Shown here: positions 1 to 64,000 of the stretch, in pieces
Layout of the letters: each line of letters opens with the position of its first letter
Position numbering within the stretch: position 1 is the stretch's first letter
NCBI RefSeq assembly: GCF_001194135.2
Contig: NC_069008.1
Span: forward strand, 14,654,686 to 14,718,685
Origin: Octopus bimaculoides
Taxonomy: Eukaryota
Length of the DNA stretch: 64,000 nt
Reading direction: 5' to 3'
Notes under the pieces: model-generated
Database searches by the model: none
What the model was told of the DNA's origin: nothing
The model's input: only the letters and a program-made list of their open reading frames with translations
Position numbers and translations under genes: made by a program

Positions 1-540
1 TATTAAGTTTATAAAGAAGAAGTCTTGGGATCAATTTGTTCGACCGAAAACCCTTTAAGGTAATGCTTCAGCATGGCCACAGTCAAATGACTGAACGTGT
101 AAAAGAATAATAGTACTCCGTGGAAATTCTAAAACAAATTTTTTTTTTTAATTTGAAATTTTTAAATCACACCCTGACATACTTCCACAAGAACGACGTC
201 CATCCCTTAAAAATGAAATATTAAAAAAAACACAATATATCAGCACAGTTCCCGTTTCTTTCCACCGAAATCTAGGTTGAATTTATTTTTCCCGTTAGTA
301 ACAGTGTAGTACGATTTGAGAGTGATTTGGCTATTATTTCACCAGGTCTGCCGTTGTTGATGCATATTTATTATTTATAAACTGATTATCATGCCAGTTG
401 ATGGGGGCTTTGGTTGTTGTTTTGTGTGGGGTTTTGGGTTCTTTTTTGTTTTTGTGTGTGTGGTGGGGCGTTTGCTATTGATTGACGATATTAAATAAGC
501 AAATTACTATGATTGAATGTTTCTGAAAGTATTAAATAAT

Positions 541-1006
541 GTCGGAGACTTTTAACATACGTCACCGGTAATATTGAAACAAGTGGAATAATTATTAACG
601 ACACCGCTTATTTTGTGTGTTTCTAATTAACTGATTGTAATTATCTCATGTTAAAGTGAATGTTTGTTTGTGCATAAGACAGGGCGACCTACGTGTTTCA
701 GGGTCGGTGATCCATGATCTTCGTTAAATATTTCATTTCATCGCAGCTCACATCGTTAATTGATTGTTCCCTATTTTACAGAGGAAATGGCTTTTAATCA
801 ATCATTGAACTTTCCTCACCTTTCTTCACTTTTCATTTCGACTTTATATCAAACATTCTACTGGTGAGTAGAAAATATATCTACATTACATCTGTTCCAC
901 ACGTGTAAACGGAGGTCTATGATATCTTAAGACAAGAAACTGAACCGTAATTAACCCACAGGCATTTGTCAGTTTGTTTGTTTTTAAGAATTCATCAAGG
1001 ATTAAT
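541..1006 (+). promoter_or_regulatory. Conserved 5' cassette of Z1 (putative promoter/5'UTR; predicted exon 782-863 and short intron)
   Basis: Aligns by eye with 41527-42007 and the reverse complement of 49616-50085; ctattttacAG acceptor and ctg/GTGAGT donor at 864. Confidence 0.7.
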
Positions 1007-2083
1007 ATGGAGAACGTTAATCACTTGGACAATTCTAAGACGAAACACAAAAAATTACATAACTGTGATATATGTGACAAATCTTTTGCTTCAAACAGTG
1101 TTTTAAGAATCCATACAAGGATCCACACCGGAGAGAAACCGTTTCACTGTGACATATGTGGGAAATCTTTTGTTAATAATTCTCATCTTGTAGTTCACAA
1201 ACGTAGTCATACGGGCGAAAAACCCTACAATTGTGAAATATGTGGAAAATATTTTGTCAATAATAGTGATTTAACAAAGCATAAAAGAATCCACACTGGA
1301 GAGAAACCCTATCACTGTGAAATATGTGGGAAAAAATTCGTGCATAGCAGTGTCTTGACAACACACAAGAGGATACACACCGGAGAAAAACCTTGTCGTT
1401 GTGATGTATGCGGCAAGTCTTTCACACGAACTTCTCGTCTTGTTATTCATAATCGTATTCACACTGGAGAAAAACCTTATCACTGTGAAATATGTGGCAA
1501 GTCTTTTTCTGATAATTCCAATCTTGTTATCCACATTCGTAGTCACACCGGGGAAAAGCCATTCCACTGTGAAACTTGTGGGAAATCGTTTATTACTAAC
1601 AGTGATTTAAACAGACACAAGAGAATACACACGGGAGAGAAACCGTTTCATTGCGAGATATGTGGCAAGTCTTTTCTCTCGAACAGTGACCTAATAAAGC
1701 ATAAAAGAATACACACTGGAGAGAAACCTTTTCCATGTGAAATGTGTGGTAAATATTTTGTAAATAATTCTTGTCTTGCTGTTCACAAAAGAATACATAC
1801 TGGAGAAAAAACTTATCATTGTGAAATATGTGGAAAATCTTTTGTGTCTAATAGTGATTTAACTAAACATAAAAGAATACATACGGGAGAGAAACCCTAC
1901 CATTGTGAGATATGTGGGAAGTCTTTCTCTGTTAATTCCAGTCTAATAGTTCACAAACGTAGTCACACTGGAGAAAGACCATATCATTGTGAACTATGTG
2001 AGAAATCTTTTATCACTAATGCTCTCTTAAAAACACACCAACAGACACATACTGGAGGGAAGCCTTTTAACTGTGAAATGTGA
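1007..2083 (+). CDS. C2H2 zinc-finger protein Z1, 12 tandem fingers
   Basis: ORF of CxxC-x12-H-x3-H repeats with TGEKP linkers. ATG at 1007 lies in the attaatATGgagaa context shared with paralogs; the track's TTG start at 974 is upstream. The ORF stops at TGA where the second Cys of a 13th finger is expected. Confidence 0.93.
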   Translation: MENVNHLDNSKTKHKKLHNCDICDKSFASNSVLRIHTRIHTGEKPFHCDICGKSFVNNSHLVVHKRSHTGEKPYNCEICGKYFVNNSDLTKHKRIHTGEKPYHCEICGKKFVHSSVLTTHKRIHTGEKPCRCDVCGKSFTRTSRLVIHNRIHTGEKPYHCEICGKSFSDNSNLVIHIRSHTGEKPFHCETCGKSFITNSDLNRHKRIHTGEKPFHCEICGKSFLSNSDLIKHKRIHTGEKPFPCEMCGKYFVNNSCLAVHKRIHTGEKTYHCEICGKSFVSNSDLTKHKRIHTGEKPYHCEICGKSFSVNSSLIVHKRSHTGERPYHCELCEKSFITNALLKTHQQTHTGGKPFNCEM

Positions 2084-3002
2084 AGAAAAAAACTTTTCAT
2101 TGAAATACAAACTCTTTATCTGCTAACATGTACATCTATCAATGGTGTGAGTCACAACTTGTCATTATTACTGAATGTCTGCTTTCCATGCTGGTGTGGG
2201 TTTGGTCAGTGTGACAGGATCCAGTGAGCTGCAAGCATATGTTAAATGCATTGTGCTCCATGTAAGCATTAGGAAGGCTAGCCAGCTGTAAAAACCATGC
2301 CAAAGCAGGCAGGGGAGCTTGGCACAGCTTATCAGTTCGTGTCAAACCATTCAACTGATGCTGCTATGGAAGAAGGGTCCTTCGATGATCATTGCCATCA
2401 TCAAATGAGCATCTTCCATGCTGGTATGGGTTGGATAATTTGACAATCCAGTGAGTCCAAGGATTGCATCATGCTCCAATGTCAGCTTTGGTATGGTTTC
2501 TACGACTGGATGCCCTTCCTAATGCCAACCATTTTGTAGAGTATGTAGTGGGAACTTTGAGTTATTTGTCATAGCAAATTATATATTTTTTTTTTTTAGA
2601 TTATTAATAATCTTTAGACACAAATCTCAAAATCCAAATCTGTTTTTCTCTAAGATGCACCATTTCAGAGCTTTTCCATGATATACATACATACATACAC
2701 TCATTTATATAGTAGACATGTTTGTGTGTGTGTGTATGAGGGGTACTGAATAGTTCCTCATTTTGAGTAAAAGAAAATAGAGAAGGATCAGTTAATTATG
2801 ATTTTATTAAATGTATTCCCCCTCTCAGATTCACACACTTATTGCCGTGATCCTTCGGTCTTTCTCAGCTCNNNNNNNNNNNNNNNNNNNNNNNNNNNNN
2901 NNNNNNNNNNNNNNNNNNNNNNNNNNNNNNNNNNNNNNNNNNNNNNNNNNNNNNNNNNNNNNNNNNNNNNNNNNNNNNNNNNNNNNNNNNNNNNNNNNNN
3001 NN

Positions 3003-3074
<72 letters not shown>

Positions 3075-4051
3075 GAGGGCATGTTGAAAAGTTCCTGGTT
3101 TTGGATAACAGAAAATACAGAAAGGATCAGTTCATTATGATTTTATTCAACACATTCCCCTCTCAGATGCACACACTTATTGCAGTGGTTCTTCAGTTTT
3201 TCTAAGCCCTGTAAAAGAACTAGGAAGGTTGGGCCTCCAACCAGGACTATCGAGACACCCTCAAAGCAAGGAATTTTTCAGCACTCCTTTGTATATGTGT
3301 CTGAATGTGTTTCTCTGTGGACAGCTGTAATGCAGCATGTGAACAACTGTCTTCAACTTACCAACCACCTCCCTCCTTAAAGCTATGCATTCCTCACACT
3401 TTCCCTTCAGTATTCTAAAAGTTACACGTGTACATGTATTGGTGTGTGTGTATCTATACAGGTATCTATGTATTCATATTCATGATGTATGCAGCATCCA
3501 TCATAATATAAAGTCCTCTTTCACCAAGCCCCACCCACCTCTTGAAAATTTCCAAATTTAGATTCTTTCACTCAACTTCTACCTTGCCCCTCTCATTCAA
3601 GTTCAGTGCAACTCAGCCCTCACCTCACACCTTCCTTATAGCACAGCCAAAATAGCTGAGCAATTTTTATAAGAGTTTTATAAGTTTTATAACTAACTGA
3701 AACACCCAGTGTTGCCCGAGCTGAAGGCTCAGGGAATAAATGGCAACATTGCAAAGCAATTTATTTAACTTAAAGTAAATCTTCTGAAAAAAAATACTCA
3801 ACATAGTTAAAGGCAATTTGAAAAAAGTTTTTGACAAAGAATATTTTTTCAGATTTCATTGTTTTAAACATATACAATTTCTATGATTCTACAAAACATT
3901 GTACACAAATCTAAATATTTTCAGTACCCCAATTTTTATTTAAACAATTTCAACCATAACTCAAAGCTCTCATTCTAAATGCTTCCACCAAACCCTAACT
4001 TTAATCCTTTAGCCTTTAAACTGGCCATATCCAGTTAAAATAATCTACCTG

Positions 4052-4415
4052 TCATCATCATCGTTTAACGTCCGCTTTCCATGCTAGCAAGGGTTGGACG
4101 ATTTGACTGAGGACTGGTGAAACCGGATGGCAACACCAGGCTCCAATCTAATTTGGCAGAGTTTCTACAGCTGGATGCCCTTCCTAACGCCAACCACTCA
4201 GAGAGTGTAGTGGGTGCTTTTACGTGTCACCCGCACGAAAACGGCCACGCTCGAAATGGTGTCTTTTACGTGCCACCCGCACAAGAGCTAGTCCAGGGGC
4301 ACTGGCAACGATCTCGCTCGAAAACCCTGCAAAGGCCAGTCAGGCGGTACTGGCAACGGTCACGCTCAAGATGGTACATCTTATGTGCCACCTGCACGAG
4401 AGCCAGTCCAGAGGC
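4052..4415 (-). mobile_element. RTE 3' UTR copy (5'-truncated)
   Basis: Nearly identical to 35345-35573; related copies at ~10098-10268 (+) and 26180-26258 (-). Confidence 0.75.
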
Positions 4416-5233
4416 ACTGTATTGTCTTCAAACTGACTAGTTCCAACCTCTCATACCTACCCTACAATATTATTCTAAAAATAAACAATCATATCATCGA
4501 AATCTTGGAACTATGAGATAATACATGATTAATTTAAAACAACATGAATAAATAAGTATTGCATTTGACAAAGAACTCTGAATGTTAAAGGATTAAATCC
4601 TAAATGTAAGGCCCTATTTCAAAATTCTAACCTTCAGCTTATCTCTGAATCTTAAACCCTAATCCTACATCCTAATACCAATCCCAGGTCCAAAGATTAT
4701 ATTTTGTGTAGATTAGCAACCTGGTATGTTTAAAACATACTTTCAAAAATAAAACTGAAAAGGAAAAAGTGTCATTAGGTACATACTTTGAAATGAACAG
4801 AACAAAGATGATAAACACTCGCAATTTGGAAAAACCTGTATTTAAAATACAAAAGAATATGAAAAAATTTTGAGGAAAAGATATAGAAGTTATGTGAGAC
4901 ATTTATTTGATACTTTGTAAAGTAATATTAAAGCAGCAGACATGCCTGCATTGTACAATTAGACCAACATGGAACACTTGGGTTCTTGCAAAGAATAATT
5001 GAGGATCTTTTTTCCATATAAGTCTCTGATGTAACACTACAGGTGTTTTCAGTCTGTTGTTGAGAAATTGACTGGTATATTTCAGTTTTGGTGCACAGTT
5101 TCAAAGACCTGCAGCTTTTGACTCATCATATCTTTTGTTTAGTCACAGGAATTTCATGTAGTAAATATATACATACAAATAAGTGTTGTTAATACAGAGA
5201 GAAGAGATGGGTTAGATGGTACAAAAAGCACAG

Positions 5234-5281
<48 letters not shown>

Positions 5282-6791
5282 CACTAGACTGCCCATGACC
5301 TGTTGGGTCACCAGGAAACTCAGTTTCCCAGCAACGGAATTTTGCTTTCTGGGTTTTTTTTTCTTTTTCTTTTCCAGGTTATTTCACATGCTTTCAATGA
5401 ATGTGATGTTGAAATCATGTGTAAACAGCTCCTTTCCCCCGAAAAGGAAAGATATGGCTGCTATTTCTTGCACTCCCTGCTACCACATAAGTATTTCAGG
5501 TCCTTTATCACAAATAGCTGTTAAGTGGTAGCAGGGCATGCTAGAAATAGCAGCCAAATCTTTGGAAGGGAGACACATTGAAAACACTCAAAAAAAACCC
5601 TACAGAAAAAAAAACTATTTCACACTGCGATTACAAACAGGTCTTTTAAGAAATAATTACCATATTTTTAAAGTCATTTTCACTTTAGAATATTTTTTAA
5701 ATATGCAAAAAAATTAATATTGTGTTGTATATTTCATCAGTATCTTCAATGTGTTACTCTGTTGTCACCACTTAGAGTGTTGTCGTTCTGTGAGGTCACC
5801 ACTCATAGCTTAGTTATTAAGCTATACACGATAAAATCAACGGAGAATGAGAGTGTGTTGATGTAGAATTTATTTTGTTACGTTTGGTTATACACCGTGG
5901 GGGCTGACATGTGCTTCATAGAAGTCCCACCTAATTGGAAATCCCTTCACTGCAGACCAGCTCATTAGCGAGCCCGCAGTGAAGTTCCTGTGTACAGTTC
6001 GTCTGTTATAAGTCCTTGGGCAGTGCCCTACACTGGATCCCTTAGCCAGCGCCAGTCCACAAGCCATCAGCTGCCAGTACACAGCATGTTTCCAGAAAAG
6101 TAAGAAACATTATAAAGTGATTATGTAATATTTGTTTACAAAATAAATACGAGATAAAAAAATTGTCAACTTTTATTGTATTCATTATATATATTGTTTG
6201 CAGTATAAATTAATATTACTAAGAAATATTACCGGTCTCTGGCACATTGGAAAAAAAACTGCTGGTACACCACATCAGATAGCTTGAGAAGCACTACCTT
6301 AAATCACAGTTTTGCAATTAGATCATGTCTATTAGTGTAGAACAGCCCAGGAAAAAGCTCTGCTTAGATTTCGTCCAGTTTAGGATTGTAAGTGAAAGTG
6401 ATGAAAGATCAGGATGCCCATAATTAAATACATAAGTCATAGCATCTTGTGCATGTATCTTGGGCTTGTAGTAAAACTGGAAGGGAGAATACAGAGCTCT
6501 CCAATCTCTGACCTTGCAATATGGTTATTAACACCATCTTGTAAATGCATGTGATAAACGTTGGTTGTTAAACAGCTATATGAGAGAGAGAGAGACAAGG
6601 AGGGAGAGTGTGAAAACGGGAGGAACGACAGAGGAGGAGGGAGGTCAGTGAGAGAATGAGATGCAAATAACAAAAATAGGGAGGAGTAAAAAAAAATAGA
6701 GAAAGAGAGAGAGAGGTGAGTGAGATAAACAAAGTTCTTTTATAGAGTATATTTTTACTGTCTTATCCAATGTCCTCTTGTTTACCAAATG

Positions 6792-7249
6792 GGTACATTT
6801 TGGTTCTCACCCCCATTAAAAAATTGCCTTTAAAAAAACTGGGTTATCTCCCCACTAAAAAATTGAGTTTATGTGACAAGAGATTGGATGAAAAGAGTTA
6901 GAGCCTTTTGATTCAGTACTTCAACACTTTGTTGACGTTTGGTCTCTTCAAAAGGAATGGTATGATTTGTTATAAAAATATTATCAGATTCAATAAGATG
7001 TTTAATTTTTCAATTTTTGTGTTTATTAATTTTTTTCAGTTTTCATGTTCATTAATCTTTTCAGTTTTATATAATCTGTTATAAAAATGTTATCAGATTC
7101 AATAAGATGTTTCATCTTTTCACTTTTGGTTTATTGAGGGTTAAACAATTTTTTAAGATGTGGGAGACAACCAAAAGTACCGATATTTCTCATAAAACTT
7201 GCGGAGACAACCCAATGTTTTAATGGGGGTGAGATAACCAAAAGGTACC
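6792..7249. mobile_element. MITE-like element with ~30-bp TIRs
   Basis: ggtacattttggttctcacccccattaaaa versus ttttaatgggggtgagataaccaaaaggtacc; internal ~50-bp direct repeat. Confidence 0.6.
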
Positions 7250-7782
7250 ATCAAATGTTAGCATGTGACATTGAAGAAGATTTGGCGGTTATTTCCAGCA
7301 GGTCGAGCAACTACAGAAATTCTCACTTTTCATGCAGCAAAACACTTCATCTTATGCTGCTCTGTGATCATTTCAACATCTGAGATGTGACACCCCATGC
7401 ATCAGACCTCGATTTGTGAGCTAATGTACAGCACAAACATTTGATCACTATAAACAGATCGTCTCCATGGATTGTTCAGCAAGAAACTACAGAAAAGTCT
7501 TTCTTGGCCTCGTTTATTAATATATCAACTGCAAGTTTCTCATTGAGAAATAAGGGTTTCCCAGATAACTTAGTGAAAGACTGGAGCCTGGTGCAGCTCT
7601 CCAGCTATGGCCAAGCCATCCAACTCATGCTAACAAGGGACAATGGACGTTAAATGAGAGATTTCCAGACAACAGATGAGAAATCAAGTAGAATGATTTC
7701 CAACTTATTTAGCCATAACAAATGTCCTTCAATGTCTACATGTTAGTGGACGATAAATTTAGATTAGCCAGAGAAACATTTT

Positions 7783-8661
7783 TCAAGTCTCCTCTTTAAC
7801 AGATTTCCCTCCAGAGTGTATTTGTTTGTGTCTTCTTAAAAGACTCTCAGTGATAAATGATTTCTCACATATTTCACAATGAAAGATATTTTCTCCAGTA
7901 TGAATTCTTCTGTGTTTTGTTAAATAACGATTACAGACAAAATATTTATCACATATTTCACATTTGAATGGCTTTTGTCCTGTATGTCTTTTCTTATGTC
8001 TGTTTAGATCACTTTTAGAGACAAAAGCCTTCCCACAGATTTCACACTGATAAGGTTTTTCTCCAGTGTGGATTCTTTCATGAACTACAAGATGGGAATT
8101 CTGAGTGAAAGATTTGCCACAAATTTCACAGTGAAATGGGTTGTCACCCGAATGAATTCTTTCATGCTCTGTTAAATTACTCTTTTTACCAAAAGATTTC
8201 TCACATATATCACAATGATATGGCTTTTCTCCAGTGTGACTACGTGTGTGAATTATCAATTGTGAATTATCACTATACGTCTTCCCACACACTTCACATC
8301 GATGCAGTTTATCTCCTCCGTGTATCTGTTTATGTCTTTTTAGGTGACTGTTAGTAATAAATGATTTGCCACATATATCACAGTAAAATGGTTTCTCACC
8401 TGTATGTATTTGCACATGAACTGCAAGATGGGAATTATTACTGAAGGATTTCCCACAAATTTCACAACGGAATGGTCTTTCCCCAGTGTGGATTCGTTTG
8501 TGAACGACAAGATTAGAATTATCAGTGAAGGATTTCCCACATATTTCACAGTGAAACGGTTTTTCTCCAGTGTGACTACGTATGTGGATAACAAGATGAG
8601 AATTTTGGCTGAAAGATTTCCCACATATTCTACATTGAAACTGTTTTTCTCCAGAATGCAT
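7783..8661 (-). CDS. C2H2 zinc-finger protein A, 10 intact fingers (ORF downstream of a premature stop)
   Basis: 292-aa ORF, close paralog of B and C with the same C-terminus (SGGKSVKEET). The start Met lies inside finger 1; the paralog-equivalent ATG is at 8868. Confidence 0.75.
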   Translation of the reverse strand: MHSGEKQFQCRICGKSFSQNSHLVIHIRSHTGEKPFHCEICGKSFTDNSNLVVHKRIHTGERPFRCEICGKSFSNNSHLAVHVQIHTGEKPFYCDICGKSFITNSHLKRHKQIHGGDKLHRCEVCGKTYSDNSQLIIHTRSHTGEKPYHCDICEKSFGKKSNLTEHERIHSGDNPFHCEICGKSFTQNSHLVVHERIHTGEKPYQCEICGKAFVSKSDLNRHKKRHTGQKPFKCEICDKYFVCNRYLTKHRRIHTGENIFHCEICEKSFITESLLRRHKQIHSGGKSVKEET

Positions 8662-8868
8662 TTCTTTGTGCGTTAAAACTTCTTGTTCTGAAGAGAAAGT
8701 TTCCTTACAAATCTCTCAGCTAAATTCAGGAATATCTCTGTACAATGGCTCTTGTTTGATAAATGTTTCACTATGTACAGCTTTCTCATTTCTGTCTGTC
8801 TCTCTAACTGTATCTATATTGTTAAAAATAGTTGTATTAGAAGTATCCAAGTGATTAACATTTTCCAT
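8662..8868 (-). pseudogene. Interrupted N-terminal leader of gene A (MENVNHLDTSNTTIFN...PEFS*EICKETFSSEQEVLTHKE)
   Basis: Hand translation from the ATG at 8868 is in frame with the 8661 ORF and matches gene B, except TGA at 8718-8716 where B has TGT (Cys). Confidence 0.85.
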
Positions 8869-9594
8869 ATCAATCACTGGGGAAGCTGAGAAATATCTGT
8901 AAGTTAATCTGATATGGTTCAGTTTCTTGTCTTAGCTATCACAGACATCCATTGACAAGTGTGGAACACATGTAACATATGTAAACTTTCAACTCACTGC
9001 TAGGATGTTTGTTGATGGCCTGGTTCTCTCAAACGGACACACATTTTGTTGTAGACAGAAAGTCTTCTGTTTGTACATTAAGAAATATGGATATGGTTAA
9101 CGGATGTTATGTTAGTTGTAAAATTATAACAATGTTCAGGATTGGTAGCTCATATTCTAGTAAAATTGGTGTTCACTGACCACAAGTTGATACAGGGCAT
9201 CCGGCTACCACAAACTGTAAAATAAGATGTAACTATGTAAGATGGTGTACAAAGTGTGCATATGTATATGTATGTGTGTATAATTTTTCATGTCAACTAA
9301 AATTTGGTACAAGCAATAAATGATTTAACCTTTTAGCATATAGATTATTTTGTCAAATGTAAAGCTTATTTTTTAAGTAATCATTTATTATCTAATAGCT
9401 CCAAGATTTTGATGATGTGATTGTTATTTTTACAATAATTTAGTGTGAGCTGAAAACAGCAAGGATACTATTCATGGTCAGCTCTGACTGAAGGAGGCCA
9501 AAAAAAAGTATGAGAGGTTGGATCTAGTCAGTTCGAAGATAAAAACAGGAAGAATACGTGGGCCTGATATGGTCAGTTTAAATGCTAAAGAGTT

Positions 9595-9755
9595 AAGCTG
9601 TAGTGAAATGAAAATATTTAACAGTGATCGTGGTGGAACACTGATTCCAAAACATGTAGGTCGTCCTGTCTTATACACAAACGTTTACCTTAACATGAGA
9701 TAATTACTGCATATAATTAGATTAGCACAACTAATTAAAAACAAACTGAAAAATC
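9595..9755 (-). repeat. Partial 5' cassette upstream of gene A
   Basis: Reverse complement contains taattatctcatgttaa, aagacaggacgacctacatgttt and aatattttcatttca motifs. Confidence 0.65.
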
Positions 9756-11199
9756 CAGCAGAAGATTGATTTGGTTTTTCTCAAATAAGAAAAACTTCGA
9801 CCAAGATCAAAAAGTTAACAGAAGAAATGACAGATATATGCAGACCCTTCTGAAATTCCAAGTGTTATACATACAAAATTTCCTGCACCTGTCATGAACT
9901 AGGACCACTTGATTCAATCATCTAGATGATTCAGATCTCATATAGAAGCAGTTGTTGAAGCCGAAGGTGGCTTTATTGAATAACATTATAGAAAAGAAGA
10001 TTTTTATCCTCATAGCATTTTTTGATAAATAAAGTTACGTTATTATATATGTTTTTTTTATAAATATAAATCTGTTCTCAAATATCTTACACACCCTTTG
10101 CCAGTACCGCCTGACTGGCCTTCATGTGGGTGACACGTAAAAGCACCCACTACACTCTCTGAGTGGTTGGCGTTAGGAAGGGCATCCAGCTGTAGAAACT
10201 CTGCCAAATCAGATTGGAGCCTNNNNNNNNNNTGGAAAGGGGACGTTAAACGATGATGATGATGATGATAAGCATACCTATACAAGTGTGCCCCCATCCT
10301 GAATTGGTTTCTCCATAACTTCCAGAAAAATTGATATTTTGTCATGAAATTTTCTAAAAATACTTTTCAGGTGTACACTCTAATTATTTCAGAATTTGTT
10401 TCGAAAAACATTTTCTGGGACTGGGGAGAGGAATTTCAGAAAATTCACACGAGTGGACTTTGTTTCCTCATAACTTATGGTCATTTTTTTTAATAAATTT
10501 TTTTACAAATACCTTTCAAAGTGTGTAAATCGCGATTATATCAGAATCTGATGAAAAAAGAAACATGTTGAGCACTCTCACATACCTATTGGCGCACATT
10601 TTTTTCAAAATTTCAAGTTTCGTTTCTTAGATATATATGCGATGAGTGTCGGAATGTATGTCTGCGAACCCATCAATTTTGTTTTGTTTTTTTCATCACC
10701 TTGATAATTAAGTATTTCATTTCATCACAGTTTACATCGTTAATTTGATGCAATCGCTTTTAGTTGATATCGAAAATTCATATTATTCGTGTGTGTGTGC
10801 GTGGAGATAAAGTTTTCAGAAAATTAGTAACACGAAGAAGCCAACGAAGGTCAAAAAGCGCAGAAATTCAAATAACCCTTTTCTATTTCTTAACAGAGAC
10901 TGAAATATTATGAAATACAAATTCAAAACTAAATTTGTTGACAAACTGGTTGAGTAACGCGGGAGAAGAAATTCTGCAGACAAGTGGCCGATAATGTTCG
11001 TCTGCGGACGACGCAAAAGGTTAATTGGACCTCTTCGTTTCCAGCACAACTGATATCGTTAATTGGTGGCAATCCATTTTAATTAATATATTATTTGTGT
11101 GCGTAGATAAGTAAAAGGAAACGAATAAATAACACAAAGAAGCCAATTTTTTTTACAAAGCAATAAACCCAATCACCTCGCTCTAATTATAAACAGACT

Positions 11200-12010
11200 G
11201 AATATTATGAAATATATACATCGATGATAATTAATTAATTACTTTTCGTTTTCAGTTAAAAATTAATTCAAGACTGTGTTATCTCCACTGATAGTAATTA
11301 ATCAATCAATAAGTTCGATTAGTGAATAATCTGACTGGTCTGTATTTTTCCCATTGACTAACCAAGCGTAACATACCGTTAAAGTGTTTGTTATGCGTAA
11401 CGACAGTGTTTTGTTGTCATAATGCAAGTGCAACGAATTAATGTGATAATACAGATCAATATTTGCTTTATTATTAATATGGACATTAAGTATATATCAA
11501 TTATGTTTTTACAATGTTATAGCTGAGGTATTCTGTATCTGCTCACTACAGATGGGTGGAGTTAGATATAAACAGCTATTTATATTAATAAATGTCACTG
11601 ATATCCGTCTGACATGCTAGAAATAGTAGTGAAAAGAAGACAATTTCATTAGTAAAGCCCTGCTATATGGAAACGTGACAGTAACAGCTGAAACGCTTTT
11701 GAACATAAACTCTGTTCGACCGAGCAGTCCTGGGACTTAACAACACCCTCTTGGCTTCTACTTTACCCAGAACCTCCAACCAAATAATAAGAACTTTCAT
11801 CCGGTACCCACTTTATATTTTACGTTACCTAGTGAACATCATCAAAGCTATTTGTCCTGATAGCATTAACATTGTTTAATGTTTCTAATTTCAACAACAC
11901 AACTACCAAGCGTAAAATTTCGTTATAGCGTTTGTGTTAGATGTATTTAAGATACTTACGAGACGATATCATTATGTATGGGGTTAATGAAAGAGGTTTA
12001 GATGAAACAA
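11200..12010 (-). repeat. Distal upstream module shared by the A, B and C loci
   Basis: Reverse complement aligns with 15060-15410 and 31790-32590; each copy is co-oriented with its ZNF gene. Confidence 0.6.
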
Positions 12011-12399
12011 CGGTATAGAGCAGAGGTTTCTGGAGTAATCATTCAACAATGTTATGCGTGGAAATATTTGAATATATATATAGCGAGGGACATACAGAGT
12101 TATTATACATACTTTCGTACTCTTATCTGTTATTAGATTTGGGTTGTTTTTTTTATTTTTACCTTAGCTTGTTTAAGTCATTGGACTGCAGCCATGCTGG
12201 GGCACTTCCTCGAAGAGTTTTAGCCGAAAGAATTGAAACTAATACTTTTTTTTAACCTGGTAAATATTCTGTCAGTTGTTTTTGCCAAACTGCTTAGACA
12301 CGGTGACATAAACAAAGCAGCACCGGTTGTTAAGCGATATGACCCCTGGACATAAATGTGATTAGAAAAATACAAGAGAAAGTTGAGGGGCTTCTAGCA

Positions 12400-12990
12400 T
12401 CCATGAGTAGGGAACAGTCAAAGCTTTCTTGTAGTCCAGCCACATTGAAATGAGGTTCCTTCTATGTTCCTACACCTCTGACATAACAGTTTTGTTTATT
12501 AACTGTTGCTCAGCACATCCCCAAACTTCCTTCTACTGTGATGATACTATTACATTCACAATGGTCTTCGAGGAAGTGATTCAAACATGTTGCATATATT
12601 TTATACATTAAGTTCTGGCTTGTAATTAGCCAGTAGTTTTTTGCCATGTGGGTGGTTCTGCATTTGAGGATCAGTTTTGTCTCTGTCAGTGCTAACCAGT
12701 GTGGTATGTTACTGTTCTCAATGAGAGCTTGCTGGTACAGGTTGATTAGATGTGGTCAGCAGAAGGTTAAGTCTCTTCCAGGTGCTTTTCCATCCTGAAG
12801 TTTCAGGATTACAGTCATGGGTGTAATGCAGAGACAATAACTTAATTGAAATTCTTCCAGCCACAGAGCATCTTGGTTAAACTCCATCTCTTCACTCAAA
12901 ATTTTTCTCCAGAAGGAGTCTATGTCTTCTCGTGAAGAAGCTTCTATGATGTTAACTGCTTCTCCTCTCATGTTGCCTGGGTAAATTTTT
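12400..12990 (-). mobile_element. R4/Dong-like non-LTR retrotransposon RT fragment
   Basis: FWRKI...GKAPGRD...IPHWL..T.LI.K...KNY.LIT..NLMYKI...MWLDYKKAF, with stops and frameshifts. Confidence 0.7.
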
Positions 12991-14294
12991 TTGTTTATGT
13001 ACGTATTTACAAATGTATGTTTGTATGTATGTATTCATTCTTTCTATTATATGGACAAATCCTGAAACTGCAGAGAAGTTGGATTGGCTGATTACCTCAA
13101 TCCCAGTTTTCAATTGGTACTTATTTTATTGAGTCTAAAAGAATAAAAGTCAAAGTTGATGTAAAGAACCAAAATAAATGCCACTAAGCATTTTGTCTGG
13201 CATGCTAATGATTTTGTCAGCTCACCACCTTAATAATGGTTTCAAATCTGGTACAAGGCCACCAATTTCAGAGGAAGGAGTAAGCCCATTACCTCAATCC
13301 CAGGGTTCGACTGTTACTTTATTTTATCGACTCTGAAAGAATAAAAGGTAAAGGCGACGTTAACAGAATTTTAACTTGGAATGTAAAGAGCTGGAAGAAA
13401 TGCTGCTAAGCATCTTGTCCAGCCGGCTAACGATTCTGCCAGCTCACTATCTTCATTCATGATATATTTTAGTTTCAAATTTTAAGTAGAAGACCATTAA
13501 GTACATGGGAGAGTGTAAATCAATTCATCAACTCAAGTGCTCAACTGGTACTTAATTTATCAACCCCAAAGAGATAAAAGGCAAAGTGGACCTTGGCAGA
13601 ATTTGAACTCAGAGCATTAAGATGGACAAAATAACACTTAGTATTTTACCCAGCGTGTTAACAATTCTACCAATTTCCCACCTTGTCCTTGACACATATA
13701 GAAAACATCACACATGTCTTTCATTGGCAAGTAATTTGGAATAATAATCAATAGTTACATTTTCTTTTTTAAATCTTTGTTATCGATTCCATTTCCCAAT
13801 TTCAGAAATACCCATGTTACAATACCCTTATGTGCTGGTCCTATATTAGTATTATGTGACTAATTATGTGATCAGGTGTGACTGTGTGGTTAAGAAGTTT
13901 ACTTCCCAACAATTTAGTCTTGGCATCAGTCCAGAGCCGGATAAGGCACATAGAAACCCTAAGCCCATCAAAGATATACATGTATGTAATTAAAAATATA
14001 AACAATAATAAACCACAGAATAAATTTTTATTTTGTCAAAATGAAACAAAACCAAGAGAAAGATGGAAAATAATGTTTATTTTTGCACACATCCACTTTA
14101 TTTATATTTGAAAAGCTTTCTCCTAGTTTTTTAACTACAAAGTCTTTCATTAGATCCTCACTGTGACACCATGAACACTTCAAAATTATATTTCTGATCA
14201 TATAAACCACTTTTTGTGCCATAAACCATTTACCATTTCTGTGGTTCCTTTCTTCCCTTGATGCTCTAAGCATGGGCTTATTTTGATTAACGGT

Positions 14295-14620
14295 TAATCC
14301 AGTACTGGGTCAATCCCACTGCATGGCACCTAGGGCAAGTGTCTTCTACTATAGCCCCAGGCTGGCCAAAGCCTCGAAAGTGAATCTGGTAAATAGAAAC
14401 TGAAAGAAGTCTGTCGTAAATGTGTGTGTGTGTCCTGGACCACTGCTTGACAACAGGTGTTGGTTTGTTTACATCCCCGTACACTAGCTGTTCGACAAAA
14501 GAGTTCGGCAGAATAAATAACAGTCTTAAAAATAAGTACTGGGATCGATTTGTTCGACCAAATCCTTCAAGGCGGTGCTCAAGCATGGCCGAAGTCCGAT
14601 GACTGAAACAAGTAAAAGAT
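14295..14620 (+). mobile_element. SINE of a second abundant family
   Basis: 3' end aaggcggtgctc.agcatggcc..agt...tgactgaaacaagtaaaaga also at 1-110, 12165-12340 (-), 19545-19735 (-) and 33200-33250. Confidence 0.7.
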
Positions 14621-15614
14621 ATGGACAAAACTACTTTTCGTTTCACCCATTCAGGATAGCCAAGTCAATTTTGTACATTCCGCAGCTTTTGGTTTCATTT
14701 TAATCTACATAACGCTTATATGTACCTCAAACGAAAGATCTTGCAAATTTAGTGTATAAAATATATTCCTACAACCGAGTTCTGACAAATGAATTAAGTC
14801 CAAAATTAGCTGCAGTAATAACTTTGTCATTTACTCTCTCACCATGTCTCTTTCTATCGTTCTAGTTCTCTCTCTCTCTCATAAATACAGTCTTTATCTC
14901 TCTTTCACACTCTCTCTATATCTCTATCTTCCTCTCTCTCTCTTATAAATATGCACACTCTTTTTCTCTCTCGCTACGTCCGTATGTCTCTTTCTATCTG
15001 TCCCTCTCATAAATATACACACACTCTCTATCGTTCTCTCTCTTTCTCCATGTATATATGATAGCTATTTCCCGGCACTTCATGAACGATTCCATTAACT
15101 CGTAGCTTCGTGGTGCTATCCTATCTAAATCTCTTGTTAACCCCATACCAAATGCTATCATCTTGTAAGTATCTTTAATATATCTAACACAAACACTTTT
15201 ACACTTGGCTGTTTTTTAAACTATAAATATTAAAACATTTAACAATGTTATTAGGGCAACCAGCTTTGATGTTGAATCCATAACATAATATAACGAGGAA
15301 ACTTTCAGCTATAAATCAATCGCAGGGAAAAATACAAACCAGTCAGTTTATTCAGTAATTGAACTATTAACTTATTAACGAAAAGTAATTAATCATTAGC
15401 GATATATATAAATATATATATATATCATAAGGTTCCAGTCTCTGTTTAAAATTAGAACAAAGTGACTGGGTTTTAATTGCTTTGTTCTGAACAAAGTTAG
15501 CTTCCTCGTGTTATTTATTCTTTTTCCTTTTACTTATTATCTATGCACACAAATAATATGAACTTTCGATGTCAATTAAAATGGATTGTAAACAATTAAC
15601 AGTGTAATGTAGTT

Positions 15615-15780
15615 TGTAATGAAATGAAATATGCAATCCTGAAGGTGGTGGAACATCGACCCTGAAACATATAGGTCGCCTTGTCTTATCCGCAAACATT
15701 ACCGTTCACCTTAACGCGAGGTAATTCATACATACGAAATAATGAGACTTAGCTCATGTAATTAAAAACATAATGAGTGG
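15615..15780 (-). repeat. Partial 5' cassette lying antisense to gene B
   Basis: Reverse complement contains aagacaaggcgacctatatgtttcagggtcg and atatttcatttcat, as at 680-750. Confidence 0.65.
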
Positions 15781-16516
15781 GTAATGTTTTTTTTTAACAT
15801 TTTGCCCTCAACTAAGAAACAAATCTATTAATCTGCACACACCCATATATATATGCATGTACGTATATATATATATATATATGCATGTACGTATATAGAG
15901 AGAGGGGGCGGAATTTTCTTTATGCATGCCATATAACCTCTTATAACTTTTTCATTTTTTGGAATTTTCAGAAAGTGTTTGCGAATTTGTTTTCTACACA
16001 CGGGAAATTTTACTACTATGCAAAAACAAAAACAAAAAAAAAATCAATTTTTCGAACTTATTTTTTTTATTATTATTATTAAATAACAGTTTACGGACAG
16101 TCGGAATTGTTTAAATCCCAGCAACAGACCATTAAATGTATTNNNNNNNNNNNNNNNNNNNNNNNNNNNNNNNNNNNNNNNNNNNNNNNNNNNNNNNNNN
16201 NNNNNNNNNNNNNNNNNNNNNNNNNNNNNNNNNNNNNNNNNNNNNNNNNNNNNNNNNNNNNNNNNNNNNNNNNNNNNNNNNNNNNNNNNNNNNNNNNNNN
16301 NNNNNNNNNNNNNNNNNNNNNNNNNNNNNNNNNNNNNNNNNNNNNNNNNNNNNNNNNNNNNNNNNNNNNNNNNNNNNNNNNNNNNNNNNNNNNNNNNNNN
16401 NNNNNNNNNNNNNNNNNNNNNNNNNNNNNNNNNNNNNNNNNNNNNNNNNNNNNNNNNNNNNNNNNNNNNNNNNNNNNNNNNNNNNNNNNNNNNNNNNNNN
16501 NNNNNNNNNNNNNNNN

Positions 16517-16550
<34 letters not shown>

Positions 16551-17360
16551 GTTGAGTAATAACCGATTGTTTCGTATCCATAAAAGTGCTTAGGCTAAAA
16601 GACGGCTCATCAGACTCTAATGGCCGCGTCTATGACGCTAAGCGCTTTATGGATGCAAAACCAATGGTCACTATATGATCGGTCATATAATTAACTGCCT
16701 ATAAATATGAGGTTTATGTATTTGTTTTGCAAGATATCTGATGTAAAAATTGTGTGTTGAAACGGATATTATTATATTTCGGGATGGTCCTTTTTTTTTC
16801 TGCCAAATAAACGTACACTATATTCGTTCTCCACTTCAGATTTATTTTATTAATTTTCTTATTTTATGTCATTTGTTTGGAAATCTTTCGTCACACTTCC
16901 TGTGACCTCTTCAGCGACTCTCCATCCCACCTAACTTCTATTCTGTTTGGTCCACTATGGATTGAACAGAAATGGAAAGTCACTCAAGAAATCACAGGAC
17001 GTGTGACGAAAGATTTTCAGACTAAGGATAATGAATAAGAACAATAATAAATTTGAAGTGAAGAACAAATATATAATGTGTGTGTTTATTTGGCAAAAAG
17101 AAAAAACGACTATACTGAAATCTAACAGTACCTATAAATACATTACTGCTCTAATGTTTAGAGTAGTCGTGTATTTCCTCCGCAGTAAAAACCTGTTCTG
17201 TACCCTTCTTTCATACGTTAACCCCCTTATCTTCTAGCATAAAGCTACCTCTCTCTCTCTTTACTGTAGATCCACTCACTCGAAGGGATGGTCATATTTT
17301 TTCTCCCCAATAAACACATGCACCATTTATTTGATCTTGACTTCAGCTTTATTATTAGTA

Positions 17361-17580
17361 AGGCGGCAAGCTGGCTAAATCGTTAGCACGCCGGGTGAAG
17401 TGCCTAGTGGTATTTCGTCTGCTGCTATGTTCTGAGTTCAAATTCCACTGAGGTTGACTTTGCCTTCCATCCTTTCGGGAGTCAATAAATTAAGTACCAG
17501 TGAAATACTGGTATCGATGTAATCAACTGTCCCCCTCTGCACCAATTTCAGGCCTTGTGCTTATAGTAGAAAGGATTATT
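17361..17580 (+). mobile_element. SINE of a third family
   Basis: aggcggcaagctggc...gagttcaaattcc...aattaagtaccagt; copies at 28030-28510 (+) and three at 13070-13690 (-). Confidence 0.65.
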
Positions 17581-18113
17581 CTGTCAGAGTTCTTTCACAC
17601 ATTCTGTAACCAGTGGCTTTCTGTTCATCATGTCTCCTCTTCTCTCTGGTCTTTTCCTTTCTATTCCATTTTTCTTTTGTCATTTTGTCACATATATATA
17701 CATGTGTACATGCAAGCAGGTACATTTTTCTCTGCAACATCTAACATTGTCATTTTTCTTTTTTTAATTTTTTAAATATTTTACAGTTGTGCTAACTGAA
17801 CAGTCCATTACAACCTCTTGAAGAGTTTCCACCAGAAAGTCTGCTTCCAGCCATTTGTTGAGGTTGCAGAGTTTTCAACCAACACAACATTCATCAATCA
17901 CACCAGCATTTCCTCTTATGCAAATAGCTATTTTGTGTCATTTAGGAAGAATCCTGTTTGCAACAAGCATTCAAATTGTCCAAAGAAAATATACCTATAT
18001 CACATTTGTTCTACAATTTGTAAACAGAAGTCTGTGATATCTGAGACCAGCAACAGAACTGTAATAGTTTAACTCACATTTATCAGTTTTTCAAAACTTC
18101 CTCAAGAATTAAT

Positions 18114-19526
18114 ATGGAGAACGTTAATCACTTGGACACTCCAAACAATGTTTTTAATGACAGAGATACAGAGACAGGCAGAGATGAGAAAGCTGTACAT
18201 AGTGAAACATTTATCAAACAAGAGCCATTGTACAGGGATGTTCCTGAATTTAGCTGTGAGATTTGTAAGGAAACTTTTCCTTCAGAACAAGAAGTTTTAA
18301 CACACAAAGAAATGCATTCTGGAGAAAAACAGTTTCAGTGTGGAATATGTGAGAAATCTTTCAGTCAAAATTCTCATCTTGCTATCCACATACGTAGTCA
18401 CACCAAAGGAAAACCATTTAACTGCCAAATCTGTGAGAAATCCTTCAGTAGTAGGTCTCATCTTGCAGCTCATGTGCGAATACATACTGGAGCGAAATCA
18501 TTTTACTGTGATATATGTGGCAAATCGTTTATCACTAACAGTCACTTGAAAAGACATAAACAAATACATGGAGGAGATAAACTGCATCAATGTGAAGTGT
18601 GTGGGAAGACGTATATTGATTATTCACAATTGATAATTCACACACGTAGTCACACTGAAGAAAAGCTGTATCATTGTAATATATGTAACAAATCTTTTGA
18701 TAAAAAGAGTAATTTAACAGAGCATGAAAGAATTCACACTGGAGAAAAGCCATTTCACTGCGAAATATGTGGGAAATCCTTCACTGATAATCCTAAACTT
18801 GTCGCTCACAAAAAAATCCACTCGGGTGAAAAACCATTTCACTGTCAAATCTGTGAGAAATCCTTCAGTAATAGGTCTTATCTTGCAGTTCATGTGCAAA
18901 TACATACAGGAGAGAAACCATTTTACTGTGATATATGTGGCAAATCGTTTATCACTAACAGTCACTTGAAAAGACATAAGCAGATACATGGAGAAAATAA
19001 ACTGCATCAATGTGAAATGTGTGGGAGGAAATATATTGATTATTCACAGTTGATAATTCACAGGCGTAGACACAATGGAGAAAAGCCCTATCATTGTGAA
19101 ATATGTGAGAAATCTTTTGGTAAAAAGAGTAATTTAACAGAACATGTAAGAATTCATACAGGAGAAAGCCCATTTCACTGTGAAATTTGTGGGAAATCTT
19201 TTACCAAAAATTCACATCTTGTAGTTCACGAAAGAATCCACACTGGAGAAAAACCTTATCAGTGTGAAATCTGTGGGAAGGCTTTTGTCTCTAAAAGTGA
19301 TCTAAACAGACATAAAAAGATTCATACAAGACAGAAGACATATAAATGTGATATATGTGATGAATATTTTGTCTGTAATCGTTATTTAACAAATCACAAA
19401 AGAATACACGCTGGAGAAAGCATCTTTCATTGTGAAATATGTGAGAAATCATTTATCACTGAGAGTCTTTTAAAAAAACATAAACAAATACATTCTGAAG
19501 GGAAATCTGCTGAAGAGGAGACTTGA
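18114..19526 (+). CDS. C2H2 zinc-finger protein B, 15 fingers (first atypical)
   Basis: Intact 470-aa ORF; leader MENVNHLDT; internal repeated finger blocks. Confidence 0.95.
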   Translation: MENVNHLDTPNNVFNDRDTETGRDEKAVHSETFIKQEPLYRDVPEFSCEICKETFPSEQEVLTHKEMHSGEKQFQCGICEKSFSQNSHLAIHIRSHTKGKPFNCQICEKSFSSRSHLAAHVRIHTGAKSFYCDICGKSFITNSHLKRHKQIHGGDKLHQCEVCGKTYIDYSQLIIHTRSHTEEKLYHCNICNKSFDKKSNLTEHERIHTGEKPFHCEICGKSFTDNPKLVAHKKIHSGEKPFHCQICEKSFSNRSYLAVHVQIHTGEKPFYCDICGKSFITNSHLKRHKQIHGENKLHQCEMCGRKYIDYSQLIIHRRRHNGEKPYHCEICEKSFGKKSNLTEHVRIHTGESPFHCEICGKSFTKNSHLVVHERIHTGEKPYQCEICGKAFVSKSDLNRHKKIHTRQKTYKCDICDEYFVCNRYLTNHKRIHAGESIFHCEICEKSFITESLLKKHKQIHSEGKSAEEET

Positions 19527-20739
19527 AAAATTGTTCTGTTTATCTTTTACTGGCTTCAGTTATTAGACAGCAGCCATGCTGGAGCAACACCTTCAAGAAT
19601 CTTAGTCGAACAAATTGACCTCAGTACTTTTTTTTTTTTGTTAACCATGGTACTAATTATGTTGGTCTCTTTTTGCTGAACCACTAAGTTATGGGGATAT
19701 GTACACACCAACACCAATTTTCAAGCAGTGGTGATGGGACAGACACAAAGACACATACAAATATATATATATATATATATATCCAAAAATGATTTCAAAG
19801 GGATATGTAATCCAGGCAGTTACCATGTTTCCTCTTAAATCGGTTTTGTATGCTGGCTAACCACAGTGAATGTTGTTGATACCCAAATTAGCAATAAGTT
19901 GCTAGACTCTGGTAATTTTTCTCACTTGGTAAATCCAAGTCTTCTATCCAGTACTGCATAGTTTCCATAGAGTAAGTAATAGTATTAATAATGATCAGGG
20001 GAATGAAGATTTGCCACATCTATAATTTTATTAAACAGTTATTTACAGCATTCTTTTGTGGACCTACATGCATTTCGACTGCACACTGTTAGATGTGCAT
20101 CCTGGGCGTTATTGTCAGTATAGTTTTATCAGAGCCCATTGTTTACTGCCATTCAACGTTAAGCTGGCATGAGAAACATGGATTGGTGCTGGACTGATAG
20201 ACAGCCTTGGGACTTTGGTTTGCACTGGCACTCCCTTAGGTTGGCCCCAGATGGTGGCCTGAGTGTTCCTATAGCATCTTGGTAGGTGCAATCCTGGTTG
20301 AATGGCCTTCATTCCTGAGGAAACTACGAATACAAAAATGAGTCTGCAGCAAATCCACAATACCATACAGCTGTCAGGCACTGTAAAACCAGTGGCTCTG
20401 GGGATAAGGAAGGGTCTCCATGTCAGCCCCAATCATGCCAAGGTGAAGAACGACCAACTTACTCCTGATCAGGGAATAACGGATCCTGACACCAGTGTCC
20501 CATCGTCGCTGATCCTACATAAGGGACAGGCCGGGCCATTTTGTTCTCGATTATGATTCCCATTCTCTAGTTCTTCAGGGTAATCAACTCCCTGACAATC
20601 TTGCTGTGGATCCTTTTGCTGATATCAGGCTCCCCACGCATGTCCCCTCCTCACTGAATGAGGACAGTGTGCCCACTGGCGATCCTTCAGGAAGTGATGT
20701 GACCCTCAGCCCATCAATGGACAACTTCACCCTCGAGAT

Positions 20740-21300
20740 TCCATGCATATTGATCTTGTTGCTATGCCCACTCTGCCCTCAACACCTCTTAAGTCCCATT
20801 GCCTAGAGTCTCCACTTAATGGACAGGCACAATAAGAAGCCTGTTTATCGATGCAGCCTGTGTAGCAGAGAAAGCAGCCACTTACACTCAATTAGGTGCC
20901 ACATCGCCAAGTGCAGGGGCAGCACTGATTTTGAAGATCCCAACACCCCACACTTACCATGTCCCTGTGAAGTATGCAATTAGACTATTGCAGCACAAGC
21001 ATTACCAGTATCCTGTGCAGTTGAACTGGCACAAAAGAGAGGGAATCATGCTAGACTTGCAAGGGCTATTGGGCAAGCCCCCCAGAGGTTGTTGGATGGA
21101 AGAGGAAGTCAATCCTCCTCGAGAAGGAGAAGGAACTGCTGGAGGCTGAGTGCAAAAGTGTCAATGTGGCCATCACCCCCTTTCTGCCTAATAAAGCCAT
21201 CATACAGATCAGATCTAAAAGAACTGACCTGGTACACTGAAAGCATAAGAGACAGTGTCCACTACCACCAGTACCATGACCATTGCCACCTGATTCAAGC
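20740..21300 (+). mobile_element. R2-superclade retrotransposon N-terminal remnant (three zinc fingers plus Myb-like motif)
   Basis: CPLC-x12-H-x4-H, CSLC-x12-H-x3-C, CEVC...LQHK..Q.P, then W.EEE; degraded. Confidence 0.55.
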
Positions 21301-21539
21301 CACGATGCATAGGAATCCATTCGATGCCAGGAATGCATACAAACACCGACATGTGAAGCTCCATCAATACGTGCGATTTCAGAACTTCGAATGGCAGTAA
21401 ACAATGGGCTCTAATGATACTGCACTGACCATAACACCAGGAAATGCATCTAACAGTGTGCAGTTGAAATGCGTGTAGGTCCACAAAAGTATGCTGTAAA
21501 TAATATAAGAAAAACTAATATTAGATTATCCTGTAAACC

Positions 21540-21890
21540 CAAGATTAATAAAAATCAATTCACAATTATAATTATCCCCATAGTGATAAAAGCACAATTA
21601 ATAAACATAATGATATGAATAATCAAATTATTACCTCCAATACCAACACCACTGTTTATCCATATAATGCTCTGAATAATAATATGAAACCACATACTCA
21701 TTTCATCAACTCTAACAAATCTAAAAGGGATTACAACATACCTATAAATAACAGTCACCCTGAAAAATGTAATAAAATTTGGTTAATTATTTCACATGCA
21801 ATGCAAATTAAAAATAACATTGTTAAATCTATATTTAAGGTCATAGATGTGGAAAATCTCCTTTCTCCTGATTATTATTAATTAATTATA
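21540..21890 (+). repeat. Partial direct repeat of PLE-internal sequence (copy at ~23850-24200)
   Basis: Near-identical ORFs 21615 and 23919 (MNNQIITS.TNTT..PYNALNN); consistent with the partial tandem structure of PLEs. Confidence 0.7.
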
Positions 21891-22319
21891 TAATTTCAGT
21901 CTGCTATAATGAATTCATAACCTCATATAAAACATCCAAGAATATATTTTTGTTTTTTCCCCCTATGAAGATATGCTCAGGTCATATGAATATAAATTTG
22001 ATATTTACTGAAACAGCTGTAAGTGAAGATGATTAATTTGCTGTTAATAATAAACAATTATTAACTTCCCAATCTCCATTTTCTTTTCTTCTTTTATATG
22101 AATAGAGACAATATGTTTTTATATATATATATATATATATATACACCTATTATTTTAAGAAAATTAATTCCTCAAAAATACTAAGTATTGGACCAGTATT
22201 TCCTTGAATGAAACCATCTCTTCACAAGGTTAACAACCGCTAATTGAATTTAATAATTAACTTTTATTTATTGCTCTAGTAATATATATATATATATATA
22301 TATAAAAGGTCTATACTGG

Positions 22320-24830
22320 TGGCAAAATGGAGATAATTAAAACTGATACATCTTTAAAAGATATGTCTATATCACCTAAGAATGTTTATATGAAGGAGCT
22401 AATATCAAAAACCAATGAATTCATCCGCAGACTCAGATGGCGAGCCTTGTACTTTGATGATAAACAAGATACACAAAATATAAACCCCAATAGTAAAATG
22501 GAGAAAATATCTAGAAACTTCAAAACCAAGAAAACCCTGTAACCACCTTGATCATTTGAACAAGAACTTTGGACCACCATCAAAAATACTAAGTTTATCA
22601 AACACCCACTTAGAAGAAATACACACCAAAGAAAACTCAAGGATTTATTACAAAACCTAAAATCCAAGGACGGAATTATTGTGCATTCAGATAAAACTAA
22701 TAATGTATATAACCTTAGCATAGGTACATATGACCTACTAGAAAATGAAATCACAAAGAAATGCAAAATAGTAAACAAAAATGTGCTTAGAACCATTAAT
22801 TTAGATGCAAAAGAAATCGTGTCTGAATATCGCATTGATGATAAAACTGAACCATTCATACCTACCAGACCTCAGATAACACTAAAAGGTCATAAAGACA
22901 ACTTCCAAACCAACTCTAAAGTTTGATTAATATGCCCTGGTAAGTCCGACCTAGGTAGATTAAGCAAAATAATGCTAGATAAATATGTACCCATACTTAG
23001 AAATAAAACATCTGTTGAACTATGGTCTAACACTCAAGATGTTAACTGGTTTAATGAAATTCCAAACAAGGATAAACAAATTCTTACAAATAGACATTTC
23101 CAATTATTTCTCTGTCAACCCTATCGTACTAAACAGTCCCCTTTTTGTAAAAAAAATATACTAACCTTAGTATGAATGAAATTAATGTTATCCTAATGGC
23201 TCATAAATCTATAATCAATTTTGTCAAATTTTGGGCTAGAAAAGACACTCCTAATTGTTTTGACATTACAATGTGTGCCATGGATTCCACCCAATTGACA
23301 TCTTGTTGGAATCGATCTTCTTTTTGGCCTGCATGATGAATTTTCAGAAATTAGGGGTGGATTATATAGGGATGATGCACTTTTCACTATAGAAAATGCA
23401 TCTAACAGGAAATTAGAGTTACTCAAAAGATTTTACAAATTTTTCAAAAAGCACAGACTTTCTATCTCTATTGAGAAGGATAATAATTCAGTTACTTTAA
23501 TCTAACAACCTGATTGCATGAACCTTTCCACAAATTAAATTCTAATTTAAGCTACATTAACTTCCAAAGTAATCATCCAAGATAATTAAAAATGCATTAT
23601 CTTCCAACATTGGTAAGAAACTAACCTATTTATCTTCTAATGAAGAAATATTTAATAGATGTGGAAATAGAGATAAAATAAAGTCTCGATCAAACAGCAA
23701 ATATAAGTAAAAGTAAACATATAACTAGTAATCCACATACTTATAAACCAGCAATTGATAATGAGAACAAACCCAAAATTAATTCAAAGCAACTTCACAA
23801 TAGCAAACATAACATAAGAAAAACTGATATCAAAATTATCTTAACTCAAGATTAATGAAAAACAGTCAATTATAATTATCTCCACTGTGATAAAAGCACA
23901 ATTAATAAACATAATGATATGAATAATCAAATTATTACCTCTGATACCAACACCACTGCTGATCCATATAATGCTCTGAATAATATGAAACCACATACTT
24001 ATTTCATCAACTCTAACAACTCTAACATACCTATAAATAACAAGCACCCTGAAAAATCTAATAAAATTTGGTTAATTATTTCACATGCAATGCAAATTAA
24101 AAATAATTGTTAAATCTATATTTAAGGCCATTCATAAATATTTTAACGCTGATAATAGATATAATGAAATCATAAACCACAAAACCATCAGGATTGGTTT
24201 TAGCCTAACTACTGACTTATTTACAATTTTATCATCAGTTAACAACAGAAAATTAAATGAATTCTACACCAATAGAAATACCCTTCTACTAATTCTCCTA
24301 AACTTAAACTATATCTCCCAAACTCCACCAACTCTAATAATAATGGCCACATAATTCCTAATGTGGGAAGTGTAATAACCCATATTAACTTCATTAATAT
24401 CAATTTTTCTAATAATACACACATAATAACATTTATGAAAATTGTGACTGTAGAGATGGAACTAATTGTAAATTTAAGAAGTCATGTAAGGAAGAAATGT
24501 AGTCTATCACTGCACAGTTGAAGCTCTGGGGAAAAAACATTTTTACATAGGGTCCACCAAGAATAAAGTAAAGACTTGTGTGTCTAACCGTCTCCAATCC
24601 TTTAAAATAAACAGAAAATTAAACTCCACCAGATTCAGTAAATTTATGTGGGAGTTAAAAGATATTGAATTTGAAATTAAATGGGATGTCATTGCTTCAG
24701 CAATGGCTTGTAAAATCAATTACAAGAAATGTAATCTATGCATCACAGAGGCCTTCCATATTCTCAGAATGCCCTGAAAAGAGAAAAATATTTCTTGTAT
24801 TCATACAGGAAAATGTGTTCTCTAAATTTA
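22320..24830 (+). mobile_element. Degraded Penelope-like element (RT plus C-terminal GIY-YIG endonuclease)
   Basis: Frameshifted fragments: FIRRLRWRALYF; ITLKGHKDNF..N.K..LI.P.KS.LG..SK; GGLYRDDAL; YINFQSNHP; VYHC...FYIGST...CNLC. This is the PLE domain order. Confidence 0.85.
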
Positions 24831-26729
24831 AGTAATTAACAAATATATGATTAAACTATCAAATAGTATAACTATACTATATAATATAATGTAATATATA
24901 ACATAAATAACTGTTTGACATTAAAATGTGCCTCTCACTGAAAAATTTGTACAATTCCTTTAATTCTTCAACTCCACTAATATAATTCCCTTCCTCCCAA
25001 ACTTTTACTTAACTATACTACTAATAATAACAATGACTATAACCATTACATCTAAAATTATTATTGCACCCATTGCCTCACATAAATAACCACCTTTACA
25101 TATTCTTAGTAACCATTTACTAACATTTGAACATACACACTTGGTAACATTTAATAACTGTCTGACTATTGTTTACCTCCTTGCCTTACATTAATAACCA
25201 CATTTACACACATTATCAACATCTTAATACCTTTTAAACTACTTATTCAGAAGTGGTTGTAATTTACTTAGTGAATTTATTTCTCGATACGGTTGTACAA
25301 AGAGTAAATGTGTTTGAAAATTGTGGTTTCTTTGGTTTGTTTGTTCCCCAACAGCATTTATTTTAGTGCTGTTGACACTGCCGGATTCAATGGTACTGCC
25401 CAAGTGTCAAGACCATAATGATATTCAGGGGACAGCTGATGATGGAGGTATGTTGGTTTGATGGTATGGCTGTTTTTGTATCTGTGGAATAGTATTATAA
25501 CACATCCTTTTGAGATATATATATATACACCAAATGGAACTATACTCCAAGTACTTTTTCTTCTTTGTTCTTTCTTCTACGCATCGCTCTCACTTCTTAC
25601 TACAAATCTCCTCTTATAGATGTAATAATCCATTCTACTATTACCGTCTCCAATGAAGGGATACATTGGATTTTCCCTGAAACAGCTGTAAAACTTTATA
25701 CATAAAATATAATTCTACCTTTGCCATTGGTCTCTTTATCTTTTATACATATATATATATATATATATATGTGAGTGTGTATAAATATACAAATTTATAT
25801 GTATATATGTGTGTGACTTGCCGAAAAATTTAAAACAAGTTTATATATATATGTGTGTGTATACAATTTAAATCAATATGTACCTATTTGTTTATTTATA
25901 TTTGCGTATATATAAGTATATGCAATTTAAGTTAATATGTACCTATTTATTTGTTTTATATATACACATCTTCTGTATACTTTAGAATTATTCTTAAACT
26001 TACATGATACTTCCCCTTCCTATATATTTTTTCAAATACAACTAAACAAAATTGAACAGGCATACTTGTGTATGTGAGTATATGCACATGTGTGTCTATG
26101 CATGTATGTAGGTGTATATATATATATATATATATATATGTACATGTATGTGTATACACGTGTATGTGAGGCATATATTCATCATCATCGTTTAACGTCC
26201 GCTTTCCATGCTAGCATGGGTTGGACGATTTGACTGAGGACTGGTGAAACCGGATGGCATAAATTAATATATGCCTATTTATATGCACACCCTATGCTTT
26301 CTTATAACTTATATTTCCACTAAAATAATTCTCTCCCCCACTTATAATAACCCTTACATACAGCTGAATAAAATACCTTGCTTTTCCTTATACTTACGTA
26401 GATGTATGCATAGGCATACAAACGTAATTAGTTATGAGTATACAAAGGTACATATTTTAAACGTGTATGTATGTAGATGTACATCTTTGTGCGTGTATAT
26501 GTGTAATGCACATATTTGTGTATGAGCATGTGCACTTGAGTGTACAGAAATACATATATGTGTATTTACACCATAGTAAGCACATAAATGTGAAACAAGG
26601 TGGTAAAAATAGTTTTTTTGTTCCATTCTCAACCAAAACTGTCTGATGAACAGGAATGTGAAACTTTGAGTAAAAGTTTTTGTGATGTTTTTGCAGCTTC
26701 ATTAATAATGCATGTATGAGTGTGTGTAT

Positions 26730-26763
<34 letters not shown>

Positions 26764-28151
26764 GCATGTATATTGATATATGTTTGTGTATGTATGAGCA
26801 ATTGTATACAAACATGAGTGCGTGGGAATGTATACATGTACACCTGTGTATGTGGGTATATGCATAGATATGAGCGTGTATGTATACATGCTGAGATGTA
26901 CATGGGTGTATATGCGTACATCTATGTATCAGTGTGTCTGTATGCATGTTTAGGTGTGTATCATCATCATCATTTAACGTTCATTTTCCATGCTATCATG
27001 GAAAACATGATGATACACATGCATTCCTTTATGCACATACATACAAACACACACATTCATACCTAAGCATACATGCATACAGACACATACACTGATGCAT
27101 ATGTCTACATATATGTACTCATATACACTCATGAACATCTCAGCATGTATACATACACACACACGCTCATATCTATGCATATACACATATGGTCATTCAC
27201 GTGTGTGGGTGTATGTGTATATGTATTTATGTATATTTTTATGTGTGTGTGCAAGCAAATGTAAGTGCTTCTGTGTGTGTATGTGTGTATATATATATAA
27301 ATAAACTTACCTTATATTTAAATTTCCTCTATAATCTCTATTTAATTTATTCTAAATCTATTTACCTATTCTATCTTATCTCCAATCAACCTGTAAACCT
27401 CTTGTCTTAACATATAACAATACAAATCATAAACCATATTATTCAGTCTGCTATAATGAATCCATAATAAACACGCATAAAACATCCAAGGGTATATTTT
27501 TTCCCTCTGAAGATATTATGTTCAAGTTACATAAATTCAATATTCATATTTACTGAGTATCAACTGGAACAGCTGTAAGTGAAAACGATTAATTTGCTAT
27601 TGATAATAAACAATTATTAACTTCTCAATTACCATTTTCTTTTCTTTTATATGTATGTATATATATATATATATATACATACATACATACACACACACAG
27701 AATAGGCTTCTTTCAATTTCCATCTACAAAATCCATTCACAAGCCTTCGATAGTTGACACTTGCCAAAAGTGTCACATAGTGGGGACGGAACCTGGAACT
27801 ATGTAGTTGGCTATGCCTACACCTGTTGCAAATTTTGATTTATTGTCCATCAACTTACACACAGTGGAGAATATTTACCATGATTAAATATATCGAATCC
27901 TGTTGTCTAAGTATGTGTGTTTATTTCAGGGAAACATGATCACCATCATCACCACAGTTTCAACATCCATGCTTGCATGGGTCAGATGGAATTTGTTAAG
28001 TTCAGATTTGCTACCCCTGATTCTGGGCAAGGTAATATTTGTCATAAGGTACTGAGCTGGCACAATGGTTAGTGGCATTTCATTTTTTTTTACGTTCTAA
28101 GTTCAAACTCTACCAAACTCATCTTTCCAGGGTCAATAAAAAAAGAACCAG

Positions 28152-28226
28152 TTTTGTTTCTAAAAGTGATCTAAACACAAAAAGATTCATACAAAACAAA
28201 GGACCTCTAAATGTGAAATGCGATGA
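28152..28226 (+). pseudogene. ~75 bp ZNF coding fragment (FVSKSDLN.HKKIHT...KCE) inside a SINE
   Basis: Aligns to gene B 19283-19363 with small deletions. Confidence 0.75.
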
Positions 28227-31200
28227 TTATAATGTCATCAACTTGACTTAGCCCCATCCCCAAACATGCTGGCCTTATGTCAAAATTTGAAACCATTACT
28301 ATTATTTAAGGTAGCAAGCTGGCAGAATCATTAGCATGCCAGATGAAATGCTTAGCAGTATTTCATCAGTCTTTACATTCTGAGTTCAAATGCTGCTGGG
28401 GTCAATTTTTGCCTTTCCTTTCAGGGTTGATAAATTAAGTACCAGTTACGCACTGGGGTTGATGCAATTGACTCCCACCAGATTTCAGGCCTTGTGCCTT
28501 TAGTAGAAAGTATTATTACTACAGTACTCCCTCTCTATAATGCAGATGATGGGGTCCAAGAAAACCAACCACGTTTTATCTGGGCTGCAGATTCACAGGT
28601 AAGGAGGGTGAACAGACGATAATAGCAGAGAAATGAGATATTTGGTTTAATTAGTAAAGTGCACAAACTTAAAAAAAAAAAAAAAAGCATGTTCCTGCCT
28701 TTAAGGGTATTGCGAAAGGCTCAGCAAAAATGAGTTATTGTAATTCAAAGGGCCAGCCTTATCACATTCTGTGTAACACTGAATCTCTCTGGGAATTATG
28801 TTAAAGGCATGTGTGTCAGTGGAGTACTCAGTCACTTGCATGTTAATTTCATGAGCTGGTTGTTCCATTGATTGGATCAGCTAGAACTCGTCGTCATAAC
28901 TGATAGAGTGCCATGGGTGGGTGAAAACGCATTTGAATTGTTCATTCAGTGTTTCATTTATCCTCATTGGGGGAACCATCTTTTTCAAAGATTTGCCCTA
29001 AAAGTTTAATAAGCTTTTAGATCACTTCAAATATGTTATATATTTGACATGGAAAAATGCCATTTTCACAGTAGTTTGTCTTGGAGAAATTTTATTTTTT
29101 TGTTTTAGGCAACAGTGTTAATACGAACAGTCATTTCAGGGCACCTTCTGTAGACCATGGAACACATTTCTAGATACTTAGCTATCATCAGCACTGGAAA
29201 AAGGCTTGGTTGGTGGCCCAACTTTCTAAGTTCTTCTACAGATCTTACAAAAACTGAAGGACTGCTGCAGTGTGTGGATCTAAGAGTAGAATATGTTGAA
29301 TAAAATCATAATTAAATTATCTATTTTCTTTTACCCAAGGACGGGAACTTTTCAGCACCCCCTCATAGCTGCTAACTACATGTGATGCTGTCAGGCTGGA
29401 AGAAAATATGTAGTGGACACATGAAAGCATTATTGTCAATTAAATCACAGCACTGCTTTTGCATGCTTACTAAATATAGTTTAATAAAATCATCCACCCT
29501 TCTGATCCACTCTTTCTATCATCTTTTATACTCATCCCATGAGAGTTTGCTTGGCACTGCATCGCTATCATCTTTCTCCCTTCCCTGCTACCTCTACCCA
29601 CTGCTAAATGAGAATCAGCTGAATAGTTCTTAGGCTGGCTGAGACACTCCATAGAATGTGACCAAATGAAATTTATTTTGCAGCAGAATCCTTGGCATCC
29701 ACACACTTCTTCCATCAGGAGGAGGTGGTGGTGGTGGTAATTTTAGTTTTTGAACCATCTGTTAATGCATCCTTTATTTCTGTTGGATGGGCGGGGGAGG
29801 GGGTCATCATTCTGAAAGCAAGGGTTAGAGGGATTTAAAATAATTAAAATTTTGAAAAGAAAAAAAGAAATTTTTTCAGAATCATAATCTCTTTTTTATA
29901 TAAATATACATATATGATGGACTTTCTTGCCTAATTTGGCCATCATTTCATAAGACATTAGATGTGTGTCATTGGAGGAAGATTTGGTTCTTATTTCTAG
30001 CAGGAATTGACTGACCACACTGAGGTCCCTCACCACAGCCACCACCTCATTAGCTTAGAGTGTCATCTGCTGGTTGTTGTTTTACAAACAATATTTCTCC
30101 TCCACTCATGCACAAATGAAATGAATGCCACAACTCTTGGTCGCTTGTCATTTTCTCAGTGAGGCCCACTGTCTCACCACTGTCCCAGGTCTTCTTGGAT
30201 CTGCCCCTTCCACAGTTTCCCTCCACAATTAGAGCTCGGCACTTCTTTTAGCAAAAAAAGAATACTGGAGAAAGTTGCAATTCTTGTCAAACAAAATTTT
30301 ATTCCTTTTGTACAAAAAAACAAATACAGTTGTTACTACAAATGACAAAATGTTGAGAAAGTTTGATTATTATTGTAGGGTTAACTGTTGGTCATTGTGT
30401 CAATGCTAATCATTCATTGTGGTTGTTGTCAGCTCGGGTCAGTAGCTGTCTACAACAGTTCATCATCCATCCACCATCTCATCTCTGCTGTCTTGCAATG
30501 TTTTCTCTGCTGCAGTTCAAAGCTCTCAGTCAAGTAGTCCAGGTGTGCTGAATTTATACAAATGGATAGGGCCAGAAAGAAATTTGCCAAAAGATAAGAT
30601 CATCGTTGGAGCCTATTCTGTGCAAAGTCATGATTGGTCAGATTTTGTTGATCACATGGTTAATATTCTAATGAATTGTGACACTGGATGTAGTTATCTG
30701 ACAGCTGAACATTCCCACTACAAGTCCTTCTATCATACTCTTTCCTGGCACAAAGCCACCTCCCTAAACATTACTCTCCCATCAGTTGAGTCTTGTTTTG
30801 CAAGTTACTTCATAATCTCAATAGTGCTGGTGCAACATAAAAAGTACCCAGTATATTCTGTAAATTGGTTGAAATTAGGAAGGGCATCCAACTGTAAAAA
30901 CCATGCCAGAGCAGACAGTAGTGTTGGTGCAGTCTTCTGACTTGCCAGCTCCTGTCAAATCATCCAACTCAAGCCAGCATAGAAAGCAGATGTGAAATAA
31001 TGTGGCAGTACATAAATGCGTGTGTGTGTGCCTTAAAACCAGTCCTTCTGGTGATAAAAAGCACTTGTGGTACCACAAAGTGCCTGTGTGGTGCCATGTA
31101 AAAGCACCCATACAGCACCACATAAAAGCATCCAGCACATTCCGTAGGGTGGTTGGTGTTAGAAACCATTACTGGAGTCTGACACAGCTCCCTAGCTTGC

Positions 31201-31789
31201 CAACTTTGGTCAAGTTGCCCATCCCATGCCAACATGAAAAACAGACATTAAATGATAATGATGTTGATGATGATATATATATATATGTACATATGCATAT
31301 ATGTATATGAGGCAATCACAACTATTATGGAGTCTAGTACATCTGCACATTTATTTATTTTTTTTACAGTCAGTTAATTATATGGGATATTTGGTTTAAA
31401 TTTGTACATTTCTGCTGCAGAGACAACTAGCAATTGATCACCTAAAGTAATCTTAGGTGCTCTTTAAAACTCAATGCAGTTAGCCAGAACCTGGACTGTA
31501 ACTGTGTGCTTGTACAGAACCCACCTGGATACTATATCCCTATCTATTCATGATAGATAGATAGAGAGATAGCAGGCAGACAGGCATTGAATTATTTGAT
31601 AAGAACTCGTTGAAATAGTTATACAATTATATTAAATTGTATTAATTTGTCTTATCCTTTACATTACAGCAATCACAAAGTTATAAGTATGAGTACGAAA
31701 ATAAATGTAATGATAACTCTGTATGTCCCTCCCTATATATATTCAAATATTTCCTCGCATAACATTGTTGAATAATTTACTCCAGAAAC

Positions 31790-32820
31790 GTTGTTTCACG
31801 CCTTTGTTTCGTCTAAATTTCTTTAATTAACCCATACGTAATGATATGGTCTCGTAAGTATCTTTCATACCTCTCACACAAACACTTTAATGGCATTTTA
31901 CACTTGGTTGTTGTGTTGTTAACCTATAAAGCGATGGGATTTGCTCTGACATAGCATGGACTGCTGAGCACATTTTATGAAAATGTGACTACCATGCACA
32001 CCTAAGAAACCAAAAATTGTTAAAATATCTTCTTAGTATATAATTGTGGCAAGTTTTACATCATCTTTTGAAAAGTCATTAGTTGAACTATTAGTCCTCT
32101 TGCATTCTGGTGCTGTATCAGAGCGTTTGAGTGACATTAAACCCCAACAAACGCCTGTAAATTAAATGCATCGACCTGGGCCACGTTCGTGACCTGTCGA
32201 CCTGTGCCTGACGGTCACGATGGTGGCCCATCGCGCTTTATGTATTAAAAGTAAAAACATTAAAATATTTAACAATGTTAATGTTATCAGGACAAGTATG
32301 TTTGGTGATGTTCAATCCCGAACTTAAAGTATGAAATGGGTACCGGATGAAGGGTCTTATTTGGTTAGAGGTTCTGAGTCAAATAGAAGCCAAGAGGATG
32401 TTGTTAAGTCCCAGGACAGCTCGGTCGAGTTGTTGTTCAAAAGCGTTTCAGCTGTGACTGTCACGTTTTCATATACTCAGCGCTTGACTATCGAATGTCT
32501 TCTTTTATAAAACAACAAACTGATATTTGACTAAGCATTTCACTACTATTTCTAGTGTGTCGAACGGACGTCAGTGGCATATATATNNNNNNNNNNATTA
32601 TAAGTGCTGCAGCTATATATATATATATAAACTGTTACTTCAGAAAACATCTAACTCTATTATCCCATCTACATCGCTTTAATTAACTCCATACGTAATG
32701 ATATCATGAAAATATTCTGGTAAATTTGGGGAGACACAAACACTTTCACGGCATTTTACACTTCATTGTTTTGTTTAAACTACAAACAAACATTAAAATA
32801 TTTTTGTAATGTTAATGATA
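31790..32820 (+). repeat. Distal upstream module of gene C, with a partial tandem second copy at ~32660-32820
   Basis: Homologous to 11590-12010 (-) and 15120-15270 (+). Confidence 0.6.
31929..32238. mobile_element. MITE-like insertion in the upstream module of gene C
   Basis: Short IRs aagcgatggg / cccatcgcgctt with TA flanks; absent from the paralogous site near 15220. Confidence 0.55.
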
Positions 32821-33891
32821 CAACTACACAAATTCACATAGATTATATATATAGACAGCAATGTATAATCATAGACAATATAAGGATTGATTATATCTAC
32901 ACACATCTATATACTTATGTATATAAACAGATATAGATATAGTCATAGATTTCATAACGATCTATATCTACATTTATCTATAAACATACGAGGGAGTACT
33001 GAAAATTTCCTGCCTTTAAGGGTGTCTCGAAAGGCCTGGTTGGAAGCCCAACCTTCCAAGATGTTTTACGGGGTTTAGAAAAATTGAAGGACTGCTGCAA
33101 TAAGTGTCTGAATCTGAGATGGGAATATGTTGAGTAAGATCGTAATTAACTGATCATCCTATATTTTCTTTTACCTAAAGTCAGATTTCTTTGACTAAAG
33201 GCGGTGCTCCAGCATGGCCACAGTCAAATGACTGAAACAAGTAAAAGAGTATATATAGGTGTGTGTGTGTATGCGCATGTGTATATATTTTTGCCTCCCT
33301 GTGTTGAAATTCTGTGATTATTATAAATGAACATCACTCATTTCCAATGTTATGCAAACATGTCTGGCCATGGGGGAATATTTACCCCTTTTGGTGACAG
33401 GAAGGGCATCAGGTCATAGAAAATCTGTTTGGTCCATGCAAGCATGGAAAAATGCACCACATCATCATCATGTAGTAGTAGTAGTAGTAGTATCTGCATA
33501 GGTTCACATCTACTTTATGAGACATCTTATGTTGTCATATTTTCTCTTGCTTTACAGTTCTGCTAAGAGATCATCCCCAGATGAAGAATTATTGCACCAG
33601 AACATCTGCTGCCAATTATTTATGGATGTCCATTTTCCACTCTACATATCTTCCATTAACCCATATCCACCTTTATTCATTTAGAAATGATTCTTCAAAT
33701 TTATGACAAATTGTAGGTCTCTTAAAGGTTGGACTCAGTCTGCAACAAGCAGTCTGGTAAATAAAAAACACATCCACATTGCTTATTTTATTTATGTCAA
33801 AGCAATCTCATGATATCTAAGATAAGAAACTGAGCCATGACAGATATTTAAAGATATTTCTCAGCTTTTTAAGAATTCCTCAAGAATCAAT

Positions 33892-34941
33892 ATGGAGGTT
33901 AATCACCTGGACAATTCTAACACAACTGTTTTTAACCATATAAATACAGTTAGAGAGATGGACGGAGATGAGAAAATTGTAGACAAAAATGTTACTGAAT
34001 ATCGTTGTGAGATTTGTAGGAAGGGGTTCTCTTCTGAACATGAAGTTTTCACACACAAAAAAACACACACAGGAGACAGACAGTTCCGTTGTGGAATATG
34101 TGAAAAATCTTTCAACCAGAAATGCCATCTCGTCATCCATATACGTAGTCACACTGGAGAAAAACCCTTCCGCTGTGAAATATGTGAGAAATCGTTCACA
34201 GATAATACTAATCTTGTAGTTCACAAAAGAATCCACACCGGAGAAAAACCATTCCATTGTGAAATATGTGGGAAATCTTTCACTGATAATTCTAACCTTG
34301 TCGTTCACATAAGAATCCACACTGGAGAGAAACCGTTTCACTGTGATATTTGTGGGAAATATTTTGTTGCTAACAGCGTCTTAAGAACACACAAACGAAT
34401 ACATACTGGAGAAAAACCATACCGTTGTGAGATCTGTGGGAAATCTTTTATTGAAAATTCAAAGCTTACTATCCACAGACGTAGTCACACTGGAGAAAAG
34501 CCATATCATTGTGAAATATGTTGGAAATCTTTTGTTAGTAAGAGTAATTTAACACAACATGAAAGGATTCACAGTGGAGAAAACCCATTTCACTGTGAAG
34601 TGTGTGGGAAATCGTTCTCTCAGAATTCCAGTCTTGTGGTTCATGAAAGGATCCACACAGGAGAAAAACCTTATCACTGTGAAATATGCGGCAAGTCTTT
34701 TGTCTCCAACAGTGATTTAAACAGACATAAAATTATACACACTGGAGAGAAACCATTCAAATGTGAAGTATGCGACAAATATTTTGTCAGTAACAGTTAT
34801 TTAACAAAACACAGAAGAATACACACTGGAGTAAACATCTTTCATTGTGAGATTTGTGGGAAGTCGTTTATCACAAACAGCCTGTTAAAAAGACACAAGC
34901 AAATACACTCTGGAGGGAAGTCTGTTAAAGACGAGACTTGA
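33892..34941 (+). CDS. C2H2 zinc-finger protein C, 11 fingers (first atypical)
   Basis: Intact 349-aa ORF; C-terminus SGGKSVKDET places it with A and B. Confidence 0.95.
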   Translation: MEVNHLDNSNTTVFNHINTVREMDGDEKIVDKNVTEYRCEICRKGFSSEHEVFTHKKTHTGDRQFRCGICEKSFNQKCHLVIHIRSHTGEKPFRCEICEKSFTDNTNLVVHKRIHTGEKPFHCEICGKSFTDNSNLVVHIRIHTGEKPFHCDICGKYFVANSVLRTHKRIHTGEKPYRCEICGKSFIENSKLTIHRRSHTGEKPYHCEICWKSFVSKSNLTQHERIHSGENPFHCEVCGKSFSQNSSLVVHERIHTGEKPYHCEICGKSFVSNSDLNRHKIIHTGEKPFKCEVCDKYFVSNSYLTKHRRIHTGVNIFHCEICGKSFITNSLLKRHKQIHSGGKSVKDET

Positions 34942-35337
34942 GAAATGGTTCTCTGGCTAATCTAAATTTATTTCTACCAACATATATATATATATGTGTG
35001 TGTGTAGTTTGTGCCCGGTGACTGTGTAGAGATGTTACACATGTTGTAATTCATTCTTTGGCATGTTCTCAGCACAAGAAACTATTAGTAGCATGTAAAA
35101 ATATGTATTGTGTCTATTAAATAATATATATATATTTATATAGATTAAAGCAGAAATGAAAAGACAAATGGTTTGGCAAGACTTGACAAGGACATTTAAT
35201 TTAGCTATATGATAAAAAGGTATACACAGTCTCTAACAGCTGCTTCTAGAATATCTCAACTGGAACATAGTGTTGAGCAAGGATTCCATAGGCTGAGTAT
35301 CCTGTCATTGGAGAGAAATAGATTAAATATATGTAAC

Positions 35338-36870
35338 ATCATCATCATCATCATCATCATCGTTTAACGTCCGCTTTCCATGCTAGCATGGGTTGGACGA
35401 TTTGACTGAGGACTGGTGAAACCGGATGGCAACACCAGGCTCCAGTCTGATTTGGCAGAGTTTCTACAGCTGGATGCCCTTCCTAACGCCAACCACTCAG
35501 AGAGTGTAGTGGGTGCTTTTACGTGTCACCCGCACGAAAACGGCCACGCTCGAAATGGTGTCTTTTATGTGCCNNNNNNNNNNNNNNNNNNNNNNNNNNN
35601 NNNNNNNNNNNNNNNNNNNNNNNNNNNNNNNNNNNNNNNNNNNNNNNNNNNNNNNNNNNNNNNNNNNNNNNNNNNNNNNNNNNNNNNNNNNNNNNNNNNN
35701 NNNNNNNNNNNNNNNNNNNNNNNNNNNNNNNNNNNNNNNNNNNNNNNNNNNNNNNNNNNNNNNNNNNNNNNNNNNNNNNNNNNNNNNNNNNNNNNNNNNN
35801 NNNNNNNNNNNNNNNNNNNNNNNNNNNNNNNNNNNNNNNNNNNNNNNNNNNNNNNNNNNNNNNNNNNNNNNNNNNNNNNNNNNNNNNNNNNNNNNNNNNN
35901 NNNNNNNNNNNNNNNNNNNNNNNNNNNNNNNNNNNNNNNNNNNNNNNNNNNNNNNNNNNNNNNNNNNNNNNNNNNNNNNNNNNNNNNNNNNNNNNNNNNN
36001 NNNNNNNNNNNNNNNNNNNNNNNNNNNNNNNNNNNNNNNNNNNNNNNNNNNNNNNNNNNNNNNNNNNNNNNNNNNNNNNNNNNNNNNNNNNNNNNNNNNN
36101 NNNNNNNNNNNNNNNNNNNNNNNNNNNNNNNNNNNNNNNNNNNNNNNNNNNNNNNNNNNNNNNNNNNNNNNNNNNNNNNNNNNNNNNNNNNNNNNNNNNN
36201 NNNNNNNNNNNNNNNNNNNNNNNNNNNNNNNNNNNNNNNNNNNNNNNNNNNNNNNNNNNNNNNNNNNNNNNNNNNNNNNNNNNNNNNNNNNNNNNNNNNN
36301 NNNNNNNNNNNNNNNNNNNNNNNNNNNNNNNNNNNNNNNNNNNNNNNNNNNNNNNNNNNNNNNNNNNNNNNNNNNNNNNNNNNNNNNNNNNNNNNNNNNN
36401 NNNNNNNNNNNNNNNNNNNNNNNNNNNNNNNNNNNNNNNNNNNNNNNNNNNNNNNNNNNNNNNNNNNNNNNNNNNNNNNNNNNNNNNNNNNNNNNNNNNN
36501 NNNNNNNNNNNNNNNNNNCTGAACATCTGCCACAAACAAAAACTAACTTGCTAGTTAACCTGCCTTTGATGTTGCTGCACCTCTTATGTGTCCATAGCTT
36601 GCACCGGGTACATCTTATAGAGTTACTACCTACTCCTTTTCTACATACTGAGCAGGGCCATCTACCTGAAGGGGTTTGTGTTTTATCTACCTTCCTACTT
36701 ATTAGGATTTTGGTTTTAGCTAGGTTGACTCTAAGGCCCTTCAATTCTAGACCTTGCTTCCACACCTGAAACTTCTCCTCTAGTCCTGATAGTGACTCCG
36801 CAATTAGGGCAAGGTCATCAGCATAGAGGAGCTCCCAGGGGCAACCTGTCTGTGGAAGAATATTCCTCAT
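35338..36870 (-). mobile_element. RTE-clade LINE, 3' portion spanning a gap
   Basis: LLYADDL RT motif followed by a Cys-rich insert; 3' end ...ggaaagcggacgttaaac(gat)n. Confidence 0.85.
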
Positions 36871-37578
36871 CAGTGATATTATTGTGGTTCATTTTGCTTA
36901 GAAAGGGAGGATTTCTCAACATGATGTTCCAATAGCTGGGATATTGTAGAAACAGCTGTTAGAGATTACGTATACCTTTTTATTATGCAGCTAAATTAAA
37001 CGTCCTGGTCAAATCTTACCAAACCGCTTGCCTTTTCTTTCCTGCTTTAATCTATACCTACTGGCTCAAGGGAAAGCCACTTCTAACCACTTTAGAAAGG
37101 TAGTCACAAAATCACATCTTCAACTGCAGTTCAAACTGAAATTTTAGTGACATGCCTATTTGTGCACTCAGAGCACATACCTATTAGTTTGGGTACCCTG
37201 ACGAAAATTCCTCATATCTTTTATATATATATATATATATGAGAGAGAAAGGCAATTATGTGGATAAACAAATTAAATATAACACTTTGGGTTTGATATA
37301 TAAAATATATATGTATATATACATGCAAAATGAGAGAAAGCAAAGACTGAAGACTTTCAGACTGATTATTTAAGTATAAATGTATAGATATTTATTTTAA
37401 TAGATCAAACTTACACAGAGTACAAATGACAGAGAAAATTAAAGAGGAGAAGATAAGATGTTATAAGTAGAACAGTTGTTTCGGGGGCTCAGAGACCCTC
37501 ATAATGTTGGTAGATGCAGATGCAGTTCACCACAATATGCAGGCCGTAATTGAAGTGATCTCATCTCTTGATACAATA

Positions 37579-37622
<44 letters not shown>

Positions 37623-38379
37623 ATAATAAGGAAAGTAAAAATAGAAGTGTAGACGTTACTTAATTCCAAGTTGGTATATAAATACAATAAAAGGTTGTTT
37701 CCGAGCCTATTTAATTCAAAACAAAATGAAATATAATCCTTTTGAAATCACAAATTAGGCTTTTCCTCAGGAATTCATTATGAGAATGAATGGGTTCTAC
37801 CAACAAAAATATAAAGACCTTTACAATAGCCCAGAAAGGAGCAAATAGTTAAATTATGATAGAAAAAAAATTAACCGAACGCCAAACCGATCAAAAACAG
37901 AAAAATATATAAATCCACTTTAGCATTGATTCAAATAACAATTCACAATATATAAATACTTGTTAACGACATTTACAATTACCGTCTATACAAAACAAAA
38001 AAGAGAATAGACAATCAATCTACAGATAAGTTAATGAAAAAATAAACCATTAACTACTAAGAATTATAGAGTTAACTAATTAAAAACTAATATATTATCC
38101 ACTAAAACGTAACCAATACAATAATTCAAAGATTTTAAAAGAAAAGAATGCTTCATATTTACAAATGGCTTCTGTCAAGTAAAGCAGAGTTGTTTCCCTG
38201 ACATGTAAACAAATCAAAACAAGTGAGAATATAACTGCAGCAAAATTCTTTTCATTTCAAAATATGAGATAAACCTAAAATTTTAAACAAATTAAAAACT
38301 TATTTTTAAAATAGTAATAATATAGATTAAAATAAAAACTCCTTATATTATATTACAAATAAAACCAATCTAAGAATAA

Positions 38380-38565
38380 TATATATATCTACACACACAC
38401 ACACACGTATATGTATATACATACACACACATGTATATACATACACGCACACACACACATATATATATATATACACACACACACATATATATACATATAT
38501 GTATATATATATACATTTATATATACGTGTGTGTGTATGTATATATATATATATATATATACTTA
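38380..38565. repeat. Compound (CA)/(TA)/(TG) microsatellite
   Basis: Direct inspection; similar tracts at 3003-3072, 5230-5282, 25750-26170, 26400-27300 and 51805-51913. Confidence 0.95.
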
Positions 38566-38570
38566 TGTAT

Positions 38571-38973
38571 CAAAATAAGCAACAGGATATCCAGAGTTGA
38601 TGCAGTACGACCGTTTCAAGTGGCTCCATTTAAATGAACTAGTCTTAGATTTGATATACAAATGATTTGATAAACAAGACTAATAAATTAAAACTGAACC
38701 AAAATCAGTGACAAGCTATGACCCAAACAGATTTTTTCCTGATGTCTTAGAAACTTCTAAGCTGAAGTGACAACAGCATGGACTTTGTCTGCCTTCTTAC
38801 CTTCCTAGAGGATCTATGTAAAATTATACAAATGTGTCCGACTGATTAAAAAAATTCTATTTATATATTTATGCAGCTGAGGACAGCCCTGCATTTAAAT
38901 TGATTTTCAATTAAATGGAGCCACTTGAAACGGTCGTACTGCATCAACTCTCGATATCCTGTTGCTTATTTTG
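38571..38973. mobile_element. Element with 63-bp inverted repeats
   Basis: 38571-38633 and 38911-38973 are reverse complements with about one mismatch; no clean TSD. Confidence 0.6.
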
Positions 38974-39400
38974 AAATTGTACAGATAGGACACTGGGCCT
39001 CACTGAGGTAATGACAAGGCATCAGGATATGTGGCAATTTGCTGAACTTGGTAAGACGCATCAAGCTAAGTGAAATCGCTGTCTTCCACACATACAGGCT
39101 TGTCCTTTCAGGTGGCATTGATGATGATGATATGACAGTACGCCATTTCTGTACCTTTGATTGTGAATCATTATAATTTGTCTGTGACTCTTCCTCCTCC
39201 TCACTTCAATTCCTTTGACCTTCCTCCTCCTTCCTTCTTTGGTCTTTCTTGCCTCCAACAAAGAGCTATGCTCAAAGCATAAAACAACAACTCCCTTCCT
39301 TCCTCAGCATCATATCAATACATTGCTTGTGCTATGGCCTAACATTTGTTTGTTTCTTCTTTTTTTCTGTTTTTTTTTTTTTTTTCAATTGACTATATAT

Positions 39401-41028
39401 ATCATCATCATCGTTTAACGTCCGCTTTCCATGCTGGCATGGGTTGGACGGTTTGATTGGGGACTGGCAAGCAAGGAGGCTGCACCAGGCTCCAATCTGA
39501 TCTGGCAAGGTTTCTACAGCTGGATGCCCTTCCTAATGCAAACCACTCTGAGAGTGTGGTGGGTGCTTTTAACGTGCCACCAGCACAGGAGCCAGTATCA
39601 CCTGATGATTCAAAGGTACTATTTAAAGAGGTTGGTTATGTGACACTGGTATAGGCTATGGCTGTGATCTCACTTTACTCGCCGGGTCTTCTCAATCACA
39701 GCATATCTCCAGAGGTCTTGGTCTCTTGTCATTGCTTCTGTGAAGCCCAGCATTCGAAGGTCATGCTTCACCACCTCATCCCATGTCTTCCTGGGTCTTG
39801 AATTCCTCTGTTACTGCCTGGCGGACTATGATGAACAAGATGGGGCTGAGCACTGATCCTTGGCGAACCCCTACTTTTGCCCGGAATTCTTCACTATACT
39901 CATTGCTGACCCTTGCCTTACTGACAGCATCCTTGTACAGGACTGGTACAGCTCTTATTAACCTTGTTTCCGCATTACCCACCAGATAAAGGATCTGGGG
40001 ACCCTGTCAAAGGCTTTCCCCAAGTCAACAAAAGCCAAGTATAGGGGTTTATCTTTAGCTAGGTATTTCTCCAGCAGTTGCCATACCAGAAATATAGCAT
40101 CAGTGGTCCTTCTATCTGGCACAAAACCGAACTGCATCTCATCTAAGCAGACTCTCTCCCTAATTAGTTGGGCTATGACCCTCTCCGTGACCTTCATCAC
40201 CTGATCCCGCAGTTTGACACCCTTGTAGTTATTTCTATCTAAAGCATCACCTTTACCTTTGTAGCAGTTGACTATGGTGCTGCTATGCCAGTCATTGGGT
40301 ATGACTCTTTCGTGAACTACCTGATTAACTAAACAGGTGACTAGACCATAACCCACCCTACCAGATATTTTAAGCATCTCTGCAGTGATTTCTGATGGGC
40401 CAGGGATTTTTCCTAACTTCATATCCTCAATTGCTTTATCTACTAGGGTGCTATCGATTCGGGTAGCTGGTCCCTCAACTGGGTCAACATGTGGCAGGCT
40501 CTCCTCTCATTCATTCTCCACACTCAGTAGCCTTTCATAATGGCCTCCCCAAGCCTCTTTCTTTGCAGAATCATTAAAACAAGTGCACCATCATTCATGT
40601 GAACATATTTCTCTCCTGTAACATCACAATTTTCTCTCACACTCTGTATTGCAAACCAAAGTACTTCAGTTCTTTGGCCCTCACATCACTGAACATTGGC
40701 AAACTTCTTTTCTGCTTCTCCCTTGGCTATATATACCTGTCTCCCAGCCTCCCTTCTAGCTACCTGGTACATTTCCCTGCTACTCCCACTCTTCCAGGTT
40801 TTCCAGGCCTGTTTCTTTGCTTTAATGGCCTTGTCTACCATATTATTCCACTACCACATTACCCTAGTTCTGGAAGGAACTTTGCACCAGCTGCAGATTT
40901 AGTCTGTAGCAGAAAGTAAGCTGTCATATAGGAATTTCCAGTTACCCTCTATGTCACAAGTCTGTATCTCCTCCTCCCTCTCATCAAATTTCTCAATGAA
41001 GATATCCCTAAATCTCTGACCAAATCCT
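39401..41028 (-). mobile_element. RTE-clade LINE, internally deleted
   Basis: QFGF...AFVDLGKAFDRVPR RT motifs and GVRQGSVLSP, fused directly to the C-terminal RPRKTWDEVVK segment; (gat)n tail. Confidence 0.9.
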
Positions 41029-41526
41029 TCTTTTCTATAACGTTTTAGATGTCGGAGATTACAAATATGCAAAAAAAAATTTATTTCACTCCCGCCTATT
41101 CCCCCCTCCCCAATTTAAAATCATGAACTTTTTTCGAAATTTTCAAAACTTTAAATATATATAATGAATATATTAAAAGTTGACAATTTTTTTTTTATCT
41201 TATATTTATTTTGTATACAAATAATACAACATTACATAAGCTGATAAGTTGTTTACTGCAGTGCATAAGGCGAAATTACGGAAATTATGCTATTGTTTCT
41301 TTTCTGGAAACTCGCCACGTACCGGCAGCTGATAGCTCACGGTCCATGGAACACCACTTTGTGTTGCACTCGATTAAACTACTAACATCTTCGGAACAAA
41401 ACCTTTGAATGCTGGTTGCCTTCGGTTATCTTCTTCGACCATCACTCACTCCCACTCCGTTTGCCGTTTTACTGTCCGTGTTCCGGCGTCACTGAAGAGT
41501 GACACCGTTTTATATGTAAGAAAGAT

Positions 41527-42007
41527 GTCGGCGACTTTTAACGTACGTCACCGGTGTCATTGAAACAAGGGGAATAATTATCAACGACACCGCCTACAGG
41601 CTGTGTTTTTAACTGTGCTAATTATATCATACGTTGTAATTATCTCATGTTTAGGTAGGTGAACGTTAATGTTTGTGCTTAAGACTGGGTGATGTTACAT
41701 GTTTCAAGCTCGGCGTTCTATCACCTTCATGATTAAATATGTCATTTCATCACAGATTTACATCGTTAATTAGTTGTTCCCTATTTTACAGGACAGATAA
41801 CATGGCTTTTAATCAACAACAAATCAATCAATGAACTTTTCATTCGGACTTTATATCAAACATTCTACTGGTGAGTAGAAAGTATATCTACATTACATCT
41901 GTTCCACACATGTAAACGGAGATATGATATCTAAGTCAGGAAACTAAACCATAATAGATTAACTCACAGACACGTGTCGGTTTTTAAAGAATTCCTCAAG
42001 AATTAAT
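41527..42007 (+). promoter_or_regulatory. Conserved 5' cassette of gene D
   Basis: Same motif order as at Z1; acceptor ending 41791, donor GTGAGT at 41871. Confidence 0.7.
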
Positions 42008-43141
42008 ATGGAGAACGATAATCACTTGGATACTTCAAACACAAATGTTTTTAACAATTTAGATATGGTTGCACAGACTGATATAGATGAGAAACCTGTT
42101 CTTGGTGAAGTATTTACTCAAGAAAGATCGTTACAGGAAAATGTTACTGAATATAGATGTGATGTTTGTAGGAAGACATTCTCTTCAGAACGTGAAGTCT
42201 TCACGCATAAAGAAATACACAGTAAAGAGAAACATTATCAATGTGAGGAGTATTTTGTCTCTGTTAATGTTTTAGGAATACACCAACGAAAACACGCCCA
42301 AGTCAAACCGTTGGGCTGTGAAATATGTAGTAATAATTCTAGTCTTATTATCCACGTTTGCAGTCACACAAGCGAAAAACCGTTTCACTGTGAAATGCTC
42401 AAGAAATCTTACTCTGGTAATCCTAGTCTTATAGTCCATAAACGAATACACCCTGGTAAAAAGGCCTATCACTGTGAAATCTGTGGAGAATGTTTCTGTC
42501 AGAAATCTAAGATGACTTTACATAAATATAGTCACACTGGAAAGAAGCCATTCTATTGTGATATATGCGGGAAATGTTTTGTGAGGAAGTGTACTTTATC
42601 AACACACACAAAAATTCACACTGGAGAGAAACCCTGGCACTGTGAAATATGTGAGAAGTCTTTTGCGAAATCTAGCCATTTAAGCAGGCATAAATTAACA
42701 CACACTGGAGAAAGACCTTTCCCTTGCAATATATGTGGGAAGTCTTTTATTACTAATGATAACTTAAAAACACACAAGATGATACATACTGGAGAAAAAC
42801 TATTTCGCTGTGAAATATGTGAGAGATCTTTTGTCTCTAATACTCATTTAAGCAGACACAACAGGATACATACTGGCGAGAAACCCTTTCATTGTGAAAT
42901 TTGTGGGAAATGCTTTGCCTCTAACAGTGATTTAAACAGGCATAAAAGAATCCACACTGGAGAAAAACCATTCCATTGTGAAAAATGTGGGAAATCATTC
43001 TCTGATAATTCTAATCTTGTTGGTCACATCCGCAGTCATACTGGGGAAAGACCTTATCATTGTGAAACTTGTGGGAAATGTTTCGTGACCAGTAGTCACT
43101 TAAAAAGACACATACAAACACATACTGGAAAGAAGACTTGA
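42008..43141 (+). CDS. C2H2 zinc-finger protein D: atypical finger 1, three broken fingers, eight intact fingers
   Basis: Intact 377-aa ORF; paralog of E; fingers 2-4 carry in-frame deletions or a Cys-to-Leu change. Confidence 0.93.
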   Translation: MENDNHLDTSNTNVFNNLDMVAQTDIDEKPVLGEVFTQERSLQENVTEYRCDVCRKTFSSEREVFTHKEIHSKEKHYQCEEYFVSVNVLGIHQRKHAQVKPLGCEICSNNSSLIIHVCSHTSEKPFHCEMLKKSYSGNPSLIVHKRIHPGKKAYHCEICGECFCQKSKMTLHKYSHTGKKPFYCDICGKCFVRKCTLSTHTKIHTGEKPWHCEICEKSFAKSSHLSRHKLTHTGERPFPCNICGKSFITNDNLKTHKMIHTGEKLFRCEICERSFVSNTHLSRHNRIHTGEKPFHCEICGKCFASNSDLNRHKRIHTGEKPFHCEKCGKSFSDNSNLVGHIRSHTGERPYHCETCGKCFVTSSHLKRHIQTHTGKKT

Positions 43142-43900
43142 AACTGTGAAACATGAGAAAGCTTTCTTTTAAAGATCTAAACTTATTGTCTTACTGGTGA
43201 AAAACGTTGAAACTAGTTCTGTTTGAATTAAGACATACTTGCCAGGCATGTTTCCATGGAAGGTTGGAAGTGAATAAGACTGCTCATTTGTCGGTAACAC
43301 TCAATGCACATATATACATGTTAGAAAAAAAGGCTCTCGTCTTAGTTAACAGAGTGGATATATTGTTATAAATACAGAGGAATGTCAGTTTACAAAGGCT
43401 TCTCATCTCAAACAAATTGGTCTGCAATTTTTTGAACATGAAACATCTCAAGTGATGAACAGTGTCTTGAGTAACGAACATGCAAGCCGGCAACTGTGTG
43501 CATTTGTATATTTCACAATTAGGTGGCAAATTTTATGTGCATTCCTTAACTTGCAATGAAAGAAAAAACATGATGGAGTGGGGTTAATACTTATATCTTG
43601 GGCAAATTTTCATGCATGAGGGCAGGAACAAATAACTTCACTTTTACAGTTTAATTTGGTGCCTAGTTAGAGAGAATTTTTTTAACATGATCTTTTTTTT
43701 TTTTCAACCAAGCAGAGCTTGTACCTCCTACTGTGATTAAAGTTTTCCAGTATCTCCATTTGATGCTGCAATGTGCAACATTTTCTTTCAATGTTTATAT
43801 ATGCCATGCTACAGATATGGCATTTCACCTCTTTCGGATAGTAAATGAGGACTTGTAGTTGATGAATCTTCTCCTGAAAGGACCTTCTGTCATATGCATA

Positions 43901-44099
43901 TACAAGGAGATGCTAAAAAGTTTCTGGCTTTGAGTAAAAGAAAATACAGTAAGATCAGTTAATTATGATTTTATTCCACAAATTCACACACTTATTGCAG
44001 TGGTCCTTCAGTGTTTCTAAGATCTGTAAAAGAACTCGGAAGGTTGGACCTCCTTTCACGATACCGTTAAAGCCATGAACTTTTCAGCACCCCCTCATA
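43901..44099. mobile_element. ~200 bp Tc1/mariner-type MITE family copy
   Basis: Degenerate TIR gaggggtgctgaaaagttcc with TA ends; other copies at ~2735-2871, 3073-3293, 29200-29366 and 32987-33195. Confidence 0.7.
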
Positions 44100-44478
44100 C
44101 TTTGGCACATCTGTCGCTTCATTGCGATTCTTTGACACTATCTATACCTGATATACAATGGTTTCTGTATTGCAATGGCTGTTTAGAGGACATGTTTCCT
44201 TACTTCTGTATGATCATCCTGCCTCTATTTCAGGCTTGGGCTTAGAATCATTTTATTTATGCTAGTAACCTAGCTAAGTTGTATCTATTAGATATTTTCC
44301 TGTATCTGTGTTTCGAGGGAGCATTTATCAATTAAACCACAGAAGATGGGGTGAAAAACCACATGATTTTATGATGGTTTTTCCCCTGTTGAGGTTAGTC
44401 AGGCATGTATCCAGTCTTTTCTTGACAGCCACTGCTTTTGGTGGTACAAGTTGTCTGCATACTATTACAACTACCAGT

Positions 44479-44820
44479 GGAGGTGCAATGGCCCAGTGGT
44501 TAGAGCAGCGGACTCAGAGTCATAGGATCGCGGTTTCGATTCCCAGACCGGGCGTTGTGAGTGTTTATTGAGTGAAAACACCTAAAGCTCCTTGAGGATC
44601 CGGCAGGGGATGGTGTACCCTGCTGTACTCTTTCACAACTTTCTCTCACTCTTATTTCCTGTTTCTGTTGTGCCTGTAATTCAAAGGGTCAGCCTTGTCA
44701 CGCTGAATATCCCCGAGAACTATGTTAAGGGTACACGTGTCTGTGGAGTGCTCATCCACTTGCACGTTAATTTCACGAGCAGGCTGTTCTGTTGATCGGA
44801 TCAACTGGAACCCTCGACGG
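44479..44820 (+). mobile_element. tRNA-derived SINE
   Basis: A-box-like tggcccagtggttag and B-box-like ggtttcgattcc; related copies at ~28740-28910 (+) and 51280-51560 (-). Confidence 0.7.
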
Positions 44821-44949
44821 AGTGCCATCAACAATATTACAACTACCACCAGTGCTGTCAGATTTTCAGAGAACAGAATCATGACAATTCTATCATTTAT
44901 CTCTGGCATATACAGGTGCTTACACTTATCAAGTATTCCCTCTAAACTT

Positions 44950-45665
44950 ACAGTACCTACGTGATTCACATTGTCTTTTGGATTGGATTTTACATACCCA
45001 CGGCAACCTTTAATACTTGATGAATAAACAATGAAACAAAGGATTAACACCAATTTCTCTCCCAAAGACATCCCACTACACACCGAAGACACATACATGA
45101 CGTCTCTTATCCATAGGACTACGGATTTCCTTAGAAGGATTAGATGGGCCGCTTACCACTTTGGTAATAGGAAAAAACATAGCTCAAACAGTAACCAGGA
45201 TGACACAGTATATAAAAAACTTTTCAAAAGTAGAAGAAACCCTCCACCGAATTATGCATTAGAGAATTTCAAGAAAGACATCCTTGAATTTATTGGAAAA
45301 ATTAAATTTAGAAAGCATAACACCTTTATGAACAACCACTTGAGGAATTTAAAGCAGTTTATATACTCACTTAAAAATGAAGACAGTCTAATTATACCTG
45401 CTGACAAAACTGGTAATTGGTATAGATTAGACTATAATTATTAATTATGAATCACTCATAATGAAGGCGCTACATAAATATAAAGCTACTTCAATAGAAA
45501 ACCTGAAGGAAATCATTAACAAAATCAGAAGTAATGGCCATGCTAGCTAGATCTACTGAAAAGGACTGAACCTCTCGTCCCTCAGGAACTGCGGATTAAT
45601 ATTAAAGACCACAAAAAAGATTCCCGGAAAACATAGCAGTGAGGCTAATATGCCCAACCAAGGTT
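44950..45665 (+). mobile_element. Penelope-like element, 5' fragment
   Basis: NFSPKDIP...FLRRIRWAAYHF...IIPADKTGNWY, then IKDHKKD..VRLICPT; cut by a mariner-type MITE end. Confidence 0.75.
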
Positions 45666-45950
45666 GGGATCAACCAGGCCTTTCTTGATATCCTTAAAGC
45701 CAGGAACTTTTGAGCACACCCCACCCCTCATATGTAAATTCCATCTGTTTTCTTTTTAATATCACATATCTGAATTTCATGTTGATAACGAATACCACTC
45801 ATTAGATTATGCTAAAAAAAAAAAAGTGATAATCAAAGTGAAATGAAGGGGTCTCACTTGGATGAATGAGTGGAATTCTATTTTAAGCACCCCATTATGA
45901 CCCCTCTTAACTTTTATTTTTTGGAATTTTCAGAAAATTTTTACGAATTT

Positions 45951-46284
45951 CAAAAATATTTTATTTACTTTAAAAATATACGTAAAAAAGGGGGAGGAGG
46001 CAAAGCAGCGGAAGAAGGAGGGGATGGGCCATGGGCCCTATATCCCAGAACGAGGGGTGCTCAGACTCGCCCTGCATTAATGACAGTGATGGCATTGCCA
46101 CGGAGAATGGCCAGCAACACTACCTGCAGTAACCACTGTATCTTGCAGGACTGATTTCTCCGACAGGCCACTACTATCCCTATTTTGCATAAGAAATCGG
46201 TGGCACAGGATCCTAGAACACCTGATGTCTCGACGTAAACCTGTACAAACTGATAATGGCTGGCCAGGCTCCTGTAGTTATTGA
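45951..46284 (-). mobile_element. Short 5'-truncated CRE-like insertion with a candidate 12-bp TSD
   Basis: YRSLASHYQFVQVYVETSGVLG...QVVLLAILRGNA; flanked by tttt(a/g)cgaattt. Confidence 0.65.
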
Positions 46285-47060
46285 TTTTGCGAATTTGTGC
46301 TGTGTTATACACGCGGAAATTCATAGGAACTTTAAATACAGACAGTCCGAAGTTTTTGCTTAAATCCCAACAATAGACCATTAAATGAGTTTATGCAGAG
46401 AAAGGTATTGAAAAACATCAATGCATTAGACACAAACAAATGAGGAGGTCATGAGATATGCTAACAATAACAGCTAAATACCCTTTATATCAATCACGCA
46501 CAATTTTTTTTTTTTTTTTTTACATATTCGTATGAATTCCCGTGTGTATAATACAGATTCAGAAAAATTTTCTGAATATTCCAAAAAATATTTTTAAAAA
46601 GTTACGAAGGGTTGTAAGGGATGCTTAAATCAGAAATTCCGCCGATGAATGTCTGTCTAGGCATTACAGAATTTAGATGTTTTTCTTAAAGATATGAGTG
46701 GTAGATATCTTCTATAGAAAATGTGTGTTATATTACCTTTTTATGACCACATTTCTGGTGAAATAAACCGAATTTGTTTCTATTAATTTTGAAAACGAAG
46801 AATTTAGTAAAATAACTCTGTCATGACTAAATTAGTATTTGGGACGTAAATTAACCTAAAATCAAAAAGGGTTTCACAACACAAATATTGAAATTATTAT
46901 CTCCCCTCGTTTATTTCCAAATGTTTTCCGGGGATTTCCTTGGTAACCAAGTTGTGATATATTTTTATTTTTACCTTTTGTTTAGTCTATTTGAATATTT
47001 CTGTTTAAAAAGGAATATCTTCTACATTGATGTCATAAAGAGATGTTTGTTTGAAAAGAA

Positions 47061-47290
47061 GGTTAATGTTTACTTTAACACCCGGCCACCAAAAAAGAAA
47101 AAAGTGTGTATTGAACTAATATATAAACAAAAATTGACTAATATATAACCCTAACACCCTAGTGAAAATCGTGCGGGTGTTAATCTAAAAATTTACCCAA
47201 AAATTTTCTGAAAGTCGTCTCCCGACCTCTCGGTTCGTTGGCGCAAATATTTGTTTTCATATTCGTTTAATACACATTTTCATACCTATT

Positions 47291-47336
<46 letters not shown>

Positions 47337-47363
47337 TGGCCAGGTGTTAAAGTAATATTAACC
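47061..47363. mobile_element. MITE-like element with ~35-bp TIRs
   Basis: ggttaatgtttactttaacacccggccac versus gtggccaggtgttaaagtaatattaacc; GAA on both flanks. Confidence 0.55.
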
Positions 47364-48193
47364 GAAAATAATGGACAAAATATCAAGTTTTGCAGGTCTA
47401 AATAAAAATCGGTTTTCTTGCCAAATAAACATGCAATATATATTCATTCTTCATTCGTTTATTATTGTTCTTATTTTATCTCAAGTCTCCCCACCCTTTT
47501 TTTTTTTTCAAATCTATTCTGAATTCATATTATTGAAATACATTACTTTGTGTTGTGAATGCGCGAGCGCACATATATTTGTTAATTAATATTTAGCGGA
47601 AGCAACAAAGTGACTCAGTGTCCGAGAGTTTCGTCCATTGGCACTTATTTGTCAAACTAATTACAGATCGAAAAGTTGTGGGTTTACATATAGCGGATGA
47701 GAGTTATATTTCCCTCTGGACTGTTCTAGATCGAATTTCAAATCAAAACAATGTCATGTTATGTCGTTCAATTGAGTAAATTCATAGATAAAGAAATACA
47801 GAAACATGCATCATACAGTCTATTTTTCATCCTGAGCCCCATAAAGATTCGATGACTACGCCTCTCGTGGAGCAAGAATCTCATTTTATACAGACTTTGA
47901 TGCTGAATATCTTTAAAACTAATCAGAGTATTTGACTGAAACTGGCTACTTTGGGAACTTGAATACATTCTGTCAGAATCTGCTACGAAAATTACTCTAT
48001 CGCCCTTCATTTTCAAGCTATTGCCCTTTCAAATATGAACCTTTCCACAAGCAAGATTTTTTTTTTTTTTAATGAAGATTCACCCCACCCATGATGCCAA
48101 GACATCTAATACAAGCAAAATTCTGCCGAGTTTCTTCAATTTGAGAACAAATCTGTCCATAATAGGAATATTGACAAACAGATTTCAGATTTA

Positions 48194-49615
48194 TCATGTT
48201 CCACTGTTTAAAGTCTTTCTGTTTGCATGTATTTGTTTGTGTCTTTTTAAGTTTCTGTTCGTCCCAAAAGATTTCCCACAGATATCACAATGATGAGGTC
48301 TTTCTCCAGTATGACTGCGTACATGACCGACAAGATTAGAATTATCAGAGAATGATTTCCCACATACTTCACAACTAAAGGGTTTTTCTCCAGTGTGGAT
48401 TCTTTTGTGTTTCTTTAAATCACCGTTAGAAACAAAACATTTCCCACATATTTCACAATGAAAGGGTTTTTCTCCATTATGTATCTTTTTGTGTCTGTTT
48501 AAAGTACTATTAGAGACAAAAGACTTCTCACAAATTTCACAGCTAAATAGCTTTTCTCCAGTATGCATCATCATGTGTTTTTTTAAGTGACCGTTAGTAA
48601 TAAACGATTTTCCACACTTTTCACAATAACAGAGATTTTCTCCAGTGTGTATTCGTCTGTGAGATGTAAAATCACTTTTAGCAACAAAATTTTTCCCACA
48701 TATTTCGCACTGCCAGGGTTTCTCACCAGTATGCACTGATTTGTGAGTATCTAAGCAGCTATATTTCACAAAAGCTTTCCCACATATTTCACAGTGCCAG
48801 GGTTTCTCTCCAGTATGTGTCATTTTGTGAACGATAAGATTCGATTTCTGGATGAAATTTTTCCCACATATTTCACAGTGGTGAGGTTTTTCTCCTGTGT
48901 GTATTCTCTCGTGTGTTGATAAATTACTCTTCTTCACAAAACATTTCCCACATATGTCACAATGAAACGGCTTCTCTCCCGTGTGACTACGTTTATGTAC
49001 AGTCAACTTACATTTCTGATTGAAACATTCTCCGCAAATTTCACAGTGATAGGACTTATCTCCACTGTGTAGTCGTTTATGAACTACAAGACCAGAATTA
49101 CCAGAGTAAGATTTTCCGCACATTTCACACTGAAACGGTTTTTCTCCAGTGTGACTACGTTTGTGGAAAACAAGATTAGAATTATTTATAAACGACTTTC
49201 CGCATATTTCACAGGGGAAGGGTTTATCTCCAGTATGTATTCTTTTGTGTGTGGTTGAATTACTCTTGTTGACAAAACATTTCCCGCATATGTCACAACG
49301 AAACGGCTTCTCTCCAGTGTGACCACGTTTATGCACGGTCAGCTTCCATTTCTGATTGAAACATTTTCCACATATTTCACAGTGATAAGTCTTATCTCCA
49401 GGGTGTATTTCTTTATGCTTCAAGACATCATATTCCGAAGAGAATGACTTCCTACAAACATCACATCTATATTCAGTAATATTTCCCTGTAACGATCTTT
49501 CATTAGAAAATGTTTCATTAAGAACAGGTTTCTCACCTTCGTCTGTTTCTCTAAATGTTTCTATATCACTAAAAACATTTGTGTTTGAAGTATCCAAATG
49601 ATTGCTATTCTCCAT
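48194..49615 (-). CDS. C2H2 zinc-finger protein E, 15 fingers (first atypical)
   Basis: Intact 473-aa ORF with MENSNHLDTSNTNVF leader; convergent with D. Confidence 0.95.
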   Translation of the reverse strand: MENSNHLDTSNTNVFSDIETFRETDEGEKPVLNETFSNERSLQGNITEYRCDVCRKSFSSEYDVLKHKEIHPGDKTYHCEICGKCFNQKWKLTVHKRGHTGEKPFRCDICGKCFVNKSNSTTHKRIHTGDKPFPCEICGKSFINNSNLVFHKRSHTGEKPFQCEMCGKSYSGNSGLVVHKRLHSGDKSYHCEICGECFNQKCKLTVHKRSHTGEKPFHCDICGKCFVKKSNLSTHERIHTGEKPHHCEICGKNFIQKSNLIVHKMTHTGEKPWHCEICGKAFVKYSCLDTHKSVHTGEKPWQCEICGKNFVAKSDFTSHRRIHTGENLCYCEKCGKSFITNGHLKKHMMMHTGEKLFSCEICEKSFVSNSTLNRHKKIHNGEKPFHCEICGKCFVSNGDLKKHKRIHTGEKPFSCEVCGKSFSDNSNLVGHVRSHTGERPHHCDICGKSFGTNRNLKRHKQIHANRKTLNSGT

Positions 49616-50085
49616 ATTAATTCTTGGGGAATTCTTTAAAAATTGACAAATGTCCGAGAGTTAATCTATTATGGTTCAGTTTCTTGTCTTTGATATCACA
49701 GACCTCCGTTTACATGTGTGGAACAGATGTAATGTAGATATATTTTCTACTCACCAGTAGAATGTTTGATATAAAGTCCAAATGAAAAGTGAAGAAAGGT
49801 GAGGAAAGTCCATTGATTAAAAGCCATTTCCCCCTGCCTTGTAAAATAGGGGACAGCCAATTAACGATGTAAGCTGCGAGGAAATGCAATATTTAATCCT
49901 GAAGGTGATCGAACACCAACTGTGAAACATGTAGGTCGCCCTATCTTATTAACAAACATTAACGTTCCCCTTAACAAGAGATAATAACAACGTATGATAT
50001 AATTAAACAGAGCCATTAGTCAGCGCCGTTGATAATTATTCCCCTTGTTTTTGAATGACACCGGTGTCGTACATCAAACGTTAAG
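49616..50085 (-). promoter_or_regulatory. Conserved 5' cassette of gene E
   Basis: Reverse complement matches the Z1 and D cassettes; donor intron starts at 49754; GACACCGGTGTC palindrome at 50057-50068. Confidence 0.7.
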
Positions 50086-51803
50086 AAATTTAATCCGGCA
50101 AAATCTTGACGAAGGAGATGTTTCGTTAATCACCAAGTAACTGCGGCTGGCAGGACATTCTGCAAAGAAAGCCAAACGAAAAATTACATCGAATCTTTTC
50201 AGTGGTGCGATCCGCCTGATGTTGAGCCATGTCTCATGCGGCCCGTTTTTCGAAAAGTTTGCCCATGCCTACTTTATGTGGTCGCTGGATCTGCTGAAAG
50301 AACAACTACACTCCCTTCAACTAACACCCTATTGTCTTAAAAAATAAGAAGAATGTAGTCCAAGATATACAAAATAAGAAATGGTCCCGGCTGGAACTTA
50401 TTTGATTACATACATATATACATATAGGGAGTTGGGGGAAAATGAGGTGTTTTTACTGCATTTTTGATGTTGAGACAAAATATATTTTTTTTACAAATGT
50501 TCACTACTTTAGAAAAACTATATCAGCGAAGCAAATGGCCTTCCCTAAATGCATTAAAAGCATTATAACACATAATCTAATCATTATGATCAGAAAATTA
50601 TCTTCTGTTCTCTTTGAGTATATAAAAGACAGATTTCACTGGGGCAAAATGAGTAAGACAATATAATGTAAATTTGCAGCTTCAATTCTCCAGAAAACAG
50701 ACTCATATACATCAATATCAATCCTTAGACATCAGAACTGTAAAAAAAAAAATTTACTATCTAGGTCAAATGAAAGAAAATCAGGGGAAAATGGCACATG
50801 ATATGAAATTAACAAAACTTAGCTAAATGAAATTTTTAAAATCTCAAAATATTCTCTATAGTTTCTTCACGATTTGCTGGAGTGTCCTCTCCGTAATAAA
50901 TTTACCTACTTTGCAGTTAAAGAGAAGAAATTATCAAAATTAGACATTACTCATTTTACCCCCACTTTACACATTTTTTGAAATGTGAAACTGATCAAAG
51001 GAGACATTAGTTTAGGGAAAAAACAGACTTGGAATCTAACAGAGAAAAGAATATTGATTGTTAAACACCAAGACTATCCAGATATTTTATTAGCAACCAG
51101 ATTTAAATTTGGGTCAAAAGTTGAGGAAAAATTTCTTGAAAAAAGAGGACTTGCCACTAGTTCTGTTTCAGACTCTCTCAACTTTAACAACAACACCTAT
51201 GTACTGACCATTTTTTACTCCTGAAGATGATGCAACAGTACAAAATAATGACAGAGTACTTGCAATATAATATATGAAACTGGCACTCCGTCTGCTACAA
51301 TGACGAAGGTTCCAGTTGATGTGATCAACAGAACAGCCTGCTCATGAAATTAGCATGCAAGTTGTTGAGCACTCCACAGACATGCATACCCTTGACGACT
51401 ACGGAGATTCAGAGTGACTCAGAATGTGACAAGGCTGAAATTCAGATACTACTCGTTTTTGCCTCTTGAGTAAACTGGAGCAACGTGAAATAAAGTGTCT
51501 GGACACAACGCATTGCTGGGAATCAAACACACAACCTTATGATAGTGAGCCAAATACTTCTTACTAAGCCTTCACTAATGTAATATATACTTCTAAAAAG
51601 GAAGTTTGTGTATTGACCACTAGAAACATTAAAAAAATTAGCAATAACTAAGGATTTTCATGTGTTTTCAACTAACCCAACCTCCAACATGCTTGCCATG
51701 AACTTTTTTTCCAAAAATGGATTCATGGGATGAGGGACATAAATTACCTTTATGATTTTAAGTTCAGCAGTGAGGAAGTTGTAAAGATAATTTATGGACA
51801 CCC

Positions 51804-51868
<65 letters not shown>

Positions 51869-51912
51869 ATGTATATGTATGTATGTTTATGTATGTATAT
51901 ATATATATATAT

Positions 51913-52300
51913 ATGGGCCATGACTGCTGAGGACATGCGTAAGCTCGAAAGGAATGAAGCCAGTATGCTCCGATGGATGTGTAATGTCAGTGTGCATACT
52001 CGACAGAGTGTAAGTACCTTGAGAGAAAAGTTGAACCTAAGAAGCATCAGTTGTGGTGTGCAAGAGAAATGATTGCGCTGGTATGGTCACATGGCGAGAA
52101 TGGATGAGGATAGCCGTGTGAAAAAGTGCCACACCCTATCAGTTGAGGGAACCTGAAGACCTGGGATGAGGTGGTGAAGCACGACCTCCGAACATTAAGC
52201 CTCACCGAGACCTTTGGAAATATGCTTTGCGTGAGAAGACCCGGCAAGCCAAGTGAGACCAAAATCCAAGGCCTCTGCCAGGGATGTAGCCAGCCCACTT
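51913..52300 (+). mobile_element. RTE-clade LINE C-terminal fragment
   Basis: WAMTAEDMRKLERNEASMLRWMC...LRWYGH...KTWDEVVKHDL. Confidence 0.8.
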
Positions 52301-52416
52301 CTAACCTGTGAAGAAAAATGTGTCTATGTTTTAAAGAACACAAATTAATCTGCCCAACACTATCTCTAGCTCTCTGCTAGTTATCTAAATCAAAACCTTC
52401 AATCAAGATCCTATAT

Positions 52417-52765
52417 TATTAGGTTGTCAAGAAAGTTCTTGCGGAATTTTTAATTTCAGTTTTAAATGATGTATTTTCAAATTAATTTTCATTAAATTAC
52501 TTCGACTTTATATATAATTTTAAAGCCTGTTTTTCGCTCTATCTAATCGTGTTACTCTTTTCCTTTTTGAATAATTAGGCCATTTTTTCCGGAACATTGA
52601 ATACAACATGGACAAAAATCAAATTCACACAATTTTCTTATTCCCGTTCAAGCTAGGCCGATTCTGATGGTGTTTATTTTGATTAATAAAGTTTTGTTTG
52701 AGCCAAGATATGTGCCTCTGAATTTAAAGGTTAAAAACCACAAGAACTTTCTTGACAACCTAATA
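52417..52765 (+). mobile_element. Internally deleted mariner (MITE)
   Basis: Perfect 23-bp TIRs TTAGGTTGTCAAGAAAGTTCTTG with TA at both ends; internal MDKNQI..IFLF.FKLG start. Confidence 0.9.
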
Positions 52766-53239
52766 GTTTTTGTTCCAAACATCAGCTTAATAATGACAAA
52801 GTTATTTTACTAAATTCTTTATCATTTTCAAAATTCATTGAAACATTTTTCCTCACAGGTTATCTGCCAATGATATGGTTTTGAAAACAATATCCAAGTT
52901 TTTTGTCCTTAGTGACTTGTATTGTTGACAGGAGCAGTTCTACAGCAAACCTGGACATAGCTGAGATTATGTTTTGAAATGGATGCAGGGGGGGGGGGGC
53001 GACACCATTTTGTGGAATGTTGAATAATGTCAAATAAATGAAGTTGTTGTTGAGATGAAGTGCATTGAATGGTTTGGTGGGACATAACTGAATGTAGAGT
53101 CACAGACATCTCCACCACTTTGATTCTAAAGTAAAATATTTGCTAGAAAAGAAAAGGCAAAGATTAGGAATGGTAAAAACGAAATTATATTTTATTTCAA
53201 CATAAATATGGTAACAAAAAGGGTTAACTTCTTGGGTTT

Positions 53240-53390
53240 CTTTGTGATTTACAGAGCTACAATTCAGAGAATCATTTCCAGCATATCTCAAAATGACAAT
53301 TTCTATCTCCAGTCTGTATTCACATGTTAACTTCAAGTGTAGACTTTCTATACACAGAACAATTCACCACATATTTCACATTGAAAATAC
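53240..53390 (-). pseudogene. Decayed two-finger ZNF remnant downstream of gene F
   Basis: Minus strand reads FQCEICGELF, then after a frameshift TGDRNCHFEICWK*FS. Confidence 0.55.
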
Positions 53391-53881
53391 TGTTAACTTT
53401 TTTCGACCAGTGTTTATCTACTCTTGTGTTTTTCTCTGTCACAACATATGAATGAGAAAGGAAGGGGTGATAGATGAATAAGGAAGGAAGGGGTGATGGC
53501 AAACTGGTAGTGGGAAGATGGAAATTCTACTGTGAGAGAAAAAAAAACCAAATCAAACATTTTAACTATTTTTAATTTCCTATGTAAAAGGGAGGTATGT
53601 GAATGTTTGTGTGTGTGTGTGTGTGTGCAATGGAAGTGGAATGGTGAACATTCAATGCTGAAATAAAAAATCAGAGTTTCAACTCTGAGTATATGTATGT
53701 GTGTATAAGTACAAGTGAAGTATGTCATAATAGCAAGTCCAGCAAGCAACAAACATGTGGATTTAATGAAATAGTCTCTCTTAAATAAAGACGAGAACAC
53801 AAGGAGAATGACTTCCAAAATACTTAATGAAGATAAAATGTTTGTCCCCTGGCTCTCTATAAATGGACTGTAAATTTAAAA

Positions 53882-55495
53882 TTAGTCCAAATGGTTCATT
53901 CCAGGATGTGTTTTCTTGTGTGTTTTCAAGACACTGTTAGTTCTAAAAGATTTTCCACATATATCACAACTGAAAAGTCTTTCTCCACTGTGAATACGTT
54001 TGTGAACAACAAGACTGAAATTACGGGTAAAACATTTTCCACAGGTTTCACAGCGGAAAGGTCTCTCTCCCGTGTGTGTTCGTTTGTGCTTTATTAAATT
54101 GCTATTATCAATAAAACTTTTCCCACATGTTTCGCAGTGAAAAGAATTTTCTCCTGTGTGACAACGTATGTGTTTTGTCAAATAGCTATTATCAGCATAA
54201 GATTTCCCACAAATTTCACAGTGGAAAGGTTTCTCTCCAGTGTGAATACGTTTGTGGATAACAAGACTTGTACTGACAGTGAAGGATTTCCCACATATAT
54301 TACAAGAATATGGTTTTTCTCCAGCATGTCTACGCATGTGGACTAAAAGAGAAGAATTGTCAGAGAAGAATTTACCACACACTTCACAATGATAAGGTTT
54401 TTCTCCAGTGTGTGTTCTCTTGTGCCTGTTTAAATTATATTGATGTAGAAAAGATTTACTACATATATCACAATGATATGGTTTTTCTCCAGTATGTGTT
54501 TTGTTATGCAAGTTTAAATGACTTTTAGAAATAAAAGATTTCCCACATATTTCACAATGAAAGGGTTTTTCCCCCGTGTGTGTTTTGTTGTGCCTGTCTA
54601 AACAATTTTTAGTAAAAAACGATTTCCCACAAATCTCACAGTGAAAGGGTTGTTTTCCACTGTGACTACGTTTGTGGGATACAAGATGAAAGTTTTTACT
54701 GAAATGCTTCCCACATATCTCACAGTGGAAGGGTTCCTCCCCAGTGTGCATTCGTTTATGATTTACAAGACATGAATTATTAATAAAGGTTTTTCCACAA
54801 ATTTCACAAGAAAAGAGTTTTTCTCCAGTGTGTGTCCGTTTGTGTCTTGTCAAATAACTATTACAAACAAAAGATTTCCCACAAATTTCACAATGGAAAG
54901 GTTTCTCCCCAGTGTGGATACGTTTGTGAATAACAAGACTCCCACTAACAGAAAATGATTTCCCACATATATTACAAGAATATGGTTTTTCTCCAGTGTG
55001 ACTACGCTTGTGGACAACAAGATGAGAATTGTCAGAGAAGAATTTACCACACACTTCACAATGATATGGTTTTTCTCCAGAATGAGTTCTCTTGTGTCTG
55101 TTCAAATCATATTTAAAAAGAAAACATTTCTCACAAATTTCACAGTGGAAAGGTTTTTCTCCAGTATGTCCTTTGTTGTGTCTGTTTAAATCCTGTTTAG
55201 AAAGAAACGATTTCCCACATATCTCACAGTGATAGAATCGTCCTCCAGTGTGACTACGTATGTGGGATACAAGATGAGGCTTCTTAATGAAACATTTACC
55301 ACATATTTCACAGTGGAAGGGCCTCTTCTTCCAATGTATTTCTTTATGCTTCAAGACTTCATGTTCTGATGATAATTTTTTCTTACAAACATCACATCTA
55401 TATTCAGTAATATTTTCCTGTAATGATCTTTTTTTAGTAAATGTTTCGTTATGTACTGGTTCTTCACCTCTGCCAGTCTGTGTAACGTTCTCCAT
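53882..55495 (-). CDS. C2H2 zinc-finger protein F, 18 fingers (first atypical)
   Basis: Intact ORF; ATG at 55495 in the shared aattaatATGgagaa context (the track starts 4 codons upstream). Confidence 0.95.
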   Translation of the reverse strand: MENVTQTGRGEEPVHNETFTKKRSLQENITEYRCDVCKKKLSSEHEVLKHKEIHWKKRPFHCEICGKCFIKKPHLVSHIRSHTGGRFYHCEICGKSFLSKQDLNRHNKGHTGEKPFHCEICEKCFLFKYDLNRHKRTHSGEKPYHCEVCGKFFSDNSHLVVHKRSHTGEKPYSCNICGKSFSVSGSLVIHKRIHTGEKPFHCEICGKSFVCNSYLTRHKRTHTGEKLFSCEICGKTFINNSCLVNHKRMHTGEEPFHCEICGKHFSKNFHLVSHKRSHSGKQPFHCEICGKSFFTKNCLDRHNKTHTGEKPFHCEICGKSFISKSHLNLHNKTHTGEKPYHCDICSKSFLHQYNLNRHKRTHTGEKPYHCEVCGKFFSDNSSLLVHMRRHAGEKPYSCNICGKSFTVSTSLVIHKRIHTGEKPFHCEICGKSYADNSYLTKHIRCHTGENSFHCETCGKSFIDNSNLIKHKRTHTGERPFRCETCGKCFTRNFSLVVHKRIHSGERLFSCDICGKSFRTNSVLKTHKKTHPGMNHLD

Positions 55496-56110
55496 ATTAA
55501 TTCTCAAAAGCTGAAAATTGTCTTTAGGTATAATCTACCGTCGCTCACTTCGTCCCTTTCGATATTGCACATCTCTGTTTACATGTGTGGAATATTTCCA
55601 AGGTAGATACATTTTTCTGCTCACTGCTAGAATGTTTCTCGCTGATTAATTCACAATTTAATGATGTTCTGTCGTCCATAAAATATAGAGCGTCTATATA
55701 CGATTGGTAACAAACGTTCTTATGAGATTGGCATTACTCTACAAGTTACAATGGAGAGATCTGTAAACAAGAAGAGGTACGGCAGTGTAAAATCGATGTA
55801 GGCGAAAGAAAAATGTGTGTACTTTTAGTCTTAATAAATCGGGAATGTTTATCACGCAAAGAAGTAAAGTGGACAATGTTGTTCCAAGGTGACAATCGAA
55901 GGAACGAGTTTTTCTGACTTAAAGAGGAACAGAAAAATTAAGAATGATCAGAGTAAAAATAATATGGTTCATTAACTTGAGATAATTACAATACATGATA
56001 TAAGTAGATTAATTAGCTGAATTAATTACAAACAGATTCAACAGGCGGTGCCGTTTGCAATTTTCCCTTGTTGCAATGACACCGGTGATAGTTGTAAAGT
56101 GTCCCTAACA
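55496..56110 (-). promoter_or_regulatory. Variant 5' cassette of gene F
   Basis: Shares CACCGGTGTCATT, the tgtaattatctc motif, aaacattctagca/GTGAG and the short intron, but has a different middle segment. Confidence 0.65.
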
Positions 56111-56391
56111 TTATTTATTACATTCAAATCCTGTTTAAATCATTAAATTATTTTGTTCATTTTTGTCTTTTTTTTATTTTGAGAATTGTTTTTACTTTCC
56201 TTTTTTTTCTTTTAGAACATTGTCATTTTATAAGATTTTGCTGGCAAATTCTTAAATCAACATAGACATTTTTATTTAAATGAAAGAAAATTACCGGAGA
56301 AGAATTTTTGTTTGAGAATTTTCTTCCAATTCCTCCAAATCTTACTGCTAAAATTGTATTGAAACCATTTGTGGGGCAGAAAGAGAAAAAA

Positions 56392-57096
56392 ACCAACAAT
56401 GCAGCACCAAGCGCTTCAACTGGTCACAGACCACAAGTTCAACGGAACCTAATAAAGCAAACCAGCACGCTCGCAGCATTACCACAAGCGATGGCAAGGC
56501 TAAGGCGTTGGAAAATCCAAGCGCCCTCATGGGCATCACCTGATACTTCGGTGAAGCAAGCTGTCAACGATGACAAGAACTTCGCGGTTAGTGGCCCAGT
56601 CCCTCCGAACAGCTCAAACGCCACAGGCTGAAAGAGCAAGTTCACTGTCGGATCCCAATTCCTCAGGGTGTTGTTCCGTTCAGCTATGGAAGTAGTGACC
56701 CATCCATTTACTGCAGTGTCCAGAATGTAGGAGGGTGCAAAAGAGTCTCAGACTGTAGAGTCTTAATTGAGGCACCTACCTCAAAGCCAGGGACAGAAGG
56801 TAAGACCATCTGGTCTATTTCCATCATTTCTAGATAACACTGTCAGCTCCAGAACTGAGGTGATATTAATCCGAGTCAGGGTCCATTTAATGATTAAATT
56901 TAGCTCGGTATGATCTCGAAGAAATCAGCATTTAGGAGGCAAGACAAACCGTGAAGACCTGTGGGGTCGAGGGGTCTAGGCACAGTGGAATCTCAGTCCC
57001 CTACAGACGTTAACTCCCACTCCGAGTGCGCTGCAGATGCAGAGTTCATCTAGACTGAGTAGACCTTTAATGTTGGCCACAGGCATGGCATCAATC
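56392..57096 (-). mobile_element. CRE-like RLE retrotransposon, 3' fragment
   Basis: LHGLSC knuckle, RPDGLTFCPW..GR, FQPVAFELFG, QRLSLAIACGNAASV. Confidence 0.8.
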
Positions 57097-57424
57097 TGTA
57101 GTAACGCCTGCGCATGCGTAGAATTAAACAAGCAAGCGTTTCCCACTCAATTCATTCTCTTTCTCGCTGGCCAGCGATTGAGCATGGACGTGTGTTTAAA
57201 GCTGTCTCTACATCTTTCGGTCTTACACTCGACAGCTCGTTATTCTCACCTCTAAAGATGTATAACTAAAGATATGTATGTTTACCACCTAAATAAAAAT
57301 GTTGTTTGAGTTGTTTAGTCTGGAGTTCAGCGTTCCGTTTATATTCTAAGTTTTATAGTAGGAAGTCAGGTATACAATCTAAAGATGTATAACCCACTTT
57401 CTACTAAAGTGGTGACCCCCGACG
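57097..57424 (+). mobile_element. Gypsy-type 5' LTR plus tRNA-Trp primer-binding site
   Basis: Starts TGTAGT, contains AATAAA, ends near ctacta; TGGTGACCCC(C)GACG at 57410 is complementary to the eukaryotic tRNA-Trp 3' end. Confidence 0.65.
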
Positions 57425-58409
57425 AAGAAAAAACGCAGCATGGACTCTAGACTACCAACTTATAACTGGTGAACCTCGATTAAAGAACAAATACGGCCAT
57501 GGAGACTGAACTACGGATTACCAACATCTCCAACCATAGTCAACACGACTCAACAAGAGCGGTTTTTATTCTCGTCTCTGTTAGAGTGGATTTTTTCCAC
57601 TCACGAAAAACAGACAGGATTTACGGCCTGCTTTTTATGTTTTTATATGTCGCATTTCACACTCTCACATTACACATACATCTTTTATGCCACACAATAA
57701 CTCTTGTCATTCATTTCATACGGTTTTCGCTAGTGGCCATACAGAGATTTGTCTGTCGATCGTTCTGTAAAAGCGTACCTTTTCAAACNNNNNNNNNNNN
57801 NNNNNNNNNNNNNNNNNNNNNNNNNNNNNNNNNNNNNNNNNNNNNNNNNNNNNNNNNNNNNNNNNNNNNNNNNNNNNNNNNNNNNNNNTTTTTTATAAAA
57901 GATATATTCTGCTGCAATGATTTAGAATAGTGGGGCTCAATTTTTTTTATTTTTTATGGGCCCTTTGATTCCTATTTTACTCAAAATGGCCCTCATAGCC
58001 ATTCAGTGTTTTTAAAAAATCCTGTTATATTTTTATAATTAAATATTAGGAATTGTATTTTAAAAAATTGTTAAAATATTTTGTGTATTGCACATAAATT
58101 TCGACAAAATCTTTATAGACCTGGTTGAGAACCACTGACTTAGAAAACATCCAAGTTCTTTGGATGGTCACAATTGGATTATGTTTATTCATTGGAACTG
58201 TTATACAATAGAACAGGTTTTACTTGAAATTTTCTCTCGAGATTGCTACATGAGATATCATCTGTGTGTGGAATGTTAGGGGGAAGAAATAGAATAGAAT
58301 CAACTACACAAGGTGACTGTTCTTGATATTTTTGTGAATTCCAATGACTCTGTTACCATCAAATTCCATTATTTTCTCCACTTTAGTGAAAGCGGAGGTA
58401 TTGTTTTCA

Positions 58410-59352
58410 TTCGTGCTTGACCTCAAAGACGCACTTTGTTCTGGCTGTCCAGTTGAGTTCGATGCAGAGCGATTAAACCAACTTTGACACAAAAAGTCTT
58501 GTCAAATGACAAGGGAACTGGTAAAGAAAATGGAATGCTCCCATACTGCTGTAGAGAAGCATCTTCACTCGATGGAAAAGGTTCAGAAGTATGGAGCATG
58601 GGTTCCGCATGCTTTAAGTGACAACAACAAAAATCAACGAGCCACAATCTCCGCTGGTTTTCTTGCTCGTCACCGCTCAACTCATGGAAACAAACAACGA
58701 TTTCTTTACCGAATCGTTACTGGCGATGAACAATGGTGCCAGTACATCAATATGAAGCAGCATAAGGAATGGCTTAGCTCCAGTAAACAAGTGACACCAC
58801 GCATGAAACAAGATCTTCATCCGCATAAAACAATGTGCGTATGGTGGGACTGGGAAGGGATTATCCATTACGAATTGCTTGAACGGAACCAAACGGTCAA
58901 CACATTACTCTGTGTTCAACAGATGGAACTACTCAACATGGCTATTCAAGAGAAAAGACCTAATCATCAGCATGGAGTTCTTGCTGCACGACAACGCCTG
59001 CCCTCATATCGCCAATATGACCAAGGAAGCGATTCAAATGCCTGGCTGGGAAGTGCTGCCACACCCACCACACTCTCCTGATTTGGCACCAACGGATTCC
59101 CACCTCTTTCGATCTCTTTCAAATGCTATACGCGGAGTTTTGTTCAATACTGATGCAGAATTGAGAGCTTGGTTGGATCAATTGTTCGAGTTGAAGTCGG
59201 GTGATTTCTACCAACGAGGTATTGAAAATCTTGTTGAACGTTGGGAAGAAGTTGTAAACAACAAGGGTGAATACATTATTGATTAATTGGTTGTTATTTT
59301 TTATTAAACCTTTTAAATAAAAAACGGTGGGAACTTAGTTGTTAACCTAATA
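58410..59352 (+). mobile_element. Mariner transposase pseudogene with 3' TIR
   Basis: WVPHAL, IVTGDE, LHDNA..H, HPPHSPDLAPTD motifs across a frameshift; 3' end aacttagttgttaacctaaTA. No 5' TIR found. Confidence 0.92.
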
Positions 59353-59577
59353 CATTCTCTAAATATCATCATCATCATCATCATAATTTAGCATCTGCTT
59401 TCCTTGCTGGTATGAGTTGGATGGTTTGACTGGAACTGGTAAGCCAGAGAGCTGTTCTAGGCTCTAGTCTGATCTGGTGTGGTTTCTACAGCTGGATAAC
59501 CTTCCTAATGCCAACAGGAGCATATATTCTGAGTGTGTGCCGCACACCTACTGAAAATGGCAAATTCATTATAGATG

Positions 59578-60415
59578 TTAACCAACAATGCAGCACCAAG
59601 CGCTTCAACTGGTCACAGACCACAAGGTTTAACGGAACCTAATAAAGCAAGCCAGCACGCTCGCAGCATTACCACAAGCGATGGCAAGGCTAAGGCGTTG
59701 GNNNNNNNNNNNNNNNNNNNNNNNNNNNNNNNNNNNNNNNNNNNNNNNNNNNNNNNNNNNNNNNNNNNNNNNNNNNNNNNNNNNNNNNNNNNNNNNNNNN
59801 NNNNNNNNNNNNNNNNNNNNNNNNNNNNNNNNNNNNNNNNNNNNNNNNNNNNNNNNNNNNNNNNNNNNNNNNNNNNNNNNNNNNNNNNNNNNNNNNNNNN
59901 NNNNNNNNNNNNNNNNNNNNNNNNNNNNNNNNNNNNNNNNNNNNNNNNNNNNNNNNNNNNNNNNNNNNNNNNNNNNNNNNNNNNNNNNNNNNNNNNNNNN
60001 NNNNNNNNNNNNNNNNNNNNNNNNNNNNNNNNNNNNNNNNNNNNNNNNNNNNNNNNNNNNNNNNNNNNNNNNNNNNNNNNNNNNNNNNNNNNNNNNNNNN
60101 NNNNNNNNNNNNNNNNNNNNNNNNNNNNNNNNNNNNNNNNNNNNNNNNNNNNNNNNNNNNNNNNNNNNNNNNNNNNNNNNNNNNNNNNNNNNNNNNNNNN
60201 NNNNNNNNNNNNNNNNNNNNNNNNNNNNNNNNNNNNNNNNNNNNNNNNNNNNNNNNNNNNNNNNNNNNNNNNNNNNNNNNNNNNNNNNNNNNNNNNNNNN
60301 NNNNNNNNNNNNNNNNNNNNNNNNNNNNNNNNNNGATGCAGAGTTCATCTAGACTGAGTAGACCTTTAATGTTGGCCACAGGCAGGGCATCAATCCAATC
60401 CCCGGAGAATTTTGC
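59578..60415 (-). mobile_element. Second CRE-like copy spanning a gap
   Basis: Both ends match 56395-56510 and 57036-57096; GDWIDALP continues beyond the point where copy 1 is interrupted. Confidence 0.7.
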
Positions 60416-60699
60416 ACTTGCTGAAAAAAAGTGACACCTCGAAAATTGATCAGATTGAGCAATGAGAAAGTTGAAAGTGGCAGGATACACACACACACAC
60501 AGATATATATATATATACACATTTTCATTCTCTCTCTGCTTATTTTTTTTTATTCCTTTCTGTTGAAGAATATAGGCTCGAAACGTAAATGACTTTCATT
60601 TTCCCGAACGTCAAACTAATACACTTGCTTGTTGTTCATACACTTGTCTTCGTCTTTTGTTTTTCTATAAATTTCAACTCTCTCTCTCCCTCTCTCTGT

Positions 60700-60732
<33 letters not shown>

Positions 60733-61870
60733 NNNNNNNNNNNNNNNNNNNNNNNNNNNNNNNNNNNNNNNNNNNNNNNNNNNNNNNNNNNNNNNNNNNN
60801 NNNNNNNNNNNNNNNNNNNNNNNNNNNNNNNNNNNNNNNNNNNNNNNNNNNNNNNNNNNNNNNNNNNNNNNNNNNNNNNNNNNNNNNNNNNNNNNNNNNN
60901 NNNNNNNNNNNNNNNNNNNNNNNNNNNNNNNNNNNNNNNNNNNNNNNNNNNNNNNNNNNNNNNNNNNNNNNNNNNNNNNNNNNNNNNNNNNNNNNNNNNN
61001 NNNNNNNNNNNNNNNNNNNNNNNNNNNNNNNNNNNNNNNNNNNNNNNNNNNNNNNNNNNNNNNNNNNNNNNNNNNNNNNNNNNNNNNNNNNNNNNNNNNN
61101 NNNNNNNNNNNNNNNNNNNNNNNNNNNNNNNNNNNNNNNNNNNNNNNNNNNNNNNNNNNNNNNNNNNNNNNNNNNNNNNNNNNNNNNNNNNNNNNNNNNN
61201 NNNNNNNNNNNNNNNNNNNNNNNNNNNNNNNNNNNNNNNNNNNNNNNNNNNNNNNNNNNNNNNNNNNNNNNNNNNNNNNNNNNNNNNNNNNNNNNNNNNN
61301 NNNNNNNNNNNNNNNNNNNNNNNNNNNNNNNNNNNNNNNNNNNNNNNNNNNNNNNNNNNNNNNNNNNNNNNNNNNNNNNNNNNNNNNNNNNNNNNNNNNN
61401 NNNNNNNNNNNNNNNNNNNNNNNNNNNNNNNNNNNNNNNNNNNNNNNNNNNNNNNNNNNNNNNNNNNNNNNNNNNNNNNNNNNNNNNNNNNNNNNNNNNN
61501 NNNNNNNNNNNNNNNNNNNNNNNNNNNNNNNNNNNNNNNNNNNNNNNNNNNNNNNNNNNNNNNNNNNNNNNNNNNNNNNNNNNNNNNNNNNNNNNNNNNN
61601 NNNNNNNNNNNNNNNNNNNNNNNNNNNNNNNNNNNNNNNNNNNNNNNNNNNNNNNNNNNNNNNNNNNNNNNNNNNNNNNNNCTACAGAACATCATTAAAT
61701 TGTAAATCAGTCAGCGAGAAACATTCTAGCAGTGAGTAGAAAATGTGTCTGCCTTGGAAATATTCCACACTTGTAAACAGAGATGTGCAATATCGAAAGG
61801 GACGAAGTGAGCAACGGTAGATTATATCTAAAGACAATTTTCAGCTTTTGAGAATTCCTCGAGAATTAAT

Positions 61871-62638
61871 ATGGAGAACGTTACACAGACTGGCAGAAAT
61901 GAGGAACCTATATATAACGAAACATTTTCTAAAGAAAGATCTGGAGAAAAACCATATCATTGTGAAATATGTGGGGAATCTTTCATTTCTCAAAGTAGTT
62001 TAAACATGCACAACCGGACTCACACTGGAGAGAAACCTTTCCACTGTGAATTATGTGGGAAACGTTTTATTGATGTTGCTCATCTAATAAGACACAAACG
62101 AACCCACACTGGAGAAAAGCCATATCATTGTGAGATATGTGGGAAATGTTTTATTGAAAATTCAAAACTTGTGGGACACATACGTAGTCACACTGGAGAA
62201 AGGCCATTCCACTGTGAAATTTGTGGGAAATCCTTCTCTGATAATTCTAATCTTGTTGTCCACAAGCGTATCCACACTGGAGAGAAGCCTTTCCACTGTG
62301 AAATTTGCGAGACATCTTTTGGTGATAAAAGTTCTTTAAAGAGACATGTACGTATCCACTCTGGGGAAAAACCTTTCCATTGTGAAATATGTGGGAAATC
62401 TTTTCTTGATAATGGTAATTTAAGAAAACACATACGTAGACATATAGGAGCAGAACCTTTCCACTGTGAAATATGTGGTAAATCTCTCATTAGTAATGCT
62501 AGTCTAATTATACATAAAAGAACACACACTGGAGAAAGACCTTTCCACTGTGATATATGTGGTAAGTCTTTTTCCAGCAACTATAATTTAAACAGGCACA
62601 ACAGAACACACTCTGGAGAAGAAACCATAAAATTGTGA
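61871..62638 (+). CDS. C2H2 zinc-finger protein G, 8 fingers
   Basis: Intact 255-aa ORF; leader MENVTQTGR shared with F; lacks the atypical first finger. Confidence 0.92.
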   Translation: MENVTQTGRNEEPIYNETFSKERSGEKPYHCEICGESFISQSSLNMHNRTHTGEKPFHCELCGKRFIDVAHLIRHKRTHTGEKPYHCEICGKCFIENSKLVGHIRSHTGERPFHCEICGKSFSDNSNLVVHKRIHTGEKPFHCEICETSFGDKSSLKRHVRIHSGEKPFHCEICGKSFLDNGNLRKHIRRHIGAEPFHCEICGKSLISNASLIIHKRTHTGERPFHCDICGKSFSSNYNLNRHNRTHSGEETIKL

Positions 62639-62951
62639 AATATGACCTTAATATAACATACTGTTGACCGATATCTGATTTAAACTGATCCTTTCCTTAG
62701 CTAAAAACTACAAGTAATGTATATATTATATGCTATTCACATAATAAAGAATACAGACATATTTGTTTAATCAATAATTGTGTTGTTTAATAGTTTGAGA
62801 CATTTTTTATAAAAGATATATTCTGCTGCAATGATTTAGAATAGTGGGGCTNNNNNNNNNNNNNNNNNNNNNNNNNNNNNNNNNNNNNNNNNNNNNNNNN
62901 NNNNNNNNNNNNNNNNNNNNNNNNNNNNNNNNNNNNNNNNNNNNNNNNNNN

Positions 62952-63545
62952 TCTCCATATTAATTCTCGAGGAATTCTCAAAAGCTGAAAATTGTCTTTA
63001 GATATAATCTACCGTTGCTCACTTCGTCCCTTTCGATATTGCACATCTCTGTTTACAAGTGTGGAATATTTCCAAGGCAGACACATTTTCTACTCACTGC
63101 TAGAATGTTTCTCGCTGACTGATTTACAATTTAATGATGTTCTGTAGTCCACAAATATAAAGCATCCATATACGCGTGATAACAGACATTCTTATGAGAT
63201 AGGCATTGTTCTACAAGTTACAAAGGAGGGATCAGTCAGGACATCTGTAAATAAGAGAAGGTATAGTAGTGTAAGATCGATGTAAAGTGAACAATGTTGT
63301 TCTAAGGTGACAATCGAAGGAGTGAGTCTTTCTGACTTGAAGAGGAACAGAAAAATTAAGAAGGATCAGAGTAAAAGATAATAATTAGTTTCTGGTTAAT
63401 TAATACGAGATAATTACAATACATGATATAATTAGATTAATTAGCTAAAATAATTACAAACATATTCAGAAGGCGGTGTCGTTCACAGTTTTTTTGCTTC
63501 GATTGAATGACACCGGTGACAGGTGTAAAGTGTCCCTAACATAAT
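62952..63545 (-). promoter_or_regulatory. F/G-type 5' cassette, inverted relative to gene G
   Basis: 62952-63147 is the exact reverse complement of 61682-61877; continues into a cassette homologous to 55496-56110. Confidence 0.65.
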
Positions 63546-63602
63546 TTAATATATTCAGAAACAGCTTCATTTTATATTAAATGCCTTTTATAGATAAGAT
63601 AA

Positions 63603-63880
63603 AGATCCCCATCGGTCATGAATGAGGTGCAAGTCCGGACAGGGTTGTTTATGGAAGACCAGCAGCCGTCCATGTATACCAGTCTCCCCTCACTACGCCA
63701 CTGATGTTGTCCATGGGAAAGGCAATGGCCGATACAGCTTGGCACCAGTAGCGTCGCAACGTATTTCTACAGCTGAGTGAAATGGAGCAAATGAAATAAA
63801 TTGTCTTTTTGAAGAACACAACACACAGACTATCGAACTCACTACCTCATGATTTAATCACTGAGCCATGTACCTTCACT
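63603..63880 (-). mobile_element. SINE-like repeat
   Basis: Reverse complement begins with a tRNA-like head (catggctcagtg...gagttcgatagtc). Confidence 0.45.
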
Positions 63881-64000
63881 TTATATTAATATGCTCCTTG
63901 TATCGAGCCATTGTGAATAAAAAATAAGTTGCAGAAAACTGTGGTATCTTGTATGTGGTAAATCATCCTGCTGGAAATAGTAGTCAAATCTTCTTCGTAT

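Follow-up and report, generated by a model that had tools for sequence, protein, structure and literature searches.

Shared non-coding DNA before duplicated C2H2 zinc-finger genes in Octopus: a cassette that is probably the inherited front end of a gene family

What is the non-coding DNA that recurs in front of the zinc-finger genes of this locus? It could be regulatory sequence handed down with the genes, the leading part of a unit that is copied as a whole, DNA that was simply co-duplicated, or a repeat that lies nearby by chance. The window analyzed here, a stretch of 64,000 nucleotides, is part of Octopus bimaculoides chromosome CM046628.1, and its preliminary description proposed that a fixed, ordered string of motifs travels with the zinc-finger genes as part of a compact module. 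We found that duplicated C2H2 genes of two species, in one of them on two chromosomes, are preceded by a non-coding cassette of ~490 nt; the cassette is real and is more widespread than first described. The reading we favor, with a probability of roughly 60%, is that it represents the front end that members of a lineage-specific Octopus C2H2 family with MEN/MED-VNxLD protein starts have inherited, and not a free-standing element.

The anatomy is best followed in the first unit, Z1/A, which lies on the plus strand. Homology with all other long copies begins at position 518, and upstream of this point identity is 32-38%, which is random. Similarity had been described as stopping at CACCGGTG; it actually begins ~45 nt upstream, at TGTTTCTGA.TGTATTAAAT (window 518). 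The 5' edge segment (518-561; TGTTTCTGAAAGTATTAAATAATGTCGGAGAC...) is AT-rich and holds a TATA-like TATTAAAT. Block M1 (561-607) reads GTCACCGGTAATATT ... AACGACACCGC in A and, in other copies, the near-palindrome GWCACCGGTGWC followed by TCATT; its core TCACCGGT is retained in nine of the eleven copies having the block. The motif originally assigned to the first block of Z1 is present, with three mismatches, the sequence being CACCGGTAATATT. Downstream lie M2 (AATTATCTCATGTT, 639-652), M3 (AAGACAGGGCGACCTACGTGTTTCA, 676-700; four matches at ≤3 mismatches vs 0 expected) and M4 (TTAAATATTTCATTTCATCGCAG + CTCACATCGTTAATTG, 724-762). We take M4 to be a TATA-like box with an initiator-like CTCACA ~26 nt downstream, and as one of three candidate start regions. 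Three such TATA-like and initiator-like pairs occur in the AT-rich cassette, namely before CACCGGT, at M4 and at -35 (AGATTATA..TCAGTT); the three candidate starts lie near 563, 750 and 972. TATA-like boxes stand at 531-538 and 724-731; F, G, 8c and the O. sinensis copy L009 have not preserved the one in M4. A pyrimidine tract, CTATTTTACAG, and a putative non-coding leader exon (782-863) fill positions 771-863; the ctattttacAG listed as a common feature is absent in part from E, which has no AG at that place. The leader exon contains a conserved upstream ATG at 787-789 (AAATGGCTTTTAATCAA) that in no copy shares its frame with the ZNF coding sequence. On inspection of the reading frames, these upstream frames are of unequal length and either terminate or shift ahead of the main ATG, and inspection of the leader sequence found no conserved reading frame.

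The end of the leader exon, the donor and the first 60 nt of the intron form a highly conserved core (832-925, with TTCCACACGTGTAAAC at 895-910). The putative intron itself, of 125 nt (864-988), opens with GTGAGT as donor (864-869), contains a branch-like TTAAC and closes with an AAG acceptor (986-988); across copies the intron length, first put at ~110-130 nt, was measured at 119-125 nt. Exon 2 begins with 18 nt of 5'UTR and the start context AATTAATATGGAG (989-1009, ATG at 1007), and this stretch is the best conserved across 15 copies (70% between groups). The coding exon (1007-2083) encodes 12 C2H2 fingers in 358 aa and is succeeded by a short conserved 3' flank (2084-2136, ...TTATCTGCTAACATGTACATC), at the end of which family-wide homology ceases. 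The layout of promoter, leader exon and finger exon that had been suggested is one that the sequence fits: a putative promoter and a non-coding leader come first, then a short intron, then one exon with all the fingers.

The ordered motif string was borne out before Z1/A (518-1006), D and E. Unit D (41491-43141, plus strand) has its cassette at 41491-42007, with CACCGGTG at 41549-41556, M4 at 41733-41755, the donor at 41871 and TTCCACACATGTAAAC at 41902-41917, and its coding sequence at 42008-43141. Unit E lies on the minus strand (48194-50103; cassette 50103-49616, coding 48194-49615) and carries a perfect palindrome, GACACCGGTGTC, at ~50059-50066, together with M3 (49923-49947), M4 (49874-49896) and the donor (49754). 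The diverged variant was likewise confirmed before F (53882-56133, minus strand; cassette 56133-55496, coding 53882-55495), where CACCGGTG is at 56080-56087, the donor is GTGAGC at 55624 and TTCCACACATGTAAAC is at 55577-55592, and also in the 'G-type' copy (63564-62952, minus strand). The latter had been counted as a copy of its own, which it is not. Unit G (61682-62638, plus strand; coding 61871-62638) retains a proximal cassette at 61682-61870, cut by a gap at 60733-61681. The 'G2' contig that holds the supposed extra copy, inverted after a 100-N gap (62852-62951) and with CACCGGTG at 63511-63518, overlaps the start of the G contig (61682-61877) at 196/196 positions in inverted orientation. 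Because of this overlap, and because both contigs abut N gaps, we read it as the distal and proximal cassette of G, that is, G's own upstream region, mis-scaffolded.

The original list of copies missed three partial orphans and also the proximal 100-160 nt, which precede B, C, H and G as well as a gene lying just upstream of the window. B is a pseudogene (7783-9749, minus strand; coding 7783-8868) whose codon 51 is an in-frame TGA; upstream it has a proximal cassette (8869-9012), an insertion of ~480 nt and a 5'-truncated distal block (9590-9749) without CACCGGTG. Unit C (17958-19526, plus strand) has the proximal cassette only (17958-18113), donor and acceptor being lost, before an intact 470-aa frame (18114-19526), and unit H (33741-34941, plus strand) also has the proximal cassette only (33741-33891), with a GTAAAT donor and a 349-aa frame (33892-34941). 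Orphan X (15577-15778, minus strand) consists of M2-M4 and the start of the leader and then passes into unrelated sequence with no ZNF exon, and the plus-strand fragments W1 (10691-10917) and W2 (11058-11268) combine the M4 block with X's downstream sequence.

The last 100-160 nt of the cassette are carried by all eight C2H2 exons in the window and by the gene just upstream of it, and the distal block with CACCGGTG is also found in A(Z1), D, E, F and G. Among 16 family genes, 15 have the proximal part immediately 5' of the ATG, across four chromosomes/contigs and two to three species, and 11 have the CACCGGT block. The proximal part stands before all three family genes on O. bimaculoides chromosome CM046627.1, before a compact copy in O. 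sinensis and on a Logan contig. Exact matches to CACCGGTG number 4 vs 0.11 expected, the 25-mer AAGACAGGGCGACCTACATGTTTCA has 4 matches at ≤3 mismatches vs 0 expected, and block M4 has 4 vs 0 expected. With nhmmer, a profile built from A, D and E matched the copies at E-values of 1e-15 to 1e-168. Homology is colinear from the cassette into the coding sequence, and single alignments extend from ~-470 to the stop codon in A-E and D-E. The linkage of cassette and ZNF exon holds in all additional DNA examined. In all, ~218 kb of octopod sequence was covered, and the additional loci were reached via family proteins, so that the sample is biased toward linkage.

These data bear on whether the cassette is an ordinary dispersed repeat, a TE fragment or transposon-derived promoter that sits near ZNF genes by chance or insertion preference. 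The three orphans, joined to different downstream sequence without a ZNF exon, would suit such an origin, and the middle of the long form, from M2 to the start of the intron, is exactly the part missing from the compact form and could therefore be an ancient insertion. We nonetheless think a dispersed repeat very improbable, given that in 15 of the 16 family genes neither the spacing of the cassette from the ATG nor its orientation varies, that homology runs unbroken into the coding sequence and that there are no transposon termini. The 73.6-kb O. sinensis sequence L009 also speaks against it: it has one ZNF exon and one cassette, which precedes that exon, and a scan of its full length gave no orphan copies and no stray motif matches above chance.

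The cassette is not 'fixed', as it had been called. The distal block is absent or truncated in B, C, H and 8b, and C, H and 8b keep intact reading frames despite this. The GTGAGT donor is lost in C, Y and the L008 copies (8a-c), and three compact-form genes have neither leader exon nor GTGAGT donor. As several of these genes are intact, not every gene needs the full cassette. In A, B, D, E, F and G the donor falls in one shared alignment column; in L009 it reads GTAAGT, a change that preserves the GTRAGT consensus. The acceptor is weak, with AAG or GAG instead of the usual CAG/TAG in most copies.

How strongly the cassette is conserved depends on what it is compared with. The contrast that had been drawn between a fixed cassette and strongly diverged fingers arises in part from aligning the fingers out of register: when they are matched in register, those of D and E are 83% identical vs 82% for the cassette, and third codon positions 78%. 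Global coding dS values for A-D, A-E and F-G (1.0-2.1) were dropped in favor of finger-by-finger and N-terminal comparisons because non-orthologous fingers had been aligned, which inflates them. Family-wide, the proximal cassette is about as similar (56-70%) as the third positions of the first 19 codons (62%). In B-C the cassette K of 0.44 is close to the dS of 0.33 and to a flank identity of ~70%. Alignments of the fetched O. sinensis and O. bimaculoides loci are all 65-76% identical, with no orthologous pair among them. Much of the cassette similarity may be neutral.

These near-equalities, and the several intact genes that lack half of the cassette, are what would be seen if it were hitch-hiking co-duplicated DNA only, with no regulatory role and a similarity that reflects family age. 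We consider this doubtful, chiefly for the core at 832-925, which is 95-97% identical in all three A/D/E pairs vs ~80% for the rest of the cassette; it has 3-5 differences in 92-94 nt, fewer than the rest of the cassette or third positions would predict (P = 1e-5 to 1e-7). Unusually strong conservation is seen only in this ~90-nt core at the exon/intron junction. Beyond it, the islands AACATTCTA, TGTAAAC, AAACTGAACCAT and AGAATTAATATGG recur across species, the donor substitution keeps to its consensus, and decay of the cassette is specific to pseudogene B; the unrelated flanks of D and E are also left unexplained by neutral co-duplication. Forkhead-like GTAAACA, Grainyhead-like ACCGGT and ISRE-like GAAACTGAAC are motif readings that serve as leads only.

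Since the best conserved stretch lies mostly within the putative intron, the core might instead mark an intron-hosted small RNA (snoRNA, miRNA or mirtron) co-amplified with the genes. To this we give next to no credence: no Rfam family reached gathering score in the whole window and none had E < 0.2 in the cassette, the RNAalifold consensus fold has an energy of -0.03 kcal/mol with one compensatory pair in eight sequences, and the conservation spans the exon/intron boundary. Block M3 was also considered as an antisense finger relic, having a 17-nt, 88% complementarity to HCEICG-coding DNA; this was judged to be chance because it occurs in E only and tblastn with a finger consensus matched no cassette.

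The homology unit begins ~45 nt upstream of CACCGGT, ends ~50 nt past the stop codon and measures 1.6-2.3 kb, in good agreement with the compact duplication module of ~1.5-2.2 kb first suggested. B, C and H, however, have several kilobases of additional flank in common, and the duplication unit is therefore not always compact. The sharp 5' edge that had been reported is real and has a counterpart at the 3' end. Between D and E, identity falls to 25-33%, which is random, within 60 nt at both ends, with inner third codon positions at 78%, and their flanks have no colinear homology within 4 kb. In O. sinensis, as on a second chromosome of O. bimaculoides, homology starts at the same 5' edge, and a comparable 3' end (TCTAAAYTTWT..TC) is found on two chromosomes and in two species. 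Selection on a core promoter or a repeated copying mechanism had been offered as causes of the edge. Because the D-E flanks are random despite the inner third positions, and because the 5' edge recurs, selection alone is insufficient in young pairs, and a copying mechanism or unit-limited gene conversion would be needed. That paralogues of a tandem family share promoter and 5'UTR is expected; what we have here are gene-sized units with unusually sharp edges, and these edges point to unit-limited gene conversion or copying.

Copying could mean that cassette, finger exon and ~50 nt of 3' flank together make up a copy-and-paste module whose termini are fixed and which is multiplied, for instance, by reverse transcription of an unspliced transcript with an internal promoter or by transposon capture, the edges being the module ends. 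The two sharp edges of the young D-E pair and the recurring ends fit this idea, as do units in both orientations, 5-8 kb apart, and a unit about the size of a transcription unit. We hold it to be unlikely all the same. Terminal inverted repeats are missing from units A, D and E, and the longest words shared by 5' and 3' flanks, 6-7 nt, equal the shuffle mean, giving no target-site duplications above chance. The signs of a retrocopy were sought and not found, as the intron is retained in the long copies and the 3' homology end has no A-tract. Tracts smaller than the unit, comprising the 5' part only in F-G and the arrays only in B-C, indicate exchange inside units and not whole-unit copying, and the kilobases of extra flank in B, C and H indicate ordinary segmental duplication. 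A bolder proposal, which we offer as a long shot, is a self-contained copy unit with defined ends, block-copied or converted within and between chromosomes, in which the ~90-nt core and the palindromic CACCGGTG would act as a shared switch co-regulating dozens of paralogues. If true, this would explain in concrete terms how some of the C2H2 expansion in cephalopods came about.

Exchange inside units is visible in the histories of their parts. Among A, D and E the proximal cassettes are 90-92% identical vs 72-83% for the coding ends, and in pseudogene B and copies C and H the order is reversed (cassettes 61-67% vs coding ends 82-91%). F and G have a common tract only from -640 to +60, at 80-100% identity; their cassettes are 87-95% identical, and their finger arrays are non-colinear, with best-match fingers at 76%. 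B and C have arrays that are 92% identical and cassettes at 67%, and in A-E the leader is at 96% vs 69% for block U1 (562-640, starting at CACCGG). Such discordant divergence of neighboring segments, as in gene conversion, is seen in all three of F-G, B-C and A-E. The cassette does travel with the finger genes in that it stands before nearly all of them, but its history and that of the array are discordant in F-G and B-C.

In the inherited front end that we favor, the cassette is most likely a promoter and a non-coding leader exon with an upstream ATG, followed by a GTRAGT donor, an intron of 119-125 nt and the start context. About 250 bp of upstream regulatory DNA would open with the near-palindromic GWCACCGGTGWC site and lead to a non-coding exon of ~80-115 nt. 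The end of that exon and the first ~60 nt of the intron would form the strongly constrained core. The 18-nt leader and its fixed start context would then join a single exon for the whole finger array. Each paralogue would thereby be given the same transcription start, regulatory sites, splice signals and translation control, through the upstream frame and the Kozak-like context, and we infer that members of the family are consequently regulated alike. One upstream promoter spliced to all leader exons was ruled out, because the genes lie on both strands. The cassette would have spread as the genes were duplicated locally, both in tandem and inverted, and dispersed to other chromosomes, and it would decay in pseudogenes and in rewired copies. 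Its similarity may be maintained by purifying selection on a few islands and also by non-allelic gene conversion, conversion between chromosomes being an assumption; we propose that the edges are sharp because conversion tracts cannot pass the ends of the old homology unit.

Protein searches added the following. A full-length D query returned almost exclusively long vertebrate ZNFs, and one cephalopod match, from Argonauta hians (L002), belonged to another ZNF family with no cassette and was set aside. No homologous proteins were obtained when the query was a pseudogene-derived N-terminus or an alignment of N-termini. In the protein look-up D, E and G are not recorded as single reading frames, and a public 644-aa protein model is an apparent fusion of D and G. 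Exact-protein look-ups yielded genome contigs only and no transcript contigs, and the core sequence had no match in metagenome scans.

Cephalopods have among the largest known C2H2 zinc-finger expansions, an expansion reportedly described by Albertin et al. in 2015, and the multiplication and regulation of these genes have been little studied at the DNA level. The cassette profile supplies a practical marker for one subfamily, with the MEN/MED-VNxLD starts, and offers candidate cis-elements in GWCACCGGTGWC, TTCCACACATGTAAAC and the upstream ATG. Gene-sized units with sharp borders also present a clear case for asking whether conversion or module-wise copying drives expansion. Clustered, lineage-specific C2H2 expansions in cephalopods have been reported (Albertin et al. 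2022, PMC9068888; Holzinger et al. 2025, PMC12513265). These papers treat the same superfamily and genome and cover protein phylogeny, expression and chromosomal clustering; in PMC12513265 the words promoter, upstream, UTR, exon, intron and motif are absent. No description of the cassette was found in the cephalopod C2H2-expansion literature searched, which is no proof that it is undescribed.

The zinc-finger genes of zebrafish chromosome 4 share a 'sharp' TATA-box promoter architecture that is thought to co-ordinate their expression (Hadzhiev et al., bioRxiv 10.1101/2021.08.09.455629; Wells et al. 2023, PMC10547256). Both cases involve large lineage-specific tandem C2H2 families in which many paralogues have the same promoter architecture. 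In zebrafish the defining features are a TATA box and the shape of the start sites in CAGE, and the architecture is linked to the miR-430 locus and to early zygotic activation, whereas the octopus feature is one of sequence homology alone, a block of ~490 nt that includes leader exon and intron, and its TATA-like box is not in all copies.

Tandem gene families undergo concerted evolution by non-allelic gene conversion. Homogenization in the octopus family is weak by comparison, at 60-90% identity rather than near-identity, and its extension between chromosomes is assumed; the likeness lies in mosaic tracts with discordant histories and in an abrupt end of homology though inner silent sites are unsaturated. 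Mammalian KRAB-ZNF genes consist of a 5'UTR exon, KRAB exons and a single finger exon, and evolve by tandem duplication and finger turnover. The octopus genes differ in that the upstream exon is putatively non-coding, there is no KRAB-like effector exon and the N-terminal MENVNHLD... is on the finger exon. In both, the whole array occupies a single exon after small upstream exons, duplication is local, tandem and inverted, and fingers are gained and lost fast, with out-of-register similarity and recombination between paralogues.

The window, on Octopus bimaculoides chromosome CM046628.1 (GCA_001194135.2), where an exact match at ~14.65 Mb encodes the Z1 protein, carries eight C2H2 zinc-finger (ZNF) arrays, each on a single exon: A, also called Z1 (1007-2083, +), B (7783-8868, -), C (18114-19526, +), H (33892-34941, +), D (42008-43141, +), E (48194-49615, -), F (53882-55495, -) and G (61871-62638, +). 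Their proteins have a common N-terminus, MENVNHLDTSNT...EKPV..ETF...TEYRCDVC, within which A has suffered a deletion. The ordered string of non-coding motifs that the preliminary description placed before several of these genes is real, the blocks following one another as proposed in a five-way alignment, with which the motif table agrees. BLAST of 401-1100 against the window gave full-length matches at D (41525-42045, 77%) and E (50071-49578, 80%), and two pieces each at F and at a copy termed "G-type". Counts in the window far exceed expectation (4 against 0.11 for CACCGGTG, 5 against 0.86 for a 13-mer motif and 4 against 0 for a 25-mer motif), which excludes chance for the string. A profile of A, D and E revealed more copies than had been listed. 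The last ~160 nt (leader-exon end, donor, intron and ATG context) precede all eight ZNF exons, B, C, H and G included, and also Y (L001 298-1359), the family gene upstream of the window. The same profile found the distal block in A, D, E, F and the "G-type" copy, and 5'-truncated in B and in X, an orphan partial cassette (15577-15778, -). Similarity had been thought to stop at the palindrome; homology in fact starts ~45 nt before CACCGGTG, at TGTTTCTGA.TGTATTAAAT.

The "G-type" copy does not survive as a separate gene. The reverse complement of 62952-63147 (-) is identical to 61682-61877 (+), at the start of G, over 196 of 196 positions, and each stretch adjoins an N gap (60733-61681 and 62852-62951 flank the region). 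These are two overlapping contigs scaffolded wrongly, and the contig from 62952 on is the upstream region of G. A public 644-aa gene model on the + strand (window ~42008-62638) ends at the G stop codon and begins before 43882, and is probably a fusion of the D and G finger exons; no protein records present D, E or G as single reading frames.

In the Z1 copy the cassette, read on the + strand, opens with an edge segment containing the AT-rich TATTAAAT (518-561), followed by GTCACCGGT... AACGACACCGC (561-607; a perfect palindrome, GACACCGGTGTC, in E) and the blocks M2 (639-652), M3 (676-700) and M4 (TTAAATATTTCATTTCATCGCAG then CTCACATCGTTAATTG, 724-762). A pyrimidine tract (771-781) leads into a putative leader exon (782-863), the donor GTGAGT (864-869), TTCCACACGTGTAAAC (895-910), an AAG acceptor (986-988), an 18-nt leader (989-1006) and the ATG at 1007 within AATTAATATGGAG. 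The putative intron measures 119-125 nt across copies. In most copies AAG or GAG stands at its acceptor in place of YAG, a further reason for caution over a spliced front end. The predicted leader exon is non-coding and bears an upstream ATG embedded in the conserved AAATGGCTTTTAATCA (787-789, 41802-41804 and 49825-49827 on the - strand), found also at ~9514 of the O. sinensis locus L009 within AAAATGTCTTTTAATGA. As read from the sequence, the upstream frame of D closes within the leader, that of E stops shortly ahead of the main ATG, and that of A runs over the main ATG in a different frame; these frames are of unequal length and none is in frame with the ZNF protein, a pattern that suggests translational damping.

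Outside the window, searching with a profile of the N-terminal alignment gave ~10 full-length matches in O. bimaculoides and O. sinensis. On O. bimaculoides CM046627.1 (L008) the proximal cassette precedes three of three family genes (ATG at 6931 -, 10001 + and 15664 +), and in two of them the distal block is found as well, containing TCACCGGT or TCACCGCT. The lone ZNF exon in 73.6 kb of O. sinensis CM016873.1 (L009) has a complete long cassette, in the order TCACCTGTATCATT, M2-M5, AAAATGTCTTTTAATGA, a ~340-nt insertion, the donor GTAAGT, TTCTACACATGTAAACG and an AAG acceptor; the change from GTGAGT to GTAAGT keeps the donor consensus. A compact form, spanning at least two species, occurs in Y (L001 101-302), in O. 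sinensis L006 (20634-20826, ATG 20827) and in a Logan contig (L007 1441-1569), where the CACCGGT block is joined straight to the last 90-100 nt, without M2-M5, leader exon or first donor. Either the compact form lost ~260-300 nt or the ancestor of the long form gained them by insertion. The compact junction lies just 5' of GTAAAC in Y and L007. TGTAAAC at 905, 41912, 49713 (-) and 61773 supplies a second GT 41 nt downstream of the GTGAGT donor; Y (AAG|GTAAAC) and L007, both compact, have no other donor-like site left, and 8a, a family gene of L008, has GTAAGC there. For this second GT, use as an alternative 5' splice site is one possibility and a forkhead-type site (GTAAACA) the other.

Altogether the proximal part precedes 15 of 16 family genes and the CACCGGT block 11 of 16, in a sample whose extra loci were reached via family proteins and which therefore tests more strongly whether family genes have the cassette than whether cassettes always lie at family genes. 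Gene 1 of O. sinensis L006 (P0126, ATG 10001) is without it; in its stead a ~300-nt repeat, duplicated in tandem (9400-10000), adjoins the ATG. Unrelated ZNF genes, in Argonauta hians (L002) and a 1278-aa gene of L008, likewise lack the cassette. The sole ZNF-unlinked copies seen, in the window and the fetched loci, are X, which opens with M2-M4, and W1 and W2, which open with the TATA-like M4; all three continue into other sequence with no ZNF exon. The W unit (10691-12335, +) and X unit (15778-14445, -), each ~1.3 kb, are colinear and 67-73% identical. This inverted pair lies upstream of B and C and is included in the arms of a larger inverted duplication, to which it shows both genes to belong and within which B (-) and C (+) stand head to head. 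H has an upstream fragment of a W/X-type unit. The W/X units could represent cassette remnants that were rearranged, or else orphan promoters.

Gene B (7783-9749, -) is a pseudogene, codon 51 (~8716-8718) being an in-frame TGA where C encodes Cys. Its cassette has lost the acceptor region and the CACCGGTG block and carries a ~480-nt insertion between distal and proximal parts. Its 10 fingers match those of C (15 fingers) at 89-97%, with partners in the order 1,6,7,3,4,10-14, hence internal duplication or conversion in the C array relative to B.

The contrast drawn earlier between a fixed cassette and diverged fingers holds only in part. The raw comparison favours it (cassette K2P 0.19-0.22 among A, D and E against ~70% coding identity), but it is partly an alignment artefact: taken one by one, D and E fingers are colinear and 83% identical (third positions 78%), against 82% for their cassettes. 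A and F/G have no colinear finger partner, and best-match fingers reach ~76%. With dS taken from unambiguous N-terminal codons only, proximal cassette K amounts to ~0.3-0.7 of dS in most comparisons between subfamilies, but is higher in pairs with F or H, far below dS in D-E (0.09 vs 0.30) and above it in B-C (0.44 vs 0.33). Between-group identity over 15 copies is 56% at -152 to -101, 60% at -100 to -51 and 70% at -50 to -1, against 65% in the first 57 coding nt and 62% at their third positions; most of the cassette thus changes at close to the silent rate. A ~90-nt core (832-925: exon end, donor and first 60 nt of intron) departs from this, with 3-5 differences per 92-94 nt in every A/D/E pair (P = 1e-5 to 1e-7, whether set against third positions or against the remaining cassette). 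Short islands recur in all copies (AACATTCTA, TGTAAAC, GATATC, AAACTGAACCAT, AGATTA and AGAATTAATATGG). In partition matrices A, D and E show 90-92% in the proximal cassette and 72-83% at the coding end, and B (the pseudogene), C and H 61-67% and 82-91%; these two regimes fit constraint in the first set and decay in the second.

The sharp 5' edge is borne out: D-E identity is 70-92% in the cassette and 78-90% in in-register coding sequence, and falls to 25-33%, a random level, within the first 60-nt window beyond either end of the unit. On the 3' side homology stops ~45-55 nt past the stop codon. Pairs among A, D, E and F have no colinear flank homology within 4 kb, only scattered dispersed repeats, and the 5' edge recurs on separate chromosomes and in both species. 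Erosion plus selection cannot explain these edges, since D-E silent sites are far from saturation and B-C flanks at similar divergence can still be aligned. Copying or gene conversion confined to the unit would then be responsible. We favour conversion bounded by the borders of old homology over module-wise copying, because tracts smaller than the unit are seen. F and G have a common tract from -640 to +60 (80-100% identity) beyond which array order is unrelated; B and C have arrays 92% identical and do not share cassettes; A and E agree at 96% in the leader exon and at just 69% in block U1 (562-640). Such mosaics, in a handful of gene pairs, read as a signature of non-allelic conversion or recombination. 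With such discordant histories cassette and array are not one indivisible unit.

Neither terminal inverted repeats nor a poly(A) tract at the 3' limit was found, and target-site duplications do not exceed the shuffle level. No Rfam family matches, and there is no conserved RNA fold (consensus energy -0.03 kcal/mol, one compensatory pair). Processed retrocopies were rejected, the intron being retained. Between ZNF units, in O. sinensis too, lies a dispersed ~200-nt repeat, 70-90% identical and probably a SINE-like element (window 14-106, 12168-12335, 14425-14639, 19525-19747 and 33198-33248; L001 3471-3549 and 7370-7530; L006 1385-1769). A 223-nt repeat in the 3' flanks of A (4052-4274) and H (35351-35573) is 98% identical; the second copy adjoins the gap 35574-36518, and the repeat represents a young transposable element unless the assembly has duplicated it.

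The best-supported reading of the cassette is a shared gene front end, in which regulatory DNA would be followed by a non-coding leader exon bearing the upstream ATG, a short intron constrained in its 5' part, and a fixed start context. A TATA-like box paired with an initiator-like sequence can be read at three places: ~30 nt before and at GTCACCGG; in M4 (box 724-731, CTCACA ~750); and, 35 nt upstream of the ATG, at AGATTATA..TCAGTT. Where DNA is AT-rich, such pairs are weak evidence for a start of transcription. The long cassette is not indispensable, as is shown by the compact form and by C, H and 8b of L008, which are intact although they lack the distal block.

We found no earlier description of the cassette in the literature examined on cephalopod C2H2 expansion, whose subject is phylogeny, expression and clustering (PMC9068888; PMC12513265); the words promoter, UTR, exon, intron and motif are absent from the most specific of these papers (PMC12513265). 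Paralogues with a common 5' regulatory and UTR module are already known in kind, and this octopus example appears to be new. What lifts it slightly above routine is the sharply bounded, gene-sized units of homology across chromosomes and species, together with the ~90-nt core. ZNF genes of zebrafish chromosome 4 have a common sharp TATA promoter architecture (bioRxiv 10.1101/2021.08.09.455629; PMC10547256). They are the nearest parallel. Mammalian KRAB-ZNF clusters resemble the octopus family in their single finger exon, small upstream exons and finger turnover driven by recombination, but their upstream exons encode KRAB, whereas the putative octopus leader exon is non-coding.
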